Virus record (IMG/VR): IMGVR_UViG_3300031952_000001
Location: 124,001 to 188,000 of that record
Length of the DNA stretch: 64,000 nt
Strand: one strand, 5' to 3'
Position numbers and translations under genes: made by a program
Shown here: one piece after another, positions 1 to 64,000 of the stretch
Layout: the number at the start of each line of letters is the position of its first letter
Position numbering within the stretch: position 1 is the stretch's first letter
The notes under the pieces: model-generated
The model's database searches: none
Seen by the model: only the letters and a program-made list of their open reading frames with translations
Told to the model about the DNA's origin: nothing

Positions 1-60
1 GAGCCGACGAAGGAACTCGATCCCGGTTTCTTCCTGTTTCTTCTCGGTCATGTTGCCCTC

Positions 61-276
61 CTAGTCGCCCTCGTCGGGGAGCGGAATGCCGCCGATCTCG
101 AAGTAGGACACGGCGAGCACCTTCCCGTTCCCGTTGTCGAACTCGGTGCACATCTTGGGGTTGTAGCCCTCGGGTGCGACGATGATCAGGTTCAGCCCAC
201 CTTCGTCGACTCCGATCACGTCGTCCCCGTCCCACCCGGACAAGTACATTCGAAGCTCTTTCACCGTGCACGCCAT
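61..276 (-). CDS. small acidic hypothetical protein
   Basis: ORF with GAGGAGG RBS, tightly packed in the leftward operon. Confidence 0.75.
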   Translation of the reverse strand: MACTVKELRMYLSGWDGDDVIGVDEGGLNLIIVAPEGYNPKMCTEFDNGNGKVLAVSYFEIGGIPLPDEGD

Positions 277-277
277 C

Positions 278-532
278 TCAGACCTCCTCGGTATCTTCGC
301 CGTTCTCGGTTATCTGGAAGAACTCGGGATCGGACCCCTGCGCGACCAGCTCTTTCGCCATTTTAGAGGCGGTCAGGATCTTTTCCCCTTCGTCGATGAC
401 GACCCCTGAACAGTGGCCCTCGCTCATCTCGTAAGCGATGGTTTCCAGGCTCAGATCGTCTCGAAGCGGCTCCTCACTCAGAAGCTCGATCTTGTAGGTC
501 CGCTTGTAGAACTTGCGTTTGCTCTTCGCCAT
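278..532 (-). CDS. hypothetical protein
   Basis: ORF with AGGAGG RBS, packed operon. Confidence 0.75.
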   Translation of the reverse strand: MAKSKRKFYKRTYKIELLSEEPLRDDLSLETIAYEMSEGHCSGVVIDEGEKILTASKMAKELVAQGSDPEFFQITENGEDTEEV

Positions 533-541
533 GTCGTCCTC

Positions 542-760
542 CTAGTCGTCCTCGTCGTCGAGGGGGGAGAGCTGACCGACGATCTCTGCGATCCAACGCA
601 GACCCCCATTATCCGCGAGATATTCGAATTGCCCCTCGGGGCCGCTGTTGTTGATCGTCGCAGCCTCTTCGTTTTTGAGATCGCGCACGTACTCGTCGAG
701 CGCGCCCTCGGATAGTTTCAGAGCCCGCTGTCGCAGAGCTTCTTTTCTGTCGTTGTTCAT
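542..760 (-). CDS. small acidic hypothetical protein
   Basis: First gene after the minus-strand class 1 promoter; AAGGAG RBS. Confidence 0.75.
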   Translation of the reverse strand: MNNDRKEALRQRALKLSEGALDEYVRDLKNEEAATINNSGPEGQFEYLADNGGLRWIAEIVGQLSPLDDEDD

Positions 761-805
761 CGTCTTCTCCTTGTTGTGAGTCGGGTAGTCATCCCGCCTT
801 GCCCC

Positions 806-866
806 AATGTAACACAGGCAAATCGGCGGTCAAGGGGCTTGACTCTCTTTTCCCGGTGGTTACATT
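806..866. promoter_or_regulatory. Back-to-back divergent class 1 promoters
   Basis: Minus strand TTGACC(833-828)-16-TACATT(811-806); plus strand TTGACT(839-844)-16-TACATT(861-866). They coincide with the coding strand switch. Confidence 0.85.
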
Positions 867-905
867 TCCCGCTAGGCAGGGCAACGACCAAACGAGGAGG
901 ACGAC

Positions 906-1349
906 ATGGCGGTCAACTGGACAGCGAAACCGGTTCTCACGGACGAGATGGACGAGGGTTTCCGTGTGGTAACGGTGGACGGGGTCAAGCTCAAGTGGTC
1001 GGGCACGCTAGACGTCCCGGATCTAGGAGAGCAAATCCACGTCACGTTCAACGGGTTCGGTCGTGGGTTCGTGCGCGGCTACTGCTACATGGACGGGTTC
1101 GCCGCGCTGCTCGTCGAGCCGGAGAAGTTGCCCGATTGGTACGTCAAGCAGTCAAAGACAACGCACTACAAGCCGGAAATGCCCATGAAGATCATCACCG
1201 TCTTCGGAATCGAATTCAAGACCGTAGATGATCCCTTCCGGTGCCGGTACGACGACTGCTCGAAGGGATACCCGGTCGCCACGGACGACGAACACGTAAC
1301 TTGCCCCGCGTGTCGGAAGGATATGGGCCTGCCTCCCTTGACAGCCTGA
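906..1349 (+). CDS. hypothetical early protein with C-terminal Cys4 zinc-ribbon-like motif
   Basis: GAGGAGG RBS; CRYDDC...CPAC; the stop codon lies inside the next promoter repeat. Confidence 0.8.
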   Translation: MAVNWTAKPVLTDEMDEGFRVVTVDGVKLKWSGTLDVPDLGEQIHVTFNGFGRGFVRGYCYMDGFAALLVEPEKLPDWYVKQSKTTHYKPEMPMKIITVFGIEFKTVDDPFRCRYDDCSKGYPVATDDEHVTCPACRKDMGLPPLTA

Positions 1350-1399
1350 AACCGGTGGTTACATTGGGTAGCAGGGACAGCGAACAACGGGAGGGCAAC

Positions 1400-1639
1400 A
1401 TGGCAACACAGGTCATCGTGAAGAAAAAGAAGTTGTCGGACGGTTCCGAGGTGTTCAACGTTGTGCTCGTGTTCCCCCTTGGTGGTCGTGTGACGTGCCA
1501 CATGGACAGCGAGAAGTCGGCGGAAGATCTGGAATTCCAGTTCAACCGGATTTTCGATCCTGAGAAGACCGGGATACCCACCTTCGGGAAGGCGAACGGG
1601 ATCATCGAAATTTGGGTCGACGGCGACGACTTCAAGTAG
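1400..1639 (+). CDS. hypothetical early protein (LSDGSEVFNV motif)
   Basis: ATG after GGGAGG, downstream of the promoter at 1338. Confidence 0.75.
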   Translation: MATQVIVKKKKLSDGSEVFNVVLVFPLGGRVTCHMDSEKSAEDLEFQFNRIFDPEKTGIPTFGKANGIIEIWVDGDDFK

Positions 1640-1709
1640 AAGCCCTTGACAGCCTGAAACCGGTAGTTACATTCCCAGCCAGGGGAAACGAACAACCGAG
1701 GAGGACCGC

Positions 1710-2291
1710 ATGAGCATCGGGGAGAAGGGCACGCTTCCGGCCGAAGTCGTCAACGATATGAAGAAGTCGGCACTCATGGGCGGCATGGTGCCCAAGTCGT
1801 TCGTCGAGTACCACCTGGCGCTCGCCAAGCGGGCGCTTCCGGCCCTGGTGAGCCGGTTCAGGGTCGAGATCGTGACGACGTTCGTCAAGTCGGGCGGGTG
1901 GTTCGACGGCATGAACAACCTGCGCGCGATCCTTCGGAAGTCGGACAACACGCTTCTGGAGATCGTGTGGTACGCATCGGACGGATCGGGCTACTGGATG
2001 AAGGACACCGGGAACGGCCAGGTGATGCTCTTCCCGGAGGACGTAGGCACCCCGCTCAAGTACATGGTTTGCGGACTGGAAGGGGGGATGCTCACGTTCG
2101 ACGACGAATCCGCTTTCGTCATGGAGATGGAGCGGCGAGGGTTCAAAGAGACGTCCCGTAGCGACTCGGCCCCGTGCCACCATCCGAACCTGTGGGATCG
2201 TCCGCAATTCGATACGTTGTGCGGCCCGATGAAGCATGACGATTACATCCGTTATGATACGTGGGAGGAGAACGAGGCGCTTTCGCGCTAG
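1710..2291 (+). CDS. hypothetical early protein
   Basis: GAGGAGG RBS; own promoter at 1646. Confidence 0.8.
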   Translation: MSIGEKGTLPAEVVNDMKKSALMGGMVPKSFVEYHLALAKRALPALVSRFRVEIVTTFVKSGGWFDGMNNLRAILRKSDNTLLEIVWYASDGSGYWMKDTGNGQVMLFPEDVGTPLKYMVCGLEGGMLTFDDESAFVMEMERRGFKETSRSDSAPCHHPNLWDRPQFDTLCGPMKHDDYIRYDTWEENEALSR

Positions 2292-2368
2292 TCCCTTGAC
2301 ACCCCGCAACCGGTGGTTAGATTGGGGGTGTGGGAAAGAGAACGGCCGCAACCGAGGGAAGGTGGACC

Positions 2369-2683
2369 ATGGCGTATCCGGGGATCATAAATGTTTCCAG
2401 TAAGTACGGTGCTCCGATGGGTCGCGGGAACCGAATTCCCACGGAAGAGTACAAAGGTGCCACGTACTACAACGTCGGCCCCGCGTGCAAGCTCCACCTC
2501 CGCCGTCTCCGCTTCGTGGACGGTTGCTATGACACGGGCGGCGCGTATTGGGGAATGCCCGCCAATCTGTATCACGCGGTCAACGCGGATCGGACTGTCG
2601 AGGTGTTCGTTCGGGCGGACAGCCGCGAAGAGGCGAAAACAGCCGTGCGCGAGATTCTCCCCACGGTGGAATTCTTCAAGTAG
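2369..2683 (+). CDS. conserved-looking phage hypothetical protein (YGAPMGR...YDxGGAYWG motifs)
   Basis: Own promoter at 2296; motifs recalled from phage hypothetical proteins. Confidence 0.75.
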   Translation: MAYPGIINVSSKYGAPMGRGNRIPTEEYKGATYYNVGPACKLHLRRLRFVDGCYDTGGAYWGMPANLYHAVNADRTVEVFVRADSREEAKTAVREILPTVEFFK

Positions 2684-2693
2684 GAGAGGGACC

Positions 2694-2831
2694 ATGAAGA
2701 TCACAGTCGAGAAGATCAACGGGTATCTGGTTCTGTCCGCAATCGTCGGCGGGTATCTGGTGCGGCGCAAGTACATGTACTACACGGTCAAAGAGGCGAG
2801 GGCCATGTTCCGCGCCGAGTGCACCGGCTAG
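2694..2831 (+). CDS. 45-aa hypothetical protein
   Basis: MKITVEKINGYL...; AGGAGAGG RBS; TAG abuts the next promoter. Confidence 0.65.
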   Translation: MKITVEKINGYLVLSAIVGGYLVRRKYMYYTVKEARAMFRAECTG

Positions 2832-2902
2832 CACTTGACAGCCCGCAACCGGTGGTTACATTGGGCGGGAGAGGCAACGACCGCAACCGGGGGAGGGACG
2901 CC

Positions 2903-3349
2903 ATGAAAGAGCCCAAGATCACAATGGAGACGCTTCGCACCGCGTTGACGATCATCGAGGAGTGCGGCGGAATTTCGAAGTTTTTGGGCGAAGATGCACC
3001 GTGCCGCCCTTCCCAGTCTTACACGAAACAGCCTACCCGGCTCGCGGTTCTCAACGCCGTCGAGGACACCGTCACGTTCGAAAGGATCGAGCGGGCGCTC
3101 CGCGCGATCTTCACCCGCCAGTGCAACGGCTACGTCCACGAGCGGACGGGGCGCGAGGACACGGAGGGGATGATCCGAGACGAGCGGCGCGAGGCCAAGC
3201 TCCGCGCCAAGGCCGAAGAGCTTGCCAAGCGGATCGGCCTGTCGATCCATTTCAACGGTGACCCACGCGGCGCGGCGATCAAGATCCACACCCCGCGCAC
3301 GGGTGCCTACAACTCTTTCGGAGGTGCCGAAGACGGATGGTGCGTTTAG
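2903..3349 (+). CDS. hypothetical early protein (CNG...GDPRG motif)
   Basis: Own promoter at 2835; GGAGG RBS. Confidence 0.8.
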   Translation: MKEPKITMETLRTALTIIEECGGISKFLGEDAPCRPSQSYTKQPTRLAVLNAVEDTVTFERIERALRAIFTRQCNGYVHERTGREDTEGMIRDERREAKLRAKAEELAKRIGLSIHFNGDPRGAAIKIHTPRTGAYNSFGGAEDGWCV

Positions 3350-3417
3350 CACTTGACAGCCGCTAGCCGGTGGTTACATTGGGGCAAGGGACAGCGAACA
3401 ACCGGGAGGTGTGAGTC

Positions 3418-3699
3418 ATGGCGAACCGTCATCGGGAAGCACTGGAGATCCAAGAGGGCGCGTGCAACGTCCGGGCAATCGCCCGCGCGCTCGTCAAGGC
3501 GGCCGACGAGGCGGGTAACGAGGGCGGCCCGAATCCGCGCGAGGACGCGGCGGTTCGCCTCATAGCGCACCAGATCGCTTTCTTGTGCAACGTCGCGGAG
3601 ATCGACAACGGTTTCCTGGTGTACTCGAAGCTCGAAGACGAGTGCCGCGCGAAGCGTCCGCCGGTCCCCCCGTGCGAGCGCACCGGTTCCGAGGGCTGA
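3418..3699 (+). CDS. hypothetical early protein
   Basis: Own promoter at 3353; GGAGGTG RBS. Confidence 0.75.
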   Translation: MANRHREALEIQEGACNVRAIARALVKAADEAGNEGGPNPREDAAVRLIAHQIAFLCNVAEIDNGFLVYSKLEDECRAKRPPVPPCERTGSEG

Positions 3700-3781
3700 A
3701 AATCGACGCGGCTACCCCTTGACCGCCTGAAACCAGGCGTTACATTGGGGCAAGGCGGAAAGAACAACCGGGAGGCACGAC

Positions 3782-4231
3782 ATGAAGCGCACCGTTGAGA
3801 TCAACGACACCTTGGACGAAACGGTCAAGTCGGCTTGTGATAGCGTCAAAGACGAGGCGCTTTCGTACCTGGATAGCAACGGGGATGAGGACACGGACGA
3901 AGCCCCGGATCTGAACGATCTCGACGACAGGGGCGCGATCCACGAGATCATCGACGGCGCGACTCCGATCTACAACGGGGAGATTCGGGATCTGTGGTAT
4001 CTGTACGCTTCCGACTTCGAGGCGGCGCTCGACAACGCGGGTATGGAGACGACGGCGGACAACCGGCAACAAATCGCGATCTTTTGCTACCTGGAACAAA
4101 CGGTTCTGGGCTGGTACGAGGGCGAGAAGGGCGCGATCTTCGACGAGTGGCGGGAGAAGAACCCGATCCCGGAAGACGAGGACGACGACGAGGAGGAGGA
4201 AGACGAGGAGGAGGACAAGCCCGCCAAGTAG
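3782..4231 (+). CDS. ocr: Ocr (T7 gp0.3)-like acidic DNA-mimic anti-restriction protein
   Basis: About 30% Asp/Glu with an acidic tail. DDRGAIHEIIDGATPIYNGEI aligns by eye with T7 Ocr [21 protein letters not shown], and CYLEQ with RIYEQ. Confidence 0.72.
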   Translation: MKRTVEINDTLDETVKSACDSVKDEALSYLDSNGDEDTDEAPDLNDLDDRGAIHEIIDGATPIYNGEIRDLWYLYASDFEAALDNAGMETTADNRQQIAIFCYLEQTVLGWYEGEKGAIFDEWREKNPIPEDEDDDEEEEDEEEDKPAK

Positions 4232-4313
4232 GAAATCGACCGGCGACCCCTTGACCGTCCCGCCCCGGTGGTTACATTGGGGCAAGGCGAGACGAACAAC
4301 CGGGAGGTGCGGT

Positions 4314-4793
4314 ATGAGGTTCTACACGACTGACGAGATCCGCAAGGTCGCGAAGGGTCACTTTTTCGACCGCGATGCGATGCGGTTCTTCGACTCGCGC
4401 GTGTGCCTCGATGCGTTCGACGGTCCGGGCGGGTGCTACTTCGTGACCTCCGAGCGTATGCGGGGGATCTGCAACTACCCGGCGGGAAAGCGGCTGTACA
4501 CCGTTCGACGGTTCAACCGGAAGACGGGCGCGGTCACGACCCCGCAGTCGTTCCAGGGCTTCGCCAGCCGCACCGGGGCGCTCGCCGCCGCAAAGCGCGC
4601 CAGCGAGGACGCCAGTCCCCGGAGCGCCGCCGCGTGGAAAGCCGCACGCACCCGCGAGGACAACAAACGGCGGGCCGAGGCCGAGGCGTCCCACCAACGT
4701 TGGCTTGCCCATGTCGCGCCGATCCGCGCTCGCGAGATCGAGGAGGACAGGCAACGCAAGATCGAGCGGTACCCGGAGCTTGCGGCCGAGTAG
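4314..4793 (+). CDS. phage hypothetical protein (GHFFxxxAMRFFxSR...YFVTSE motif)
   Basis: Own promoter at 4251; GGAGGTG RBS. Confidence 0.75.
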   Translation: MRFYTTDEIRKVAKGHFFDRDAMRFFDSRVCLDAFDGPGGCYFVTSERMRGICNYPAGKRLYTVRRFNRKTGAVTTPQSFQGFASRTGALAAAKRASEDASPRSAAAWKAARTREDNKRRAEAEASHQRWLAHVAPIRAREIEEDRQRKIERYPELAAE

Positions 4794-4881
4794 GGAAACG
4801 GCACGCCCACCGCTTGACAGCCCGCAACCGGTGGTTACATTGGGCGGGAGAGGCAACGACCGCAACCGGAAGGGGCGCGAC

Positions 4882-5181
4882 ATGGCGATCCGCGTATACG
4901 ACAACGGATCTCTCTACTCCATTTCTTTCGGGGAAGACGAGATCGAGAGGTTCATGGATTCGTGGCCGTGTTCCGGTTTTGATGGGTTGCGGAACGTGTG
5001 GGCACAATTCGAGAAGTCGAACGGCGATCTTGTCGACCTGGAGTGCAACCGGAGACACGGCGCGGGGAGGTTCGACGGCGCGGCTATGGTCGCCCTCGTC
5101 GATGATATGCAACGCGAGGCGATCCGCCGCAAGGGGAAAGCCTTGGGCGTCGAGTCGCACCTCGAAAGGTTCGCAAGCTAG
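4882..5181 (+). CDS. hypothetical early protein
   Basis: Own promoter at 4814. Confidence 0.75.
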   Translation: MAIRVYDNGSLYSISFGEDEIERFMDSWPCSGFDGLRNVWAQFEKSNGDLVDLECNRRHGAGRFDGAAMVALVDDMQREAIRRKGKALGVESHLERFAS

Positions 5182-5250
5182 GCACTTGACAGCCCGGCCC
5201 CGGTGGTTACATTGGGGGATAGGCAAGCGAACAACCGAAAGGGGCGCAAC

Positions 5251-5523
5251 ATGGGAAAGCGGGACGTCGAAATGGTGCCGTTCGGCCGCTTGATGGACCT
5301 GTTGGACCGGCCGGACGCGGATCGTTTGGGGTTCAAACGGGGCAAGGGGATTTTCGACGATTGCCGGGTGGTTTGCTACGCTTCCCGGTCCATGCTCCGC
5401 GAGGTGTGCCGCTTGACGCTCGATCTCGACTTGGACCGACAGGTCGTTGCGCTCGTGAAAGACAAGGTCGCGCCGAACATGGTCGCGATCCCCACGTTCG
5501 AGGTTGAGACGGGCCGGGAGTAG
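5251..5523 (+). CDS. hypothetical early protein
   Basis: Own promoter at 5186. Confidence 0.7.
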   Translation: MGKRDVEMVPFGRLMDLLDRPDADRLGFKRGKGIFDDCRVVCYASRSMLREVCRLTLDLDLDRQVVALVKDKVAPNMVAIPTFEVETGRE

Positions 5524-5573
5524 AATCGAACCGGGCGGGCCGACTACCCACCCCACGACAAGGAGAATTTCAC

Positions 5574-5708
5574 ATGGCGAAGGATCACGCGGCGAAGCGT
5601 CTGGCGGTCGAGCTTGCCATGCTCGACGTGTACACGATTCTCGGAATCGACACGTCCCTGCAACGGGCGAGGGTCACGTTCGCCAAGGTCGAATACGAGG
5701 CGCTCTAA
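5574..5708 (+). CDS. 44-aa hypothetical protein (not in ORF track)
   Basis: AAGGAG RBS; MAKDHAAKRLAVELAMLDVYTILGIDTSLQRARVTFAKVEYEAL*; TAA directly abuts the next ATG. Confidence 0.6.
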   Translation: MAKDHAAKRLAVELAMLDVYTILGIDTSLQRARVTFAKVEYEAL

Positions 5709-5849
5709 ATGAAGACAGGGCGCAATGACCCCTGCCCTTGCGGTAGCGGGCGCAAGCTGAAACGGTGTTGCGAGGCCGCCACGCGCCCCACAGTGGGCGG
5801 AAAGCTCGCGGTGGCCCTCCGGTGGGTCCTCCGGGCGCTCGCCGGTTAG
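5709..5849 (+). CDS. 46-aa SEC-C metal-binding motif mini-protein (not in ORF track)
   Basis: [21 protein letters not shown]... matches the SEC-C consensus [18 protein letters not shown], followed by a short hydrophobic/basic helix. Confidence 0.8.
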
Positions 5850-5967
5850 CGGGGCAACTAGAGCCCTCCGGCGAGATGGGCAGAATCGACCGGCCCACCC
5901 CTTGACCGTCGCTAGCCGGTGGTTAGATTGGGGGTAGGCAAGCAACGCAACCGGGGAGGTGGGGATC

Positions 5968-6606
5968 ATGGCGTTCGACAACGGCAGGATCGCGGTGGAC
6001 GTGAAAGAGCTTCCGGCGGCGCTTCAAAGGGCGCTCGCTTCCGTGGGGTACGGGCGGAAAAGCATCGACGTCATGCCAGCCGAAACGGCGAGCCTGAGCG
6101 GCGCGGGCGGCGACGGATACCAGGCTTTCGCGACCGTCGTCAACCTGGAGACGGGCGAGTACCGGACCGAGTGGGGATCGTGGGGTGGTGCGAACATGTT
6201 TAACCCCCGCAACGCGGTAGACAATGACCGGAAGGATTACCCGATCCCTGAGAACGGGGCCGTGATCACGGGCCACAAAGGTGGCGGGCGTCCGGTGTAC
6301 GCCACGATCCGCGTAAACCCGGCGGCGCTCGCGCCCCTACTCCCGGCCAAGGCCGAGCTTTCCGAGCGTCAGAGGGTCATTCTCGGAACGGTCCGGGGTA
6401 CGAAGGGCGGCGCGTATCGCCTCGAAGCGTTGAAAGAGTATGGTGTCACGACGGAAGAACTCGACACCTTGATCTCGGGCGGTTTCATGAAGCGGAACAA
6501 GGCGGGCGCGATCTCCATGACGACGGCGGGCGAAAATGAGGCCATGACCGGCGGGCGGCGAGACTCCATCGTTTACGCATACCGGCAGGCCACTCGCGGG
6601 TGGTAA
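5968..6606 (+). CDS. hypothetical early protein, possible C-terminal winged helix
   Basis: Own promoter at 5902; C-terminus LSERQRVIL...ELDTLISGGFMKRNKAGAISMTTAG resembles a wHTH. Confidence 0.75.
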   Translation: MAFDNGRIAVDVKELPAALQRALASVGYGRKSIDVMPAETASLSGAGGDGYQAFATVVNLETGEYRTEWGSWGGANMFNPRNAVDNDRKDYPIPENGAVITGHKGGGRPVYATIRVNPAALAPLLPAKAELSERQRVILGTVRGTKGGAYRLEALKEYGVTTEELDTLISGGFMKRNKAGAISMTTAGENEAMTGGRRDSIVYAYRQATRGW

Positions 6607-6689
6607 ATCGACCGCTCGACCCCTTGACCGCCGCTAGCCGGTGGTTAGATTGGGTGGGAGAGGCAACGACCGCAACCGAGGGGGACCGA

Positions 6690-6935
6690 ATGAACGTCAA
6701 CGAGATCGAGCGCGGTATGGTTCAAGTCATCGTCCCGCCGTCGTTCGTCGCGGCCTTGATCGGAGTGTTGCAGGTTTCGATCCGGCGCTCCGGGACCGTT
6801 ACGGTTTGGTACGCAAACGGAACCACGGCCATGGCGCGGAATCTCTTGGGGCGGAAAGGGGCGATCCCGGACAGCGTTTTCGACCTGGATCGGATGGTTA
6901 AAGAGTCGCGGGGAATCGACCGGTCCACCCCTTGA
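6690..6935 (+). CDS. hypothetical early protein
   Basis: Own promoter at 6624; its TGA is part of the next -35 box. Confidence 0.7.
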   Translation: MNVNEIERGMVQVIVPPSFVAALIGVLQVSIRRSGTVTVWYANGTTAMARNLLGRKGAIPDSVFDLDRMVKESRGIDRSTP

Positions 6936-6999
6936 CCGGCCGAAACCGATGGTTATATTGGAAGGGCAGGGGAAAGAGAACGGAAGCGAGATAGAGATA

Positions 7000-7065
7000 C
7001 GGCCCGATATATTCTAGTAGCCTAGATCACGGGTTAGCGAGGTTCGACTCCTCGCCGGGCCGCAA
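7000..7065 (+). ncRNA. tRNA-like small RNA (acceptor stem and T-arm, no canonical D-arm or anticodon arm)
   Basis: CGGCCCG(7000-7006)/CGGGCCG(7056-7062) stem; GCGAGG-TTCGACT-CCTCGC T-arm (7037-7055); 3' CAA. It sits directly behind the promoter at 6932. Confidence 0.6.
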
Positions 7066-7096
7066 GGGGAAAACGAACAACACCGGGAGGTGTGAC

Positions 7097-7405
7097 ATGG
7101 CGAAGCTGATGGAGATCGCGAGGGTCAACGTGGACGGGAAGACGGCCAAGCGGATCAACGTCGCCAAGCAGAACGCCCGCGCCGTCGAGAAGGCCGAGGA
7201 CAGGATCGTGCGGATCTCCAGGTTCGCGCACGAGTGCATCGCGGCGGACAAGCCCGCCGTCGTCCGGGAGTCGTGGATCGTCCGGGCGCTCGTCGATCTC
7301 CTGTCGGGTGCGTCCTACTCGCCCCGCGAGCATGAGATCCTCGCCCGCGCCTTGGCGAACGTCCGCCGCGAGATCGCGGTACAGTCGGCCGGTTGCGCGG
7401 ACTAG
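7097..7405 (+). CDS. hypothetical early protein
   Basis: GAACAAC leader and GGAGGTG RBS. Confidence 0.75.
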   Translation: MAKLMEIARVNVDGKTAKRINVAKQNARAVEKAEDRIVRISRFAHECIAADKPAVVRESWIVRALVDLLSGASYSPREHEILARALANVRREIAVQSAGCAD

Positions 7406-7416
7406 GAAGGCACCCG

Positions 7417-7605
7417 ATGAAAACCCTCATGGACGATCTCTTGTACGCTTGGGGAGAGTTGATCGATCTCAGGCGCAAGGTACGAGATAAAGGCGGGCCG
7501 TGGGGTGCGGCCGATCTGGCGGTACACGAAAGGCTCGTTTCTGAGATCGATACCCTCGTCGGGAGGTTGCCGGAGGGTTGGAAGGCGTGGAAGGAAGAGG
7601 GTTAG
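7417..7605 (+). CDS. hypothetical protein
   Basis: Packed ORF; TAG abuts the AATCGAC box of the next repeat. Confidence 0.65.
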   Translation: MKTLMDDLLYAWGELIDLRRKVRDKGGPWGAADLAVHERLVSEIDTLVGRLPEGWKAWKEEG

Positions 7606-7690
7606 AGAATCGACCACCCCACCCCTTGACCGCCCGCCACGGGTGGTTATGTTGTGAGGGTAGGGAACGAACAACGGAAAGGGGCGGAAC

Positions 7691-8026
7691 ATGGCGCGGG
7701 GATATCTGGTAACGTCGCGGAACGGCAGAAAAGCGGTGTTACTAGACGTTCGCACCCTGTCAACCGTCCCGGTGTCCATGTCGACGTGGGCGATCATTTC
7801 GGGATCGTCGCCGCCGGATCAAGACTACCGGATCGTGATCCATCGGTGGGAGATTCGCGACGGCAAAGCGATCTTGACGGTGGGTAACGTCGTCCTCGAA
7901 GACGTTGAGGCCGATCTGGAAGTAGACGAGGCCGATCTAAGCCCGCCCAAGGGTAAGGGGTGGCGATGGGATTTCGGGGAGTGGGTTAGGGACACCCGCA
8001 AGGGGCGCGAGGCGTGCCAGCCCTGA
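7691..8026 (+). CDS. hypothetical early protein
   Basis: Own promoter at 7626. Confidence 0.7.
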   Translation: MARGYLVTSRNGRKAVLLDVRTLSTVPVSMSTWAIISGSSPPDQDYRIVIHRWEIRDGKAILTVGNVVLEDVEADLEVDEADLSPPKGKGWRWDFGEWVRDTRKGREACQP

Positions 8027-8109
8027 GAATCGACCGGCGACCACTTGCACGCCCAAAACCGATGGTTATATTGGTAGGGTAGCAGAAAAACCCACGGGAG
8101 GTGCGAGAC

Positions 8110-8520
8110 ATGGCGACCAAGATCAACCCCCAGATCAAGATCATCGCGGACACCTACAACCGGAAGATCGACAAGGCCAAGAGCAATCTCGCGCTCGCGG
8201 TGCGGCAGTTGTCCACGGTAGACAAGACCGTCCGGCGCGTCGAGGTGGACCGGGCGACGGGGCAGATCAACGAAGTCGTGCGGCACCTGGCGCACCCGTT
8301 CGAGATCGCCCGCGCCGTCGCGGTCGTGGACCGGTGCAAGGCCGAGGTCGCGGCCCTGGTAGATGCGAGGGACCTGGCGATCATGGGAGTCGAGATCGAC
8401 GCCGAGGCCAAGGGTCGCCGCGAGGCCGCCCGCCGCGCTCGCGACTCGTACACCCTGGCGTGCATCGAGGACGGCACGGACCGCACCGTCGACATGGACG
8501 GGGAGGTGTGCGCCGCGTAA
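8110..8520 (+). CDS. hypothetical early protein
   Basis: Own promoter at 8045; GGAGGTG RBS. Confidence 0.7.
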   Translation: MATKINPQIKIIADTYNRKIDKAKSNLALAVRQLSTVDKTVRRVEVDRATGQINEVVRHLAHPFEIARAVAVVDRCKAEVAALVDARDLAIMGVEIDAEAKGRREAARRARDSYTLACIEDGTDRTVDMDGEVCAA

Positions 8521-8576
8521 CTACACCGGACTACACCGGGGAGATCGGGGACCGCAAACAAGGGGAAGGTGAACCC

Positions 8577-8861
8577 ATGTCACTGGAAATCAGGAACGAG
8601 GAACACTACAACGCAGTCGTGGCCTTCGCCGAGGCGGAGGGGATCGGGGATAAGCTCCGCGAGGTGTTGGACTACCTCGACGGGTACGCCAATCACGACG
8701 CCCGCGAGAAGGGCGAGCCGGACGCCACGATCTGTAAGCTGTTCCCGGATTTCGCTCCGCAGTCGTTCAGTTTCGTCATGGAGAAGGGCGGCCGGTTCTG
8801 GTTCAACGGTGGGGCAATCTTCTACGGTGCCAGCGATCCGAGGTGGGGGGTGCACACGTAG
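8577..8861 (+). CDS. DUF4120-like protein
   Basis: LFPDFAPQSFSF...WFNGGAIFYG...WGVHT matches the recalled DUF4120 pattern DFAPxSFxF..NGGxIxHG..WxxHT. Confidence 0.65.
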   Translation: MSLEIRNEEHYNAVVAFAEAEGIGDKLREVLDYLDGYANHDAREKGEPDATICKLFPDFAPQSFSFVMEKGGRFWFNGGAIFYGASDPRWGVHT

Positions 8862-9318
8862 GCCAACCCTCGCCCAACCTTCGACACCTACAGTCAACCA
8901 CTCCAGACTACCCCAACCTTCGACCCACTCAAAACAAAGATGAGGGGGGAGATCTCCAGGTTGCCAGCTAGGGGCAGGGGGGAAAGGTAGACTAGCTCTT
9001 TCCCTGGTAGTCAAGGGTCAACCTCTCCCCTGGTAGGTGTTCCCCTGGTAGGTAGCAAAGGCCGCTAGTTGTCCCACCAGGGGTTTCCGCAGGTCCATGG
9101 CAACCCTCGCCGAGCCCTCGCCCAAGGTCAACCGGAAACCTGAGATCCCGACAACCCTAGACAAGCCCCCTGGTAGGCTCGCCAGTCGCCTCGAACGAAA
9201 CCCTACCCCTACCAGGGGGGAAGGACAAGGGACCGGCCCACGGCGGCGCTCCGCGAGCCTCGACAAGCCTATAGGAGACGGGCCGGGATCTTGACTACTC
9301 GCCGAGGCTGGAGATATA

Positions 9319-9385
9319 TATGGTCACGGCGTGACCATACATTCCCGTGACCATACATGTATGGTCATGACCATATGTGACCATA
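9319..9385. repeat. TGACCATA direct/inverted repeat cluster (6 copies)
   Basis: Forward copies at 9332, 9348, 9368, 9378; reverse copies (TATGGTCA) at 9319 and 9360. Confidence 0.85.
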
Positions 9386-10703
9386 CCGGGCCGGTGAATC
9401 TCGGCACGAGGGGGAGATCGGGGTGATAGGTAAGAGATCGGGATTATGGGGAAATCTCGGATCGTTTGGATCGGTTAGGGGTAGACGTAGGGGGAGGGGG
9501 GAGATGTAGGCATATAGGGGGGAGGTGGATTGGAGCAGCCCCACGATCACATCATCACCCGACAGAGATCGCGCAATCTTTGCGTACCTCGCAAAAAGGT
9601 CACAACACATGCCACATCCAACCCTCGATCCCGCGATCTCCATCGATCCCGCCTAGAGATCGCGCAACCATCCGTCAACCCTCGATGATCTCCCCCAATC
9701 TCCATCAAGAGTCGGCCGAGATCGGCCAATCTTGGCCTGGTACGGGCCGAGCTTGGCCCTTGTCGGGCCGCCCGGACCTTCGCCGATCTCCGCCCACCTT
9801 GAACCACAATCGATGGACCTGGACACGAGCCCGATGGATCGGCCGGCGCTCGCACATGTTGGTAGAGATTAGCTAATGATTACGGTATGTTAAAGGTGTA
9901 GGGCCAAGGTTGCGCCGAGCATGGGCGGGGATCGGCCGATGGATCGGGGAGGCCGGGGGAGATCGGGGAGGATTGCGGGGGGATTGGGCAATCTCTGCCC
10001 CTGATTGCGCGATCCCCATCGGATCGCGTGCTAGATCGCGCGATCTCGAAAGATCGGGGGCTGCCCCCAATATACACCGACCCTCCCCAACATTCCCAAA
10101 ATCCCATCGGGTCCCATCCTATACCTTACAAATCCTTGAAATCATTGAATAATATTTCCCGAAAATTCCGGGTCCCCTTTTTCCCCTACAACCCTGCCCA
10201 AAAAGGAGCCTGGCTTCTAGATCCGGCCAAGGTTTGGGTCCCCTCCTATGGTACAGGTAGGGTTGCCCGAGCCCGGCCGAACCCTGGGCCGCCAACCCTA
10301 GGCCAACCCTGCTGGAGGAACCCTGGACACCTCAGACGGAACCCCTTGCTGCCGGCGGCCCCTCAAGGTCGACCCCAACCTCCAACCCTTCCAACCTTCC
10401 CAACCCTTCCCAAGACTACCCCAACCCCAGGGCAAGGCAGGGTTGGACCTTCAGCAACCCTTCAGCTGAACCTTGAACCAAAGGTACCCGGGGTTGGGCC
10501 CCCAGGGGAAAATAGGGATCGCGATCTCGGTCTGGAGGGATCGGTGGAGGGTTGCCGAGTCGAACCCTACGTTGAGGTAACCTTACAAGGGTTGGAGGTA
10601 AGTATAGGTTCGAGGGTTGAAGGGAGGGTTGCCGAGGGTTGAGGAACCCGGGGACCTCAGGCCCCCTCAAGGTTGGAACCTTGGGATCGTGCGATCTACA
10701 GGG

Positions 10704-10735
10704 TTGACCTTGGGAAGGTGGCTGTGTTATATATT
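10704..10735 (+). promoter_or_regulatory. sigma70-type promoter (class 2)
   Basis: TTGACC-18-TATATA(TT), upstream of the gene at 10756. Confidence 0.6.
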
Positions 10736-10755
10736 CAGCCACGGGAGGTGTTACC

Positions 10756-11181
10756 TTGAGACGCACTATGAAGCAAAAGCTGATCGGCTGCAAAGATGGA
10801 GCTGCAAAAGAGATCGAGAGGCTTCTGGCCCGCATGGAGGAGCTGAGGGCTTTGATAATCATGGTTGACGGAATCCTGGAGGGGGAGAAACCCCTGGAAG
10901 ACGACCCTCGTGCGCACCTCAGGGCGTCCAGGGGATCTGGGAGGATCAACGACCTGCTTCTGGCGGCGTGCGTTGATTGGAAGACGATCAACGAACTCAT
11001 GGAGGTGGTCCCTGAGCTGCAAGGGAGACACCCCGCGGGGATCAGCACGCGGTGCCGCCTTCTGTGGCTGGGTGGGCTCCTGGAGCGCCGATCCGCCGTT
11101 CCTTGTCCTCCCGGGAGGTACCCTCGCAAGGGGAGGGCGGGGTACACGTACAAAACGTTGAAGACCGCTCTCAGAGAATGA
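10756..11181 (+). CDS. coiled-coil + winged-helix DNA-binding protein (paralog 1 of 3)
   Basis: ACVDWKTINEL...ISTRCRLLWLGGLLERR is shared with the ORFs at 12936 and 19729; TTG start after GGAGGTG. Confidence 0.7.
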   Translation: MRRTMKQKLIGCKDGAAKEIERLLARMEELRALIIMVDGILEGEKPLEDDPRAHLRASRGSGRINDLLLAACVDWKTINELMEVVPELQGRHPAGISTRCRLLWLGGLLERRSAVPCPPGRYPRKGRAGYTYKTLKTALRE

Positions 11182-11204
11182 GGGCGTGTAGGAGGAGCAA
11201 GAGG

Positions 11205-11591
11205 ATGCAGGAGTTCGACCCATCGAAGATCGAAGATGTTCTCGATCCCGTTACGGGCGAGGTGGTGGCCCGATGTCGAGTTCTACGGTGTACCATTTGC
11301 GGCAGGAGGGAGTTTTACCCTCGTCGCATCCGGTGGGAGGGCTCTGTTGCTCACTGCCCGAACCCACGTTGTAGTGGTGCTGGAATAAACATTGATCTGC
11401 GTCCGAAGGCTACCCTGTACCACCGTGAACGTCCTCCGAAGCAGATCAAGAGGGTCGAGGTGAGGTGCACCAACTGCCTCAAGGTCTGGGGAGCCAACGC
11501 GAAAAAAGGAATCCCACTCCGATGTGATTTCTGTGGGGTCATGGGTGTAGTTGAGAAGGTCTCTCAAGAGCCCTCTGAGCAGGGCGCATAG
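11205..11591 (+). CDS. double zinc-ribbon protein
   Basis: CTICG, CPNPRC, CTNC, CDFCG. Confidence 0.65.
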   Translation: MQEFDPSKIEDVLDPVTGEVVARCRVLRCTICGRREFYPRRIRWEGSVAHCPNPRCSGAGINIDLRPKATLYHRERPPKQIKRVEVRCTNCLKVWGANAKKGIPLRCDFCGVMGVVEKVSQEPSEQGA

Positions 11592-12463
11592 AAAGAGGAG
11601 CAAGAGGATGCCGAGCAAGAAGAGGAAGCTGATCAAGACGACCGGGGAGCCCCTGGAGCAGCCGAAGGTTCTCTCCCAAGAGGAGATCAATGCGTTGAAC
11701 CTGGAGACCCTGGACTACCTGGTGGCACGCCTGCACGAGTACCGGAGACGGGAGGACATGTCGAAGATCTCCGTGTCCGTGTCGGAGACCCGGCCGATCA
11801 AGCCGGTGTACCCTCAGGAGGGTGGAGACCACATCGGGTACGTCCAGAAGGGGCCGCGGGTCCTGACCATCGTGATCCAGGACTTCGAACACGACGGGCA
11901 CATCCGCGCCGCGGGGGAGGCCTGGTGAGCGTCATGAACGACACGAACCCTGTGCTGACCATCATCGCGCCCCTGTTCGGAAACCCCTTCGCAACGAGCC
12001 TGGCGCTCGCTCGGGCATGGTTCGAGCGAGCCTACCCGACCGACACGCCCCAGCAGGTGTACGTCACCGTCCGGAGGATCCCATGAAGAAGGTGAACTAC
12101 AGCGATCCTACCCCGTGGACCTGGGAGGAGATCGCGAAGCTGAACGGGCCGGCGTACTCGGAGTTCCTGGAGGTGTATGGGGACCGGGGCAAGGTCGCGA
12201 TGGTGATCGCCGAGACCATCGAGGACGGCAGGTACGCGATCTACGACAGGGACTACTGCAACTGGGGAGGATGCCACTTCTGCCCTCTGTGGGCCCCGGA
12301 AGGGAGTGAGTGGTTCTCCCGGGAAGAGCATCAGAAGTATGCCTTCGCATACTGCTTGGAGTTGTCCTTGATCGTCTACACCCGCATGGTCAAGAAGCTC
12401 GGTCGACTGCCCGCATGAGGCCGGGGTAGGGTTCAAGGGTAGACAGACAGGCGACTCGTAGGC

Positions 12464-12856
12464 CTATTCGAGATCTTTGAGGCTTACCCGGGCGGAGAAC
12501 TTCTCAAGGGTCTTTCCGTCGTCTCCGCACAGGTAGGCCTCCTCGTCGAAGTAGACGAAGCGGACCTGGCTGTCCTTCAGGGTCACGATCAGCTGCGCCA
12601 GGTTGATTTTGACTACCCCGCCCTCCTCAGCTTTCAGGTGTGTCCTCATGCTGAAGATCTTCACATGCTCGCTGGCAGGAGGGATACCGTCTGGGGCTGT
12701 TCGACCAAGGAGTTTCAAATCGAAGTTGCCGTTGAAGATCGCGACAGGGGTGAACCTGACTTCAGCCACATCTCCGAGGATGTAAGATCCTTGATCCGGT
12801 ACAAAGTCCGGATCTCCGAGCCTCTCTGTGGGGGTGTACATGACTTTTAGAAACAT
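12464..12856 (-). CDS. phage hypothetical protein
   Basis: Clean ORF; C-terminal AYLCGDDGKTLE motif. Confidence 0.7.
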   Translation of the reverse strand: MFLKVMYTPTERLGDPDFVPDQGSYILGDVAEVRFTPVAIFNGNFDLKLLGRTAPDGIPPASEHVKIFSMRTHLKAEEGGVVKINLAQLIVTLKDSQVRFVYFDEEAYLCGDDGKTLEKFSARVSLKDLE

Positions 12857-12935
12857 TGGATGCCTCTCTTTCTGTCTTCTGTTTTCGAACTACCTGTCTG
12901 TCTGAGGAAGAGGATACCGCCGGCCTCGGGAGCTG

Positions 12936-13595
12936 TCAAGAGGGCTTGCGACGGTATCGGTGCTCTCGGGGGGCTCCCTGACGCTTCAAGGGGACGTCCT
13001 CCCGCTCCAGGAAGCCCTTGTCTAGGAGCCTTATGAGGTACGGTCTGAAGTTGGCGTGGCAGACCACCGAGAATCCCGGGATCAGCTTCTTCAGATCGTG
13101 GATAGTGTACCAGGTGTCGTGCTCTTCGAACCATTGGCGGAGGATCTTCTCGAAGTCGCCATAGCTTCGACGAGGTATCCTTCCGGACCAGAAGGCAGGC
13201 CCTGCGTTCAGGGATCGGTACTCGTACTCCTGGTGATTGAGAGGGTTGTGGGGCGGGAGGGCGACTTGGCGGCGTTCCAGGCACCCACGCACCCACAAGT
13301 CTCGGCACCTGGTGCTGATGTTCGATTTTGAGAGGTTCCCGAATTTCTGGAGGTCGGAGAGCTGGCGGACAGTCTTCCAGGATTGACAGGCGGTGAAGAT
13401 CTTCTGATCAGTACCTCTAGGTGCCGGCTTTTCGGAATTCTCTCCAAACGGTGCGTCCGTCTCCTTGGAAGGTGTCAGGATGTCGTCCAAGGTCTTGATC
13501 ACACCCCTCAAAACGGCGACCCGGAGTTCGAGTGCTTCCAGCTCCTGGAGGGTTTCGTCTCGGTACCTTCTGGTCTTGTCGTCCAGGGATTCCAA
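12936..13595 (-). CDS. coiled-coil + tandem winged-helix protein (paralog 2 of 3)
   Basis: TRRYRDETL; ACQSWKTVRQL...NISTRCRDLWVRGCLERR; second wHTH-like unit YTIHDL...LIRLLDKGFLERE. Confidence 0.7.
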   Translation of the reverse strand: MESLDDKTRRYRDETLQELEALELRVAVLRGVIKTLDDILTPSKETDAPFGENSEKPAPRGTDQKIFTACQSWKTVRQLSDLQKFGNLSKSNISTRCRDLWVRGCLERRQVALPPHNPLNHQEYEYRSLNAGPAFWSGRIPRRSYGDFEKILRQWFEEHDTWYTIHDLKKLIPGFSVVCHANFRPYLIRLLDKGFLEREDVPLKRQGAPREHRYRRKPS

Positions 13596-13598
13596 TGT

Positions 13599-14594
13599 TC
13601 AGCCCTTGGTCTCGGTGGGGTTCATGAGATCGCCGACGAATTCGTAGACAGCCCCGAACCCGTGTCGCTCGATGCAGAACTTCTGGACCTTGTCCGCGAA
13701 CGCCTGCACGGCCTCCTTGCTGGCGGCGGCGAGGAACGCTGCCTGCGCCACCCGCCACTGCTCGCACGCCTCCCCGTCCAGCTCCGCGAGGAGCTTCTCG
13801 GCCTGCTTGAGCGCTTCCTGTATCCACTCGGGGGAGATCTTCTCGGGCGTCGAGATCTTGCCGGCGAGGTAGACCATCGCAGCGCTCGCCCACCGTTCGG
13901 CGTGACGACCTTGGATGGCCTCGACCTCCGCGGCCTTGAGTTTCTCTTGGGTCTTCTCCAGCTCGGCGTGAAGCCTCGACCGGTCCTGCTGCAAGGTCTG
14001 CTCTATGCGGAACGAGGGGCAACCGTCGCAGCCGCCGTTCTCCATCTTCCTCACCTGCTCCCGAGCAGCGCAAGTCGGGTTGCCGTGGGCATCCCCGAGC
14101 AGGTGCTCGCAGATGCCGGCAGACAGCTTGGAGCACTCTTCTTCCAGCCTTCCGCACTCCTCCCCCAGGTTCCCGTTCTCGGCCTCGGAGTCGTCGAAGC
14201 GCTCGGTCAGCTTCTCCAGCTCGACGTCGAGCCGGGCGAGGTGTCCCTCGTGGTTCAGCACCAGCGCTCCGGCCTCCGCCAGTGCCAGGTCCTTGTCGCG
14301 GAGGGCTGCTTCGAGCTGGGAGATCCTCTCACGAGGACCCTCGAACTCGGCCCTGCGCCGCTCCAGCTCCTCCAGCGGGGCCGGCGAGTTGCGGACCTCC
14401 GGCTTGCTCCACGGAGAGTCCCTCCATTTCAGGCAGGAGAGCACGGCCAGAGCCTCGGCCGGGTCGAGGCCCCCGCGGCAGGCGAGGTCCTCCAGGGACT
14501 GGTCGTGGTTCGTCAGGGCCTGTCCCTCGTAGGGGGCGATCATCTCCCAAGGGATCGACGGACCGCTCATGATCGGGAATCTCTTCGGTGTCAC
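13599..14594 (-). CDS. coiled-coil phage hypothetical protein
   Basis: N-terminal IPWxMIAP..QALTNHDQSLEDLACRGGL motif plus heptad-rich region; GTG start after GGAGG. Confidence 0.7.
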   Translation of the reverse strand: MTPKRFPIMSGPSIPWEMIAPYEGQALTNHDQSLEDLACRGGLDPAEALAVLSCLKWRDSPWSKPEVRNSPAPLEELERRRAEFEGPRERISQLEAALRDKDLALAEAGALVLNHEGHLARLDVELEKLTERFDDSEAENGNLGEECGRLEEECSKLSAGICEHLLGDAHGNPTCAAREQVRKMENGGCDGCPSFRIEQTLQQDRSRLHAELEKTQEKLKAAEVEAIQGRHAERWASAAMVYLAGKISTPEKISPEWIQEALKQAEKLLAELDGEACEQWRVAQAAFLAAASKEAVQAFADKVQKFCIERHGFGAVYEFVGDLMNPTETKG

Positions 14595-15802
14595 TTCGGG
14601 ACCTCCTTCCAGTCTCTCCACTGCAACGACCAGCCCTGCTCGTGACCGAACTTCCCGTCCTTGAGCACGGTCCTCGCCAGGACCATCTCGACACCGATGG
14701 CGGTGATCTCGATGGTGTCCGTGTATCCCCAGCCGTCTGTCGACTCAGCTCCAACCAGCCGAGTCCCAACCACCCAGCCTTTCCGCCGGCAGATGTCGGC
14801 GTCGGTCTCGGTTCGTACCTTCATTGAGAAGCCCATCGTTCAGTCCTTCCTGGTCTCAGTGCGGTTCACAGAAACCCCATAAACCATGAGATCACCAGCC
14901 CCGCCAAACTCGCGCCCACACAGAGACCCGAAACGACGGCGATGGCGACTATCGTGTCTTTTGATTCCTGTTTCACTGTGCCTCATCCTCCTCGTCCACG
15001 ATCTGCGCGGGAAGGGAGGCGCGCAGCCGCGTCTCAGGATTTATGAACATTTCCTCTTGCAACGCCGCGATCCAGCCGACCACAGCACCCATTTCACACC
15101 GGAGTCGGGCCGTGCGCGTAATCTCCTTTGCCTTCCGAGCTTTTCCGATGCAACGTTCCATCTCATCGTGTACCAGTCTCGTCATCTCCCTAGCGCCCGC
15201 TGCGAACGCCGCGTCCCGCTCTGCCAGCATCTCCTCGAAGTACGCGACCAGCGCGAGGCGGGCGGCATCTTCTGTTTCGTCGTCCTCCTCGAAACAGGTT
15301 CTCCGAAATTCATCCAGCAGCTCCTCGAACCGTGCGTCAGTCATTTCGGCACCTCCTCGTTCGGAAAATCTCGGCGGCAGGCGGCGCAGCGGGTGGGCCA
15401 CGTCTGTGCGCTCTCTCGCCTCAGTCGCTTATCGTACCGGGAGCAATAGAACCCATGTGCCAGCTCCAGATGTCCGTGGTGCCACATGGTCAGCAGATGG
15501 CACCTCTCCCCATCGATGCACTTCGGGCGCTCGGCGGTCATCGGGGGCCTCCCTTGCGTCGTTCGATTTCGTAAAGCGTGCACGCGCTGGCATTCGCTCC
15601 GGTGCAGGTGATGAAGCAGTTCTTGGCGCAACTGCAACCACCCTTGTAGTGGCGACAATGAGAGCAGATGAAGAACTCCCAACCGCAGGCGGCCTGTATC
15701 TGCATCACTCCCTCGATTCCGGGTGATGGCATCGAACCTGTCATGTTGGGCTGCGCGTAGTAAATGCGGGAGCCGTATACAACGTGTGGACCGTACTGGA
15801 CG

Positions 15803-16099
15803 TCAGTCATCGCCCTCCCCCTTCGTCACCGGCGGCGCGATGAACAGGTGAAAAACGAGCGCGCCGTTTTCCATCATGAAAGTTCCGACGTGCCGATACT
15901 CGAAGACCTTGTCGTAAATCGGGTGTCCAGTTCCCGCGAGGTGAAACTTTCGAACCTCATCTACGGCGTTCGGATCAACGAGTGCCCAGATGCACGGCTG
16001 CCCGCGTTGCACGTCCACGTGCAGGATGCGTGCCCCTGTCGGTATGAGAATTTCAAAGTCGTCCAGAATCTGGAACGTGTACTTGTAAACGGTCTTCAC
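15803..16099 (-). CDS. conserved-looking phage hypothetical protein (DUF7352-like)
   Basis: KTVYKY...PTGARILHV..QRGQPCIWALVD...GTGHP...HVGTF...LVFHLF; family name recalled, not searched. Confidence 0.65.
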   Translation of the reverse strand: MKTVYKYTFQILDDFEILIPTGARILHVDVQRGQPCIWALVDPNAVDEVRKFHLAGTGHPIYDKVFEYRHVGTFMMENGALVFHLFIAPPVTKGEGDD

Positions 16100-16883
16100 T
16101 TCGTCCCTCCTCTCGGCGGCGCGGAGATCGGCACGGGCCACCACCGAGAGAATTCGTGAACGTGGTGCGGACGCTCGTCTCCCGACTTGAGCACAGTGTC
16201 GCTGGCGATGTAGAAAACGATCTGCGGTGTCAACGTCTCGATCTGAACCCACCACCACGTATCCGTCTCCTTCGGTGCCTCCGTCGTCCACTTCACCTCC
16301 GGTCCAGGCACGGCGTCGGCGGCGGCGAGCGCCTTGATAGCATCGCTCAATCCGAACATCGCCTCGATCATGGTGGGGTGTTTGTCGAACCAGATCTTGT
16401 CGCGGTCGATGTTGATGTCAACGTGCGCCATCGTGTCCCACGCGACCTTGAACGCCTTCCGAACCCGCTCCACCCTCTCCTCCTCCGTCCCCTGCCCGTG
16501 GCCGGGCGCGCGGAGGGTAATGTCCGTGCTGTTGACGCATTCGCCCGGCTGCGCCTCGCGCATCTGGTAACTAGACTCGAATTCCTCCGGGTGCGGCGTG
16601 CGTGCGCTCAACGCCATCTCGCTCATCGCTACGTCCACCGGGTGCGGCTTCTGTGTCGAGTTCATCTCAACCCTCCTCTTTCTGTCCATCTCCCGTTGCA
16701 AGCACCGTGCCGGGCGCGAGCTTGAGTTCGGCGATCTGTTCCCTTAATTCGGTCACGACTTCCAGGTGCCTGAACGCCCGGTCGAAACTGCGCCCGATGA
16801 CGACGACGAGAACCGCCGCCATGATGCAGAATTCGGTTATGACTACGACCGCGAACGTGTCGAATGTTACGTACTCAGGCATC

Positions 16884-17348
16884 TCAGCCTCCCTTCGGTT
16901 CTTCCCCCGTGCCGGGCGCGAGGGAGGATTTCGCGAGTTCCTTGTCCGCGCACGGCAGACACGTCACGGCCCGCTTGTCGCAATCGCTGAATGCCTTGCC
17001 GCAGATGCAGCAAATGTTTTTGTAGTGTCCCGGTGCCCATCCGCAGTGGGGTTCCGGTGTCGGCGTGCCGGGCGCGAGGGAGGAGGCGAACTCGGAAAGA
17101 AATATTGGAACGCACCGCCTCACCGTGATGGAATCATACTGCTCTGCACCATCAGCCATCAGCCACTCCGCGAACCTCCGCGCGCCCTCCTCCACGCCCG
17201 CAGCGTGGCCGAGTAGGTAGCCAGCGACGAACACACCCGACGCCTGCAACACCCCGTCGTCGTCACGTGGGCAATCACCGGACACCTCTGATTCCGACAA
17301 TTCCCATTCCTTCGCCGCCGCAGCGGATTGAGCGCGTAGGTTAGTCAT
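16884..17348 (-). CDS. Cys-rich phage hypothetical protein
   Basis: GWAPGHYKNICCICGKAFSDCDKRAVTCLPCA zinc-finger-like motif. Confidence 0.6.
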   Translation of the reverse strand: MTNLRAQSAAAAKEWELSESEVSGDCPRDDDGVLQASGVFVAGYLLGHAAGVEEGARRFAEWLMADGAEQYDSITVRRCVPIFLSEFASSLAPGTPTPEPHCGWAPGHYKNICCICGKAFSDCDKRAVTCLPCADKELAKSSLAPGTGEEPKGG

Positions 17349-18673
17349 GGGGTCCTCCACACACCGCGCGGTGGCAATTCGTTGACATCGATGAAATCTT
17401 CGCAGTCGTCTTCGCACAGAGGCGGTGCAGAAAACCACGACTGCCACGAGGTGCTTTCGACAACGTAGCGATAGCACTTCTCCTTACGCGGACACCCGAT
17501 GCCGTCGCATTTCACAGAATCAGCGGGATTCACCTGCTGTCGCCAGTATTCCGCGAGATCACACGACCCGTCCGCAGGGTCGCGGCAGATGCAGATGAAC
17601 TCGGGTCCATCGGGGCAGATCTGCTTGTCGCAATGGCCGGTGGCGCAGTGAATCCAAGTACCCCCGCCCTCCCGCAGCCTATCCCGCTCGGCCTCCGCCT
17701 TCTCCGCCCGTGCCAGGGCGGCGTCTCGCTCGGATTCAACTGCCTCCAGTTTGTCGTACCATTCCCGGTCGGCTTTCTGTACCCATCGCTCCGCCTTCTC
17801 CGCGCGTGCCAGGGCGGCGGTGAGGGAAGTGCGAAGATTGATGCACTCCCGCACCACACGTTTTATCGCTACACAGTAGTCCTCAGTGTCGCCGAGATCG
17901 GGTATTTCACATACCGCACTTTCGAGATCATAATAGCTGTTTCGATTGCGTTCCAACTTGGCCACATTCTCCCGCAACTCCGCCTCGATCTTCTGTCCAT
18001 ACATCACATTGGCGGTCGCGATGTCCGCCCTCCCCCGCTCCGCTTCGAGAGCGGCTTCAAGCCTCTCTATCTCCGCCTGCGCTTCCAACTCGACCACGGT
18101 GTGCGACCGCGTGAGTTCCGCTAGCGCCGCGTCGTGCTCGGTGCGCTCCGCTTCGAGCGCAGCTTCCAGGCTCTCGATCTTGTCCAGCGCCACGTTCCCC
18201 ATCGCAAACGACTCCCGCTGGCGTAGGTGGGCGACCTCGGCTTCGATGGCGGCGATCCGCCTGCGTGCCAGGTCGTAAAAATCCAGTACCTCGGCGAGCC
18301 GTTTCCGCAAGGCGGCCTCGGTCGATTCGAGGGCGGCGATCCTCACCCGCCCCCCAGCGCAATCCGCGTGCAACGCGATCATCTCCGCGTGCAGCTCCGA
18401 TTTCTCTGCTTCAAGGGTGGTGATCCGCTTCTGCGCGGCATCCAGTATCTTGGCGGCGTGCGGCGGCAGAGGTAGGTAGGGAGAGTTATCAGGGTGACAG
18501 CCCCCGCGCGGCTCCGCGTCCAAGAGCTTGCACTCTTCGTCCGTCAGCTGGTCCCACAGCACGTCCAGCTGATCCAGGATCGCGTCTTCCTGCTCGGGGG
18601 TCACCTTGCAGGTGTCGAGCCCGTCGGAGAGGTAGTCTCGCAGCTCCTTGTACTTTTCGAGGGCTTCGCTCAT
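17345..18673 (-). CDS. long coiled-coil protein with C-terminal Cys-rich domain
   Basis: Heptad repeats (AALARAEKAE twice); CDGIGCPRKEKCYRY...CEDF. Confidence 0.65.
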   Translation of the reverse strand: MSEALEKYKELRDYLSDGLDTCKVTPEQEDAILDQLDVLWDQLTDEECKLLDAEPRGGCHPDNSPYLPLPPHAAKILDAAQKRITTLEAEKSELHAEMIALHADCAGGRVRIAALESTEAALRKRLAEVLDFYDLARRRIAAIEAEVAHLRQRESFAMGNVALDKIESLEAALEAERTEHDAALAELTRSHTVVELEAQAEIERLEAALEAERGRADIATANVMYGQKIEAELRENVAKLERNRNSYYDLESAVCEIPDLGDTEDYCVAIKRVVRECINLRTSLTAALARAEKAERWVQKADREWYDKLEAVESERDAALARAEKAEAERDRLREGGGTWIHCATGHCDKQICPDGPEFICICRDPADGSCDLAEYWRQQVNPADSVKCDGIGCPRKEKCYRYVVESTSWQSWFSAPPLCEDDCEDFIDVNELPPRGVWRTP

Positions 18674-19428
18674 TTCTTCCTCATCTCTTCCAGACTTCCA
18701 GGGATGGAGTCGAGGACAGCACGAAGGCATCGACTCCGCTCTGCGTCTCTGCCGGCGCTGTAACCGATACGGTAGAACGCGAACCCGATCACCCAGGCAA
18801 CCACGACGCAGGCCATCCACCCCCACATCAGCTGCCGCCCTTCTTCAGTATCGAGGTCGAGGTCAGCTCACCCCGCGGGCCGGTAGGTAGAGACAAGGGC
18901 GGTGACAGATCCGGCAGAAACCCAAAAGCCTCGCTCATAGCTTCCCGGAAGGCTATGAGCCGAGCCTGGGGGTGCCCACAGAACCCCGCAGGAGTGCTCG
19001 CGTACTTGCACCACCGAGGGTACCCGGGTGTCACAGGGTCGTAGGTTACATAGAAGCTGCACACCCTGGCAGGGCCCTCCGGGCTCGTGCACCGCAGCGC
19101 TACTTCGCAGGCGACCGGCGTGCTCATAGACCCTCCTTCTCGACGTCGACACCGCCCTCGGCCAACGACATGCGGCTTCCGGCGATGTTCTTGGCGTGCC
19201 GGAGCCCCAAGCTGGAGAGTTCCAGTACCCACCGCCGGTAGTGCTCCAGGAAATCGATCTTCCGATACAGCTGATGGATCTCCTCTTTGAGCTTCATGTT
19301 CTGGGCGTCGAGGTGGTCCCTCTCGTCCAGGATGTCCTGGACCTTGTTCTCCAGCTCGTGCTTCGTCAGCTTCCGTACCGCGAGCGGTGGCTTCTTCTTC
19401 GGCATGTGTCCTCCTGCTACTGCTCTGG

Positions 19429-19458
19429 ACTATATAGTCATGCCTGTGGGAAAGTCAA
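19429..19458 (-). promoter_or_regulatory. class 2 promoter
   Basis: TTGACT-TTCCCACAGGCATGAC-TATATAGT. Confidence 0.7.
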
Positions 19459-19728
19459 GAGGCCAGAAGGGTTCCAGAACGTCGAGTGCCTTGAGGGTCG
19501 TCGAGACCAGGTTATGCTCGTGCATGTACCAGTCGATGTGTTGGTCAAGGAAGTTGTCGAGGTGCTCCTGCCGCTCCGCGAGCCAGACGTTCTTCTTGGT
19601 GATGAGCGCCACGAGGCTCCCGTACTTCCGTAGGTTGACCTCGATGGAGAACTCCAGGTTCTCGATGCTGGAGAGGCCTTCGCGATAGATGCTGTAGCAG
19701 GCCCCTTGCTCATTCACGAACCAGGTCT

Positions 19729-20334
19729 TCATGTTTCAGAGTCCTTACCGTACTGGTACGTGTTCGGATCAAGATAAATGGAAGGACGTGGTGGGGGGTC
19801 CTTGGAACCCTTCCACCGTGCATTGGCTGCCTTGCTGGAGATTTCGGAACGGCGCTCGGGGGTCAGAGACGCGGCCCTCGCAGGACCGCCCTTCCGACCG
19901 CCGAGCTGACCCATAGACACAGCTGCGGGGTTCTTCCCATGGTCCGGGGTCTTGTACTCGTATCTCTTCGGGTGCTTGCGCGGGGGCCGAAAGGGGCGCT
20001 CTCGTCGTTCGAGAATCCCGTGCTCCCACATCCAGCGGCACTGGGTGCAGAGGTTCGACTGCGAGAGGCTTCGCAGGTCTTCGGCCGAGTCGGAAATCTC
20101 TCGTATGGTTTTCCAAGTGGTACACACGGCCTTGATGGTGTCTGCTATCAGGCTGCTCGCGCGCCCTTCAGCCTTCAGGGGTGGGTTGGTCTGCTCGGAT
20201 GAGAACTCCAGGACACTGTTCAAAGCCTTTACCACGATTCGGAGACTCGCGAGCTGCTGTTCAAGGCTCTCTATTTCTAGGAGGGTCTCGTCTCTGTACC
20301 TACGGGTCTTTTCATCGAGGGTTTCCAACTTCAA
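19729..20334 (-). CDS. coiled-coil + winged-helix protein (paralog 3 of 3) fused to a basic KGG-type tail
   Basis: TRRYRDETL; VCTTWKTIREI...NLCTQCRWMWEHGILERR; tail KNPAAVSMGQLGGRKGGPARAASLTPERRSEISSKAANARW. Confidence 0.72.
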   Translation of the reverse strand: MKLETLDEKTRRYRDETLLEIESLEQQLASLRIVVKALNSVLEFSSEQTNPPLKAEGRASSLIADTIKAVCTTWKTIREISDSAEDLRSLSQSNLCTQCRWMWEHGILERRERPFRPPRKHPKRYEYKTPDHGKNPAAVSMGQLGGRKGGPARAASLTPERRSEISSKAANARWKGSKDPPPRPSIYLDPNTYQYGKDSET

Positions 20335-20876
20335 TTAGTCCTCCAGAGCTTCCTTGCAGTCCTCTTCGAGGAGGTCCCACATCCAGCCCCACCGGGGCCA
20401 GGTGCGCTTCTCGTAGAGCAGCTGCACCATCTTCTTCCTCGCCGCTCCGTAGTCCTCCGCGGAGACGTTGTCGATGTCGAACGGAAACTCGCTGAAGAGC
20501 GCCGTGATCGACTGGGCGGACTCGCTCGCCGTCTGGACGTGCGTGACCGTGCGGGTCTTCGGGTCGATGTACCCGACCAGGTAACAAGTGGTGTTCATGA
20601 TCTCCTCCTCACAGCGGCGCGTAGGACAGGTACCTGGCCGAGTGCCGGGAGGTCCTACCCGTGCTCAAGTTGCGGATGATGACTTCGTCGTTGTAGCCGA
20701 GACGGATCACCACGCCCGTCTGCCTGTAGCTCAAGGCGTTCCGAGTCGTCACCCAGGTCACCTCGGTGCCAACGGGGAAGGCCTTCTCGATCAGGTTATG
20801 AAGGCCTACCTCGGCGTTGTGTAATTTTATGTAGGCAGCCGCGACCTTCTGCGCCATATTCTTCATAGATGTCCTT

Positions 20877-21068
20877 TCAGATGAGCAGGACCTCTCGGGA
20901 GATCCCGTCCTTGTCGATCACCTTCAGCTGTCCGCTCTGGACACGGTCCATCAGGAGCAGCGCCCTGCGGACCACCTCGGCGCGCGAGGAGGCCGTCAGC
21001 CTGGACTTCAGGTCTTCCAGCAGCTCTAGACCCTCGTCGTCGAAGTCGAACTGGATGCGCGTCTTCAT
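20877..21068 (-). CDS. ribbon-helix-helix (CopG/Arc-like) transcription regulator
   Basis: TRIQFDFDDEGLELLEDLK...SRAEVVRRALLL strand-helix-helix pattern; apparently leaderless behind the promoter at 21073-21103. Confidence 0.7.
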   Translation of the reverse strand: MKTRIQFDFDDEGLELLEDLKSRLTASSRAEVVRRALLLMDRVQSGQLKVIDKDGISREVLLI

Positions 21069-21072
21069 TTGA

Positions 21073-21103
21073 TCTATATAGACACTGCTGAGGGGAAAGT
21101 CAA
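21073..21103 (-). promoter_or_regulatory. class 2 promoter
   Basis: TTGACT-TTCCCCTCAGCAGTGTC-TATATAGA, only a few nt from the ATG at 21068. Confidence 0.65.
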
Positions 21104-24100
21104 GAGGCTCTCAGCCCAGCTGCCTGCCGCACCACTCGACCATCTCGCCCAGCTCTTCCAGGGAGGTTTCGGTGTAGACGAACCCGCGATCAGCGAAGAC
21201 TCCGACGCGGACGCTGGGGGTCTCGGGGCCCTCGTTCCAGCCGAACTCGACGGAGAGCTTGCCGTTGTCGAACTTGATGTCCCGCAGCCGGTCCTTCAGG
21301 GTGGCGACCCGCTGTTCTTGTTCGCCTAGCTGCTCATGGAGCTGGTTGATGTCCGTCAGCAGCTCCTCAACCCTCCCTACGAGGAGTACGGCGGGCTCTT
21401 CCGGGAGGTATCCATCTCCGGGCGACACCGCCCGGACGTTGTCTAACTGCTCGACGGGCGTCTTCCGCGCCTTCTTCTCGACGGGCTTCTTCTTGGTCTT
21501 CTTTTTGGGCATGGTGTCCCTCCTCTCGGCTTCCGGCAGCATCTTGCCGGAGCAGTGGTAATTTACGGGTCCGTTGAACTGGCAGGGCTTCCCCGACCCG
21601 CACTTCTCCAAGCTGTACTGCTCGCAGTTCCTCCAGGCCATCAGTCGCTCACTTCTCGCAGATCGGGCGGTGCGAGCCTGGTCGCCTTGTCGAACAGGAC
21701 GTGCCTCAAGATCAGAGGCTCGACCTTGCTCCAGGGGATCGGCTTGTCCAGCTTGGGCCGGCCGCGGTGGATCTTCTCAGCCTCTTCCTTCGTGTAGCGG
21801 CCGGCCTTGTCGATGTCTGTGGTATAGCCCCTGTGATCGGGCCCCCACCAAACCGCGCAGTCCCCCACGATGGTCCCGACGTGCAGGATCAGGTACGACT
21901 CCTCAGTCATCGCAGCCCTCCTCCGCCACCAGGAACTCGTCCACGACGGTGAACCGGTTCATCATGATTTGCAGCTCGCCATCCTCGTCTTCCAGGACGA
22001 AGACGCCCCACTTCCCGAGGTCCTTGATCTTCATGATGTGGCCTCGGGTGTAGTAGCCCTTCTCCGTCCAGACACCCTCCGTCAGAGTGACCTTCATCCC
22101 GATCATTTTCTCGTTCGAGACAAACATCAGCCCTCCTAGTGGGTCTTCATGCCGGTGAGCTTCTCGCGTACCGCTTCGAATGCCTGCCTCGCGATCTCCT
22201 TCTGCCAGGGCGGACACCCTTCTGCGTTGATTAGGGTGTTCGCCATCAAAGACCAGGTTCTGAACATCTCCGTGTCCGGAATCGGCTCTCCCTTGTTCTG
22301 GCCGTCGTAGGAGATGATGGCGGTGTCCACTGCACCGTCATGCGCACTCTCGCCGTGGCGCAGGATGGAGACCAGCACGAACGCATCCGTTAGCCCGTGC
22401 GTCTCAGTGGTCACGTCTTCCTTGCGGAACTCACCATTCTCCAGAGTCAGCCCGTACTTGCAGTGGTAGATCTTGTTGCTCATGGAACCTTCACTTCTTT
22501 CGTTCTTGACAATTTCCCATCTTCAGGTATCTTCTTTTTCATACCAGCGGAGAGGTTTGAATCTCCGACAGCGCCTTCTGCGCGATGTCGACGGTGTCGC
22601 CCTCGACGACGCTCTTGCACGAGGCGATCTTCCTCAGCGCCACCTTGGCGGTGTTCAGCTTCTTGTAGATCGCGCTGAGTTCGTGGGACCACTCCAGCGC
22701 GAGAGCTTTCTGCTTCGAGGCAGCACTCGGCCGGCGGTTCAGGCTCGGCTTCTTCGGTTTGAGCACTTCGCTGACCTTCGGACCGAGAGACCCGAATCCG
22801 GTGTACCCGGGGTGGCACTTTGGAGGATGCTCACAGTGTTTACAGAACGCTTCGTACAGGAACGGATGCGAGTTTGGGCGGCTCTCGTAGTGGTCGCAAG
22901 GAGGCTTGCGCCGGTTCTCTTCCTTCCGTTTCTCCGGGTCCATATCGCACCAGCCGCAAATGGACGGTATCCCCGCCAAGCCGAGTTTTTTCTTGTCCCC
23001 CATCGTTACCTCGTCCACAGCTTGTCGATGATCCCGCGGAACTGCTCTTGCAGCTCCAGCGCGAGCCGCGTCCGAGCAGTCGCCTCCGCGAAGGGCTCCG
23101 AGATCTCCGGAATGACGTTGGCGACGTTTCTCAGCTGCCGGATCGCCCGCACCAGGTCGTCCACGTCATCGGTGCGCATGTCATGGTCCAGGATCACCGT
23201 CAGAGCGCAGACCCTGTCCGTCATGGCAGCCTCCCGTCCGTCTCCAAGCAGAGATCGTACGCGGTGCGTGCCTCTATGGGGTGGATCTTCATTGCCTTCA
23301 CCTTGTCTTGGCAGAGAGTGCTGGTCTCTCGGTAGGAGGCCTTGTCTTCAGAGCACTTCTGAAAGGACACGACCAGCATCAGTACAATTGCACCGATGAG
23401 GAGTACCCAGAGGAGCACATGGCCCAGGGCCTTCCACGGAAAAATTCCTACAGGGTCGAACCACATCAGGTCGCCTCCTTCTCCGGCTCGCTCAGCAGCG
23501 CTTCGAGCTGCTCCTTGGTCTCCCGGCACTCGAAGACCGTCTCGACGCCCTTGTCCGTCTCGCAGAACTTCACCAGGATGTAGATCTTCCCGTCCTCGAT
23601 GAGGTGGACCTTGTCGAAGTCGATCTTCGCCTGGTGCTCCACGAAGGGCCGCGGGGACTTCACGTACATGCCGTACCTTACGGTGCCCTGGCCGGTAACT
23701 GTCACTGTTCGAATGCGTGCCACTGCTACCTCCGGGTAATGGTCAACATCTTGAGCGTCCGCAAGCTGAGGTCCTTCGGGACGTGCCCTCGGGTCCAGGC
23801 GACGAGGGTCACCCTCCTGGTCGACTTGGGGGAGACCTCGATGGCCTTTGGCTGCGGCATCGGCTCGGCCCTGCGCGGAACGCTGGGCTTGTGGATGATG
23901 GTCGGGTAGCGCAGCTTGGGCCTTTTCAACCGGTAGGTGTACCGGACATATACAGGCCCACGGCGTCTCTTGGGGATGATGACCGTTCCCGACGAGGTGT
24001 CGTAGCACGAGTCGTACAGGGCTCCGCAGAACATGAGAGTTCCGACGCCTTGCGTTCCTCCGCCGTAAGGTACCATCTCAGTTCTTGTCCTTTCCCGGGA

Positions 24101-24371
24101 ACTCGATCAGCTTCCCTTCCGAGGGTTTCTCTTTGTGAGGGACCAGTTCACCGATGATGTTGCTGTCCTCCATGACCCGGCAGCGGATCACAGGGACGTC
24201 CTCCCCTTCGAGATCTATGTGCGAGATTGCGAACGCCACGCAGTTGGGCTGACAAGGCTTCCCTTGCCTCCAGCAGCCCAAGAAGGCGTTCAGCCGACCG
24301 TCGAGAAGGCCGAGACCAAGGCCGACATTCCCAGGGTCGGGGATCTTTTCGATGCTCAGCTTACGGAACAT

Positions 24372-24905
24372 CTACTTCCCCTCCAGGTTGATCTTCAGGC
24401 CCATCTTCTGCATCTCCAGGATCGCCTCGGCGTTGCCCTTGGCGTCGTCGACCGGGTGGTGCGTGTGCACGGTCTTCCGAAGGCGCTTCTTCCACTCGTG
24501 GTTCCTGCCGGCGTCCTTCACCAGCCCGCAGTACAGATCTCCGATCCTGCGGGCGGAGTGCCCGAACGGGTTCTTCCCGAGGAACTTGTGGAAGTAGTAG
24601 TTGATGAACGACCAGTCGAACGCCGGGTTGTCGGAGATGAACACCGGCTTGTTTGGAGAGACCCACACCACCCAGTTCAGGAATTCCAGCATCGTTCTCT
24701 TGGGCTCCTGGAACTTCAGGTGCATCTCTCTGGTGGTGCTGCTGACCGAGAGCGCTTCCGGGATCCACAGGTCCGAGATCGGAGCCGTCTGGCCGTAGAA
24801 GGTCCTGCTCAGCTCGGGCTCGACGACGACGGCACCGAAGCTCACCATCGAGTACAGACCAGGGCACGGCCCATCCGACTCAACATCCATCGAGATGAAG
24901 CTCAT
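24372..24905 (-). CDS. DEDDh-family 3'-5' exonuclease (Rv2179c/RNase AS-like)
   Basis: ExoI MDVESDG, ExoII SDNPAFDWSF, ExoIII HTHHPVDDA. Confidence 0.88.
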   Translation of the reverse strand: MSFISMDVESDGPCPGLYSMVSFGAVVVEPELSRTFYGQTAPISDLWIPEALSVSSTTREMHLKFQEPKRTMLEFLNWVVWVSPNKPVFISDNPAFDWSFINYYFHKFLGKNPFGHSARRIGDLYCGLVKDAGRNHEWKKRLRKTVHTHHPVDDAKGNAEAILEMQKMGLKINLEGK

Positions 24906-25789
24906 GTCCTCAGGTCCCTCCCGCAGTAGGGGCAGAAGCTGTAATTCCCCTTGGCGTGCATGTCACTGTGGAGGACCTCCTCCACGCAAGGGAAAGCCGC
25001 TTCTGCGCGTTCCTGCATCGCCGTTCGACCCAAGGCGAGCCACTCCCGCAGGCCGTCCACCAGCTCCTTGTCGTTCTCGACGACCTTGCCGTGGACTAGG
25101 ATGTCCCCGCACTCCTTGAGTTCCAAGATCGGCTCGGCGCTCTTGTCGGGGAAGTGAAAGGTGATGCTGCGACCCATTTCTCTCATGATGGCTTCACTTT
25201 CTTTTTCAAGGCCTCGATGCCGGCGTGGACGAGCTTCTCCAGAGCCTTCCACTCCTCCTTGCAGTAGTCTGCGGTGCCGACGGCCTTGGTCCACAGCCTG
25301 TGTAGGATCGCGTCTCCATAATCGTGGGGTTTGGGTCCGGCCCACTTGCACTCCGGGCACTCATCGAGCTTCTCCGGATCGAGATCCGCGAGGCGGATTC
25401 GGAACCCACACTTTCCGCAGACGTAGTGCCAAGGTCCTACCCGGAACCCACTGCCGAAGAAGTCCCGGTCGATGACATCCCGGATCATGCAGCTGACCCA
25501 CGGAGGCGGTGTCTGGCTCGGGTCAACCATGTGATACCTCGTCGTATGCGCAGTCGTTGCAGTAGTCGGTGCTGCCCATCCCGAGGCAGGCTCCGAAGAC
25601 GTGCCGGCAGCCAGGGCATTGAAACACGATCCCGCAGTTGCCGTCGCACCCTTCGTCGTGGCGTACCTTGAGACCGCTCGGAGCCCAGTCGAGGCAGTTG
25701 ACCTTCCCTGCGCAGCGCTCCAGCTGAGGGTCTTCCTGCATGCAGTGGGCGCGGTTGGCGCACCTTCCTGTACCGAACTTCTTCATGGC

Positions 25790-27070
25790 CTACCAGAGCA
25801 CCGAGAGGGTCGGCAGCGCGTTCGTGTAGGAGTTCTCCACGACGGCCTTCTCCTTGAAGTGCCGCAGCTCGACGAGGTACGAGAAGCGCTCCTCGAAGGG
25901 GCTGACGCGCTCGGTCTGGGACACGATCCGGGCCATGTCCTTGATCCAGCACCGTCCCGCCTCATGGACGACAGGGTAGACCTTTCCCTCGTTGCCGGGT
26001 TGATTGATCCCGCTGAGTGGGGTGATCAGTATCTTCTTGATCGGCAGATCCTTCTTGGTCTCGACCAGCTCCCACTTCTCGGGGTTCGGATCCGGGATCG
26101 AGACCTCTCTGCCGGAGGCGAGCACAATGGTCGCGCTCCAGGTCTCCTTGAGGGAGGACTTCGATATGTCCCGGTCCCACTCGACCACGTCGAAGGAGAA
26201 CTTGGGAAATATATTCATATTCATGCCCAGATTCTTGGTCATCTCCGCGGCTCGCTGTATTCGTATGTCGGCCAGCTTCCCCTCCATGTCGAGCCGGTAC
26301 TCCTCCCCCACCTCGTCCACCAGGGACTTGTACTCGGCCATGTGTTCTTTCGGGATGCGGAGGCCTCGGTCCAGGATGTCCTTCATCTCTCTCAGACGGA
26401 TCTTCATGGCCTCCCTCCGTGCTGCATCCCCGGGGATCTTAACCGTGAATTCGCTACCATCACCGAAGACTTCCTTCGACATGCCGTACGACTCGGCGAA
26501 CAGCGCGAGCTTCTCGGCCGTGGAACGCTTCTGCACCTCGGGGTTCGGCTTCTCGAACCCGTGAGCCACGGCCTCTTGCTTTTCGAAGTGATCTCGATCC
26601 ACCTGGAGAAGCTCCTTCTTCACCCCGAGAGCTGCAAACATGCGCCTTTCGGCATACGCGAGGTCCGCGTTGAAGTAGCCCTCCTTGAACAGGGATGCTG
26701 CGAGAGGGATCTTCTCGATTCTCTCCCGCGTGATGGGGGTGTTCGGGAGGATCGGCCCCGAAACCAGGTCTTCGAACTTCGTTCGAGGAACGTCCTTCAC
26801 CGAAAGATCCTTCTCCTTCGGTGTCAGATGGCTCAGCTCCAAGGACTTGGTGGTCTTCCTGTGTTTCAGAAGGAGGTCATCCTCCGCAAACCACCGGGCC
26901 ACTCCGGAGTACGCATCCATGTCGAGTACCACCCCCACGAGGTTCATGGGGTCGTCGGTGCACTGGATACGGGGGATTTTTACGATCCCCATGGCACCGT
27001 GATACTCCTTACCTTCCGCGTTGACCCGTACCGCGTCACCTTCTTGGAACTTCGACATCCTACTTCCCAC
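25790..27070 (-). CDS. hypothetical protein with N-terminal KOW/SH3-like segment
   Basis: FQEGDAVRVNAEGKEYHGAMGIV; long clean ORF. Confidence 0.65.
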   Translation of the reverse strand: MGSRMSKFQEGDAVRVNAEGKEYHGAMGIVKIPRIQCTDDPMNLVGVVLDMDAYSGVARWFAEDDLLLKHRKTTKSLELSHLTPKEKDLSVKDVPRTKFEDLVSGPILPNTPITRERIEKIPLAASLFKEGYFNADLAYAERRMFAALGVKKELLQVDRDHFEKQEAVAHGFEKPNPEVQKRSTAEKLALFAESYGMSKEVFGDGSEFTVKIPGDAARREAMKIRLREMKDILDRGLRIPKEHMAEYKSLVDEVGEEYRLDMEGKLADIRIQRAAEMTKNLGMNMNIFPKFSFDVVEWDRDISKSSLKETWSATIVLASGREVSIPDPNPEKWELVETKKDLPIKKILITPLSGINQPGNEGKVYPVVHEAGRCWIKDMARIVSQTERVSPFEERFSYLVELRHFKEKAVVENSYTNALPTLSVLW

Positions 27071-27225
27071 CTTTCAGCTTCTCGGCTTCCTGGTCGATCA
27101 GCTCTCGGGTCACGTTCGGGTTGTGGAGGCTCACGTTGCCGTGGGCGAAGCTGCGGCGCTGCTCCTCGCGCTCCTCGTCCGACATCTCGTACCCGTCGGC
27201 CCGCTTGAGGATCTTCCTCATCTTC

Positions 27226-27732
27226 TCATCCATTGCTGTCCCCCGGGTCCACCCCGAGCCAAGCCTTGCGAAGGTGCTTCTCCAGATCGGGGTTCAGTTC
27301 CTCCTCGGCCAGCTTGCAGGTCTCGCAGGGAATCGTCTGCCGGTGAGGGCAGTCGTCGCAGGCCCTCTTGATGATGTCGATCATCTGCTTCCCGAGCTTG
27401 TCGACGTTCTCGCAGATCGTTTTGGTCGCCTGGATGAAGGTCTTCGCTGCCTTCTCGGAGATGACGTCCTTGTTCATCTCGATGACCGCCTTCGCATCGG
27501 CCAGCTTCTCCTCCAGAGAAGCGATCTTCTCGGCCGCGGTCTTGACGTCGCCCTCGCAGTCGGAGAGGTCGAAGGCGGTCTCGTCGTAGAGCTGCTCGTG
27601 CTCGTCCTGCATGTTGCTCAGCTCCAAGCCGCTTAGATCACCAATCGGCGGGTCCCCGATGAACAGGGCTCCGCGGAGGGTACGGATCATGTTGAGCAGC
27701 TCTTCCCGGGTGATGTCCTTCGACTCACGCAT
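27226..27732 (-). CDS. coiled-coil hypothetical protein with CxxC...CxxC
   Basis: CDDC/CETC; packed operon. Confidence 0.6.
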   Translation of the reverse strand: MRESKDITREELLNMIRTLRGALFIGDPPIGDLSGLELSNMQDEHEQLYDETAFDLSDCEGDVKTAAEKIASLEEKLADAKAVIEMNKDVISEKAAKTFIQATKTICENVDKLGKQMIDIIKRACDDCPHRQTIPCETCKLAEEELNPDLEKHLRKAWLGVDPGDSNG

Positions 27733-28207
27733 TCGAGGCCTGACCTTCCTGCTGCTCCTCGGCGAGAACTTTGTCGTTGAGGCCTTCAGCCGCCCCATGG
27801 GCACTGTGTTCCTCCGCAAGAACTTTATCGAAAATGCCGATGACCCGGGGAGCCTGCTTCCGGGCATACTCCCGCTCGGCGGCATTCAGGCCTCTGTACA
27901 CCTCGAAGGCGGCCCTGAGGGACTTCTCCTCGGGTGTGAGGCTGTCCTTCTTCTTCTGGCGTTCGGAGTAGAAGTCCCGACGTTTCTGGAAGTAGGCCTT
28001 CTCCTGGCTCTCGAACTCCAGCATGGCTGCGAGTACCTTCTCTCCGACGGCCTTGGCGTTCTCGATGCTGTCGAAGGCCTGTCCCTCCTCCCAGGCACCC
28101 CCGGGGAGCCTCCAGGACAGCCAGAACTGCCCCTCGCGCTCCTGGATGCGAGCCTGGGCGTTGCCCTCACCGCACCGCAGGCAACCGTCTTTCCGCTTCC
28201 ACTTCAC
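27725..28207 (-). CDS. hypothetical protein
   Basis: First gene after the leftward promoter at 28239-28267. Confidence 0.65.
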   Translation of the reverse strand: MKWKRKDGCLRCGEGNAQARIQEREGQFWLSWRLPGGAWEEGQAFDSIENAKAVGEKVLAAMLEFESQEKAYFQKRRDFYSERQKKKDSLTPEEKSLRAAFEVYRGLNAAEREYARKQAPRVIGIFDKVLAEEHSAHGAAEGLNDKVLAEEQQEGQASNA

Positions 28208-28238
28208 TGGACCACCTTTCGCAATGCCGGACCTGGCA

Positions 28239-28322
28239 ACTATAAGTATGCCTGCTGCGGAAGTCAAGACCCTCTTTTGGAGATTTTCTGCCCTTGACTT
28301 CCTGATGGGGCATGATTATAGT
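28239..28322. promoter_or_regulatory. divergent class 2 promoter pair at the strand switch
   Basis: Minus strand TTGACT(28267-28262)-17-TATAGT(28244-28239); plus strand TTGACT(28294)-17-TATAGT(28317-28322). Confidence 0.82.
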
Positions 28323-29898
28323 TCCCTGGTGGGGAAGGCAGGTGTGTAGTGAGCAACAACTCGAAGACCAAGGAGCACAAGATGCCGGCAAACAAGGCGG
28401 GGAAGGGTTTGGTTCTGAAAGCCTATGACCCCAAGACGGGGTGGCTCGCACAGGGGATCACGACGGAGGACCTGTCAAAGGTTATGAGGGGCCTGCGCAA
28501 GGCCTTGACCGAAGCAGGGTTCGCCCCCGAGGAGACAAGTGAAATCCTGGTCTCTTGGTTCCAGGCGCAGAACTTCTTCGCTCTCCCCAAGTAGGATCGG
28601 GACATGTCGAAATCCACCCCCATGATGTTCTCGACGTTCGGGTCCATGCGTAGCCCGGACGCCTCTCATGAGGTGAGGGTTCTCGAAAAAGTCCTCTTCG
28701 GAGCCAAAGTGAGGATCATCATCGATCCGGGGATGCCGCCCGATGAGCTGCGGTTGACCTCTCCTGCGGATGACAGCGTACTTTCCGAAATCAATGACAT
28801 CAAGGTCCTGGAGGACGGCTCCGTCACCTACAAGGCCTCCTTGAAGATGCCTTTGAAGTACATCACCGTCGATCTCAGGGATCCGGAGGGAAAATGAGCG
28901 AGTGCGACCGACCGTTCACCTTGGAGGACTACCAACGCGACTGCGGGTACGGGCCCATCGATAAGATGGACTTCAAGGAGACCTACGAGTTCCTCGACTG
29001 GATGAAGGTCGACGCGGAGGGGTTCCTGCGTGACGACAACCAGTGGCAGGTGGTCGCTCTCCTCCGGCAGAGGGGCAGGGTGCCCTTCCTTTCGGAGATG
29101 CCGGATCGTGAAGAGTTCGCTCCGCAGGACCTACCGTTCATCCGGCCGGGAGTGAAGCTGACGCAGTACCGCGGCCGGACGCACATGCCTGGAGGCACGC
29201 GGATGAAGGGGTCGTTCTGGATCGTAGAGCTGGAGGAGGGACAAGGATGAGCAGGTACGAGAATAGCTGGACCACCGAGTCCGACGGCAACGAAGTTCGA
29301 TTCGGTCCGGTACGCATCGAGGTGAAAATCCGCAGGAAGCATGACCTCCGGGCAGGGAAGGACCTCGGGAACGTGGTCGACATCTGTATCGGTCTGACCT
29401 CGGCGGAGTCCTCGCACATCGATGTGCCTCTCCAGCCGCCCGGAGAGCCTCTGGACGAAGAGCGCGCCAAGGAAATCGAGACGGGGATCGCGTTCCTCTT
29501 GGAACCGGTCTGCGCCCGTTTCCTGGGTGAGCTGCGAGAGGCCCTCACTCTGGGGGCTCAGGTGTCGGCGGACAGGCTCCGCGAGCGCAAGGAGCACCCA
29601 TGAGGTGCTTCCTGATCGCCCTGGTGGTGTTCTGCTCTGGGTGCTTGGACCGGGCTAATTGTGACGACAACGCCCGGCAGCTCTATCCGGGTAGAAAGGT
29701 TGAAGTCCTTGAGGCGTCCTCTGAGCAGATCTACATCATCGACGGGAAGTACGCCGTTGGGTGTTCGGGAAGCGACTCTAGTGACTTCATCAGGATGAGC
29801 TGGAGGCCTTGGAAGGACTCTTGGTGCGATCACCATTGGTCGGGGCATGAGAACTACCAGAAGTGGTGTGTCCCCCCGAAAACCCCCGAAAAGGCCCC

Positions 29899-29928
29899 TT
29901 GACTTCTTGTTAAGGCTGACTATAGTAT
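29899..29928 (+). promoter_or_regulatory. class 2 promoter
   Basis: TTGACT-TCTTGTTAAGGCTGAC-TATAGTAT, followed by an AGGAGGTG RBS. Confidence 0.75.
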
Positions 29929-30692
29929 CCAGCTAGGAGGTGAAAGATGTTCGAGCAATCACTTTTCTGGGAATCCTTCGAGCGCTACTTTCTCGATAAG
30001 TGGGATCTCTACTTCTCGAAGCAGGCCGACGGGGTGCTGGTTCGGTTGTGGGTCCGTGCGTGGGACAGAACCTTCCGAATCACACATGACGACAAGGTCG
30101 TTTACGAAGGCATCTCTCAAACGACGGTCGAGAAGTATCTGTTAGGTGGTGTGCCGTGAGCGAGGAAGACCTTCAGCTCTGCTCGGAGTGCCACACGGCC
30201 AAGCTGGGTCTCTTCAAAGATCCGTATTCCGGAAGGTCTTGCTGCTCGCGCTGCTGGACACAACGGGCTCTCGACGCCGAGAGGGCGCTGCGTGAGCAGA
30301 AGAGGATCTACGTGGTCCTGTCCTTGACGAACACGCAGAACGGCATGGCTATCGGGCCGGTCAACCCGGGAGCCTTCTGGACCAAGGAAGAGGCAGCTCG
30401 CCAGGTCGAGAACCTCATGAAGATGGGGGAAGCGGCGTGGGCGGAGACCGTGGCTTTAGGTCACTTCGACTTGGAGGAGGAGCCCGAGTGAACGGAGTCC
30501 TCTTCACGCTTACTCCTCAACCGGACTGGACCGGCCAGGTGAGCTGTTCCTGCGGGAACCTGATCCCGCACCCGCCGAACCCGGAGAACGGAACTCGGAT
30601 CGGGTGCATAGTCTGCAACGCGGTCTACATGTACGCGATGGACAAGCAGTGGGTGCCCGTAAAAGACGACGAGGGCTGAAAGGAAGGTCTCG

Positions 30693-31190
30693 ATGAAGCA
30701 AGTGATGATGTACGTTTCGGACGAGTTCCACGAGATGCTCGCCACGCACATGATCGGCGACGAGGTCTTGATCTACGGCATGGACTTCTACTTCGACAGC
30801 TTCAGGACGGAACCTCTCTACTCCGAGTCCGAAGGTGAGGACATCCCGGTGCTCACCTGCAACGCGGCCTTCCGTGCGATGACGGTGGGCAAGGGTCGCA
30901 CCGCGACCGAGCACATCAAGGAGAATGATCGCCTGTCCGCTGCCTTGAAGGACTCGATGCAGGAGCGCGCGGAGCGTGTCGCTGAGGCGCAGGGTTGGAG
31001 CTTCTGCGAGGGTGTCGGGCTCGCTCTTCGGAACATCAACGGCGAGATCGTTCCGTGCAACGAGGAGACCCGAAGGATCCTCCGAACCACGACGGTGTCC
31101 GAGCTGCTCGATGGGGAGAAGCGCGGGATCACGCAGAAGGACTACGACGACGTCGAGGAGTGCTTCGAGCTTAGAGTGGAGAAGAAGTGA
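30693..31190 (+). CDS. hypothetical protein
   Basis: Clean ORF with RBS in the rightward small-gene operon. Confidence 0.65.
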   Translation: MKQVMMYVSDEFHEMLATHMIGDEVLIYGMDFYFDSFRTEPLYSESEGEDIPVLTCNAAFRAMTVGKGRTATEHIKENDRLSAALKDSMQERAERVAEAQGWSFCEGVGLALRNINGEIVPCNEETRRILRTTTVSELLDGEKRGITQKDYDDVEECFELRVEKK

Positions 31191-31362
31191 AGCTCCAGAC
31201 CCTCAAGAAGAAGGCTAAGTGGGCCCTGAAGCACCGGCCGCTCTCTCTGGAGACCAAGCGGATGCTCGAAGAGCTACTCACGAACCCTCACCCCGAGAGC
31301 CTCCCGCCGGAAGCTCTGGAGCTGATCCGCCAGAAAGTGCAACCCGAGCTTTCCCCGACCCC

Positions 31363-31390
31363 TTGACACACCAAAATTGATGGTTACATT
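31363..31390 (+). promoter_or_regulatory. solo class 1 (early-type) promoter
   Basis: CCCCTTGACA-16-(TGGT)TACATT plus TAGGCAGGG...GAACAAGGAGG leader, as in the 0.8-8 kb array. Confidence 0.82.
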
Positions 31391-31420
31391 AGTAGGCAGG
31401 GAAGAACAAGGAGGTTCGGG

Positions 31421-32851
31421 ATGCAGTGGTTCGAAGTCGACCGAAAGGGGCTGGGGAAGCTGCTGGAGCGCCGCGGCTTCGGGTTCGTACTCTTCGAGTT
31501 GGTACAGAACGCCTTGGACACCGCGGCGAAGGTGATCACGGTCGACTTCCATAAGGTCCCGCGCTCGCCGTACGCCACCATCTCCGTGGAGGACGACGAT
31601 CCCACAGGGTTCAAGCGCCTGACGGACGCCTGGACGTTGTTCGCCGAGTCGGACAAGAAGGTCGACCCGACGCTGCGTGGCCGGTGGAACCTCGGTGAGA
31701 AGCTCGTTCTCGCCCTGTGCAAGACCGCCCGCATCGAGAGCACGACCGGTACCGTGGTATTCGATGAGAAGGGACGCCACCGAAACCGGTGCGCACCCCG
31801 TACGGCCGGCTCCAGGTTCTACGGCGAGTTGCGATGCTCGCAGGAGGACTACGAAGCCGCGTGCGAGGACTTCAAGGCGCTCATCGTTCCGAAGGGTGTC
31901 GACTTGAGGTTCAACGGAGACACCCTGTCGTGGCGTGAGCCGGTCACGACTTTCAAGGCTCCCCTGGTCACCTTGATCGCGAACTCCGAAGGGGCCCTGA
32001 TGAAGACGACCCGTCAGGCTCTCGTGGATGTCTACGAGCCCCGGAGTGGCGAGGTCGGGACTTTGTACGAGCTGGGGATCCCGGTCATGGAAACGCAGGA
32101 CAAGTTCCACTACGACGTCCGCCAGAAGATCCCCCTCGGGTTCGAGCGGGACAACGTGCCTCCGGTGTACCTGGCGGATCTCCGTGCCCATGTGCTCAAC
32201 GAGACGGCCGAGCTGCTGGACAAGGAGGAGGCGACCCATGAATGGGTGTCCGAGGCCCTGGGGCGCAAGAACGTGGAGCCCGACGCCGTCGACCGAGTGC
32301 TTGACCTCCGCTTCGGGAAGAAGCACGCCATCTGGGATCCGACGGACAAGGAGGCAAACAACCGCCTCATAGCCGAGGGGTACACTGTCATTCATGGCCG
32401 GACGTTTTCGAGAGCTGTCTGGGAGAACATCCGGCTGGGGAAGACCAAACCCTCCGGGAAGATCTCCCCGACGCCGAAGCCCTACAGCAACGATCCGAAC
32501 GCGCCCGAGGTGCACGTCCTTAGCGACGAGGAGATGACCCAGGAGATGCGTGAGTTCCGGGACTGGGCGGAGCACGTCTCCTACCTGGGCATCGACATGC
32601 TCGTGCGAATTCGCCTGGTGAACACCACGAACAACTTCGCCGCATGCTTCGGTCACGGGTGCCCGCTAGACATCAACGTACGCAAGACCAAGAACCTGTT
32701 CCAGAACTGGAGTCACCACAAGATGGCGTGGCTCCAGCTCCTCATCCACGAGCTGGCGCACTACTACGCGGACAACCACCTCTCGGACGACTACCACCAG
32801 GCGTGCTGCAAGGTCGGAGCGCGGCTCGCGCTGTGCAAGGAGAAGCTCTAG
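31421..32851 (+). CDS. GHKL (HATPase_c) ATPase with C-terminal HExxH zincin-like motif
   Basis: N-box FELVQNALD; G1 VEDDDPTGF; G2 RGRWNLGEK; C-terminal LLIHELAH...H. Confidence 0.8.
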   Translation: MQWFEVDRKGLGKLLERRGFGFVLFELVQNALDTAAKVITVDFHKVPRSPYATISVEDDDPTGFKRLTDAWTLFAESDKKVDPTLRGRWNLGEKLVLALCKTARIESTTGTVVFDEKGRHRNRCAPRTAGSRFYGELRCSQEDYEAACEDFKALIVPKGVDLRFNGDTLSWREPVTTFKAPLVTLIANSEGALMKTTRQALVDVYEPRSGEVGTLYELGIPVMETQDKFHYDVRQKIPLGFERDNVPPVYLADLRAHVLNETAELLDKEEATHEWVSEALGRKNVEPDAVDRVLDLRFGKKHAIWDPTDKEANNRLIAEGYTVIHGRTFSRAVWENIRLGKTKPSGKISPTPKPYSNDPNAPEVHVLSDEEMTQEMREFRDWAEHVSYLGIDMLVRIRLVNTTNNFAACFGHGCPLDINVRKTKNLFQNWSHHKMAWLQLLIHELAHYYADNHLSDDYHQACCKVGARLALCKEKL

Positions 32852-32853
32852 CC

Positions 32854-33096
32854 TCACTCGATGGGTTCGGTCCCTTCCGGCATCGTGATCAGATCGAAGT
32901 CGGCCTTGAGGACCTCGACGAGCCTCTCCACCTCCAGCATCCGGCACCTCGTTCGTCCCTGGATGCGGGCGTTCATCGTCATCTTGGAGATCGACAAGGC
33001 CTTCGCCAGGTCCGTAGGGGTCAGGTCCTGTCGAATCATCGCGATCTTGATCTCCTTGCGGTTCAAAACGCGACCCTGAATCTTCCTTGCCGCCAT
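32854..33096 (-). CDS. XRE/Cro-CI family HTH regulator
   Basis: IKIAMIRQDLTPTDLAKALSISKMTMNARIQG...EVERLVEVL. Confidence 0.75.
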   Translation of the reverse strand: MAARKIQGRVLNRKEIKIAMIRQDLTPTDLAKALSISKMTMNARIQGRTRCRMLEVERLVEVLKADFDLITMPEGTEPIE

Positions 33097-33172
33097 TGAT
33101 GCGCTCCTTTGGTTTACAAACCCTTGTAAACTGATACCATAAATTCTTAAACTGGGGGAGCGGTTTTTAAGA

Positions 33173-33517
33173 CTACGCGGATGGGCTTCTGCCGTAGGCC
33201 GAGCCGTACCATGAAATCGTGAGGATTCCGCCGTTACCTGTCGGAGGGTCTACCGCTACGTTGAAGACGGGAGTGATCGAGAAGGTGTAGCTCAGGGCCG
33301 TCAGCCACTCGCTGAATGGGGCGCTTTTGAAGAGCCCGATTTCCACCTCGGTAAGGTCCAGAGCGGTCGACAAAAGCTCCTCGCTGATCGCGGTGGTGAC
33401 GGCGGTCTCGATCTTCGTCTTCACGGCCGCGGTGCTGGGCTCTTCGTCGATCTCCCCCTCCAGCCGGGCTGCGATGACTTCGAGAACCTGTGCCTGGGCT
33501 TCCTGCGCGGTGATCAT
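33173..33517 (-). CDS. acidic hypothetical, possibly virion protein
   Basis: Preceded by a class 3 promoter (33543-33570, minus strand) and a GAGGAGG RBS. Confidence 0.6.
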   Translation of the reverse strand: MITAQEAQAQVLEVIAARLEGEIDEEPSTAAVKTKIETAVTTAISEELLSTALDLTEVEIGLFKSAPFSEWLTALSYTFSITPVFNVAVDPPTGNGGILTISWYGSAYGRSPSA

Positions 33518-33604
33518 GGTATCCTCCTCTGTGACGCCTCGCAGTGTACCACAGCCTGTTTGCATTTTTAGATCTCATAACACTTTCGTGTTATGTTTTG
33601 CACC

Positions 33605-33961
33605 ATGCGCTTGGCCCTGTCAGATCGATCCCTTCTCAAGATTTCCGAGGCTCAGGTGGAGCCTTGGTTCGAGGATGTTCCCATCGATAGCCTGTCTCCG
33701 ACCGAGGACCTCGCCACAAAGGACCCCCGAGAAGTTGCTGACATGGCGGAGATGATGCGCCTCTCCGAGGGCTGGCCTGAAGGCATGCCTGAGATCTCCG
33801 TCCTCTACAACGGGGGTGGGGAGTACCTCATCGTCGATGGGCACCATCGGTGGCTCGCCGCCCAGGCCGCAGGGCTCGACTACCTGCCGGCCAAGGTCTA
33901 CCCCGAGGACTGGAACGATCTCTTCGATTACTCGAAAGAGTACGATTTCCGGCAGAAGTAG
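33605..33961 (+). CDS. ParB/sulfiredoxin N-terminal-like domain protein
   Basis: DVPIDSL...YLIVDGHHRWLAAQAAGLDYLPAKV. Confidence 0.82.
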   Translation: MRLALSDRSLLKISEAQVEPWFEDVPIDSLSPTEDLATKDPREVADMAEMMRLSEGWPEGMPEISVLYNGGGEYLIVDGHHRWLAAQAAGLDYLPAKVYPEDWNDLFDYSKEYDFRQK

Positions 33962-33965
33962 CCTC

Positions 33966-33995
33966 TTGACTTCTTACCGAAGCTCCCTATATTAT
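33966..33995 (+). promoter_or_regulatory. class 2 promoter
   Basis: TTGACT-16-TATATTAT. Confidence 0.65.
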
Positions 33996-34019
33996 CAAGC
34001 AGGTTAGAAGGGAGCACGC

Positions 34020-34295
34020 ATGTCCAAGCAAACCATCAAAGAGCAGATCGCAGAAATCGACGATGGGATCCTCCTCGCGGACGGCTTCGAGGAGGCCCTG
34101 ATTGGGGTCTCTACCCAGTTCACCCGCGGGACTATCGCGCTGTACGACTGGGACAAGTGTGTGAAGATCCTGATGGAGCGTGACAAGATGGACTACGACG
34201 AGGCCGTCGAGTTCATGGACTTCAACGTCACCGGATCCTGGGTCGGGGAGAAGACGCCGGCTTTCGCTCGGCTGATGGTCGAGGAGCCCGAATGA
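34020..34295 (+). CDS. conserved-looking phage hypothetical protein
   Basis: ADGFEEALIG...YDWDKCVKIL...EAVEFMDFNVTGSWVGEKTP. Confidence 0.75.
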   Translation: MSKQTIKEQIAEIDDGILLADGFEEALIGVSTQFTRGTIALYDWDKCVKILMERDKMDYDEAVEFMDFNVTGSWVGEKTPAFARLMVEEPE

Positions 34296-34798
34296 CGCGC
34301 TGGACCTGGAAAGAGCTGGCCCACGTCAATTCCTACGGGGTGGGAAAGGACCAGCAGGCTTGGCGAGACAAGTCCTACGAGGACTTCCTCGTCACCTACG
34401 GCTACATGGGGATCCTGGCCCTGGCGATCTCCAGGAAGATGTCGCCGGCCTCGAAGAGGTCCCAGCAGAGACCTACCATTTTCGACAACCGTCCTCTCGA
34501 TGCGCTTCTGGGCCTCTACCGGAGGATGTACTGGAGGACGTACGGCAAGAAGGAGTGCGAGCCATGACCGAGGAGCGCGTTCCCGTCCTCCCCATCACCT
34601 GCCCGATATATCACGGCAGGGATCGCTGCAACGGCGTCCTCAACTACAAAGGCACCTTCCACACGGACATGGGCACCGCGAACGGGGTGGACCTGAACTA
34701 CTTCACGGAATACTTCGTCTGCGCGGACTGCAAGACCGAGGTGCAACGCACCTACATATGGATGGTCACTCCTCGATGACAATCTTTCCCTCCAGGTC

Positions 34799-34827
34799 TT
34801 GACTTCACCTCCAGGCATGACTATATT
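34799..34827 (+). promoter_or_regulatory. class 2 promoter
   Basis: TTGACT-17(...GGCATGAC)-TATATT. Confidence 0.75.
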
Positions 34828-34852
34828 ACCAGCAGGGAAGCTAGGAGGTTCA

Positions 34853-35395
34853 ATGATCCAGATGATGCAGTCGGAAGCAGTTGTGGTGAAGATTCGGAAG
34901 GCGTTCATCGCCGGAGAGACCCAGACCGCGCTCGCGGCCAAGTACGGGTTCTCAAAAGAAGCGATTCGACAAGCCGTGCGGTACATCACCTACAAGGACG
35001 TCGCCCCCGAGCTGATGAAGGCCTGCCTCGCTTCCGAGGCCCGGGGGAACAAGGCGCTCGATGGGAAGATCGTTGGGGAGATGCGCAAGCTCTATCGTAA
35101 GGGTGCGACGGCCACCGAGCTGGCGGCCAAGTACGACTGTACGGTGTCGACCGTCCGGTCCGCTCTTCTGGGGAAGAGCCAATATCCCACGAAGGTGCCA
35201 CCTCTGGAAGAGCTGCGAGCGAACACTGTTCACGGGGAGCACCACCCACATGTCAAGCTCACCTCGAAACAGGTTTCCGAGATTCGGAGACGGCGAGGTG
35301 AGGGTGAGCCCTACGCGAGTCTCATGAAGAAGTTCAAAGTCTCCTCCATGCAGATCCGGAGGATCGTGACGGGGGAGGCGAGGGCCAATGGTTGA
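34853..35395 (+). CDS. triple HTH-repeat protein (resembles the C-terminal DNA-binding repeats of HNH homing endonucleases; no nuclease domain)
   Basis: Three IR....G....LA.K(Y/F).vs...I repeats; GEHHPHVKLT..QV.EIR motif. Confidence 0.7.
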   Translation: MIQMMQSEAVVVKIRKAFIAGETQTALAAKYGFSKEAIRQAVRYITYKDVAPELMKACLASEARGNKALDGKIVGEMRKLYRKGATATELAAKYDCTVSTVRSALLGKSQYPTKVPPLEELRANTVHGEHHPHVKLTSKQVSEIRRRRGEGEPYASLMKKFKVSSMQIRRIVTGEARANG

Positions 35396-35740
35396 CCTGG
35401 ACGCCTTCGCGGAGGAGCTGGCGGCGCGGGTAGAGCTTCCGCTGGATAGTCCCTCCAGCCTGACGTGGCCTTGGATCCTTTTCACGATTCTCAGTATCGT
35501 CCTGGTGAACCTCTTCGGGGCCACTGCGGCTGTGGTCGGTGGCTGCTGCGGAATGTACCTCTTTTCTTTACTCGGGTGGGCCTGGAAGAGGGTCAAGGTG
35601 CGAAGGCTATTCGTGGGCCTGGCGGTCAAGTCCCGAGCGGCGTTTCCTGATGCCGGCAAGGAGGAGGTCATCATCGGTACCCTCCTGGCGTGGAAGAACA
35701 ACGGGCTCCCCCCGATCAAGGTTCGCCTGCCCGAGCACTA

Positions 35741-36466
35741 CTAATCGAACTTGATCTTCGGGAACCTGGTCTTCTTGGCGGGGACGGGGACCTGCAAGGC
35801 CGTGCTCCCGCGGGTAGGTGCGATACCTTCGACACGCCCCCACATCTCCAGGTGCCGGCGGTTGCGTATCCGCTCGATGATCCTGGAGACCGCGGTCCCC
35901 GCGACCCCGCTGAAGCACTCCTTGCAGATGTAGGTCCGCTCTTCGGAGCGCCCTTCCAGCTTCCGCAACTCCATGTCGTCCAGGGGCAGATCGACCGTGA
36001 TCTTGACGACCACATGGTCGATAGTGATGTTGATGGCGGTCGGGAAGAACTCACAGGTCAACGGGAGGACGTCCTCCTCGGTGAAGGTGTCCTTGCAGCA
36101 GACGCACTGGAAGGTGCCCTTCAAGGACTCCTTCTTGAGCTGGGCCACCTGCCTCTTCAGCTCGTCGTTCTCCTCGCGGGTCTTGTTCAGCTCTACCTGG
36201 AGATCCTCACAGAACTGCTGGCTGAGTTCGCACTGGGCGTGCTGGGCCGCCTCCGTGGGCTGGAGCTTGCCCAAGACCTGGGCCTCGGCGAACGCGCCCC
36301 AGCCGGCCCTGTAGACGTTCCAGTCGCGCATCTTGGGATCGGAGTCCTTCAGCGTTCTGTACCTCGGGCTCATCACGAGGTCGAGGAACCTCCGAGCGAC
36401 CTCGTTGTCCGGATGCCGGGGGTCCAGCGCGATCTCGTCCCAGTTGTGCTTCTTGTTTTTGAACAT
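35741..36466 (-). CDS. hypothetical protein with coiled coil and CxxC pair
   Basis: CVCC...CKEC. Confidence 0.6.
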   Translation of the reverse strand: MFKNKKHNWDEIALDPRHPDNEVARRFLDLVMSPRYRTLKDSDPKMRDWNVYRAGWGAFAEAQVLGKLQPTEAAQHAQCELSQQFCEDLQVELNKTREENDELKRQVAQLKKESLKGTFQCVCCKDTFTEEDVLPLTCEFFPTAINITIDHVVVKITVDLPLDDMELRKLEGRSEERTYICKECFSGVAGTAVSRIIERIRNRRHLEMWGRVEGIAPTRGSTALQVPVPAKKTRFPKIKFD

Positions 36467-36525
36467 GGTCTGGAGTATATAAGACAGGCCTCCCAAGCTC
36501 CACAAAAAAAGTTTGTTCAGGTATC

Positions 36526-36554
36526 TTGACAACCCATCCAAGCTGACCTATATA
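36526..36554 (+). promoter_or_regulatory. class 2 promoter
   Basis: TTGACA-17(...AGCTGACC)-TATATA. Confidence 0.7.
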
Positions 36555-36867
36555 TGCTCAGTCACACAGTGGAGGGACGGATGCCCAACTGCTTCAAGCA
36601 CGCGAAGGACGGTATCACCATCGAGTGGGAAGTCGGAATCGACTGCCCCCTTTGTTCAGCACTGGACGAGCGCGCAATCCTGCAAGAGAGGCTCGACCAG
36701 GCTCTCGAAGAGCTGAAGACCATCCATGAGCGCTTCCAGGACATCATGGAAGAGGCCGCGGCGAGTGCACCTTCCATCCCCGCGAACAAGCGGCGCAGAG
36801 GCCCACAGGCTCCTGCCTCTCGGGACGTCTACGAAGACCTGGCGGACCTGGACGAGGGCGACTGAAC

Positions 36868-37383
36868 GTGGCCCCACATCTCATCGATACCGTGGTCACG
36901 CAGCTCCCCGAGTTCGTCGAGGGCTCCGATCCCGATGCCTACGCCCCGAGCGTGGTGCAGGCCATCGAGATGCTGAAGCCCTGGATGCACCAACTCTGCC
37001 GAATTTGGATCCGCGCCAAGGACGCCTACAGGCTGGTCGAGAACTCTGCGAACCCCGAGTACAAGCACCCTGAACTGCTGGGCCTCCCGTGGAGGGTTGC
37101 CCTGGCGCTCAAGTTCCGCGGGTTCCACCTGTACACTTGTATAGCTCTGAAATCGAAGGACTGGATGCTCGACCACGAGTACCTGTTCCTGCTCCGTGCA
37201 ACGACGTTGCCGCACTCCGTGGAGTCGCATCACCGGAAGGAATGGCCCCAGGAAGGCGAGGACTGGCTCCGGTGGATCGTGGACTCCAGCCAGGTGATGA
37301 CGTGTTTCTACGATCCTTACCAGAACCCCAAGATCAAAGAGTTCGTAAAGAAGAACGGCCGGCGCTGGCTGGGTGAGGAGTAG
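36868..37383 (+). CDS. hypothetical protein
   Basis: Clean ORF in operon. Confidence 0.6.
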   Translation: MAPHLIDTVVTQLPEFVEGSDPDAYAPSVVQAIEMLKPWMHQLCRIWIRAKDAYRLVENSANPEYKHPELLGLPWRVALALKFRGFHLYTCIALKSKDWMLDHEYLFLLRATTLPHSVESHHRKEWPQEGEDWLRWIVDSSQVMTCFYDPYQNPKIKEFVKKNGRRWLGEE

Positions 37384-37569
37384 CGTGGAAAATCGAGACA
37401 TCGAGACGGTAGGCGACCTGCGGTCCGAGCTGGAGGGTATCGAGGACTCGGCCCCCTTCTATCTTTTCGAACAGATCAGCGCAGCTTCGATGGGTAAAAA
37501 GCTCGTCGTCCGGATAGAGATGTTGGACAAAGCGGTCGTGATGAACTGCGCGACCGAGAAGGAGTAGCC

Positions 37570-38352
37570 ATGTTCAAGAAGCTCATCGACAAGATCTTCG
37601 GACGGAAGAAGCCGACGGTTCGAGACGAGATCCTGAAGGACCTGGAGAAGTTCGTTTCGATGGGCATCACCCAGACCTCCAGGTGGATCGCACCAACGAA
37701 TATCACCGTCACCAACAGCACCTCGTCGATAACGAGCGGGCCAATGCTCTTCTTGAACACTGGCGGCATCATGGACTCCGGAACTCCGGTCGGGGATCCC
37801 GAATCCTCGGACCAGCGCGTCGAGGTGACGCCCAAGGACATCGTCGCAGAGTTCGAGCAGCCGGTGGACATCAACCTGGAAGACCTCGAACGGAAGCTGG
37901 GCCTGCTCTACGAGCGCGCCGAGCTGTACAAGACGACGATCCGGCAGCCCATCCCTCCGGACATCCGGCACGCGATCAGCATCTTGGAGGCGCGGAAGAA
38001 CTACCCGAAGCTCGCGGAGTGGATTCCCTGGAAGACCACGACGCAGGAGAAGATCAACGATCTGTGCAAGAAGTACAAGCTCTCGCACCAGGGCACCGAG
38101 GACTTCATCCCCGAGCTTCCCCAGGAAGCCGTGGACGAGATCACCGCCTACCGGAAGGTGCACGAGGCGGCGTTCTCCCACGAGCCCAAGATCACCCCTC
38201 CGGTGGTGCTCTCCATCATCGCCCCGACGAGCATGTTCAAGACTCGGAAGGGCGATCCCATCCTCCTGGCGAAGTCGCCCTTCGGCGATTTCTTCTACGT
38301 GCTCTGCGCGTGGGACGAGGAAGTCGCGTTCGTGAAAGATTTACTTGCGTAG
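37570..38352 (+). CDS. phage hypothetical protein (DPILLAxSPFG...AWDEE C-terminus)
   Basis: AAGGAG RBS; motif recalled from large-phage hypothetical proteins. Confidence 0.75.
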   Translation: MFKKLIDKIFGRKKPTVRDEILKDLEKFVSMGITQTSRWIAPTNITVTNSTSSITSGPMLFLNTGGIMDSGTPVGDPESSDQRVEVTPKDIVAEFEQPVDINLEDLERKLGLLYERAELYKTTIRQPIPPDIRHAISILEARKNYPKLAEWIPWKTTTQEKINDLCKKYKLSHQGTEDFIPELPQEAVDEITAYRKVHEAAFSHEPKITPPVVLSIIAPTSMFKTRKGDPILLAKSPFGDFFYVLCAWDEEVAFVKDLLA

Positions 38353-39033
38353 TTGGTAGGCCTGCGAGGCGGCTTAGAGACCTCGACGTGAAGGACCTGC
38401 TCGCGTATCTCGAAAAACAGGAGGCCCGAGATGGATGCTCTGCTGGTGAAAGACCTGCGCTTGATGAGAAAGACTACATTCGAAAACGCTGCTCCAGCTA
38501 TCTTGGAGACCCACAGGATCTGCAAAAAAGTGGATCTGCCCGGCATTCCCCCGGACGGACTGGCCCTTCAAGATGCACACATGACCATGTTGATCGACGG
38601 GGCCGTGTACGATCTCGTGAACAAGTCTCTCCTTGTGCGCATCAAGTCGGAGGCTTTCTACGAAGCGGGCATGGTGGAGCGCTCGCTGCTGGCGCACCAG
38701 GCGCTCGGCTGGGCGATGTTCCAACCCCCAGAAAACAAGGAGAGGTCCGATGACAGAAGCAAAGAGGACTAGCAAGAACGTTCTGGAGGCTCGAAAGATC
38801 CTCGAAGGTGACTGCGCTTCCTTGATGCCGGACAGCGGCGGGTTCTGTACCTGCCCGGCGACAAGTGATGGCGTGATCCTGTCGACGTACGGCTCGCGCG
38901 GCATCTTTCTCTCGGTGAAGAACCTCTACAATATCGTGGAGCACATTCTGGAGGGTAAGGCCCACTCCACACTCGTACTCGACGAGTTTGACATTCCGGA
39001 AGTATCGGCCGTGGTAGAAGGAGAAGAGCCAAA

Positions 39034-39744
39034 ATGACACTCGGGAAGTTCATCGTCTTCGAGGGCGCGGACGGTGCCGGCACGACGACGCAGTCGAAGC
39101 TCCTGATGGAGGCTCTCCTAGCTCTCGGGCTGCCGGTGATTCAAACCTTCGAGCCCTCGAACAACGTGATCGGAAGGACACTGCGCGAAATCCTGTCAGG
39201 AAAGCATGGAGGTCTTGAAGTCTGGGGCTGGCGTGAGCTGTCGTACCTCTTCATGGCGGACAGGATCCACCATGTGAAGACCGTGATCGCCCCGGCCCTC
39301 AAGGCGGGGACGCACGTCATCTGCGACAGGTATTACGCGAGCACGCTCGTCTACCAGAGCACCAGCGCGCCTTCGCACAACGAGCAGCTCGACAGGATCT
39401 TTTCTCTCTTGAAAGAGATGCAGGGCCAGCCGGACTTCCTGGAACCCCACCTCTGGCTCTACCTGCGGGTCTTGGATGTCGGTGTTCTCGAAGCGCGCAG
39501 GTCGTCTCGGGGCAGCGAAGAAATCTATGAGAAGACCGAGCTTCAGCGGAAGGTTGTCGATCTCTATGAAACCTGGAGCGCCCGCACTGTGCGTCCACAG
39601 CACAGCACTGTCCGCCGGGTGGACGCAACCCGGGAGATCCGGGAGGTCTTCACCGATTGTCTTCGGAGCACCTTGCTCCTTGTCGCAGCGGAGAAGCTCG
39701 ACCTGGTCGATGAGACCGTGGCGAAAGTCCTGGAGAAGATCTGA
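39034..39744 (+). CDS. tmk: thymidylate (dTMP) kinase
   Basis: FIVFEGADGAGTTTQ P-loop, TFEPS, LFMADRIHH, VICDRYYASTLVYQ. Confidence 0.9.
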   Translation: MTLGKFIVFEGADGAGTTTQSKLLMEALLALGLPVIQTFEPSNNVIGRTLREILSGKHGGLEVWGWRELSYLFMADRIHHVKTVIAPALKAGTHVICDRYYASTLVYQSTSAPSHNEQLDRIFSLLKEMQGQPDFLEPHLWLYLRVLDVGVLEARRSSRGSEEIYEKTELQRKVVDLYETWSARTVRPQHSTVRRVDATREIREVFTDCLRSTLLLVAAEKLDLVDETVAKVLEKI

Positions 39745-40247
39745 TGGCCGAAGAAGAAGTCTCCATCGGGGAGCTGTACAAGCTCTCGATCTACATGCAG
39801 GGCGTCTGGTGGTACGCAGACGATGACGACAACCCCTTCGACGTCGCCATGCTCGTCTGTCCGGACGGAGACAAGATGACGTACCTGTACACGCTGCGGG
39901 GTGCCCAGATCCAGTTCGTCAGGACCGAGAAGACACCTTCGAAGCTCTGGGCCGCGCCGAGCAAGAAGAACCCCATCATGGACAAGTTCGGGTGGAGGAT
40001 CTGGAAGGACGATGCACCCATAAACTACATGCTGCCCCCGCGGCTCTATAATGACGCTGTGAGGGACCTGCTCCAGCAGACGCAAGAGTTCCGGCAGTCG
40101 CTCTCTGAGGCTCGAAAAGTGGTCACCGCTTTCGATACCAAGATCAAAAAATCCGCCGCGCTGAAGAAGTCGCGAGCGGAGTGGGCCGCGTGGGTTGCAG
40201 AACGAAGACCGGGAGGGACAAATGGCAGCAGAGGATCTGATCGATGA
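39744..40247 (+). CDS. hypothetical protein
   Basis: TGATG coupling to tmk. Confidence 0.7.
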   Translation: MAEEEVSIGELYKLSIYMQGVWWYADDDDNPFDVAMLVCPDGDKMTYLYTLRGAQIQFVRTEKTPSKLWAAPSKKNPIMDKFGWRIWKDDAPINYMLPPRLYNDAVRDLLQQTQEFRQSLSEARKVVTAFDTKIKKSAALKKSRAEWAAWVAERRPGGTNGSRGSDR

Positions 40248-40698
40248 CACTGAGGGCAGAGACCTCATTGATGACTTCCTGAAGAGGCAAAAACCCTTAC
40301 TGGAAGATCTGACCGCTCGACAGAAGGAGATCCTGAGCATCATCTCCAGCCACATGGTTCGGGAAGGAGTCTCTCCCTCTCTAAGAGAGATCGGTCGCGA
40401 TGCCGGCATCGCTTCTCTCAATGGAGTGGTTGACCACCTGAAGGCCTTGATCCGCAAAGGGTGGCTCCGGAACTCGGGGAAGGGGCGTGCCCGCGGGTAC
40501 GTTTTGAGCGCCGCAGCTACAGGGGTTGTTCCCGGGGTGTCCAAGAATGTGAACCACATCACCTTGAGGAAGCTGAACGACTTCATTCGAGACTTTCCGG
40601 ACAACGTCCTGGCTGATCTGGCATCTTGCGAAACCCCGCAGGACGGGGCCTTGCTTATCGTCAATCTCGTGGACGACATCCTGTCGGGCAACTACTAG
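40222..40698 (+). CDS. LexA-type N-terminal DNA-binding domain protein lacking the S24 peptidase domain
   Basis: LTARQKEILSII...GVSPSLREIG..AGIASLNGVVDHLKALIRKGWL...RARG; unrelated short C-terminus. Confidence 0.85.
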   Translation: MAAEDLIDDTEGRDLIDDFLKRQKPLLEDLTARQKEILSIISSHMVREGVSPSLREIGRDAGIASLNGVVDHLKALIRKGWLRNSGKGRARGYVLSAAATGVVPGVSKNVNHITLRKLNDFIRDFPDNVLADLASCETPQDGALLIVNLVDDILSGNY

Positions 40699-41289
40699 AT
40701 GGTCACCTCGGTCCGGTTCCTCCAGAAGTTCTGTTGCTTCGAGCCGGGCGACACCTTCGAGTTCCGTCCTGGGGTGAACCTGCTCGTCGGCGACCAGGGC
40801 TGCGGGAAAAGCTCCTTGATGAACGCGATCCGTCTCTCGGATCGAAAGAACCCTGTCGTCGAGGTCGTGCTGGGGCAGCGGGGTGCGAAGGTGTTCGCCT
40901 TCGACTTCGAGCGGGACAACCCGCGGATGCGCTCCATGTCGTCCGAAGGTGACCTGTCCTACCAGATGAAGGCGGCCTGGGGCTCCCATGGGGAGTCCGT
41001 GAAGAGCATCCTCTCGGGGCTCCTGCCGGCCGTGCAGGGGCAGCTGCGGAAGCACCCTGATCTGACCCCGCTGGTCCTGCTCGACGAGCCCGACATCGGG
41101 CTGAGCATCCGCAGCTGCTACCGGGTGATCGGGGTCCTCCTGAAGCTGGAAGCGTTGGGTGCCCAGATCCTCTGCGCGGTCCACAACCCTACGGTGATCG
41201 AGGCCTTTCCTCAGGTCCTGAGCCTGGAAGATCGGGAGTGGCTGGCATCCGAGGTGTTCATCGAACGTCAACGTCGTCACGAGCTTTAG
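40699..41289 (+). CDS. stand-alone ABC/AAA_21-type ATPase
   Basis: Walker A GDQGCGKS, signature SHGE, Walker B/D-loop VLLDEPDIGL, H-loop AVH. Confidence 0.85.
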   Translation: MVTSVRFLQKFCCFEPGDTFEFRPGVNLLVGDQGCGKSSLMNAIRLSDRKNPVVEVVLGQRGAKVFAFDFERDNPRMRSMSSEGDLSYQMKAAWGSHGESVKSILSGLLPAVQGQLRKHPDLTPLVLLDEPDIGLSIRSCYRVIGVLLKLEALGAQILCAVHNPTVIEAFPQVLSLEDREWLASEVFIERQRRHEL

Positions 41290-41316
41290 AACCTGTTCAG
41301 ACCTCCGTGGTACACT
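41285..41316 (+). promoter_or_regulatory. class 3 (probable late) promoter
   Basis: TTTAGAA...TGG-TACACT, upstream of a virion gene. Confidence 0.55.
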
Positions 41317-41340
41317 GCTCGGTGCCACAAGGAGGCACCG

Positions 41341-43032
41341 ATGACGCCGACCAAGATCCTCATCATCACTGTCGTGGGCAACGCGCATCTCTCCATCGAA
41401 GGGATCCACGTCCGGGTGAAGGTGGATCCTCTCCATCCAGACTCGGTGTTTCTGCACGAAGTTCAGGAGGACTTTGAATTCCTGTACAACCTGGCGAGCT
41501 TCGTGGAGTCCGGCAAGGCCATCGTCACGATGGACGGAGACGTACTGACCGCGGATGTAGTGCGGTCCTTGGCGGAGCGTGACACCTCCGAGATCGTGGG
41601 TGGTGGCGAGTTCACCAAGCTGACCGACGTTCCTCAGTCCTACGCCGGCCAGGCCGGAAAGGTCGTCAAGGTCAACCCGACTGCGACCGGCCTGGAGTTC
41701 GGGGTCGGGGGCGGCGGCGCGGGGGCCTTCACGGACCTCTCGGATGTCCCGGGTACCTACGTGGGTCAGTCCTTGAAGCTGGTTCGAGTCAACGTGGCTG
41801 AAGGCGGGTTGGAGTTCGTGGTGCCCCCCGCCACCCTGCCAGACCTCTCGGTGGTCCTGGGGAAGATCGATGCAGCGCTGGCGGCTCCCGCGACCGTGAT
41901 CGTGTCAGGAGTCGGGGCCGGCGACCTCCAGACGGCCATCGCCGCCGCGGCGGACGGAGACGTGATCGAGGTCCGGACGAACGCGACCTACAGCCCGATC
42001 ACCCTGCCGTCGACCATGGTGCTCACCATCAGGGCCGGCATCGGCTACGGCCCCATGCTGACCGGGCTCAAGTGCATCCAGATCCTGGATGGGGCGCATG
42101 ATCACATCGTCAGCGGGTTCGGCTTTACGGCCTACACGACCGACGACAACAACGCCCAAGGTGCAGGGATCACGTTCCGCGATCAAGGTTCAAAGTGCCA
42201 GGATCTCATCTTCCACAACCTGCACTTCGAGGAGGTCACCGCCGGCTCTGCGGTGCTCATGTCCTTCCATCGGAGCGTCGGCCCAGACGACTACGCCAAC
42301 CCGCCACAGCCCGCGGAGATGTCGGACGGCATCTCGTTCGTCTCCTGCTCGTTCTACAAGGCGTGCAAGGACGGCACCGAGGGCGCGGCACTCCTTTTGC
42401 GAGGGTTCAACAAACCGATCTTCTACGGCTGCTACGTGGATGGTGCGGCTCTGAACTCCCGGGGGTTCATGCTCCAGAACTGCACGAACTTCCGGGTGGA
42501 AGGGAATCGGATCCAGTCGTTCACTGGGAACGGCGAGGGGCTCAAGATCGACTCCATTGGGCTCCCGGTCGCTGTCCGGAACACAGGGTACGTCATCGAC
42601 AACGACGCCTACAAGTGCATCGAGGGGATCGACTGTGACGACGACTGCGACGTGGTCGTGCTCAACAACCGCTGTGTCGAGTGCACCGACGAAGGCATCT
42701 CCATCGACGGGGGTGCCGCGCCGGCCATCGCTCGGGTCTTGGCGGTCGGGAACATCTGCACTCTTGGGACCCGAGGCATCTACGCCGAGGCGGGCTCTAT
42801 CTGCGAGCTGTCGGGGAACTCGTGCTTCGGGAACACGACCGACTACTCCATCCTGAACGGCTACGTGCTCCCAGGCTCGAACCTCACCACGCTCGGACCT
42901 GCCCGCAGGTACGTTCCGGCTCAAGGGGTTCCGTACATTCCCGCGGCCCCCGGCAACTGGGTGGGACCGGTCCCGACGACCGTGGCGGCTGCCCTCGACC
43001 GGATCGCAGCGGCAATCGGTCCCATCCCGTAG
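41341..43032 (+). CDS. virion fibre/spike protein with right-handed parallel beta-helix (pectin-lyase-like) domain
   Basis: Two FTxLxDVPxxYxGQ..K.V.VN...GLEF repeats, then an N/C/G-rich beta-helix ladder (GI.ID, .N.C..). Confidence 0.78.
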   Translation: MTPTKILIITVVGNAHLSIEGIHVRVKVDPLHPDSVFLHEVQEDFEFLYNLASFVESGKAIVTMDGDVLTADVVRSLAERDTSEIVGGGEFTKLTDVPQSYAGQAGKVVKVNPTATGLEFGVGGGGAGAFTDLSDVPGTYVGQSLKLVRVNVAEGGLEFVVPPATLPDLSVVLGKIDAALAAPATVIVSGVGAGDLQTAIAAAADGDVIEVRTNATYSPITLPSTMVLTIRAGIGYGPMLTGLKCIQILDGAHDHIVSGFGFTAYTTDDNNAQGAGITFRDQGSKCQDLIFHNLHFEEVTAGSAVLMSFHRSVGPDDYANPPQPAEMSDGISFVSCSFYKACKDGTEGAALLLRGFNKPIFYGCYVDGAALNSRGFMLQNCTNFRVEGNRIQSFTGNGEGLKIDSIGLPVAVRNTGYVIDNDAYKCIEGIDCDDDCDVVVLNNRCVECTDEGISIDGGAAPAIARVLAVGNICTLGTRGIYAEAGSICELSGNSCFGNTTDYSILNGYVLPGSNLTTLGPARRYVPAQGVPYIPAAPGNWVGPVPTTVAAALDRIAAAIGPIP

Positions 43033-43038
43033 GCCTCT

Positions 43039-43069
43039 TTTAAAAATCCAGAGAGACCTGTAGTATAGT
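43039..43069 (+). promoter_or_regulatory. class 3 promoter
   Basis: TTTAAAAATCC...TAG-TATAGT. Confidence 0.65.
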
Positions 43070-43088
43070 TCGAGCACGGAGGACCTCC

Positions 43089-43964
43089 ATGAAGACGATA
43101 CGAATCGCAGAGTCCGGGGCCGTCGACCGCTTGGTCAAGTTCTTCAACGCGCGCCAGGCGGCGCTTGCGGACAGGCTCCAGCAAGTCCTGGACATGTACA
43201 CGCCGACGAATTCAAGGTCGCCTGCGGGCAACCCCTACGTCGGTGAGGGTCTCGAAGGGCAGAAGTTCACCGTGACCCCAGCCCCCACCCAGGATCCCAG
43301 CCAGGAGCTGGCCTACGTCAAGGACAACACCGGCATGGAGGTCATCGTGGACCCCATGATCGCCATCCAGTACCTCCAGAACGCTCCTCCGGAGGGTGTC
43401 TCCTTGGAGTCCATCTGGAACACCCTCAATCAGGTGAGCGCCGAGAGCCAGACCAGCGCGCTGACGTTCTCCGGACAGGATGAGGCCGCGGAGTCCGCTT
43501 GGGACCAGGCGATCACGGCTGCCCAGAGGAAGAGGGCCGTAAGCGAAGTCGAGGAGGCCATCAAGGAGCAGGTTGAGTTCTACAAGAGCCAGCTCGACGA
43601 GGACACGAAGCGCAAGATTCAGATGCTGAACGAGGACCTGTACAACGGCCCTCTCTACGTGAATCCCGAGGATCCCGACGAGTGGTCCTACGCCAGCGCT
43701 GAGGAGGGCTACGTTGCCTTCGATTTCCAGGCTGCCAGCCGAGAGGTTATGGGCATCCTTCAAGACGTCGTCCAGGGCTTCTACGTCGACGAGTACGGAG
43801 GTACCTACAGCTCCGAAAACGAAGCCTATCAGATGGCGAACTTGGGGTCGGATCGCGATCCTGAAGACGAAGACGACCCCTGGCTGCCCATGCTTTGGGA
43901 GGTAGAATCCGGTCAGATCATCGAGAAGATCCTCGGCAAAGAGCTGTACAACACGATCAGGTAG
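43089..43964 (+). CDS. acidic hypothetical protein (possible head/internal protein)
   Basis: GGAGG RBS; class 3 promoter. Confidence 0.7.
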   Translation: MKTIRIAESGAVDRLVKFFNARQAALADRLQQVLDMYTPTNSRSPAGNPYVGEGLEGQKFTVTPAPTQDPSQELAYVKDNTGMEVIVDPMIAIQYLQNAPPEGVSLESIWNTLNQVSAESQTSALTFSGQDEAAESAWDQAITAAQRKRAVSEVEEAIKEQVEFYKSQLDEDTKRKIQMLNEDLYNGPLYVNPEDPDEWSYASAEEGYVAFDFQAASREVMGILQDVVQGFYVDEYGGTYSSENEAYQMANLGSDRDPEDEDDPWLPMLWEVESGQIIEKILGKELYNTIR

Positions 43965-43973
43965 TCCCACCTC

Positions 43974-44002
43974 TTGACATCTCGCACAGGCTGATCTATA
44001 GT
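43974..44002 (+). promoter_or_regulatory. class 2 promoter
   Basis: TTGACA-17(...GGCTGATC)-TATAGT. Confidence 0.75.
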
Positions 44003-44044
44003 ATCACAGTACGGCAGTGGGGGCGAACGCCCTTCGGAGGTGCT

Positions 44045-44767
44045 ATGAGCCAAGTCGACGAGCTGACCGGCCTCTTCTCTGGGTTCCGAAAGACCATGCC
44101 CACCATCCCGCATCCTGCGAAAGTGCAGTACCGGAACTACTGGGTGCAGGAGGCTGCGCACAGCCTTCCGATACCGGCATCCGTACGCTTCGCGAATGGC
44201 AACCCTGATGGGGTCATGATCTTGGGCGTCCAAGGGTCCTACTTCCCGACCATGATCTTCTCCTGGGGACCCCAGGTGGTGTACACCGAACTCGACGCGA
44301 GCTTCGACGATGTGGCCCTGGCTCATGCCCGTCGGAGGGTGTTCGATGGGCAGGACGAGAAGGACAACTTCTGCCCGATCTGCGAGCAGCGGGTGAAGCT
44401 CTACCGGCGCAAGCTCCACACGGAGATGGCACTGTTCCTGATCAAGCTGGTCAAGGCGTACCAGAAGGAGCCGCGGTGGTACTCCACGCGCGAGCTGCTG
44501 CCGGCGACGTCCAAGGCGGCTACCGACGGTGCCTACTTGACACGGTGGGGCCTGGTGGAGAAGATGCCTTCCATGAACTCCGCGGGCGGCAAGGCCGGCA
44601 TGTACCAGCCGACTCAGAAGGGCATCGACTTTGCCCAAGGGAAGAGCATGGTCGCGTCCCACGTCCACATCATCTGTGGGAAAACTGTGGGGTTCTCGGA
44701 AACCCCTGTTTTCATTGAGAATTGTCTGTGCAAAAAATTCAATTACGCCGAGCTGATGTTCGGCTGA
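44045..44767 (+). CDS. hypothetical protein with CxxC and wHTH-like C-terminal domain
   Basis: CPICEQRVKLYRRKL...LTRWGLVE...GMYQPTQKGIDF. Confidence 0.65.
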   Translation: MSQVDELTGLFSGFRKTMPTIPHPAKVQYRNYWVQEAAHSLPIPASVRFANGNPDGVMILGVQGSYFPTMIFSWGPQVVYTELDASFDDVALAHARRRVFDGQDEKDNFCPICEQRVKLYRRKLHTEMALFLIKLVKAYQKEPRWYSTRELLPATSKAATDGAYLTRWGLVEKMPSMNSAGGKAGMYQPTQKGIDFAQGKSMVASHVHIICGKTVGFSETPVFIENCLCKKFNYAELMFG

Positions 44768-44779
44768 GAGGAGGCCTCG

Positions 44780-45298
44780 ATGGCGCAGAAGACCAAGGTG
44801 AAGATCACAACCATGACCCCGAAGACGAGAAAGAAGCTCGTGGCGAAGGCCAGGCCGTTCTCCGTGGTGAACCCCTTGGAGAAGGCGAAAGTTCTGGAGG
44901 AAGACCCCACCCTCGCGTACTTCATGGGGTCCGCGGAGCGGAAGGAGCATCTGAAGATCATCGAGAGCCTGAAGGCCCAGCTCGAAGAGGCTCGTAAGAG
45001 CTGCACCTCTAAGGAGGATCAGCAGTTCTTCTCGAACTACGCCGGCACGAGCGAGTTCCTGTACAACTCCGAGAGCGTCAGGGCGACCACGAGCTACGAA
45101 GCCCTCCAGAAGATGATCCACCTCTGGGAGGCCGAGGTCGTCCACCGCAAGGTGCTCGCCAAGGCCCTCAACAACTTCAGGATGCTGCACGCCGACAGGC
45201 CGGTCCAGGTCTGCCCGTCTTGCGGGCTGGTCACGTCCTCCAAGATCCAGCAGACCATGCTTTGCCCCGACTGCAAGAGGACCTTTAAGAAAAACTAG
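44780..45298 (+). CDS. hypothetical protein with C-terminal zinc ribbon
   Basis: CPSCG...CPDC. Confidence 0.65.
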   Translation: MAQKTKVKITTMTPKTRKKLVAKARPFSVVNPLEKAKVLEEDPTLAYFMGSAERKEHLKIIESLKAQLEEARKSCTSKEDQQFFSNYAGTSEFLYNSESVRATTSYEALQKMIHLWEAEVVHRKVLAKALNNFRMLHADRPVQVCPSCGLVTSSKIQQTMLCPDCKRTFKKN

Positions 45299-45370
45299 CG
45301 AGATAGGGTAAAATCTCGACAAGAAACCGGCGTGGTACTGTGATATAGTGGCCGGGCTAAGGAGGACCTC

Positions 45371-45850
45371 ATGAAAGGACGCCCCGGATTCTGGATGCCC
45401 CCGGTTGAAAAACCGGAGGACGTGGGCATTTCGAGTGAAGACTCGTTGAACCGCATCGCGAACTCCCTCCCGGAGGCCGCCTTCCAGCTCGCGGCTCAGC
45501 GGGCTGCGCAGATGGGTCTGGAGTACGGGAACAGCGAGGTCTTCGACGGCGACCCGGGCTACCCCGACGAGAGGGGCTATGGTGGGGGCGGAGGCGGTGG
45601 TGGCCGGCAGGTCGAGGCGAACTTCGACGGCATCGCGGACGACGACCTGTACCGGGTCGCTCGCGCGCTGTACAAGTCCGGCCAGCCCGAGCAAAGCGTC
45701 GAGATGGACGACGGCTCCATCGTCGAGCTGCACCCTGATGACCTGGCGATCCTCATCGTCCGCCAGGGACGCTCCATGAACCACGTCGACATCCGCTCGG
45801 CCCGCTCGATCCGGCATCTGGACCAGATGTGGTCGGAAATCGTCGGCTGA
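45371..45850 (+). CDS. hypothetical protein
   Basis: AAGGAGG RBS. Confidence 0.7.
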   Translation: MKGRPGFWMPPVEKPEDVGISSEDSLNRIANSLPEAAFQLAAQRAAQMGLEYGNSEVFDGDPGYPDERGYGGGGGGGGRQVEANFDGIADDDLYRVARALYKSGQPEQSVEMDDGSIVELHPDDLAILIVRQGRSMNHVDIRSARSIRHLDQMWSEIVG

Positions 45851-45856
45851 CCTCGG

Positions 45857-45888
45857 TTTAAAGATTCGACATCCGCGCGTGGTATAGT
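45857..45888 (+). promoter_or_regulatory. class 3 promoter
   Basis: TTTAAAGATTC...TGG-TATAGT. Confidence 0.65.
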
Positions 45889-45912
45889 GTCCCCTGTCCA
45901 AGGAGGACCTCT

Positions 45913-46692
45913 ATGCGTAAATCCGGGCTGACTAGCGGCACTAGGGATCATCTTCGCCGGCTCACGGCCGAGAAGGTGGGCGGGATGAACCTGGACGAGG
46001 TGGTCGCGTCCCTGCCGAAGCCGCAGCCGGTTCGCCAGAAGCCTCGGCAAGCTCAGGTCCAGAAGGCCCCTCCGGTTCCCGCCCGCCAGGCCTGGGAGTA
46101 CAAGGAGCCCGACTCCGACCGGGACATCTTCATGACCGTCCTCAACGAGGAGGCCAAGGATCCCATGGCGGAGCAGAGCAGCAAGCTCCTGGACGACACC
46201 CTCAAGGACATGCGGAAGGGCCCAGGGATCACCCCCGGGCTGTCCCCGAAGCGCCCGAAGGGCATGCCGAAGAGCCCCCTGAAGAAGGACTGGACTCTCC
46301 GGTCCGCTCAGAGGTTTCTTGCCCTCCTGAAGAGGGCCTACGACATCCGGAACTTCTACGTCGAGGACTCCGAGGGCCCCCAGGCCCCGGTGTCGATCTC
46401 GGCGTCCTTGAACATCCCGATGGCCGGGAGCGAGCGGGGTGTCAACGACCTCGAAGAGTACGTCTCCGACGTCATCACCCAGGCCTTGAACCTCGGCGGG
46501 GAGCACCAGCTGATCGTCACCGCGAAGAACGGATCGGTCGCTTCGGTCAGTGGCGCAACCCCGCCGCCGGTCTCGGTGAACCTCGAAGGCTTCGATCCGA
46601 CCAAGGAGGCCGAGCTTCGCACCTTGATCGAGGGCCTGGTCGTGGAGGCCGTGGCGCAGTTCGCGGACAGCAGAGGTAGGACCCGAGCGTAG
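45913..46692 (+). CDS. hypothetical protein
   Basis: AAGGAGG RBS; first gene of the structural operon. Confidence 0.7.
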   Translation: MRKSGLTSGTRDHLRRLTAEKVGGMNLDEVVASLPKPQPVRQKPRQAQVQKAPPVPARQAWEYKEPDSDRDIFMTVLNEEAKDPMAEQSSKLLDDTLKDMRKGPGITPGLSPKRPKGMPKSPLKKDWTLRSAQRFLALLKRAYDIRNFYVEDSEGPQAPVSISASLNIPMAGSERGVNDLEEYVSDVITQALNLGGEHQLIVTAKNGSVASVSGATPPPVSVNLEGFDPTKEAELRTLIEGLVVEAVAQFADSRGRTRA

Positions 46693-46693
46693 A

Positions 46694-48826
46694 ATGCCGC
46701 AGGTCAGGCACACACTCAAGATCTCTAACTTGACCCACCTTACGGGTCAGGGACACCCCTTGTCTCTCGTCGGCGGAGACATCACAGGTGGTGCGCGGAA
46801 GACCGTGAAGCTCACGGTCCCGGTTCAGTCGTACATCGTGCTGGACCTCCACGAAGTCCAATTCGATGCCGACTTTGCGAACACCTTGAGCGAGTGGATC
46901 GATCAAGGCATGGTCGAGGTGCGCCTCGATGGGTTCCTCCAGACCTCGGCCCAGGTGAGCACCTACAAGTACGGAGGGGCCAGTGTCCCGGGGGCGAACT
47001 TCTTCACAGATCTCCAGGACGTCCCTGCCGACTATTCCAGCCATGCAGGGGAGCAGGTCATAGTCAACCCGACCGAAGACGGCTTGGAGTTTGGCCCCGC
47101 GGCAGGTTCCATCAACATCTTGTTCAACGGTGCCCCTCTCGGACCTGGGGTCACGAAGCTGAACTTCGTCAACGGACAGGATCCGGCTGCGTACGACGGT
47201 GTGCTCGCGCAGCTGGACTCCGATCCGACCCAGGTCAACGCCTTCATCCACCCGCCGGCCTTCGTGTCGCACTTCAACACGATGGACGGGACGACGAACG
47301 CCCTGGTGCCGGCGTATGCGACCTTCAACAGGTACCTCTCGAACCCGGGCGCGTTCGACATCACCGGTTGGGTGGCCGGAAACACCTACGCCGGCTTCCA
47401 TCAGACACCTCCGGGCGTCGGCGGCCCGATCCCCTACACCCTGGCGGGGAACTTCTCGATCCTGCTGAACGACGGCAGCTCGACGTTCCGCGTCTTCGTG
47501 ACGAGTGCGAGCGGAGCGATCCTTGCGGACCACGGCCCGGTCGGCATCCCCGCGGTCGGCTACAGCGCGACGGTCAACAACATCACGATCAACATCGGCG
47601 CGCTGGCGGGGGACTCGTACAAGTTCCAGGCGAGCCTGTCCGTGTCGGTCCTCATCGACAACATCATCCCCCTGGGCGGCAAGTACAGCATCACCCTGGT
47701 GCACGACGATGGGGCCGAGGGCATCTTCACCTACAGCAGCGGCAACCTGTTCCACGATCCGAACACGAACCCCGCGGTGATCTCGGGTGGCCCTCCCCCG
47801 ATCACCATCGTCGACAACGTCATCGTCGGGAAGTGGCTGAGCGGCATCCGCTACTACATCCGGAACGACACGTTCACCATCGGCATCACCGGGATCGACA
47901 ACATCAACTGCGAGTCCTACCCGCAGCCGTTCGTGACGCTCAACGCCACGGACTGGGGGATCGGGAGCGGTGGTGGTCTCGGCTGGCTCACGCTGAACAG
48001 CGCGGACCTGATCGGCTGGACAACCGCCTGGAACAACACGGGCGCGTCCCACTCGGCGACCTACACGATCACCCGGGTGAACTACCGCTTCATCAGCCCG
48101 GCGAACGCCTTCGTCTACTCCCGTCCCGAGGACTGGGTTTCTGGCGCGTGGGTGAACGACGGCGGGAACGCGGTCTGCATCGACACGTTCCTGCCCGACA
48201 GTGACGGGCTGAACGAATACTACACGGACGAGGCTCGCCGCCGGACCGCGTTCAACCTGGTCGGTGCGTACAACCCGGGCGTGGCTTGGGTCAGCACCCA
48301 GGACATGCAGGCCTACGACGACAACGCCGGGGCCATGGTGCAGTCAGGACAGCTCCAGAGGCGCGTCACGAACTGGACGGGTCACCGACCGGGCCTGGGG
48401 GCGAACGCGGACTACAGTGGCGCTCAGCCCGCCACGCAGACGTTCTACCGCCGCTACCAGGCCAGCGACGGGACCTACCATGGGAGCTGCCGGTTCACGT
48501 TCAACAACGCAGCCGTCGTGGCGGACTTGCTCGCGAGCCGAACCCGCCTCTGGGTCTTCATCCCGAACGGCGTCTGGCGCATCCGCGGCCGGGCCCACAG
48601 CGGAGTGCTGTGGGCGGCGACCTTCAACCTGGTCGTTCAGAATGGTGGCGTGTACGACAACGTACTCGACGTGCCGATCTACACGGCGAGCGCCGGCAAC
48701 ACCTTGGACGTGTCGTTCGGATCCTTCGGTCTGGGCGGCGCGTACATGCCGATCAACTATTTCGAAATGCACCTGGAGCTGACCGCACTGTCGACGGCCG
48801 TCAGTTCCATTCAGGTCAGCTGGTAG
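46694..48826 (+). CDS. virion structural/fibre protein
   Basis: Beta-rich G/N/T composition; shares an N-terminal LHEVQxD domain and the FTDLxDVP repeat with 41341. Confidence 0.75.
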   Translation: MPQVRHTLKISNLTHLTGQGHPLSLVGGDITGGARKTVKLTVPVQSYIVLDLHEVQFDADFANTLSEWIDQGMVEVRLDGFLQTSAQVSTYKYGGASVPGANFFTDLQDVPADYSSHAGEQVIVNPTEDGLEFGPAAGSINILFNGAPLGPGVTKLNFVNGQDPAAYDGVLAQLDSDPTQVNAFIHPPAFVSHFNTMDGTTNALVPAYATFNRYLSNPGAFDITGWVAGNTYAGFHQTPPGVGGPIPYTLAGNFSILLNDGSSTFRVFVTSASGAILADHGPVGIPAVGYSATVNNITINIGALAGDSYKFQASLSVSVLIDNIIPLGGKYSITLVHDDGAEGIFTYSSGNLFHDPNTNPAVISGGPPPITIVDNVIVGKWLSGIRYYIRNDTFTIGITGIDNINCESYPQPFVTLNATDWGIGSGGGLGWLTLNSADLIGWTTAWNNTGASHSATYTITRVNYRFISPANAFVYSRPEDWVSGAWVNDGGNAVCIDTFLPDSDGLNEYYTDEARRRTAFNLVGAYNPGVAWVSTQDMQAYDDNAGAMVQSGQLQRRVTNWTGHRPGLGANADYSGAQPATQTFYRRYQASDGTYHGSCRFTFNNAAVVADLLASRTRLWVFIPNGVWRIRGRAHSGVLWAATFNLVVQNGGVYDNVLDVPIYTASAGNTLDVSFGSFGLGGAYMPINYFEMHLELTALSTAVSSIQVSW

Positions 48827-48835
48827 GAGGAGAAC

Positions 48836-50137
48836 ATGTCGCTCGAAGGACGGTTGGAAAGCATTGTGCAGGATGGGGACGAGGTCATCTTGACCTATCG
48901 CGAGAGCGATACCACCTCGACGGTCCGCCGGCTTCAGCTGTCGGAGTTCGAGCGGCAGTTCGGCATGCTCTCCCTGTTCAACAAGAACAAGGAGTCCATC
49001 TCCGTCGACCCGGCGAAGGACGATCCGGAGATCGACACGCTCCAGGAGCTGGCGAACTTCCGGCAGGAGGTCCTGGAGGACCTGAAGAAGCGCGGCTCAC
49101 TCTTGCAGGCGAGTTACGACTCCCTGAAGGACTTCATCACGACGACCCTCGTCCAGCGTGAGAAGCTCGCTTCGGGCCTGAACGACAGTACAGGCAAGAG
49201 CCTCGCCTCTGTCGCCATGCTGCTGGAGCAGTCCAAGGAAGCCCAGAACAAGGCCTTGGACACCATCATCGGCCGCGACCAGACGATCCGGGCCATCATG
49301 TCCGACCTGGAGACCCGGAAGGAGTGGACCTGGGACAACGCCCGCCGCGTGCAGCGCGAGGTCGAGCTGAGCAACGCGGCTCTGGCCGAGTTCAAGGCCA
49401 AGACCGAGAAGCAGCTCACCGACATGAACGTTGCGTTGACGGCGAAGATGAACTCCTTCGACGGCATGTTGCAGAGGCTCCAGACCGACAAGGACATCAT
49501 GATCAAGGGTGTCGTCTCGGACGCCGAGCGCCTCATCGCGCAGCACCGGGCCGCCCTGGACGACAAGACCGAGATGCTGCGGATGCAGCAGATCGACATG
49601 TACAAGAATTCGTACCTGGAGAACGAGCTGATCCGCCGCACCGCGGTCGAAGCCGAGAAGGCCGGCATCGCGCAGCGGCAGTTCGACTCCTTCCAGAAGA
49701 AGATCGAGGAGAAGCTCGGGGCCATCAAAGAGACCCTCGCCGTGCAGAAGGCACGCCTGGGTGAGGGCTTCCAGCTGCCGGCCGAGCTGGTCGAGAGTCT
49801 CCTGAAGGAGGACCACTTCTCCGACCTCCAGAAGGCCATCGACCGGGAGTCCGTGGAGGTCGAGGAGCTGAAGGCCAAGCTGAACATCTGCGAGAGCCAG
49901 GCGGTCAAGGTCCGGGAGCTGTTGACCACCCTCATGAAGGCCTTGCAGGACGCTCCTGCGGAGGTCTTCGAGCTGGTGACGCAGCTGGACGAGAAGGCGA
50001 AGTCCTGGACCGAGAAGGTCGGCCTGCTGGAGACCGAACTGAAGAAGCGCGGTGCTCTGAAGGAGCTGACGAAGGTCGAGGTCGTGGAGAAGACCGAGGA
50101 GAAGAAGGGGTTCTTCAAGAGGTTGATCGGGAAGTAG
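48836..50137 (+). CDS. long coiled-coil protein
   Basis: Continuous E/K/L/Q heptads; C-terminal KKGFFKRLIGK amphipathic tail. Confidence 0.8.
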   Translation: MSLEGRLESIVQDGDEVILTYRESDTTSTVRRLQLSEFERQFGMLSLFNKNKESISVDPAKDDPEIDTLQELANFRQEVLEDLKKRGSLLQASYDSLKDFITTTLVQREKLASGLNDSTGKSLASVAMLLEQSKEAQNKALDTIIGRDQTIRAIMSDLETRKEWTWDNARRVQREVELSNAALAEFKAKTEKQLTDMNVALTAKMNSFDGMLQRLQTDKDIMIKGVVSDAERLIAQHRAALDDKTEMLRMQQIDMYKNSYLENELIRRTAVEAEKAGIAQRQFDSFQKKIEEKLGAIKETLAVQKARLGEGFQLPAELVESLLKEDHFSDLQKAIDRESVEVEELKAKLNICESQAVKVRELLTTLMKALQDAPAEVFELVTQLDEKAKSWTEKVGLLETELKKRGALKELTKVEVVEKTEEKKGFFKRLIGK

Positions 50138-50208
50138 GGACGAATAGGTATGCACGAATCTTGCAAATCTATGCAGTCTGAAAACCTCAAGAAAGAGGTT
50201 TCATAGTC

Positions 50209-51459
50209 ATGGCTTTCCTCTCGGAAGAATTAGTTAATTTCTCATTTAAGGGGTGGAACGCCCTTCTGGGCACGGCTAATAGAAATACATCGCCCAACAA
50301 TCTAGCGTGGTACGAAGAATTCTACCCTGCCGACGTCGAGGTGAAGCCCCTTCAGATCCTCGTCGAGTTCGACCAGATCCCGATTGCCCCGGATCTCGTG
50401 ACCGCGCAGGCGAACGCCGCGGCGGCCCCATCGAGGATCGCGGACTACTCCCTGGCGACAACCGCTATTCGGCTCACGCCAACGGTCAACCAGACTGCGT
50501 TCTTCGCTCTGAGCACCTTCGGTGACTGGACGACAAGAATGCAAAACTGGTTGCTCCCCCAGCACTACCCCTTGGCGGACGGAACCCCCTCGTTCGGGTA
50601 CCAGGTGCGGCTGTGGAACGGTGATCCGAATGCCGGTGGTGTCGAGATCTTTCCAACTACTGGAAAAATCGATGCTTTTACCGCTTGGACCTTCTCGTAC
50701 GGTGCCGGCGCTATCGTCATCGCCTCGAACGCAGTGGCGGCACTCATCACCGACGTCAACCAGGTATATATTCAAGGATTTCAATACGTTGGCCCCACGG
50801 GTGTCGTCGCCAGCACGGCGAAGATCTTCACGTACCCCTTCACGGCGCAGATGGCGATCACGGTGCCCCACAACCTGGGGACGAAGCGGCTGCTGTCCTA
50901 CATCCACGACGACGGCACCAACGATTTCGAGATCACCGGGGTGGCGGCGACCTGGCGGTACACGGACGACAACAACATCGACATCACCTTCGCGACCCCG
51001 ACCTCGGGGGTGGTCGTCGTGGGCAGCTTCGACGGCGAGACGTTCTACGGGGACTACGCCTCCGCGGTGAACCTGGTGCACGAGCATGCGTTCAACCAGA
51101 ACCACGGGTACAACACGTACGACCCGGTGACCTTCGACGACTACAGGTACGCCCTGTCGGCGTACACCTTCAACGGGGCCTACCAGGACCTGTCGAGCTG
51201 GGTGGCGGCTCGGGATGCGGAGTTCTGGCTGGTCGCAGGGATGCCGCGCCGGTACATGCAGACGTTCCCCAGCTCGACGACCTGGGTCGTGCAGCACAAC
51301 CTCGGCCGGCGGGAGGTGTTCCTGAGCGTCCAGGGCATCGGGGCCCTCGTCGGCGTGGACATGTACTCCATGGCGGCTACCGTGCAGAGAAATCTGAACA
51401 ATGTGACAATAACATGGGCTACTGCGAAGGCTGGCCGTGTTATGGTAGGGACAATCTGA
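50209..51459 (+). CDS. virion structural protein with HNLG repeats (fibre/baseplate-like)
   Basis: ITVPHNLGTK and WVVQHNLGRR repeats, each followed by NN.I/VxI.F/W...G.V. Confidence 0.7.
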   Translation: MAFLSEELVNFSFKGWNALLGTANRNTSPNNLAWYEEFYPADVEVKPLQILVEFDQIPIAPDLVTAQANAAAAPSRIADYSLATTAIRLTPTVNQTAFFALSTFGDWTTRMQNWLLPQHYPLADGTPSFGYQVRLWNGDPNAGGVEIFPTTGKIDAFTAWTFSYGAGAIVIASNAVAALITDVNQVYIQGFQYVGPTGVVASTAKIFTYPFTAQMAITVPHNLGTKRLLSYIHDDGTNDFEITGVAATWRYTDDNNIDITFATPTSGVVVVGSFDGETFYGDYASAVNLVHEHAFNQNHGYNTYDPVTFDDYRYALSAYTFNGAYQDLSSWVAARDAEFWLVAGMPRRYMQTFPSSTTWVVQHNLGRREVFLSVQGIGALVGVDMYSMAATVQRNLNNVTITWATAKAGRVMVGTI

Positions 51460-51468
51460 GGTGCATCG

Positions 51469-52908
51469 ATGAAGCAGCCATACGGAAACGCGCTACCGGC
51501 AGCCCCCACCAGGGGGGACTCCTGCTTCCGTGACGATGGGACTCTGCACTTCTGCTACACAGATGGAGTCTGGACTCAGATCAGCGGCGGGGCCTCTGCG
51601 TTCACGGACCTCACGGATGCTCCGGCGTCCTACGTCGGACAAGCGGGGAACGTCGTTTCGGTCAACCCGGGCGAGACCGGGTTGCAGTTCAGTCCCGCGG
51701 GCGGGACTTCTCGGCTGGAGTATGGCACTGCGGTTGTAGTCCAGGGGGATTCTACCAATTGTATAAGAATTGATTTCCCCCCTGAAGTGAACAGGCACGC
51801 GGCCGACATGTACAATCATCCGGGTGAGTATTTCGGTAAATGTAAGTTTGATGTCTTTGAAATTACAGGGGGGACACCAGCTAGCATTGTAAACTCCTGG
51901 CTCGGTCAAAGTTTTGCCAATATTGCAGCTCTGTATGCCTTCATACTCGCTAACTTTATTCCGGGGAGTGGTCCAGGAAGGGTAGCGAACTGGGCCCTCA
52001 TCAAGTGGTACGATGAAATCGACGACACCTATACACAGATTTCCAAGATCTGGGGGATCAACAAGTTCTACTCCATGCTGCGCGGCCGGGAGCACTACCG
52101 GGATTCCATTTACTGCCTCACCCCGGAGTGCATCCGCTGGAATAGGCTTGCTCTCTGGTTCGAGGACCTCTGTAACCAGAACGTAGGGTTCGGACCGGGA
52201 CACACATACAACCCTAATGATGAAAAAGCGATCTGGGTGTCCCGTAACGAAAAGAAGATGTACGGCCTGCCTCGTGCAGGGTTCACTTCATTTATAACCT
52301 CCGCTGGAGATCGGCGCATCTGGGACTGGGGTTCCTCTAGTTTTGACCCGCTTCCGGTACCGGTTGCTTATGTAAATACACCCTCTTGGGGGCTACCGCT
52401 CATGTACTGCCACCTCGACGTCAACACCGTTAGTTGGAGGTGGGATCCTGTTACCAATTATCTGTTCATGTATAATACCTCCCGTACTACATCGAGCACG
52501 GTGGTCTTATATGCCATGGAGTCTTCAGCTGACCCCAACCATCGGTCTTTGTTCTTGAAACCGCTCGGAATAGACCGCCTTGGTTTTAATTGGTTCGACT
52601 GCAGTATTTACGATCTGTACGGCCTCTATACCAGAAAAAATACGTCTCCTATCATACGGCAGCTTGCTGGCATTGCCCAGGAGACCGCCTCTCGTGACTT
52701 CGTGTGGGTCAACCGTCCCGGCTGGGACGTGGTTGCCCTCGGCCCTCAGGCTCGCTTATCGAAAAACATGGTGGGCTTGCAGCCCTGGACTACACAGTTT
52801 TTCCTGAGGGACAAAACGACCAAAAAAATATCTCGCGTCTCTGTAGCTCGCGTTGTTCGTTCTCAGAGGCACTACAACGCGCCCTTCAAGTACGAGGTGC
52901 GAAGATGA
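51469..52908 (+). CDS. fibre-anchored protein with unknown C-terminal domain (paralog A)
   Basis: N-terminal anchor shared with 53054, a FTDLTDAP repeat, and a ~400-aa domain homologous to 54941. Confidence 0.75.
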   Translation: MKQPYGNALPAAPTRGDSCFRDDGTLHFCYTDGVWTQISGGASAFTDLTDAPASYVGQAGNVVSVNPGETGLQFSPAGGTSRLEYGTAVVVQGDSTNCIRIDFPPEVNRHAADMYNHPGEYFGKCKFDVFEITGGTPASIVNSWLGQSFANIAALYAFILANFIPGSGPGRVANWALIKWYDEIDDTYTQISKIWGINKFYSMLRGREHYRDSIYCLTPECIRWNRLALWFEDLCNQNVGFGPGHTYNPNDEKAIWVSRNEKKMYGLPRAGFTSFITSAGDRRIWDWGSSSFDPLPVPVAYVNTPSWGLPLMYCHLDVNTVSWRWDPVTNYLFMYNTSRTTSSTVVLYAMESSADPNHRSLFLKPLGIDRLGFNWFDCSIYDLYGLYTRKNTSPIIRQLAGIAQETASRDFVWVNRPGWDVVALGPQARLSKNMVGLQPWTTQFFLRDKTTKKISRVSVARVVRSQRHYNAPFKYEVRR

Positions 52909-52920
52909 CAAGTTTATGCA

Positions 52921-53010
52921 GGTCCGCGAAGCGTCAGTCGGACCACCTAAGGTCTGCGAAGTGTCAGTCAGACCACAATAGGCCCGCGAAGCGTCAGTCG
53001 GGCCACTCAA
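52921..53010. repeat. triple 30-bp tandem hairpin array A
   Basis: GGTCCG/CGGACC, GGTCTG/CAGACC and GGCCCG/CGGGCC stems around the loop CGAAG(C/T)GTCAGT. Confidence 0.9.
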
Positions 53011-53015
53011 CGGAT

Positions 53016-53036
53016 GCCCTCGTGATGAGGGCTTCA
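53016..53036 (+). terminator. possible weak terminator or processing hairpin after array A
   Basis: GCCCTC-GTGAT-GAGGGC followed only by TTCA (no real U-tract). Confidence 0.3.
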
Positions 53037-53053
53037 CATAGGCAGTAGTCGCT

Positions 53054-54481
53054 ATGAAGTTCCCGTGCGGCGCAACTCTACTTCCGGCCCCAACGCAGGA
53101 CGACATCCAGGTCCGCACGACGGATGACACTGTGCACTACTGCAAGACCCCAGGGGTGTGGACCCCGCTCGCCGGGGGTGCCTCGGCTGCCTACCGCCTG
53201 TACGATGCGGTGGTGAGCGCCATAGGCACTCCCGGCGTAGATTGCGATTTCAACGACGTCCAGTCGGCTGTCAGCTCGGGCGCGAAGACGATCTACATCC
53301 GCAAGGGCACCTACCTCAACGTCGGAGCAGCGCTCACTTTCAACGGCTTGAACAACGTCCGTCTCATCGGAGAGGAGTGGTCGTCGACCATCATTCAGTC
53401 CGATGACTCCTTGAACCATGTCGTCGAGATGTTCAGTTGCAGTGACATGTCCTTCGAGAACATTAAGTTCGAGTTCGCTCTTCCACTGACTGGTGGGAAG
53501 GACGCCATCGTCTACACCGTAGGTGCATGCCACCGCATCAACTTCCGCCGCTGCTGGTTCTCTGGGGACAGCCCCCGCGCGGCTCCGGGTTTCGTAGAGC
53601 GCGGGATCTATTCTATGAACGGTGCGAAGACCTATTGGAATATTGACTGGTGCAGGTTCGACCGGTTGGCTTACTCGGGGATGACGCTGTATGACGGCTC
53701 CCCGGCGCGGGCTTGCAACTACATCAAGATCATCAACAACACGTTTACGGACGGAAGTGGGAACTTCGGTCTCGACACGTACGTTGGCTGCAAGTTCTGG
53801 GTCATCTCCTTCAACCACTTCGAGAACCTGAACTCGCCGGTTGCCAGTATTAGCGGGGCGCTGTTTTTTAACGGCCAGGCCGGCAGCTCGCTCAACCTCA
53901 AGCACGCGGTGTCGTTCAATGTCTTCAAGAATGTCCCCCTTGCCTGTCAGTTCGATCATAACTGCCACGAGATCATCATCAACGGGAACGTCTTTGACGG
54001 TACCGACGTGAACATCCGGTTCTGTCGCAACGACAACACACGGCATCATGTGAGTAACAACTACAACCATGGTGCTACCGCACTTAACGTGGACATCGAC
54101 TATACCAGCTTGGATGTGGACGCCGTCTTCTACCTCGGAGGAAACTGGCAGAACGAGCTGTGGAGGATCGTAGGAGATCCCAACCAGCCGGCGTACCTGA
54201 ACTCTTGGACGTTCGTAACGGCGTCTGCGAACGGCGCTGCGTTCGTCGTGGATGACAGCCACGAGGTCCTCCTCAGAGGGAACGTGACGGGTGGCTCCAT
54301 CGGTACGGTGATCTTCACGTTGCCTCCCAACCACAGACCCCCGGACTACCCCAGGCGCTTCGTCGTTGAGAGCAACGGCGGCTACGGGCTCGTGGAGGTC
54401 AACACGGCTGGGCAGGTGACCGCGCTGGCGGGCGACCCCACTCGGATCTGCTTGGACGGGATCCGGTTCAGAGTGAACTGA
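53054..54481 (+). CDS. tail spike/fibre with parallel beta-helix and C-terminal fibre-tip domain
   Basis: DFNDVQSAV...IYIRKGTY...VRLIGE beta-helix cap; C-terminal VLLRGNV..G..GTVIFTLPPNHRP typical of tail-fibre tips. Confidence 0.8.
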   Translation: MKFPCGATLLPAPTQDDIQVRTTDDTVHYCKTPGVWTPLAGGASAAYRLYDAVVSAIGTPGVDCDFNDVQSAVSSGAKTIYIRKGTYLNVGAALTFNGLNNVRLIGEEWSSTIIQSDDSLNHVVEMFSCSDMSFENIKFEFALPLTGGKDAIVYTVGACHRINFRRCWFSGDSPRAAPGFVERGIYSMNGAKTYWNIDWCRFDRLAYSGMTLYDGSPARACNYIKIINNTFTDGSGNFGLDTYVGCKFWVISFNHFENLNSPVASISGALFFNGQAGSSLNLKHAVSFNVFKNVPLACQFDHNCHEIIINGNVFDGTDVNIRFCRNDNTRHHVSNNYNHGATALNVDIDYTSLDVDAVFYLGGNWQNELWRIVGDPNQPAYLNSWTFVTASANGAAFVVDDSHEVLLRGNVTGGSIGTVIFTLPPNHRPPDYPRRFVVESNGGYGLVEVNTAGQVTALAGDPTRICLDGIRFRVN

Positions 54482-54933
54482 TGGCACGCGGCATAGAAAA
54501 ATGGGTCACCGGGCAGCAGTACAAGATGGGCGATTTTGTGATCGCCGAAAATCAAGAGCTGTTTGTCTGCATGTTCAACAACACCGCAGGGGCCAACTTC
54601 CTGACGGACCTCATCACGAACCACTACTGGGAGTACGTTTCCGCGCGCCAGACCATTCAGCCGGTGAACAGCAACATCGCCATCACTCCCGTCCGGCCGT
54701 ACCTTTACCTCGTGGACTGCTGGAACAACCCGGTCACGATCACCATCGACAGTAGCTTTTCTCCCGAGGGCTTGGAAATCTGCTTCAAGAAGGTCCGGGG
54801 CACGTACCCATTGACGCTGGTGAATGGAGGTGGGACCTTGATCGACGGGCAGGCGTCTTATCCGATCACGCCTCTCATGGAAACCCTTCGCATGGTCTAC
54901 GACACGAACCTGTCGTACTGGTGGATAGTGTGA
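54481..54933 (+). CDS. small virion adaptor protein
   Basis: WVTGQQYKMGDFV (CBM5/12-like N-terminus); T(L)IDG...Y...WWIV fibre-type repeat. Confidence 0.6.
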   Translation: MARGIEKWVTGQQYKMGDFVIAENQELFVCMFNNTAGANFLTDLITNHYWEYVSARQTIQPVNSNIAITPVRPYLYLVDCWNNPVTITIDSSFSPEGLEICFKKVRGTYPLTLVNGGGTLIDGQASYPITPLMETLRMVYDTNLSYWWIV

Positions 54934-54940
54934 GGACACC

Positions 54941-56128
54941 ATGAGCTTCAAAGACAAATCGTACAAGAAGGTCATGTACGACTCCTTCCTCTGCGTTGCA
55001 GTGGATGATCCTGTCGGCGCAGCTCTTTGGTACGGCAGGATGCGACGAACTGCTCCGACTCTCGAAGATGATGAGACGCGCCTTTTCGGTCATGCGTTCT
55101 ACGACATCACCTTCCGCATCGGAGGCGCTGTTCTGAACCAGATAGAAGGGCTCACCCTTCCGGCGAACCTCGGGGCTCTGGCAGCCGCCGTGATGGCAGT
55201 GACGCCGAACGGCGGTGGTGTTTACACCCAAAACGCTGTCGTCACCGTGTACGACAAGGTCGACTACTCGATTCCGCGGATCGAGAAGGTCTACGGTATC
55301 AACACCCCCATGTACCAGATTCGGGGGCGGCGGCACGGCCGCGACCATAGGACCGCCGTTGCGCGTCCCTACTCCGCAGGAGGCCAGCGGTGGCCTGCCC
55401 TCTATGATTTCATCCCCGCAGCGTTCCAGGCGTGCTGGGGTATGATCCCAACCACCGTCCCTTCGGACGCCAACGGTGGTTTCCGAACCCTGTGGACGGG
55501 TTCTGATAGTCGGAAGCGCTTTGGTGCTCCGAAGGCCGGAATGGTCACCCAAGGGTATCTTCCCGGGGAGCGTTACTACTACGACGATATTGCGAATACC
55601 TACAACGACTGCTTTGGTATTGAGATGACCATCGGATCCCCAGTCATCTGTTCCTGGGTGTCTTATGATACGTGGTGGTGGTACCTCTACTACCAGCAGG
55701 AAAATACAAGAATGGCCTTTATCTATCCGCAGTGCCTTGTATACCCTCTGTACGATTTTGCTAATCCGAACCGCAAGGCCTTGTTGGTAAAGGCCCTTGG
55801 GATCGACAGTGTCCATGTGGACCGTTACGACACCTCACGCTACATGCTGGAGGTCGTTGGGGTTCGCAAGGACCGCACTCCGAAGCTGTTGAAGCAGTTC
55901 AGTGGCTCCCCTGGCGACTACAGTGAGTGGAGGAATGCTTTCAGGATCCCGAAGGCTAGCTGGCTGCCGAAGCAGGGGAGCCTGATGGGTGCGGGAAGCA
56001 TCGAAGCCTGGAGGTTGAAGTTCCGTCTTCGTGACACCCTCACGAACCGGGTGGGGGCTTTCTCGAACGCGAGCATCGTACCGGTCATGAACACCCGGTA
56101 CCGGAGGTTGTTCTTCATGGTGAAATAA
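54941..56128 (+). CDS. protein of unknown function (paralog B of the 51469 C-terminal domain)
   Basis: YDKVD...IEKVYGIN...IRGRRHGRD; RKALLVKALGID; FRLRDTLT align with 51469. Confidence 0.75.
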   Translation: MSFKDKSYKKVMYDSFLCVAVDDPVGAALWYGRMRRTAPTLEDDETRLFGHAFYDITFRIGGAVLNQIEGLTLPANLGALAAAVMAVTPNGGGVYTQNAVVTVYDKVDYSIPRIEKVYGINTPMYQIRGRRHGRDHRTAVARPYSAGGQRWPALYDFIPAAFQACWGMIPTTVPSDANGGFRTLWTGSDSRKRFGAPKAGMVTQGYLPGERYYYDDIANTYNDCFGIEMTIGSPVICSWVSYDTWWWYLYYQQENTRMAFIYPQCLVYPLYDFANPNRKALLVKALGIDSVHVDRYDTSRYMLEVVGVRKDRTPKLLKQFSGSPGDYSEWRNAFRIPKASWLPKQGSLMGAGSIEAWRLKFRLRDTLTNRVGAFSNASIVPVMNTRYRRLFFMVK

Positions 56129-56147
56129 CCATGTTGACATTCAAGTA

Positions 56148-56234
56148 GGTCGCCTGGCTTAAAGTGCGACCGACTGAAGGCCGCCTGGATTCGAGTGCGG
56201 CCGATGGGGAGGCCGCCTGGATTAAAGTGCGGCC
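56148..56234. repeat. triple 31-32-bp tandem hairpin array B
   Basis: GGTCGC/GCGACC, GGCCGC/GCGGCC and GGCCGC/GCGGCC stems around the loop CTGG(C/A)TT(AA/CG)AGT. Confidence 0.9.
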
Positions 56235-56279
56235 GATGAGAGAAAGGGTTCTGATCTTGCGCCCGGCGGGGCCCGGTGT

Positions 56280-56310
56280 TTTAGAAATCCGAAACCCGCC
56301 ATAGTATACT
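56280..56310 (+). promoter_or_regulatory. class 3 promoter
   Basis: TTTAGAAATCC...TAG-TATACT. Confidence 0.65.
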
Positions 56311-56373
56311 GGGCGCAACCGAGAACATTCGGAGGGCTGGTCCCTTCGTCACAAGTTTGCAAGGAGAAGCAAC

Positions 56374-57033
56374 ATGTACCTGTACCTCAGATGTCTGGGC
56401 TCCACGAACGTGACGGTCACGGGCGACAACAACGTCCCGAACGTCTCTCTCACCAAGGGCGAGACGGAGACGGTGCTGGCGTCCCAGGCCATGGGCAACG
56501 TCGTGTTCTGCGACTCGTGCGCGAGCCTCATCACGAAGGCCCACCTCGAAGTCCGCGTCGGCACGGCCACCGGCCGCATCCTGACGGCGGCGGAGATGGA
56601 AGCCGTGAAGAACGGCACGCTGTTCGATCTCGACGAGGACGGCATGGTCGACGAGGCCGAGCACCTCGCGGGCGTCGAGTTCACCATCGATCTGGTGGAC
56701 GGCGTGACCGAGTGGTCGATGGTCCTCCCGGGCGACGGCTCCAAGCGGTTCATCCCGAAGCGCGCCCTCGTGCTGTGCACCGAGGACGACACCCTGGCGG
56801 CGGACGCGACCCTGAGCATCGGCACGGCTCCGGCCGGCACCCAGTACCTCAACGGCGTGGCGCTCACCGGCCTCAACAACACGAACATGGCTATCGAGAA
56901 GGTCATCGACGCCACGACGACGGCGATTCCGGCGGTCGCGGACAACGCGACCCTCTACTGCCGTCTCGCAGCGGCGGACACCGGCACGTCCGGCACCGCG
57001 AAGGTCGTGGTCGAGGGCACTTTCGTCGGCTAG
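56374..57033 (+). CDS. probable virion decoration/structural protein
   Basis: T/A/G/V-rich; N-terminus weakly resembles those of 41341 and 46694; class 3 promoter and AAGGAG RBS. Confidence 0.65.
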   Translation: MYLYLRCLGSTNVTVTGDNNVPNVSLTKGETETVLASQAMGNVVFCDSCASLITKAHLEVRVGTATGRILTAAEMEAVKNGTLFDLDEDGMVDEAEHLAGVEFTIDLVDGVTEWSMVLPGDGSKRFIPKRALVLCTEDDTLAADATLSIGTAPAGTQYLNGVALTGLNNTNMAIEKVIDATTTAIPAVADNATLYCRLAAADTGTSGTAKVVVEGTFVG

Positions 57034-58859
57034 GACCCACTTCGCGCTAGCATCCAGGTACCCTTTGTTGTATGGTAGGGCCTCGTCTGTCCTACACAAC
57101 GAGGTGCCAACATGCCCGAACTGAAAAACGCCGCTGAGACCGAGGAGGTCATCGGCGGGGACGTTCTTCGGAACTCCATCGACATCGTCACGAAGCCCGT
57201 CCTGGACCACCTGGAGGCGTCCGTCCTCCGGGCCATGGGGCTCATCACCGAGCAGGCTCCGAACCTGACGGAGCAGGAGAAGCTCCACTCCGAGGCCATC
57301 ATGTACGAGACCGCGGCCCTGACCTGCATCGGCCGGGTTCTCCAGATCGCCAACCAGGTCGACGCGGGCCGGCAGCTCGCCCTCCGGGATTCGCTCTGGA
57401 GCCAGCTGGACCTGATGAGGAGCCCTGCCGGTGAGCCAAAAGCGGATTAAGGACAAGCTGAAGCGCAAGGACGCCGTCCAGGCGCTCCGCGGGCTCGACT
57501 CTGTGAAGCAGCTCCCCGAGCTGCTGAAGCAGGCCTTGGAGGTCAACCAGGCCCTCGTCGAGGAGAACGCCCGGCTCAACGCCGAGGTCAGCAACATCCT
57601 CGAAGAGCACGACCAGCGCTTGACCACCCTGGAGAACGTCCTCGTGAAGAACTTCGCCGCCGCCACAGGAGGGTCTCATGACGGGTAACTACATCCACGT
57701 CCTACTGGACAAAAATCCAGGTGGTACCGAGGGCCAAGAGATCTGCGGCGGCTGCAAGCTCACCCTTCCGGATGACCTGGTGGGTTGGGAGGAGTTCCTC
57801 AACGGCGAATACGTGCCCGAGCCCCCGAACGCCGAGGGTTACTACCCGGTGCTCATCCTTCCGAAAGGGTATCGAAGGGGTGAGGTGGTGCTCGTCGAGC
57901 ATGAAGTCCTTTACGCCCGGCCGGCGCTCCGACGAAGGGACCTCTTCGTGTGGAGCGACCCCAAGCAAGGTGCCCGGATCGAGAAGCGCTGGAGCGTTCC
58001 TCTGCCCAAGATGACCTGCTCCCTGAACAACCCACTTTGGAGGAAGGTGCTATGAACCCAGACCGCGTCATCGTCGAGATCAAGACCAGCGAGCAGCACG
58101 GCAAGGCGTTCTGCGACGAGGGGTGCGACCACTTCGTGCTCTTCGTGAACTTCCCTCCGCAGGGCATCTGCAAGGTCTGCGGACCGCTCGCCGAGCCGGA
58201 CTCCTTGAACCGCTTCCCGCGTCACCTCGCCTGCAAGTACATCTGCGGCGAGGAGGTCCCCGAGCGCTTCTGGAGCCCGATGAGGGACGGCTGATGTCCC
58301 GCCTCTCCGAGGTCCTCGCGAAGCTCCAGAGGGAGTGCCCGGTCGGCGAGGACGGCCAGCCCGTCGGCGTCACCTACGAGGCCATCGTCGAGGCCCTCCG
58401 GCTCCACAAGATCGGGGAGGACTGGATCCTCCAGCAGCTCAGAGACATCGTCATCGCGGAGCTTGCGGCCGGCGTGGCTGCCTACCAAGGCACATGCGGG
58501 CCCGAGATCCGCTCTGCAACCCTGCACATCGCCGATGGCCGGCAGCTGGTCGCCTTGCTGAACGGCATCGTGGATGTCCAGGAGAAGCTCCGAAAGGAGC
58601 AGGAGGACTCATGGAAGAGACCAGAGCCACCTGGGTCTGGGTCCGATTCCCCGGACTCGGGAGAATCGAAGCCCAGATCCCCATCCCCGCCGACTGCTTC
58701 AGCTCCTCAGGAGAGCTGATCAAGGAAGACGCCATCGAGTACGTCGAGCGGTGGATGACCGACGACCTCAAGATGGAGTACGGCTGCTGCGAGACCCGGG
58801 AAGAGATCCCTGAGGTCTCCCCCGGCGAGCACTACTTCGGCATCTCGACCTCCACCTAG

Positions 58860-59760
58860 AGTTCAACCCTACCTTTAAGACCTTCAAGGTACCTTCAACC
58901 CTACCTTACCCTAGCCTTCAACCCTACTTTGAAAACCTTCAACCCTACCTTGAACCTTTGTTTTAACCACCACCAAGGTATAGTCAAGACCCCCTTGGTA
59001 CCCCTTCTGGGAGCTGAAAATACCATAGGTTTGAACCCTTCAAAGAGGTCTTGACTATACCTTCCTGGCGGTTGCATCGATGGTTACTATTTTATTAGAA
59101 GTTATACGTTTCATAACCCGAAATACTGTCAAAATTATTCAATGATTTATAGCGAACTAGCCTCTTGACTATACCTTGCCGACGGTTAGTGGCATACCTT
59201 CATAGGGTTGGAAGTCAAGGGGAAGATGGGCCTCAAATTCAACCCTCCCGGGAAGGGTCTTGGGTTGCAACCGCTGGTAAACAAGATGTCAAGGCCTTTT
59301 GAAGGGTGTTAGAAGGCCTAGCCGCTCAAGGCCGCGCGCCGTGCGCCACTGGTATTCTTGCGCTTTTCAACTGGGTATTGCAGCTGGTGTCCGTTTTTAC
59401 AGTATTTCTATCTTTCTAACTCGGTTTTCAACCTTTTCAACCCTGTTTTTGCGTTTTTTGCCGAGGGTATTCCTCAGATCCTTCAGAACTCTTCAGTTCC
59501 TTCAGAGTTCTTCAGGATCTTCAGAATACCCCCAGATGATCTACAGGAACTCTATAGCTATGTACAAGAACCACTTGGGATCAGGATCGTCCGATCCTAT
59601 TGATCCAGCTTTGTAAGTTTATTCATCAAAATTAGACTGGGATCGTCTGTACGACTTACCTTTAAGGGGCTCGAAGAGCATTCAACTTGGGAAAACCCCC
59701 GGGGCGATTTTTACATCATTTGGTGATGTATTGGCAAGGTATGCCTACAACCCGTAGGGT
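58860..59760. repeat. non-coding repeat block upstream of the packaging genes
   Basis: TTCAACCCTAC at 58862, 58894, 58917, 58938; TCTTGACTATACCTT at 58975-58989 (inverted), 59049 and 59163; C(T/C)TCAG run at ~59472-59524; AT-rich 59085-59150. Confidence 0.75.
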
Positions 59761-59790
59761 TTAAAAATTCAACAGGTCTTGTAGTACGCT
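59760..59790 (+). promoter_or_regulatory. class 3 promoter
   Basis: TTTAAAAATTC...TAG-TACGCT. Confidence 0.6.
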
Positions 59791-59829
59791 GCGGTTGTGG
59801 GCAGAATACTGGATTCAGGAGACTCAACA

Positions 59830-60294
59830 ATGACCAAAGCCACAACCCCTTCGGACTCTCCCGTCGAGCTGGCCCCAGAAGGACTCAAGATTCGAGTTCG
59901 CTGGAAGTTCATCGTCTCTGTTCTCGGCTTCCTGCTGTGCGGGGGCAGCTTTGCCGGCGTGGCTGCGATGTTCAACGTCGGCACCAGCGTTGCCGACGAC
60001 TTCAGCACTTTCAAGTCCGAGCAGGGCTCTGCGCACCTGCACATCGACTCGGCTCTCGATTCTCAAGACTCGCGTGCGAAAGCGCAGGACGACAGGATCG
60101 AGGGTATCAGCAAGGTGGTCTCCTCCGTCCAGACGACGCAGCAGAGGGACGTTGCCCGTACAGAAGCTCGCCGGCTCACCGAAAAAATACAAAATCGAAT
60201 TGAGCGTGAAGAATCGTACGACCGCCTCTACGAGCTAAATCTCAAGCATTTACAACGTGGTGAGGACCCTTGCGGCACCGTGAGCTGTGATTAG
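59830..60294 (+). CDS. single-TM membrane protein with coiled coil (holin/spanin-like candidate)
   Basis: Hydrophobic FIVSVLGFLLCGGSFAGVAAMF followed by a helical region. Confidence 0.5.
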   Translation: MTKATTPSDSPVELAPEGLKIRVRWKFIVSVLGFLLCGGSFAGVAAMFNVGTSVADDFSTFKSEQGSAHLHIDSALDSQDSRAKAQDDRIEGISKVVSSVQTTQQRDVARTEARRLTEKIQNRIEREESYDRLYELNLKHLQRGEDPCGTVSCD

Positions 60295-60374
60295 CACCTT
60301 CGTTTTTGCCGATCATCTCCAGAGCAATCTCGTAACTTAAGATAGAGGGCATTTTTCGCCCAAAGGGAGGATCC

Positions 60375-61163
60375 GTGGAACTGACCACTCTCCAGCCGGC
60401 TTGCAAGATTTGCATCCTGATGCGGTTGGACAGCAACCTGTGGAAGGAGCTGCACCGCAAGGTCATCATCGAGCGGGTCAGCCGGGCGAAGGCGCTGACG
60501 TGGCTCAACCAGCGGGCGGAGATCCTGAACATCACCCGGGAGGAGAACAACTGGGAGCTGTTGCCGACGTTTTCCACCAACGGCATCGTCAAGCACTTCA
60601 AGATGCACATCACGGACTTCACCCAGGTCGAGGCGTACATCGCGGCTCAGAACATGTTCTCTCCCGAGGCTCGGGCGAACCCCGCGAAGATGGCGCTCCA
60701 GGCCTCGGCGGCATCGGAGATGGACGACTATCTCCGCCTGGAGTCCCTGATCTCCGCCTCGGTGGTGCAGCTCGAAAGCTACGAGAAGACCTTGTCCGCG
60801 GCGGCCAGGAAGAACCAGGGTGACGGCAAGTCGCCGCCCATCGTGAACCTGGAGGAGGTGAAGATTTTCCAGAAGCTGATCCGGGAGCAGATGGCGATGA
60901 AGAAGGAGCTGGCGGTCCTTCAGGCCAAGCAGGCGGTCGCCGGCACCGCCCTCCGGGACGCTCTGGAGCGGGTCGTTGAAGTTGTTATGAACGCAATTCA
61001 GGATTCCATGGTAGAATTGCGGTCGAACCTGCACCAGCAGTACGCGAACCCGGAGTGGGGCGAGAAGCTGGCGAGGATGGTGGCCTACAAGATCGGGGAG
61101 CCCTTGAAGGCGTCGATCCCCTCGATTTTGGACGAGGTCTACAAGAAGTACAAAATACGATGA
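60375..61163 (+). CDS. probable terminase small subunit
   Basis: Helical protein with CKIC...KHFKMH N-terminal motif, just upstream of the large terminase; function inferred from position. Confidence 0.45.
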   Translation: MELTTLQPACKICILMRLDSNLWKELHRKVIIERVSRAKALTWLNQRAEILNITREENNWELLPTFSTNGIVKHFKMHITDFTQVEAYIAAQNMFSPEARANPAKMALQASAASEMDDYLRLESLISASVVQLESYEKTLSAAARKNQGDGKSPPIVNLEEVKIFQKLIREQMAMKKELAVLQAKQAVAGTALRDALERVVEVVMNAIQDSMVELRSNLHQQYANPEWGEKLARMVAYKIGEPLKASIPSILDEVYKKYKIR

Positions 61164-61450
61164 GCCCAGTCACAAAGACCTTCACCCATGATCACGTCGT
61201 CCGCGACCCTGCGGGGAAACCGGTCGGCCGCGCGATCCTACTCAACGACAAGGGCTACACCGAGGGAGCCCCGCTTCCGGTGGCGGTCCTGCTCGTCCCG
61301 GTGACCGCGACGAAGAACATCCGGAGCTTCGTGTTCTACATCGACGGCATCGCGTACAGGATCCCGCAGGACACGCCTCAAGGGCGGATACTGCTCTCAG
61401 AGGGCATGCACAAGGTCAACCACGTTGTGCTCCAGAAAGTGAACCCGTAA
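61160..61450 (+). CDS. hypothetical protein
   Basis: ATGA and TAATG coupling to both neighbours. Confidence 0.65.
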   Translation: MSPVTKTFTHDHVVRDPAGKPVGRAILLNDKGYTEGAPLPVAVLLVPVTATKNIRSFVFYIDGIAYRIPQDTPQGRILLSEGMHKVNHVVLQKVNP

Positions 61451-63705
61451 TGGAGACCGGTTTTCTCGACAACATCGGCAAGAGGATCGACACTGCGCTG
61501 GAGTCGAGGACGTCGAGCGGCTTGACCGGTCCCGAGGTCGAGTACCTCCGCCGGCCGGCTCCGAACATCTGCGAGTGGGTGACCGGGCTCGACTACTGGA
61601 ACGTGCCCACGACGTTCGACCACACCCGCCAGTACCAGATCATGCGCGACCTGTTCGGGGTGCGCTGTCCGATCTGCAACTCGATGAAGCCCGAGGCGGT
61701 CGACTGCTGGGGCAAGAGCCGGATGTACCTGGAGTCCGAGGTGCTGCTCTGCTGGGTCGAGAGCGAGCAGGACTTCGTGTGCCCGCGGTGCGGCAGCACG
61801 CAGCGCGAGCTGCTCCACGACGGCATCCTCCAGGCCTACAACGAGACGATCATCCTGGCCGGCATGCGCTCGGGGAAATCGTACCTGGGCGCTCACATCG
61901 GAGGGTACTTCGAGAACTTCATATCGAGCCGGGCGATGTTCGGCCAGGGCCACCTCCAGAGGATGCTGAAGCAGGAGAAGAGCGAGTGGTTCGAGGTCAC
62001 CTTCTCCGCGTCGACCGCGACCCAGGCGCAGCAGACCATCTACGCCAAGTACCGCGAGATGCGGAAGAACTCTCCGTGGATTCAGCGCTACTCCTCGTGG
62101 GTCCAGGCCTTCGAGTCTCAGCAACCCTCGGAAGTCGACCGCTGGATGTACAACACCAACGCCGACGCCATCCTGGATGGCTGGGCGCGCGTGCGCTACA
62201 ACCGCATCGCTAGCGACTCGGCCGGTGTCGCCGGCAAGACGCGCATCATGGCGTCCATCGACGAGTGGGCTCGTCTCGCGGACACCGAGGGCAGCCGCTC
62301 CGCGAAGGAGCTGTACCGCGTGCTGAACCAGTCCCTCGCCACGGTCCGCGCCGCGGTGATGCAGAACGAGCTTCCGTCTTTCCTGGGGATGATGCTGAAC
62401 GTGACCTCGCCGATCTCGCAGGACGACCCGGCGATGGAGCACTACAACAAGGCGGCCGAGGGGATCCTGCCGAGGACGTACTACTGGAAGGGCGCGACCT
62501 GGGACTTCAACCCGCAGATGCCGCGGCACGTCTTCGACGACGACTACGTGAAGGACGCCATGGGCGCGGAGCGTGACTTCGGGGCGAACCCGCCGAACGC
62601 CGAGAGCCCCTACGTGGACGACCCGAAGCGTTTCTGGAAGAGCATCGACTTCGACCGCGACCCCATCGCCCGCTTCCGGCCCTCGTTCTTCGAGGACACG
62701 ACGGGCAAGAAGTACATCGGCATGGAGGTCGAGGAGTGCAAGCTGAACCACGTCAACCCCTACTACCTGTTCGGTGACGCCGGGCTCAACTGGGACTCGT
62801 TCGGGCTCGTCATGGCGCACTCCGAGTGGCTCAACGTGGACGACTTCGAGTCCGACGAGACTGGCCCCGACGGAGAGCCCCTCATTCGCCAGAGGGCTCC
62901 TGTGGGCCGCGGCAGGATGGAGCCTGTCGACGAGTACGGGGTCGTCTTCTCCGAGGACCTGGGGACGTTCCTCGGCGCGAACATGCCGGTCGGTGCCGAC
63001 GGCGACATGATCATGGAGGCTCAGAAGAACCGCCGCCGCATGGCGAACTACTTCACCGCCTCGAACAAGGCCGGCGCTCGTCCGTTCGATCACATGAACG
63101 AGATGCTGTGCACGGTGATCGACTTCTCCGTGCGCATCGTTCCGACCCGGGAGCGGGACATCTGGTTCAACTCGGTCGTGAACATCATCGCCGAGGTCCA
63201 GAAGAAGGTCCGGATCGCCGGGGTGGCGTTCGACCACTGGAACGCCGAGTCCACGATCCAGCAGCTCCGGACGATGGGCATCATCACGACGAAGGTCCAG
63301 CTCGGGCCGGTCCACTTCATGAACTTCCTGCGGATGACCTACAACGGCCGGGTGAAGCTCCTTCCGCCACATGCGGAGGACACCGTGGGCATCACGGACA
63401 CGGGGGCCCTCGTGATCGCGACCCCGCAGGAGCAGATGCAAGGGCAGTCCGTCGCGCTGGTCGAGCTGCTCAAGCTCACGCGGTCTCCGGACCTGAAGAA
63501 GTTCTTCAACCCGAAGAAGGGGACCGTCCGGGGTCGAGACTCGGACGATCTCGCGCGCTGCTACGTCGGCGTCCACCATCTCATCCAGGATTCTATTGTG
63601 GATTCTCAGGCAAATATGAAGAGAAAGATGAATATACGAAAGAGAATGGCTGCCACGGATACAAGCGCTCTAGGCTCTGTTGTCTCGGGGAGAGGTTCCT
63701 GGTAG
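61450..63705 (+). CDS. terL: terminase large subunit
   Basis: Walker A AGMRSGKS, Walker B ASIDEW, coupling motif VTSP, RNase H-type nuclease residues FGDAG...VAFDHWN...DSDDLA; N-terminal CPIC/CPRC zinc finger. Confidence 0.88.
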   Translation: METGFLDNIGKRIDTALESRTSSGLTGPEVEYLRRPAPNICEWVTGLDYWNVPTTFDHTRQYQIMRDLFGVRCPICNSMKPEAVDCWGKSRMYLESEVLLCWVESEQDFVCPRCGSTQRELLHDGILQAYNETIILAGMRSGKSYLGAHIGGYFENFISSRAMFGQGHLQRMLKQEKSEWFEVTFSASTATQAQQTIYAKYREMRKNSPWIQRYSSWVQAFESQQPSEVDRWMYNTNADAILDGWARVRYNRIASDSAGVAGKTRIMASIDEWARLADTEGSRSAKELYRVLNQSLATVRAAVMQNELPSFLGMMLNVTSPISQDDPAMEHYNKAAEGILPRTYYWKGATWDFNPQMPRHVFDDDYVKDAMGAERDFGANPPNAESPYVDDPKRFWKSIDFDRDPIARFRPSFFEDTTGKKYIGMEVEECKLNHVNPYYLFGDAGLNWDSFGLVMAHSEWLNVDDFESDETGPDGEPLIRQRAPVGRGRMEPVDEYGVVFSEDLGTFLGANMPVGADGDMIMEAQKNRRRMANYFTASNKAGARPFDHMNEMLCTVIDFSVRIVPTRERDIWFNSVVNIIAEVQKKVRIAGVAFDHWNAESTIQQLRTMGIITTKVQLGPVHFMNFLRMTYNGRVKLLPPHAEDTVGITDTGALVIATPQEQMQGQSVALVELLKLTRSPDLKKFFNPKKGTVRGRDSDDLARCYVGVHHLIQDSIVDSQANMKRKMNIRKRMAATDTSALGSVVSGRGSW

Positions 63706-63708
63706 TAA

Positions 63709-64000
63709 ATGCACCGTGCCTTCAAATTCCGACTCTTTACGAACTCCAATCAAGAGCGCGAACTCGGCGTCATGCTCGAAACGCACCGCCGACTCTACAA
63801 CCTCTGTTTGGAGCAACGGCGTGACCTCTACCGCCAGCACGGACATTCCGTCCGGTACATCGACCAGTCTGCGGAGTTCAAAGACCTGCGCAGCGACAAC
63901 GCCTACTTCGCGCGGATCAACTTCTCTTCGGCTCAGGCCACGATGCGCCGTCTCGACAAGTCGTTCGTCGCGTTTTTCCGTCGCGTGAAGGCCGGACAGA
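63709..64000 (+). mobile_element. tnpB: TnpB (IS200/IS605-family RNA-guided endonuclease), 5' part, truncated by the window end (not in ORF track)
   Basis: MHRAFKFRLFTNSNQERELGVMLETHRRLYNLCLEQRRDLY...QSAEFKDLR...SSAQATMRRLDKSFVAFFRRVKAG is a typical TnpB N-terminus. Confidence 0.9.

What the first reader, a model, noticed from the sequence alone, without database searches (positions are those of the whole stretch)
806..8861. One-promoter-per-gene cassette array of about 20 small early genes
Seen: 16 copies of a ~60-80-bp unit punctuate 8 kb. The unit is an optional AATCGAC box, CTTGAC -35, 16-bp spacer, TA(C/G/T)ATT -10, A/C-rich leader and RBS. Each unit heads only 1-3 short ORFs. The upstream stop codon nearly always abuts or overlaps the next unit (e.g. 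GGC-TAG-CACTTGAC, TGG-TAA-ATCGAC, CCT-TGA-CC), and I saw no intrinsic terminators between units. Knowledge: strong repeated host-RNAP promoters mark the host-takeover regions of SPO1- and T5-like phages. Inference: this is a plug-in anti-defence/host-takeover array in which the promoter repeat also serves as the homology tract for cassette gain, loss and shuffling, i.e. integron-like behaviour without an integrase. The Ocr-like gene suggests the uncharacterised neighbours are good anti-defence candidates.
Basis: partly seen in the sequence, partly recalled or inferred. Interest (0 to 1): 0.8.

Follow-up and report, generated by a model that had tools for sequence, protein, structure and literature searches.

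The report
Repeated-promoter early-gene cassettes, jumbo phage
An uncultured 212-kb sediment phage carries two back-to-back rows of about 38 tiny, mostly unknown genes, nearly each behind its own copy of one strong bacterial-type promoter, and sister phages gain, lose and swap these genes exactly at the promoter copies, as already described for T4-like phages.

Summary
A CTTGAC-N16-TA(C/G/T)ATT unit occurs 16 times in window 806-8072 against 0.07 expected, and 15 plus-strand copies head 20 ORFs of 44-212 aa. The window is part of a 211,982-bp IMG/VR phage contig, and nine more copies run leftwards from position 833. That gives a two-armed array of 24 units and about 38 genes over 14.8 kb.

The invariant bases sit where sigma-70-type polymerase contacts a promoter, so host-polymerase promoters are the likeliest reading. 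No transcript data exist.

Eight related contigs differ by presence, absence or replacement of single cassettes, and a more distant relative has the order partly scrambled. The switch between upstream-linked and downstream-linked homology falls inside the ~34-bp promoter core. In 32 of 72 orthologous positions the unit resembles a unit of another gene more.

This is the PeSL principle of T4-type phages (PMC2839356), here in an unrelated high-GC jumbo phage and without the stem-loop terminator. The "anti-defence" label rests on one gene, a moderately supported Ocr-like protein. I rate it a new variant of a known kind, of moderate interest.

The parts
1..833 (-). Proximal end of the LEFT arm: promoter unit 833-806 (-35 TTGACC, 16-nt spacer, -10 TACATT) heading ORFs 760-542 (72 aa), 532-278 (84 aa) and 276-61 (71 aa). 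The arm continues beyond the window start with 8 more units.
839..1349 (+). Cassette 1: promoter 839-866, back-to-back with the left-arm promoter (the two -35 boxes are 5 bp apart). ORF 906-1349 (147 aa, C-terminal CxxC...CxxC zinc-ribbon-like). Present in R2, absent from R1.
1338..1639 (+). Cassette 2: promoter 1338-1365, whose -35 lies inside the end of ORF 906-1349. ORF 1400-1639 (79 aa). R1 and R2 hold an 81-aa plus a 45-aa ORF in this slot behind the same leader.
1646..2291 (+). Cassette 3: promoter 1646-1673; ORF 1710-2291 (193 aa, ORFan). Present in all close relatives.
2296..2831 (+). Cassette 4: promoter 2296-2323; ORFs 2369-2683 (104 aa) and 2694-2831 (45 aa). In R1 and R2 the 45-aa homologue has its own promoter. 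R1-R3 carry an extra 154-aa cassette just upstream.
2835..3349 (+). Cassette 5: promoter 2835-2862; ORF 2903-3349 (148 aa). Its unit shares a 57-nt exact run with the unit at 4814.
3353..3699 (+). Cassette 6: promoter 3353-3380; ORF 3418-3699 (93 aa). Absent from R1.
3700..4231 (+). Cassette 7: AATCGAC box 3701-3707, promoter 3719-3746; ORF 3782-4231 (149 aa, pI 4.1, 47 Asp+Glu), an Ocr-like probable DNA mimic. Absent from R1.
4233..4793 (+). Cassette 8: box 4234-4240, promoter 4251-4278; ORF 4314-4793 (159 aa, DUF7447 E=3.6e-17, basic tail).
4814..5181 (+). Cassette 9: promoter 4814-4841; ORF 4882-5181 (99 aa). Present in R1, absent from R2 and R3.
5186..5849 (+). Cassette 10: promoter 5186-5213; ORFs 5251-5523 (90 aa), 5574-5708 (44 aa) and 5709-5849 (46 aa, SEC-C zinc motif). 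5524-5573 looks like a promoterless remnant of another leader type.
5883..6606 (+). Cassette 11: box 5884-5890, promoter 5902-5929; ORF 5968-6606 (212 aa): beta-rich N-domain plus MarR-like winged helix, from a widespread unannotated phage family.
6605..6935 (+). Cassette 12: box 6606-6612, promoter 6624-6651; ORF 6690-6935 (81 aa). Its stop codon is the TGA inside the next -35.
6913..7605 (+). Cassette 13: box 6914-6920, promoter 6932-6959, an unusual 137-nt leader holding a tRNA-like element (7000-7062), then ORFs 7097-7405 (102 aa) and 7417-7605 (62 aa).
7607..8026 (+). Cassette 14: box 7608-7614, promoter 7626-7653 (-10 TATGTT); ORF 7691-8026 (111 aa). Present in R6, absent from R1.
8027..8861 (+). 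Cassette 15, the last of the right arm: box 8028-8034, promoter 8045-8072 (-35 TTGCAC); ORFs 8110-8520 (136 aa) and 8577-8861 (94 aa). In R6 the second ORF has its own promoter.

Best explanation
This is the hyper-variable accessory-gene region of an uncultured ~212-kb tailed jumbo phage from sediment. I infer that it is the early region.

Architecture. Two arms diverge from a point near window position 835. There are 24 near-identical expression units over 14.8 kb: 9 fire leftwards and 15 rightwards. Each unit consists of:
- an optional AATCGAC box;
- a -35 CTTGAC(A/C);
- a 16-bp spacer ending in (G/A)TGGT;
- a -10 TA(C)ATT;
- a GGG discriminator;
- a standard ~30-nt A/C-rich 5' leader with a GGAGG ribosome-binding site.
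Each unit drives 1-3 small ORFs.

Expression (inferred). Host sigma-70/sigma-A-type RNA polymerase holoenzyme recognises the units as soon as the DNA enters the cell. Every small gene is therefore expressed at once and independently of its neighbours. Because there are no terminators, read-through adds to the expression of distal genes.

Turnover (shown by comparison). The units are the joints of a modular system.
- Sister genomes differ by whole cassettes.
- The sequence upstream of the -35 travels with the upstream gene, and the leader travels with the downstream gene.
- The variable parts of the units are exchanged between positions.

Mechanism of turnover (inferred). The most economical mechanism is general or phage-encoded homologous recombination, or recombination with relaxed homology requirements, between short and imperfect repeats. 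Exact shared runs are mostly 15-23 nt. Such recombination produces in-register deletions, insertions, replacements and conversions that always leave a working promoter-leader-gene unit.

Gene products. They are mostly unknown. One is an Ocr-like acidic DNA-mimic candidate and one is a winged-helix DNA binder. A host-takeover or counter-defence role for the set rests on analogy only.
For: Promoter identity:
- 17 motif matches against 0.07 expected, and 16 sigma-70-like sites against 2.6 expected.
- The invariant alignment columns are CTTG(AC) and G-T-T-A..T-T. These correspond to the -35 box, G-14, T-12, A-11 and T-7, the bases that sigma contacts by established knowledge of sigma-70 promoters.
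- Spacer and leader lengths are uniform.

Concentration:
- Only 1 of the 17 matches lies outside the array in 64 kb.
- The strict pattern hits the phage's own contig only in this region.

Two arms: PWM scan.

Cassette polymorphism:
- Gene-family orders in OWN and R1-R8.
- The same local orders recur in independent assemblies, for example 1710|154-aa|2369 in R1, R2 and R3, and 3418|3782|4314 in OWN and R3.

Joints inside the units:
- 126 of 203 homology-block ends fall inside units against 35 expected.
- In pairs with the same downstream but a different upstream gene (n=26), identity stays at background (0.2-0.3) up to -12 from the -35 and reaches ortholog level in the leader.
- In pairs with the same upstream but a different downstream gene (n=19), identity is high up to the core and at background in the leader.
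- Clean recombinants: R1 lacks 3418 and 3782, and its unit matches the 3353 unit through TACATTggg and the 4314-type leader after it. In R1 the 81-aa gene carries the 839 promoter and leader as far as the ribosome-binding site.

Ectopic exchange:
- In 32 of 72 orthologous unit pairs, a unit heading a different gene is the closer match.
- The variable part of the unit is 0.79 identical between orthologs, against 0.92 for the adjacent coding sequence.

Other points:
- Order scrambling in the more distant R7/R8.
- More breaks than in a control region: 10 blocks in 15 kb against 4 blocks in 22 kb of structural genes.
- Ocr-like protein.
- Precedent for the mechanism: PMC2839356 and PMC4122927, where crossovers were mapped between the -10 and the ATG.
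Against: - No transcript evidence exists. No RNA run was listed and the host is unknown, so both 'early' and 'host polymerase' are inferences.
- The enrichment of breakpoints is confounded. The units fill almost all the intergenic space, and selection for intact genes alone would push surviving junctions there. The genome pairs are also not independent.
- Exact homology between units is short: median 11 nt, and only 11 of 276 pairs share 20 nt or more. That is at or below what classical RecA-type recombination needs.
- All relatives are short-read metagenome assemblies, and some singleton variants could be chimeras.
- Only 2 of about 30 scanned products have any functional hint.
- The structural control region is itself partly mosaic.
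Confidence: 0.7

Rival explanations
1. The repeats are conserved only because each gene needs a strong promoter. Indels arise by illegitimate recombination at random places, and selection keeps only those that leave intact genes. Junctions therefore merely appear to sit in the units, and the repeat has no role as a recombination substrate.
For: The units occupy nearly all the intergenic space, so the enrichment is confounded. Exact shared runs are short.
Against: - Junctions are in register and scar-free, with the switch point inside the conserved 34-bp core rather than spread over the 100-nt intergenic stretch.
- Variable spacer and leader types are reassorted between positions without any change of gene content (32 of 72 pairs). 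Random indels plus selection do not predict that.
- Unit-to-unit recombination is shown experimentally in the T4-type precedent (PMC2839356).
Confidence: 0.15
2. Much of the apparent cassette polymorphism is an artefact: short-read metagenome assemblers jump between repeat copies of co-occurring strains and build chimeric contigs.
For: Logan contigs of the source-like sample break at or near units, and minor co-occurring variants exist there (depth about 4 against about 25). R3, R4 and R5 are fragments from one metagenome.
Against: - Only 2 of 276 unit pairs share an exact run of 31 nt or more, so a mis-join at k of 33 or more is possible at very few places.
- Variant cassettes contain unique genes that must sit somewhere.
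- The same local orders are recovered from different samples and projects (R1, R2, R3; R7 and R8).
- An independent contig matches window 800-2863 with no differences.
Confidence: 0.07
3. The units are not host early promoters. They would be sites for a phage-encoded sigma factor, polymerase or regulator (middle-class promoters or operators). The conserved spacer end and the AATCGAC box would be the real recognition elements.
For: - Conservation extends beyond the two hexamers: CCGGTGGT in the right-arm spacers, and the AATCGAC box in 7 of 15 units.
- The array encodes a winged-helix protein, and the window encodes a triple-HTH protein with Sigma70_r4-like units.
- Many jumbo phages bring their own polymerases (general knowledge).
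Against: - The invariant columns are exactly the sigma-70 contact positions.
- The CCGG part of the spacer is not conserved in the left arm, so it looks like shared ancestry rather than a required site.
- No RNA polymerase or full sigma factor was found among the 30 larger window proteins scanned, though most are unannotatable.
Confidence: 0.15

Closest known systems
PeSL (promoter-early stem-loop) regulatory cassettes of T4-type phages (Arbiol et al. 2010, PMC2839356; Comeau et al. 2014, PMC4122927)
   Same: - Repeated intergenic sigma-70-like promoters sit in a hyper-plastic region full of small ORFans, about one per gene.
- Close relatives differ by insertion, deletion and replacement of promoter+ORF modules.
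- Crossovers map inside the repeat, between the -35/-10 and the ATG.
   Different: - There is no stem-loop or terminator component.
- A GC-context AATCGAC box replaces the AT-rich upstream tract.
- The phage is not T4-type: the nearest terminase is 36% identical, in Virus Rctr197k.
- The genome has 58-64% GC.
- The array is a single two-armed block rather than several regions.
- Mini-circles have not been examined.
Host-takeover module of Bacillus phage SPO1 (26 small early genes in a 12.4-kb terminal region, with promoters and ribosome-binding sites typical of highly expressed genes; PMC6873191)
   Same: A dense block of small genes in many short operons, each with a strong host-type promoter and a strong ribosome-binding site. 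Size and gene number are similar.
   Different: - The products share no homology with those of SPO1.
- A position in a terminal redundancy is not known here.
- Early timing and host shut-off are demonstrated for SPO1 and only inferred here.
- For SPO1 I know of no report that the promoters act as recombination joints (own knowledge).
Integrons
   Same: An array of small single-gene cassettes of variable content with a repeated sequence at every cassette boundary.
   Different: - No integrase was found.
- There are no attC-type imperfect hairpins.
- Every cassette has its own promoter instead of one common Pc.
- The order is largely colinear among close relatives.
- The array sits in a lytic-type phage genome.
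Shared early regulatory sequences used to find anti-defence genes in archaeal viruses (Bhoobalan-Chitty et al. 2024, PMC11065993)
   Same: A conserved strong promoter motif marks a set of small immediate-early genes among which anti-defence genes are enriched.
   Different: Those are archaeal promoters and viruses. No role of the motif in recombination is claimed in the abstract I read. Function was validated there and not here.
T7 Ocr (gp0.3) DNA-mimic anti-restriction protein, as comparison for ORF 3782-4231 only
   Same: A small, very acidic helical protein (pI 4.1). T7 Ocr is the only PDB sequence hit of the family profile and the top Foldseek hit (probability 0.98, TM 0.57). It matches the PHROG 'ocr-like anti-restriction' family at E=1.7e-4.
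   Different: It scores below Pfam's threshold, has about 19% identity to Ocr, and is 30 residues longer with an extra poly-acidic tail. Its activity is untested.

Membership tests
PeSL cassettes (T4-type phages) | Repeated intergenic strong sigma-70-like promoter (-35, -10) in front of small ORFs | tested here: met
   Met by sequence consensus only; activity was not measured.
PeSL cassettes (T4-type phages) | Adjacent stable stem-loop acting as terminator or attenuator | tested here: not met
   RNAalifold on 16 aligned units gives -0.42 kcal/mol and no covarying pair. Terminator-like sites are at chance level.
PeSL cassettes (T4-type phages) | AT-rich tract upstream of the -35 | tested here: inconclusive
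   Seven of 15 units carry (G/A)AATCGAC 11 nt upstream of the -35. This is only relatively A/T-rich for a 62% GC genome. The other units have none.
PeSL cassettes (T4-type phages) | Lies in a hyper-plastic region of non-conserved ORFans | tested here: met
   Only 2 of 20 right-arm ORFs reach a Pfam threshold, and none of 10 left-arm ORFs. The array shows 10 homology blocks in 15 kb against 4 in 22 kb of the structural control.
PeSL cassettes (T4-type phages) | Indels and replacements between close relatives with the crossover inside the motif | tested here: met
PeSL cassettes (T4-type phages) | Excised promoter+ORF mini-circles | not testable with these tools
   The 'goes back' joints are explained by mosaic units of co-occurring relatives and are not evidence of circles.
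PeSL cassettes (T4-type phages) | Carried by a T4-type (Straboviridae-like) phage | tested here: not met
   The best GenBank terminase match is Virus Rctr197k at 36%, followed by PaBG-like and other jumbo phages at 23-28%.
Integron | IntI-type tyrosine recombinase next to the array | tested here: not met
   No recombinase domain was found in the 30 array proteins scanned.
Integron | attC recombination sites (imperfect inverted repeats) at cassette ends | tested here: not met
   No conserved hairpin in the units.
Integron | Promoterless cassettes read from one common promoter | tested here: not met
   Fifteen promoters serve 20 ORFs.
SPO1-type host-takeover module | Cluster of small genes in many short operons with strong host-type promoters and ribosome-binding sites | tested here: met
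SPO1-type host-takeover module | Expressed first after infection, with products that shut off host functions | not testable with these tools
   No RNA run was listed, and there is no cultured host.
Ocr / gp0.3 DNA mimics (ORF 3782-4231) | Sequence membership in the ocr family | tested here: inconclusive
   PHROG ocr-like E=1.7e-4. The family profile hits only T7 Ocr in the PDB, at E about 0.1 over nearly the full length. A fresh Pfam scan found no ocr hit for any of the 19 aligned members. Two homologues carry a precomputed weak PF08684 hit.
Ocr / gp0.3 DNA mimics (ORF 3782-4231) | Ocr-like helical fold and strongly negative surface | tested here: met
   AF2 model pLDDT 86.5. The Foldseek top hit is Ocr 9ex7_C, probability 0.98 and TM 0.57. 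pI 4.1 with 47 acidic residues out of 149.
Ocr / gp0.3 DNA mimics (ORF 3782-4231) | Blocks type I restriction-modification or BREX | not testable with these tools
   Needs an assay.

The most novel reading that the evidence does not exclude
The unit may be more than a promoter that happens to recombine. It could be a lineage-wide 'plug-and-play' standard: a fixed promoter, leader and box that a dedicated phage factor recognises. Candidates are the array-encoded winged-helix protein 5968-6606 or an unidentified recombinase. That factor would both switch the array off after takeover and catalyse or target cassette exchange, including between co-infecting phage lineages. This would be a promoter-based functional analogue of an integron in lytic jumbo phages.
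Probability: 0.1. Interest if true: 0.8.

Novelty: new variant of a known kind. Interest (0 to 1): 0.5.

Why it matters
- It shows that promoter-mediated modular shuffling is not a peculiarity of T4-type coliphages and vibriophages. Until now it was documented only there, as PeSLs.
- The same solution appears in an unrelated, high-GC, uncultured jumbo phage lineage from sediments, without the terminator half of the PeSL. A bare promoter plus a standard leader is therefore enough.
- In practice the unit is a sequence tag that pulls out the variable accessory gene pool of this phage group from metagenomes. One 31-nt pattern retrieved seven related contigs. That pool of about 90 protein families so far is where counter-defence and host-takeover functions are expected.
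- At least one candidate is already there, the Ocr-like protein, and it is itself a variable cassette.
- The array also gives a natural, compact set of about 24 graded variants of one strong promoter and leader for a high-GC host.

Tried and rejected
- Megablast of 800-9000 against GenBank phages found no match.
- ARAGORN and Rfam at gathering thresholds found nothing in the window.
- My first IMG/VR pattern scan had one N too many and found nothing. It should be ignored. The pattern was corrected after checking it on the window.
- The protein atlas gave no usable lead for 1710-2291 or 5968-6606.
- No RNA run was listed, so start sites could not be mapped.
- I considered that the 'goes back' joints might be excised circles or tandem duplications. 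I rejected this. Each is explained by a relative's unit whose variable part resembles another unit of the window, for example the R1/R3-type leader in front of gene 2903.
- The promoter pattern in 185,579 species' genomes gave six single hits in unrelated phyla. My own estimate of chance is about 4 for 19 fixed bases in 596 Gb. There is therefore no array in cellular genomes and no clue to the host.
- I asked whether the architecture is ancestral to the wider clade. The nearest GenBank record, Virus Rctr197k, has no PWM hit and almost no TTGAC-N-TANNNT sites. Low-GC phages that carry Ocr-family homologues (L044, L046) have no such array either.
- I considered a MITE-like or transposon origin of the units and rejected it. 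They have no terminal inverted repeats, all point along their arm's direction of transcription, and all sit in register with a start codon.

Full report
WHAT IS THERE

The window is identical to bases ~124001-188000 of IMGVR_UViG_3300031952_000001 (= Ga0315294_10000012), a 211,982-bp phage contig from a sediment metagenome. Its large terminase is only 36% identical to the nearest GenBank record, the 197-kb 'Virus Rctr197k'. It is 23-28% identical to the terminases of PaBG-like and other jumbo phages. The phage is therefore an uncultured jumbo phage unrelated to T4, SPO1 or T5. GC content is 55-64% throughout, and the array does not differ from the rest in composition.

CHECK OF THE OBSERVATION

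The repeat is real and far beyond chance.
- The motif TTGMM-N14-KGTTAYRTT has 17 matches in 64 kb against 0.07 expected. Sixteen lie in 806-8072.
- A generic sigma-70 scan gives 16 sites against 2.6 +/- 1.8 expected.
- Fifteen copies are on the + strand. The sixteenth (833-806) is on the - strand, back-to-back with the first, with the two -35 boxes 5 bp apart.

The units head 20 ATG-started ORFs of 44-212 aa, each with a GGAGG-type ribosome-binding site.
- Spacers are all 16 bp.
- The distance from -10 to ATG is 34-45 nt in 14 of 15 units.
- The upstream stop codon lies -12 to +20 nt from the next -35 in 13 of 14 junctions.
- Seven units carry AATCGAC in a fixed register.
- Terminator-like sites are at chance level (10 found, 9.9 expected), and the aligned units contain no conserved hairpin.

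THE ARRAY IS LARGER THAN REPORTED

A weight matrix built from the 15 units finds eight more - strand units upstream of the window, in locus L002 at window coordinates -220 to -5933. The structure is therefore two-armed: 9 units fire leftwards and 15 rightwards. Together that is 24 units and about 38 small genes over 14.8 kb (the left-arm gene calls are my own and crude). Elsewhere in the window the unit occurs once, at 31363. The stricter pattern hits the phage's own contig only in this region.

ARE THE UNITS PROMOTERS?

The invariant alignment columns are C-T-T-G(-A-C) and G-T-T-A..T-T. By established knowledge of sigma-70-family promoters, these correspond to the -35 element, G-14 of an extended -10, T-12, A-11 and T-7. 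They are followed by a GGG discriminator in most units. This is what a near-optimal housekeeping-sigma promoter looks like, so recognition by host polymerase is the most likely reading.

It remains an inference. No RNA run was listed, the host is unknown, and I found no polymerase or complete sigma factor among the 30 larger window proteins scanned. Most of those proteins are unannotatable anyway. 'Early' follows only from analogy with SPO1, T4 and T5.

The 31-nt promoter pattern retrieved related contigs from IMG/VR and JGI metagenomes.
- R1: a 205-kb sister genome.
- R2: 18.3 kb, covering both arms.
- R3-R6: fragments.
- R7 and R8: more distant relatives from another project, reached through the Ocr-like protein. 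Their proteins are 34-88% identical to those of the window, and their right-arm -10 is TAAATT.
- All have the same two-armed architecture.

Shared segments of OWN and R1 are 81-97% identical, yet the arrays differ cassette by cassette. ORFs are named here by their window start.
- 906 is absent from R1.
- The slot of 1400 holds an 81-aa plus a 45-aa ORF in R1 and R2.
- A 154-aa cassette lies between 1710 and 2369 in R1-R3 but not in the window.
- The extra cassettes n28 and n29 (R2), n30 (R2) and n32 (R3) have no counterpart in the window.
- 3418 and the Ocr-like 3782 are absent from R1.
- 4882 is present in OWN and R1 but not in R2 or R3.
- 5251 is absent from R1, and 7691 is absent from R1.
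- Promoters themselves come and go. The homologues of 2694 (in R1 and R2) and of 8577 (in R6) have their own unit.
- Among close relatives the order is colinear. In R7 ten shared families appear in the order 1400, 2369, 4314, 2903, 5709, 3782, 8577, 5574, 8110, 7097, so 8 of 45 pairs are inverted (my count).

Content polymorphism is therefore abundant, and order polymorphism appears at greater distance.

WHERE ARE THE JOINTS?

(i) Of 203 homology-block ends inside arrays, 126 fall in units (-25..+75) against 35 expected from coverage. This number is inflated by non-independent genome pairs. It is also confounded with 'intergenic', because the units fill nearly all the space between genes.

(ii) Identity profiles are more telling.
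- In unit pairs with the same downstream but a different upstream gene (n=26), identity is at background (0.2-0.3) up to -12 from the -35. It rises in the core and reaches ortholog level in the leader.
- In pairs with the same upstream but a different downstream gene (n=19), identity is high up to the core and at background in the leader and coding sequence.
- The switch point thus lies within the ~34-bp promoter core.

(iii) Individual recombinants are clean.
- R1's unit in front of the 4314 homologue equals the 3353 unit through ...GGTGGT-TACATT-ggg. It equals the R2/R3 4314-type leader thereafter, which deletes 3418 and 3782 exactly.
- In R1 the 81-aa gene carries the 839 promoter and leader up to the ribosome-binding site.
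- The window's 1400 has the same leader, up to the ATG, as the 81-aa gene of R2.

(iv) Units are exchanged between positions without any change of gene content.
- In 32 of 72 orthologous pairs the variable part (spacer plus the first 24 nt of the leader) is closer to a unit heading another gene.
- Its mean identity between orthologs is 0.79, against 0.92 for the adjacent coding start.
- Example: the unit of 2903 is 57% like its R1 ortholog but 100% like the unit of 4882 in the same genome.

(v) A 22-kb structural region compared between the same two genomes has 4 homology blocks, against 10 in the 15-kb array. It is a modest control, because that region is itself partly mosaic.

CAVEATS

- Exact runs shared by units are short: median 11 nt, 11 of 276 pairs at 20 nt or more, maximum 57 nt. 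The recombination must therefore tolerate short, imperfect homology. This is plausible for phage recombination systems by general knowledge, but it is not shown here.
- The same figure argues against assembly chimeras, because only two unit pairs share an exact run of 31 nt or more.
- Independent assemblies agree on many local orders, and an independent contig matches window 800-2863 without a difference.
- Singleton variants remain unverified.
- Logan contigs of the source-like sample also show minor co-occurring variants, at depth about 4 against about 25.

GENE CONTENT

Only two right-arm proteins reach a Pfam threshold: DUF7447 (4314-4793) and a SEC-C zinc motif (5709-5849). None of ten left-arm proteins does.

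ORF 3782-4231 is moderately well supported as Ocr-like.
- PHROG 'ocr-like anti-restriction', E=1.7e-4.
- A profile of 19 homologues hits only T7 Ocr in the PDB, at E about 0.1 over nearly the full length.
- The AlphaFold model is confident (pLDDT 86.5). Its top Foldseek hit is Ocr bound to BrxX, with probability 0.98 and TM 0.57.
- pI 4.1 with 47 acidic residues.
- It fails Pfam's threshold.

ORF 5968-6606 models confidently (pLDDT 88.7) as a beta-rich domain plus a MarR/RovA-like winged helix. It belongs to a family of more than 150 unannotated proteins found in other phage-like contigs.

Everything else is dark. The 'host-takeover / anti-defence' label is thus an analogy with one supporting gene. 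The logic that a shared early promoter marks such genes has experimental precedent in archaeal viruses (PMC11065993).

COMPARISON WITH WHAT IS KNOWN

The behaviour matches PeSL-mediated modular shuffling in T4-type phages. There, repeated strong sigma-70-like promoters in hyper-plastic ORFan regions serve as points of homologous exchange, with crossovers mapped between the -10 and the ATG (PMC2839356, PMC4122927).

Membership fails on two defining features that I tested.
- There is no stem-loop terminator.
- The phage is not T4-type.

The layout also resembles the SPO1 host-takeover module, which has 26 small early genes in 12.4 kb with strong promoters and ribosome-binding sites (PMC6873191). 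The integron analogy fails on integrase, attC sites and promoterless cassettes.

The architecture is not shared by the nearest GenBank relative or by any of 185,579 species' genomes. It is a trait of this phage group.

VERDICT

The promoter function, early timing and anti-defence role are inferred. This is a new variant of a known kind: PeSL-like, terminator-less, in an unrelated high-GC jumbo phage. Interest is moderate.

Noticed in passing
window 7000-7062 (+), within insert 6983-7095: A tRNA-like element without a D arm sits inside the unusually long 137-nt leader of promoter 6932. It has a 7-bp acceptor-like stem, a T arm with a TTCGACT loop, and an anticodon-like arm. ARAGORN calls nothing, and the best Rfam match is tRNA-Sec at 22 bits (threshold 47). 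The 112-nt insert is absent at the same promoter in R1 and R5, and its first part is present in R2. It could be a decayed phage tRNA gene or an RNase P/Z processing signal.
   Followed up: partly
window 8862-~10770: A 1.9-kb gene-free stretch directly follows the right arm and is packed with short repeats. GTGACCATAC occurs 3 times (9331-9386), TCCCCTGGTAGGT 2-3 times (9026-9178), and there are many GAGATCG/CGATCTC words and CAACCCT words. The window stretch 8063-9977, which includes its first 1.1 kb, is about 87% conserved in R1. It may be a replication origin, packaging site or regulatory region.
   Followed up: partly
window 31363-31390, heading ORF 31421-32851: One isolated copy of the same promoter type (TTGACA-16-TACATT with ...GATGGT before the -10) lies 23 kb from the array. 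It heads a 476-aa ORF with no Pfam or PHROG match.
   Followed up: no
window 5968-6606: The largest cassette protein is a two-domain protein: a beta-rich N-terminal domain plus a MarR-like winged helix. It belongs to a family of more than 150 metagenomic proteins with no Pfam model, found in other phage-like contigs. It is a candidate for a new family description and a possible regulator.
   Followed up: partly
window 278-532 (-) and L002 4720-4965 (-): The left arm holds two paralogous small genes (84 aa and 81 aa, one family) in different cassettes. The two left-arm units at window -1244 and -1554 share a 38-nt exact run. This suggests a recent cassette duplication.
   Followed up: no
window 34853-35395 (+): A 180-aa protein made of three helix-turn-helix units (Sigma70_r4, HTH_28/HTH_7 and Mor-like hits). 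It is the only transcription-factor-like protein I found outside the array.
   Followed up: no
L047 (Ga0505005_0000451) 400-12500; L048: A more distant relative from a different sequencing project has the same two-armed array (10 + 10 units). Its right-arm -10 is TAAATT instead of TACATT, and the cassette order is partly scrambled. The promoter consensus thus co-varies across a whole arm within a genome.
   Followed up: partly
L002 56-316 (upstream of the window): At the far end of the left arm the DNA is a short-period tandem repeat that reads as ...LIVIGTLIVIGT... in one frame. It is probably non-coding repeat DNA that marks the edge of the array.
   Followed up: no

Follow-up and report, generated by a model that had tools for sequence, protein, structure and literature searches.

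Does a small, highly acidic protein encoded by a large, high-GC environmental phage belong to the family of Ocr, the DNA mimic of phage T7, and what would such a protein do during infection? The question arises from a 64,000-nucleotide stretch of DNA (the window, to which all positions refer unless stated otherwise), which comprises bases 124001–188000 of a single virus record of 211,982 bp and 59.8% GC that originates from sediment metagenomes and is 100% complete according to CheckV. A first-pass annotation, made from the sequence alone, had read one gene of the window as a protein against restriction that resembles Ocr, in a phage unlike T7. The features of this locus, together with the terminase gene of the phage, are as follows.

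3719–3746, + strand: sigma-70-type promoter-like site from a consensus scan, with −35 TTGACC (3719–3724), a 16-nt spacer, and −10 TACATT (3741–3746)
3770–3775, + strand: Shine-Dalgarno sequence GGGAGG, 6 nt before the ATG, read from the sequence
3782–4231, + strand: Ocr-like coding sequence of 149 aa plus stop codon (ORF calling, translation, homology, and model)
3806–4165, + strand: predicted Ocr-fold core, residues 9–128 (AlphaFold model; VIA-align ranges from 4–9 to 123–131)
3935–3985, + strand: signature motif AIHEIIDGATPIYNGEI, residues 52–68 (aligned with T7 Ocr by HMMER and by MAFFT)
4163–4228, + strand: disordered acidic C-terminal tail, residues 128–149 (composition and low pLDDT)
61450–63705, + strand: large terminase, nearest to that of Virus Rctr197k (36% identity, 85% coverage)

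The genome size and the terminase place the phage outside the T7 type. In addition to its nearest match, the terminase is 23–28% identical to those of large (194–258 kb) Vibrio and Pseudomonas phages and of phage NCTB, and, because even the nearest sequence is this distant, the phage lineage appears to be poorly sampled. The earlier description of a large, high-GC phage that is not T7-like was thus borne out by the length, the base composition, and the terminase, whose nearest relatives are those of large phages. A search of the genome for a T7-type RNA polymerase (PF00940) gave no match, which is little proof because control genomes also gave none. Virus Rctr197k comes from a methane-oxidizing enrichment culture.

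The composition of the encoded protein resembles that of Ocr. Asp and Glu make up 47 of its 149 residues (31.5%) and Lys and Arg only 12, giving a net charge of −35 and a pI of 4.05; the corresponding values for T7 Ocr, translated from NC_001604, are 34 of 117 (29%) and −28. Further, of the 33 acidic residues of Ocr covered by the alignment, 16 have an acidic counterpart in the phage protein, compared with 8.3 expected from composition. Judged by its sequence, the protein thus appears to have the charge character of the Ocr family, being very acidic, poor in basic residues, and acidic where Ocr is acidic. The first-pass annotation had pointed to three traits, and all three were confirmed: a length of 149 aa with about 30% acidic residues, the pattern AIHxxxDxAxPxYxxxI, which HMMER and MAFFT place in register with the T7 Ocr stretch quoted there, and a poly-Asp/Glu tail. 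The tail contains an unbroken run of 15 Asp/Glu residues and is seen in the closest relatives only.

A word-index search with the protein retrieved 19 relatives, and their alignment, used as a query in turn, retrieved at least 610 protein clusters, almost all of which consist of unnamed metagenomic proteins. Among deposited phage genomes (50,697), neither tblastn with the protein nor megablast with window positions 1–20000 gave a match. The JGI contig Ga0505005_0000451 (59.7% GC) encodes a homolog that is 72% identical, and positions 6001–10012 of the ENA contig k141_8975 (117 kb, 37% GC) contain, among small genes, an Ocr-like gene whose product is 52% identical; with a homolog in a contig of 37% GC, the family spans phages of very different base composition. 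Homologs occupy similar small-gene regions on other large phage contigs as well. On k141_8975, the neighbors of the homolog include genes for a sigma-factor-like protein (sigma-70 region 2) and for an SNF2-family helicase that carries DUF6011.

Across 60 aligned members, Asp-58, Pro-62, Ala-82, Gly-87, and Tyr-103 are invariant, Asp-58 and Pro-62 being part of the signature motif. The subfamily also has features of its own: Cys-102–Tyr-103 is conserved, and the N-terminal segment MKRT.EI.D.L (residues 1–11, window 3782–3814), in which Lys-2, Arg-3, Glu-6, Ile-7, Asp-9, and Leu-11 are nearly invariant in the 60 relatives, has no counterpart in T7 Ocr. Because the N termini of Ocr are located at the dimer interface (PMC4872106), this segment might, by analogy, take part in pairing.

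We next consider whether sequence comparison links the protein to Ocr. A search of PHROGs with the protein returned a single family, PHROG 2568 ("ocr-like anti-restriction"), at an E-value of 1.7e-4, with residues 21–143 aligned to positions 10–120 of the 161 positions of the profile; in a six-frame search of the whole genome, this profile matched the same locus alone (E 2.3e-6). Pfam gave a different picture. The Ocr family PF08684 did not match the protein even at an E-value of 10 and thus stayed below its curated threshold, and the sole Pfam match was to DUF7222 (PF23864; residues 35–97, E 0.018, 15.7 bits versus a cut-off of 27). Seven of the 19 close relatives matched PF08684 weakly (best E 0.032), and a precomputed PF08684 flag is carried by ∼30% of the 120 relatives listed, weak wherever it was graded.

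The protein alone retrieved nothing from PDB sequences with phmmer, and T7 Ocr was reached by family profiles only. Searched against 177,635 distinct PDB sequences, the profile of 19 sequences gave T7 Ocr as its sole match (E 0.096), in an alignment spanning Ocr residues 9–116 of 117; a profile of 60 sequences again ranked T7 Ocr at the top (E 0.44), which is no gain over 0.096. With hhalign, the E-values against T7 Ocr were 1.4e-4 for the first profile and, slightly better, 4.2e-5 for the 60-sequence profile. Identity to T7 Ocr is ∼20–23%. Taken singly, the E-values of 0.1–0.4 against PDB Ocr are borderline and nonsignificant; jointly, these profile comparisons point to Ocr.

The predicted structure points in the same direction. 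An AlphaFold2 model built from the 19-sequence alignment reached a pLDDT of 86.6 and a pTM of 0.77, with values of 52–54 across the last two blocks, in the tail. Its helices (residues 11–33, 52–60, 65–86, and 95–126) correspond one-to-one to helices A–D of Ocr, helix C being longer. When 48,161 PDB representatives were scanned without bias and independently of Foldseek, Ocr (1s7z) ranked first with a Z-score of 9.8 and an rmsd of 2.6 Å over 103 of 106 residues at 20% identity, and the chain ranked second had a Z-score of 6.2. Similarly, when the top 1000 chains from Foldseek were realigned with VIA-align, the seven solved Ocr entries, which include complexes with RNA polymerase, AriA, BrxX/PglX, and a type I methyltransferase, all scored between 9.2 and 10.3 (rmsd 2.3–3.4 Å, 101–114 of 105–117 residues aligned), and the next chain scored 5.6. 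In the Foldseek search of the PDB itself, Ocr accounted for seven of the top eight matches, with probabilities of 0.85–0.98 and target-normalized TM-scores of 0.49–0.61 but weak E-values of about 0.14–0.44; in the viral library of Foldseek, the list was headed by small phage proteins, among them protein 0.3 of a Yersinia phage. Because Z-scores below ∼13 can occur by chance in helical proteins, the case for Ocr rests on the gap of ∼4 Z units to rank two, on alignment over the full length, and on the concordance with the sequence evidence. The model thus predicts that the protein carries the four-helix Ocr fold. The first-pass annotation would have been contradicted by a fold unlike Ocr, and the comparison came out the other way, with Z-scores of 9.2–10.3 for Ocr versus 5.6–6.2 for the best unrelated chain; together with PHROG 2568 and the top rank of Ocr among PDB sequence matches, this supports its reading of the protein as Ocr-like.

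We propose that the protein is a divergent homolog of T7 Ocr (gp0.3) that is made early and acts as a DNA mimic against type I R-M and BREX, and we put the probability of this whole explanation at roughly 0.7. According to this proposal, the gene has a strong sigma-70-type promoter of its own, from which host RNA polymerase would transcribe it shortly after the DNA has entered the cell. The product, having taken the four-helix Ocr fold, would most likely pair as Ocr does, whose homodimer has the shape of ∼24 bp of bent B-DNA, and the resulting dimer would be elongated, strongly negative, and a mimic of bent B-form DNA. Homodimer prediction with two copies of residues 1–130 gave run scores of 0.41, 0.00, and 0.00, which speak neither for nor against pairing. 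Such a dimer would fill the groove in which type I R-M enzymes bind DNA and may also block related methyltransferase-based defenses, e.g. BREX PglX/BrxX, so that the unmodified phage genome would be protected. The activity of Ocr depends on its total negative charge and on charge in loops and DNA-mimicking regions, and Ocr homologs conserve these charge features (PMC4872106).

Before this proposal is compared with known systems, other readings of the locus have to be weighed. The open reading frame could be spurious, with no real gene behind it, as high-GC DNA is rich in long false ORFs and one of 181 aa overlaps the gene on the opposite strand (3740–4285). We rejected the latter as a gene because it is the usual high-GC artifact and the + strand frame is the conserved one. 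The + strand ORF lies beyond chance because its conservation extends to at least 610 protein clusters and because a promoter-like site and a Shine-Dalgarno sequence stand before it; its confidently predicted fold and, above all, its conservation across GC backgrounds, the 37% GC contig included, effectively refute a spurious frame, to which we assign a negligible probability. It is very improbable, too, that the likeness to Ocr arose by convergence or chance in an acidic helical protein with an unrelated role, e.g. as a chaperone or scaffold for an early protein. Middling Z-scores are indeed common for helical models, the sequence E-values against Ocr are borderline, and an acidic composition bias could inflate profile scores, but PHROG, the PDB profile search, hhalign, the partial Pfam flags, Foldseek, and both VIA-align scans all favor Ocr, the alignments extend over the whole of Ocr and keep the motif in register, and the next structure trails by ∼4 Z units.

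A different objection concerns the target rather than the fold. The protein could be a true DNA mimic with the Ocr fold whose main target is something other than type I R-M or BREX, the candidates being the RNA polymerase of the host, nucleoid proteins (H-NS, for instance), or a further DNA-binding defense, e.g. DISARM or a methyltransferase of the Panchino type. T7 Ocr has been solved in complex with RNA polymerase and with AriA of PARIS (PDB titles), and reviews note binding to H-NS and suggest a wider anti-defense reach (PMC12707154; bioRxiv 10.1101/2025.06.06.658234). The subfamily also has traits absent from Ocr, namely the near-invariant N-terminal segment, Cys-102–Tyr-103, the longer helix C, and the long tail, and its identity to Ocr is low. 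We nevertheless regard a different main target as unlikely: because Ocr mimics DNA without regard to sequence and thereby inhibits every type I enzyme (PMC4872106), an unchanged activity is the simplest prediction from a fold and a charge that have been conserved, and the data point to no particular alternative. A bolder version, in which the subfamily was retargeted to a protein that escapes inhibition by T7 Ocr, either a defense or a DNA-binding protein of the host, and its promoter-equipped cassette moved among large phages, is speculative, and we hold it to be unlikelier still; if true, it would mean a functionally distinct DNA mimic shared by large phages of very different GC content.

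The reading of the protein as an early Ocr-type mimic of DNA invites comparison with the T7 protein itself (gp0.3; Pfam PF08684; PDB 1S7Z; complexes 6R9B, 7EEW, 8Q56, 8V45, 8ZEK, and 9EX7). The two proteins share the four-helix topology, an Asp and Glu content of ∼30%, the AIH..D.A.P.Y motif in the region from helix B to helix C, an acidic C-terminal stretch, small size, a host-type promoter, and a location among small genes. The phage protein departs from Ocr, to which it is ∼20–23% identical, in being 32 residues longer and in falling below the Pfam threshold. Its N terminus is extended by 10 conserved residues that include Lys-Arg, its helix C is longer, its helix D contains a conserved Cys-Tyr, and its Asp/Glu tail is much longer; moreover, it is encoded by a 212-kb phage, whereas T7 is a podovirus of 40 kb that brings an RNA polymerase of its own.

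Proteins of PHROG 2568 have been annotated in non-T7 phages before, for example as gp86 of Rhodococcus phage ChewyVIII and in Cluster BD Streptomyces phages (PMC13313380). Like the protein described here, these lie outside Autographiviridae and include members from high-GC phages, and our protein matches the profile of the family; unlike them, it matches weakly, and its relatives are almost all metagenomic. Because Ocr-like proteins are already annotated in high-GC actinophages (PMC13313380), their presence in a non-T7 phage is not new in kind. The weak match to DUF7222 covers the motif-bearing segment and is shared by 6 of 19 relatives, but it lies below the curated cut-off, and DUF7222 is an uncharacterized family, for which a literature search found no paper that mentions it. 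ArdA and Arn are likewise acidic proteins for which imitation of DNA, and thereby a block to restriction, has been proposed or shown (established knowledge; PMC12707154), but they have different folds and are absent from the structural and sequence matches of the protein.

What is new is a very divergent Ocr member missed by Pfam, a large environmental branch to which it belongs, and its place in a promoter-cassette array of a jumbo phage. The Ocr family of DNA mimics is thereby extended to a complete 212-kb, high-GC environmental phage, and, with its protein clusters, at least 610 in number, lying below the Pfam threshold, the branch is missed by routine annotation. The branch could be of use for catalogs of anti-defense genes and for picking diverse Ocr variants against type I R-M, BREX, and PARIS. 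We note that the protein enlarges a known family by one member and reveals neither a new mechanism nor a new kind of system.

The promoter-like site of the gene is one copy of a repeated cassette (repeat families D1–D4), and its Shine-Dalgarno sequence lies within a conserved 5′ leader common to neighboring cassettes (families D3, D6, and D9). A consensus scan of window positions 600–9000 found 15 sigma-70-type sites versus 1.7 expected, and genome-wide, a strict promoter motif occurred in 25 copies versus ∼0 in shuffled sequences, with 12 forward copies at 124.8–131.6 kb and all seven reverse copies at 119.0–123.8 kb (genome coordinates). The cassettes, ∼25 in number and near-identical, form a divergent array that occupies window positions 800–8100 on the + strand and, upstream of the window, genome positions 119.0–123.8 kb on the − strand. 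Each consists of CTTGAC(A/C), a conserved spacer ...CCGGTGGT, TACATT, TAGATT, or TATATT, and a leader with GGGAGG, followed by one small gene, and, counted rightward, the seventh cassette is that of the Ocr-like gene. Such an array is reminiscent of the mobile early-promoter cassettes in T4-type phages and suggests, by that analogy, a shuffling of early genes as cassettes. A search of sequencing runs with the phage sequence returned DNA runs only, all from metagenomes of sediment, riverine, and freshwater origin, and none of RNA. A back-to-back promoter pair is present at window positions 806–866. Contig Ga0505005_0000451 has the same divergent cassette design at positions 2000–8100, with TAAATT as the rightward −10 element and several promoters duplicated exactly.

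The first-pass annotation had further taken the Ocr-like gene as support for an anti-defense role of the array and had suggested that the acidic mini-proteins encoded at 61–276 and 542–760 may be additional mimics. Neither suggestion found support. The two mini-proteins have no family matches, are 18–24% acidic, and have a net charge of −9, and Pfam and PHROG scans of 20 neighboring small proteins gave no anti-defense assignment. Because no other gene of the array was assigned such a role, a single Ocr-like gene is not enough to give the array as a whole an anti-defense character. The following neighbors gave matches, and the remaining scanned neighbors had weak, sub-threshold matches at most.

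906–1349, + strand: weak, sub-threshold match to a RING/U-box-like zinc-binding motif (Pfam E 0.0016)
4314–4793, + strand: DUF7447 protein adjoining the Ocr-like gene downstream (Pfam E 3.6e-17; PHROG 4655)
5709–5849, + strand: mini-protein of 46 aa with a SEC-C zinc-binding motif (Pfam E 1.8e-10)
8577–8861, + strand: weak, sub-threshold match to DUF4120 (Pfam E 4.8e-5)

The SEC-C mini-protein is preceded in the same cassette by a 44-aa ORF (5574–5708). It is possible that the Ocr-like gene and the DUF7447 gene form a conserved early-gene partnership. On contig Ga0505005_0000451, a DUF7447 gene is found at 4253–4747, two genes upstream of the Ocr homolog.

What the first reader, a model, noticed from the sequence alone, without database searches (positions are those of the whole stretch)
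51469..56234. Two paralogous virion-locus proteins, each followed by its own triple-hairpin array with covarying stems: candidate protein + structured RNA module
Seen: ORFs 51469-52908 and 54941-56128 share a ~400-aa domain (YDEID..ISKIWGIN..LRGREHYRD vs YDKVD..IEKVYGIN..IRGRRHGRD; RSLFLKPLGID vs KALLVKALGID; FFLRDKTT vs FRLRDTLT). Within 12-19 nt of each stop codon begin three tandem hairpins (52921-53004 and 56148-56234). All six units have the same grammar: A + 6-bp GG-start stem + 12-nt loop C-N8-AGT + stem ending CC + 6-8-nt linker. Every stem change between copies is compensated on the other strand (GGTCCG/CGGACC to GGTCTG/CAGACC to GGCCCG/CGGGCC; GGTCGC/GCGACC to GGCCGC/GCGGCC). The 8-nt loop core is paralog-specific (GAAG(C/T)GTC vs TGG(A/C)TT(AA/CG)). 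The loop C can pair with the G of AGT, leaving a bulged T/U. I saw no such array behind other genes in the window. Inference: structure is under selection and has travelled with this protein domain, suggesting a cognate ligand. Three hairpins would match the trimeric stoichiometry usual for phage fibres, and the domain has an R/K-rich C-terminus, so a ribonucleoprotein fibre tip or RNA-assisted trimer assembly is possible. Alternatives are autoregulatory operators, or ssDNA recombination sites for module swapping. I do not recognise this arrangement from any known system.
Basis: partly seen in the sequence, partly recalled or inferred. Interest (0 to 1): 0.88.

Follow-up and report, generated by a model that had tools for sequence, protein, structure and literature searches.

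The report
Phage protein family with triple-hairpin RNA tail
A large, uncharacterised family of basic phage proteins, found among tail-type genes, is always followed, just after the stop codon, by three small RNA hairpins whose stems covary and whose loops stay the same within each gene, which points to a previously undescribed protein-linked RNA element, perhaps a protein-RNA pair.

Summary
The two ORFs are paralogs (24% identity, E 2e-18). Each is followed by exactly three hairpins with a 6-bp stem and a 12-nt loop, and a covariance model finds no other such array in the 64-kb window.

The same arrangement recurs behind every relative examined: 29 arrays in about 20 phage contigs, from 100% down to about 20% protein identity, in GC-rich and AT-rich genomes. 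This includes three distant family members picked arbitrarily. A protein-blind DNA-pattern scan of viral contigs recovered only arrays behind family genes.

- Stem pairing: 410 Watson-Crick pairs, 29 G.U pairs on the sense strand, 0 A.C pairs.
- Covariation: 17 of 18 stem pairs show compensatory changes.
- Position: the arrays lie between the stop codon and a terminator-like hairpin, so they are 3'-UTR RNA.
- Loops: more conserved than stems within an array, yet different between paralogs in one genome.
- The array tracks the C-terminal ~400-aa domain, not the swappable N-terminal anchor.
- The domain is basic (median pI 8.8), has no Pfam match except an N-terminal Mtd_N hit in one member, and has no PDB fold relative despite a pLDDT 94 model.

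Function is not shown. My best guess is three binding sites for the gene's own product. No Rfam family or paper describes it.

The parts
51469..52908 (+). Paralog 1, 479 aa. It has an N-terminal ~45-aa anchor motif, a low-confidence linker (aa 41-79) and a C-terminal ~400-aa basic domain of unknown fold. It is the last gene of a run of closely spaced + strand genes, 46694-52908.
   Evidence: ORF list. Family alignment A1. AF2 pLDDT 77.6 with aa 41-79 low. pI 8.6, last 40 aa net charge +9. 18 full-length metagenomic homologs.
52920..53007 (+). Array 1: three hairpins at 52921-52944, 52951-52974 and 52981-53004. Stems are GGTCCG, GGTCTG and GGCCCG. The loop is CGAAG(C/T)GTCAGT. Linkers are 6 nt.
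   Evidence: Covariance model 87.3 bits. RNAfold gives three separate hairpins with the extra C-G pair and a bulged U.
53016..53034 (+). Terminator-like hairpin GCCCTC-GTGAT-GAGGGC followed by TT. It is conserved in L004 and L010. After it comes CACATAGGCAGTAG, a motif that recurs before the next gene in related loci.
53054..54481 (+). Control gene, 475 aa. It shares only the first ~45 aa (the anchor) with paralog 1, has a different, acidic C-terminal part, and has no hairpin array after it.
   Evidence: hhalign matches residues 1-57 only, probability 95.5. pI 5.6. No covariance-model hit.
54941..56128 (+). Paralog 2, 395 aa. It consists of the C-terminal domain alone, without the anchor.
   Evidence: AF2 pLDDT 93.8, pTM 0.89. 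No PDB fold match. pI 9.5, last 40 aa net charge +8. Orthologs P0034 (69% identity) and P0035 (44% identity).
56147..56237 (+). Array 2: three hairpins at 56148-56171, 56179-56202 and 56211-56234. Stems are GGTCGC and GGCCGC. The loop is CTGG(C/A)TT(AA/CG)AGT. Linkers are 7-8 nt.
   Evidence: Covariance model 33.6 bits, E 1.7e-6. Orthologous arrays in L068 and L067 keep the loop CTGGATTA(A/G)AGT while the stems are replaced.
56259..56310 (+). A GC-rich segment ending in TGTTTT (a weak terminator candidate), followed by a promoter-like site TAGAAA-17-TATACT before gene 56374-57033.
   Evidence: Assignment is tentative.

Best explanation
Shown: each array is a structured RNA element in the 3' untranslated end of the mRNA of a gene encoding one particular C-terminal ~400-aa basic domain. 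It consists of three independent hairpins. Each hairpin has a 6-bp stem, a bulged U on the 3' side, one closing C-G or U-A pair and a ~9-nt apical loop. The array begins a median of 12 nt after the stop codon and lies ahead of a terminator-like hairpin.

Inferred: the three hairpins are three equivalent, sequence-specific binding sites. The ligand diversifies together with the upstream gene, so it is most simply that gene's own protein product, bound through its basic domain and tail. Binding of the free protein to the 3' end of its own message could do one of two things. It could hold three newly made chains together and so help an oligomer form. Or it could report the pool of unassembled protein back to the message as feedback on mRNA life or output. 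I cannot tell these two apart.

Stems only have to pair and to differ from one another, so that each hairpin folds locally. Loops have to match the ligand.
For: 1. Linkage to the domain.
- Every family gene examined carries an array: 29 arrays. The loci are the window, L004, L005 (4 tandem paralogs), L007, L010, L012-L016, L019, L020, L022, L028 and L067-L071.
- Family membership of the divergent genes was confirmed by hhalign, probability 99.4-99.8.
- Three distant representatives chosen arbitrarily all have an array.
- The neighbouring gene that shares only the N-terminal anchor has none. Non-family neighbours have none.
- A protein-blind pattern scan of viral contigs gave five true arrays, all behind family genes, and one coding-repeat false positive.

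2. It is RNA.
- Stem pairs count 410 Watson-Crick, 29 G.U on the sense strand, 0 A.C.
- 99.5% of cells are paired, 17 of 18 pairs carry double changes, and 0 of 500 shuffles reach this. Slid controls pair at 18-50%.
- A terminator-like hairpin or U-run follows. L022 has a textbook intrinsic terminator.

3. There is a specific ligand.
- Within arrays, loops are 86-88% identical, stems 72-76% and linkers 54-57%.
- Orthologs at 44-69% protein identity keep the loop CTGGATTA(A/G)AGT while all stems are replaced.
- The four arrays in one genome (L005) have four different loops.
- Unit number (3), stem length (6) and loop length (12 in 61 of 74 units) are held constant down to about 20% protein identity.
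- Unit stabilities are modest, -2 to -10 kcal/mol, and weak in AT-rich L022.
- The conserved bulged U is supported.

4. The protein is a plausible binder.
- Median pI of the domain is 8.8 and the last 40 aa carry a median net charge of +6, over 154 family members.
- In the window the two paralogs have pI 8.6 and 9.5, while the large neighbouring proteins of the module have pI 4.2-5.6.
Against: - No binding has been shown.
- The fold has no relative, so there is no known RNA-binding motif to point to.
- A basic surface could equally serve to bind an anionic cell-surface polymer if this is a receptor-binding protein.
- Gene and array are inherited together, so some of the paralog-specific loop pattern is expected from descent alone.
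- The loops share a loose common 3' half (U-purine-rich-(G/A)-U), which would also fit one common factor.
- Known bacterial and phage autoregulatory sites lie at the 5' end of the message, not the 3' end (general knowledge).
- L003 shows two units where L004 shows three.
- L021 has a different unit fold.
Confidence: 0.4

Rival explanations
1. Passive 3'-end element. The three hairpins, together with the terminator, only protect the message from 3'-to-5' exonucleases or strengthen termination and insulation of the cassette, as REP/BIME elements do in bacteria. They follow this family only because gene and 3' end were duplicated as one unit.
For: The arrays sit between the stop codon and a terminator-like hairpin at the end of transcription units. 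Bacterial genomes hold REP-like tandem hairpins of similar size in the same kind of position. In L020 the third hairpin is followed directly by a U-run.
Against: Loops are better conserved than stems within arrays and are kept across 44-69% protein identity while the stems turn over. Number, stem length and loop length are fixed over very deep divergence. Six-bp stems with 12-nt loops are weak barriers, -2 to -4 kcal/mol in L022. Other genes of the module in the window end without such arrays.
Confidence: 0.25
2. Binding sites for a different trans-acting factor. This would be a phage or host RNA-binding protein or ribonuclease that recognises the shared features (bulged U, closing pair, purine-rich 3' half of the loop) and controls the timing, decay or location of these messages.
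For: The grammar is common to all subfamilies: A at loop position 10 in about 80% of units, G/A at position 11, U at position 12 in about 85%. The position-1 to position-11 pair holds across subfamilies.
Against: The 5' half of the loop is subfamily-specific and differs between arrays of one genome. No candidate factor is linked to the arrays in the loci. The only constant neighbour is the family gene.
Confidence: 0.15
3. Source of small RNAs. The array is cut out of the 3' UTR into hairpin RNAs that act in trans, by base pairing or as decoys.
For: Tandem units with identical loops resemble processed repeat RNAs such as type III antitoxin repeats (general knowledge). The array is a separate structural block after the stop codon.
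Against: Loops show no complementarity to the gene's own 5' region or coding sequence beyond that of non-cognate controls: -6.3 against -6.5 kcal/mol. No Rfam family matches. No defence-system match for the proteins. No other target was searched for.
Confidence: 0.08
4. Single-stranded DNA sites for cassette exchange. The hairpins fold in DNA and mark the boundary of swappable gene cassettes, like integron attC sites.
For: Cassette-like behaviour: 1 to 4 gene-plus-array units per genome, and array sequence specific to each cassette while structure is conserved, with an extrahelical base. G.T wobbles would also be tolerated in DNA.
Against: Short stems with 12-nt loops are poor DNA hairpins, and weak in AT-rich genomes. 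The arrays are three direct units rather than one long imperfect palindrome. By inspection there are no attC core sites. No recombinase is seen next to them in any locus. The transcribed position before a terminator fits RNA.
Confidence: 0.07

Closest known systems
REP/BIME elements (repetitive extragenic palindromes) of bacteria
   Same: Short hairpins in tandem, placed after stop codons and before terminators. They can stabilise the upstream message. I found similar-looking arrays in bacterial contigs L030, L031, L034, L037 and L040.
   Different: REPs are one sequence dispersed at many sites of a genome, in variable number and orientation, and are moved by RAYT transposases (general knowledge). 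Here each array is unique to its gene and always has three direct units. Its loop is conserved while its stems are free to change, and it is tied to one protein domain across many phages.
Type III toxin-antitoxin systems (ToxIN: a protein plus an adjacent array of RNA repeats that bind it in a 3:3 complex)
   Same: A protein gene next to short tandem RNA repeats that are cognate to that protein. The ToxIN complex is threefold (general knowledge).
   Different: ToxI repeats lie upstream of the toxin gene, are 36-nt pseudoknots with identical units, and are cut by the toxin itself (general knowledge). The proteins here give no PADLOC hit, are about 400 aa with a new fold, and sit among tail-type genes.
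Coat-protein operator hairpins of RNA phages (MS2, PP7, Qbeta)
   Same: A small hairpin with one bulged base and a specific loop, read by a viral structural protein. Different coat proteins pair with different hairpins (general knowledge).
   Different: Those are single hairpins at a translation start, in RNA genomes. Here there are three copies at the 3' end of a DNA-phage message, with the bulge on the 3' side.
'Downstream element' RNA motifs found by comparative genomics behind phage structural genes (for example Mu-gpT-DE; recalled from memory, not found in the paper library)
   Same: A conserved RNA structure consistently located just downstream of one kind of phage structural gene, with unknown function.
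   Different: No Rfam model matches these arrays at gathering or permissive thresholds. The triple-repeat design with paralog-specific loops is not part of those descriptions as far as I know.
Hairpin downstream of the variable region of DGR target genes (Bordetella phage Mtd)
   Same: A hairpin right after the 3' end of a tropism-determinant gene. One family member carries an Mtd_N domain.
   Different: That is a single GC-rich hairpin with a 4-nt loop, acting in DNA or cDNA homing, and it needs a template repeat and a reverse transcriptase (general knowledge). No template/variable repeat pair exists in the window.
Integron attC sites
   Same: Linked to a cassette, conserved in structure but not in sequence, with extrahelical bases.
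   Different: attC is one long imperfect palindrome with core sites, folds as bottom-strand DNA and needs IntI (general knowledge). None of these features is seen here.

Membership tests
Any Rfam 15 RNA family | Match to a curated covariance model | tested here: not met
   No match at gathering score in the whole window. In permissive mode the only hit over the two arrays is an 11-bit snoRNA chance hit.
REP/BIME | The same palindrome dispersed at many intergenic sites of the genome | tested here: not met
   Only two sites in 64 kb, and they differ from each other. In the related loci the arrays occur only behind family genes. The remaining 148 kb of the contig was not examined.
REP/BIME | An associated RAYT (IS200/IS605-type Y1) transposase | not tested
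   No systematic search was made. The only IS605-type gene seen is a TnpB in L003/L004, away from the arrays.
Type III toxin-antitoxin (ToxIN, CptIN, TenpIN) | An endoribonuclease toxin of a known family, with the repeat array upstream of it | tested here: not met
   No PADLOC, Pfam or NCBIfam hit for the proteins. The arrays lie downstream of the gene.
CRISPR array or RNA anti-CRISPR repeat mimic | Repeats separated by unique spacers, or a copy of a host CRISPR repeat | tested here: not met
   Units are contiguous, with 5-8-nt linkers and no spacers. Sequences differ between arrays of one genome. Host repeats are unknown, so mimicry could not be checked.
Diversity-generating retroelement target | A variable region at the 3' end of the gene with a near-identical template repeat elsewhere, plus a reverse transcriptase | tested here: not met
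   No repeat of either gene's 3' end is present in the window. The rest of the contig was not examined.
Integron cassette (attC) | A single imperfect palindrome with R''/R' core sites, and IntI nearby | tested here: not met
   By inspection there are three separate direct hairpins and no GTTRRRY core. No integrase appears among the called genes of the loci.
Phage tail fibre or receptor-binding protein | A recognisable fibre or RBP domain, or virion proteomics | tested here: inconclusive
   Only the N-terminal ~40 aa hit PHROG tail or virion families. One relative has Mtd_N and one has Laminin_G_3 in its N-terminal part. The C-terminal domain has no Pfam hit and no fold relative.
New family proposed here: C-terminal basic domain plus triple-hairpin 3' element | Family gene followed within about 60 nt by three tandem hairpins with covarying stems and array-constant loops | tested here: met
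   Both window genes meet it, as do all 27 further arrays examined. The family has 397 representative clusters at E<=1e-3.

The most novel reading that the evidence does not exclude
The domain and its array form a cognate ribonucleoprotein pair. Each paralog's product binds the three hairpins on the 3' end of its own message, which then acts as a three-seat scaffold for oligomer assembly, or stays attached as an RNA part of the mature structure. Phage genomes would then carry up to four mutually orthogonal protein-hairpin pairs side by side. That would be a new way of assembling or controlling tail-type proteins and a natural set of orthogonal RNA tags.
Probability: 0.3. Interest if true: 0.9.

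Novelty: new variant of a known kind. Interest (0 to 1): 0.78.

Why it matters
Conserved RNA structures tied to a single protein family are rare in phages, and those known mostly sit at the 5' end of a message or act as terminators. Here a large unannotated family (about 400 clusters at 50% identity) keeps a precise three-hairpin design at the 3' end of its message over very deep divergence. Such conservation is hard to explain without a function.

- If the hairpins are read by the encoded protein, this is a new class of phage RNA-binding domain with a new fold. It would come with many natural, mutually distinct protein-hairpin pairs, useful as orthogonal RNA tags.
- It could also show how phages control or assemble multi-copy tail-type proteins.
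- Even on the conservative reading, it defines a new RNA motif and a rule that helps annotate these genes and their transcription-unit ends in metagenomic phages.

Tried and rejected
- Rfam, at gathering and permissive thresholds: nothing.
- Nucleotide search of GenBank phages: no match.
- Pfam, NCBIfam, PADLOC and a PDB sequence profile for the domain: nothing.
- Fold search of two models against PDB and of one against BFVD: no relative. Only about 100-residue Ig-like local resemblances at TM<=0.17.
- DGR idea: no template/variable repeat in the window.
- Loop pairing with the gene's own 5' region or coding sequence: no better than non-cognate controls.
- Extra loop pairs 2-10 and 3-9: at chance level. 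Only the 1-11 pair is supported.
- Shine-Dalgarno-like or CsrA-like reading of the loops: rejected by eye, because GGA/GGAGG is absent from most loops.
- Covariance-model search with default filters missed divergent arrays, so filters had to be switched off.
- The first alignment was too divergent for the metagenome scan. The second scan returned only 5 loci.
- The genome-contig pattern scan gave mostly GC-rich coding repeats and a few REP-like arrays. None was behind a family gene as far as inspected.
- Four literature searches found no description of this arrangement.
- L021 (23% identity) has three 32-nt units inside a long outer stem, and I could not fit them to the common hairpin.


Full report
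**1. Observation**

The window is part of a 211,982-bp viral contig, IMGVR_UViG_3300031952_000001, with 60% G+C.

ORFs 51469-52908 (479 aa) and 54941-56128 (395 aa) are real open frames. They are paralogs: BLASTP gives 24% identity over about 400 aa, E 2e-18.

Tandem Repeats Finder lists two arrays with a ~30-nt period in the whole window. They lie at 52920-53006 and 56147-56238, with 2.9 copies each.

**2. The arrangement is conserved far beyond this genome**

A search of 5.8 billion proteins gave 18 full-length homologs of paralog 1, at 32-60% identity over the aligned stretch, all unnamed. I fetched their contigs and read the DNA after each stop codon. Every one carries three tandem hairpins of the same design.

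- Viral-contig scans added L017, L019, L020 and L022 with arrays of the common design. L021 has three 32-nt units that I could not fit to it.
- Orthologs of paralog 2 (L068 at 69% identity, L067 at 44%) also carry arrays.
- Several loci hold two to four family genes in tandem, each with its own array. L005 has four.
- Divergent members were confirmed as family by profile comparison, probability 99.4-99.8%.

A profile search of 1.84 billion representative proteins finds 397 clusters at E<=1e-3 and 291 at E<=1e-10. The domain is always at the C-terminus, behind variable N-termini. I picked three distant representatives arbitrarily (P0150, P0177, P0120), and all three have a triple-hairpin array after the stop codon.

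The tally is 29 arrays, 74 distinct units and 61 distinct stem sequences. Loop length is 12 nt in 61 units, 11 in 7 and 13 in 6. One assembly (L003) shows two units where the near-identical L004 shows three.

**3. The link is to the C-terminal domain and is specific**

Negative controls in the window:
- The gene between the paralogs (53054-54481) shares only the first ~45 aa with paralog 1 and has no array.
- Paralog 2 lacks that N-terminal piece and does have an array.
- The two genes upstream of paralog 1 are not family members and have no array.

A covariance model built from 12 arrays was run with filters off. In the window it finds only the two arrays. In eight related loci it finds only arrays behind family genes.

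A DNA pattern that encodes three units but knows nothing of the protein was scanned across 2.9 million viral contigs. It returned six places. Five are arrays behind family genes, one of them new (L028, a family member at 22% identity). One is a coding pentapeptide repeat.

The same pattern in 596 Gb of bacterial and archaeal genomes returned 38 places. Most are GC-rich repeats with poor pairing. A few are REP-like tandem hairpins. The general shape therefore exists in bacteria, but not this linked form.

**4. It is RNA, and it is structured**

On an ungapped alignment of 12 arrays, 99.5% of stem cells form standard pairs and 17 of 18 pairs show changes on both sides. None of 500 shuffles reaches this, and sliding the partner by 1-3 columns drops pairing to 18-50%.

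Over all 74 units the stems hold 410 Watson-Crick pairs, 29 G.U pairs on the sense strand, no A.C pair and one other mismatch. The sense strand is therefore the one that folds. My unit detection allowed G.U but not A.C. However, all three units of every array were accounted for, so the bias is small.

The arrays begin a median of 12 nt after the stop codon, range 5-62. Most are followed within about 10-15 nt by a short GC hairpin with a U-rich tail. In AT-rich L022 that hairpin is a textbook intrinsic terminator. After it comes a recurring ACATA(G/A)-type motif and the next gene. The family gene is thus the last gene of its transcription unit, and the array is part of its 3' UTR.

Loop position 1 pairs with position 11 in 36 of 45 distinct loops, against 28 expected, with C-G exchanging for U-A. 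This leaves position 12, nearly always U, bulged. Other candidate loop pairs are at chance level.

**5. Signs of a specific ligand**

- Within arrays, loops are 86-88% identical, stems 72-76% and linkers 54-57%. By my own arithmetic on those counts the loop-versus-stem difference is about 6 standard errors, although the comparisons are not independent.
- Between orthologous arrays, loops drift to 55-69% identity.
- In the paralog-2 lineage the loop CTGGATTA(A/G)AGT is kept at 44-69% protein identity while the stems are wholly replaced.
- Arrays within one genome have different loops.
- Single units are only moderately stable, -2 to -10 kcal/mol, and weak in L022. That is poor design for a passive exonuclease block.
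- Loops are not complementary to the gene's own 5' region or coding sequence beyond non-cognate controls.

**6. The protein**

Pfam, NCBIfam, PADLOC and a PDB sequence profile give nothing for the domain.

A model of paralog 2 from a 129-sequence alignment is very confident (pLDDT 93.8, pTM 0.89). Even so it has no PDB fold relative: best E 0.03, TM<=0.16, with only local Ig-like similarity.

The N-terminal ~40 aa hit PHROG tail and virion families. One relative has an Mtd_N domain. Neighbours in the window include a tail-protein hit, and a terminase lies 5 kb downstream. A tail-fibre or receptor-binding role is therefore plausible but not shown.

The domain is basic. Median pI is 8.8, and the last 40 aa carry a median net charge of +6, over 154 members. 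In the window the paralogs have pI 8.6 and 9.5, while the large neighbouring proteins of the module have pI 4.2-5.6.

**7. Interpretation**

Shown: a new conserved 3'-UTR RNA element of three bulged hairpins, tied to one large family of basic phage proteins with an unknown fold.

Inferred, confidence about 0.4: the hairpins are three equivalent binding sites for the product of the upstream gene. They would serve either assembly of an oligomer or feedback from unassembled protein.

Rivals:
- A passive stabiliser or terminator aid (0.25).
- Sites for another factor (0.15).
- A source of small RNAs (0.08).
- Single-stranded DNA cassette sites (0.07).

**8. Comparison and novelty**

The closest known things are REP/BIME elements, type III toxin-antitoxin repeat RNAs, RNA-phage coat-protein operators, downstream-element RNA motifs of phage structural genes, the DGR target hairpin and integron attC sites. 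Each defining feature I could test is not met (see the membership table). No Rfam family matches and four literature searches found no description.

I rate it a new variant of a known kind, namely a gene-linked cis RNA element. There is about a 0.3 chance that it is something categorically new, a cognate protein-RNA assembly module.

Noticed in passing
window 838-8095, plus 31360-31413, 59050-59078 and 59163-59187: Thirteen or more copies of a 54-80-nt repeat that holds a sigma-70-like promoter (CTTGAC, 17 nt, TACATT) and a conserved leader. Each copy lies ahead of a small ORF, so this is probably the early-gene region.
   Followed up: no
window 58720-59300 and 59474-59526: A ~580-nt non-coding stretch with tandem 12/21-nt repeats (58890-58956), a 45-nt inverted repeat (58953-58997 with 59041-59085) and promoter-like copies facing both ways. 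A second 19-nt tandem repeat lies at 59474-59526. It may be a replication origin or a regulatory hub.
   Followed up: no
window ~43040-43065, ~45860-45890 and 56282-56310: A recurring motif TTTAAAAATCC, about 17 nt, TAGTATAGT ahead of genes of the tail-type module. It may be a middle or late promoter.
   Followed up: partly
L003 and L004, 3449-4633 (minus strand): An IS605-type TnpB gene (OrfB_IS605 plus Cas12f1-like_TNB) is inserted between the homologs of window genes 48836-50137 and 50209-51459. It is absent from the window.
   Followed up: no
L003 7474-7588 versus L004 7474-7618: Two near-identical contigs from different samples differ by exactly one 30-nt hairpin unit (2 versus 3). This is either true copy-number variation or assembly collapse.
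   Followed up: no
window 53054-54481 versus 51469-51600: The first ~45 aa are shared at 45% identity between two adjacent genes with unrelated C-terminal parts. This looks like a swappable N-terminal anchor, as in phages with several receptor-binding proteins.
   Followed up: partly
L021 6950-7085: Behind a distant family member (23% identity, AT-rich) lie three 32-nt units enclosed by a 17-bp outer stem. The unit fold does not fit the common hairpin.
   Followed up: partly
L020 7143-7240: The third hairpin of this array is followed directly by a run of T, so here the last unit may itself serve as the terminator.
   Followed up: no
L030 1290-1420, L034 4280-4450, L037, L040 1210-1360, L031: Bacterial genome contigs (Caldilineaceae, a Deltaproteobacteria MAG, Thiohalocapsa, Bacteroidetes, PVC group) carry REP/BIME-like tandem hairpins with 6-bp stems and 12-nt loops in 4-7 copies after genes.
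   Followed up: partly
window 17345-18826 (minus strand): A 492-aa ORF with a weak PHROG hit to the SbcC-like subunit of the palindrome-specific endonuclease.
   Followed up: no
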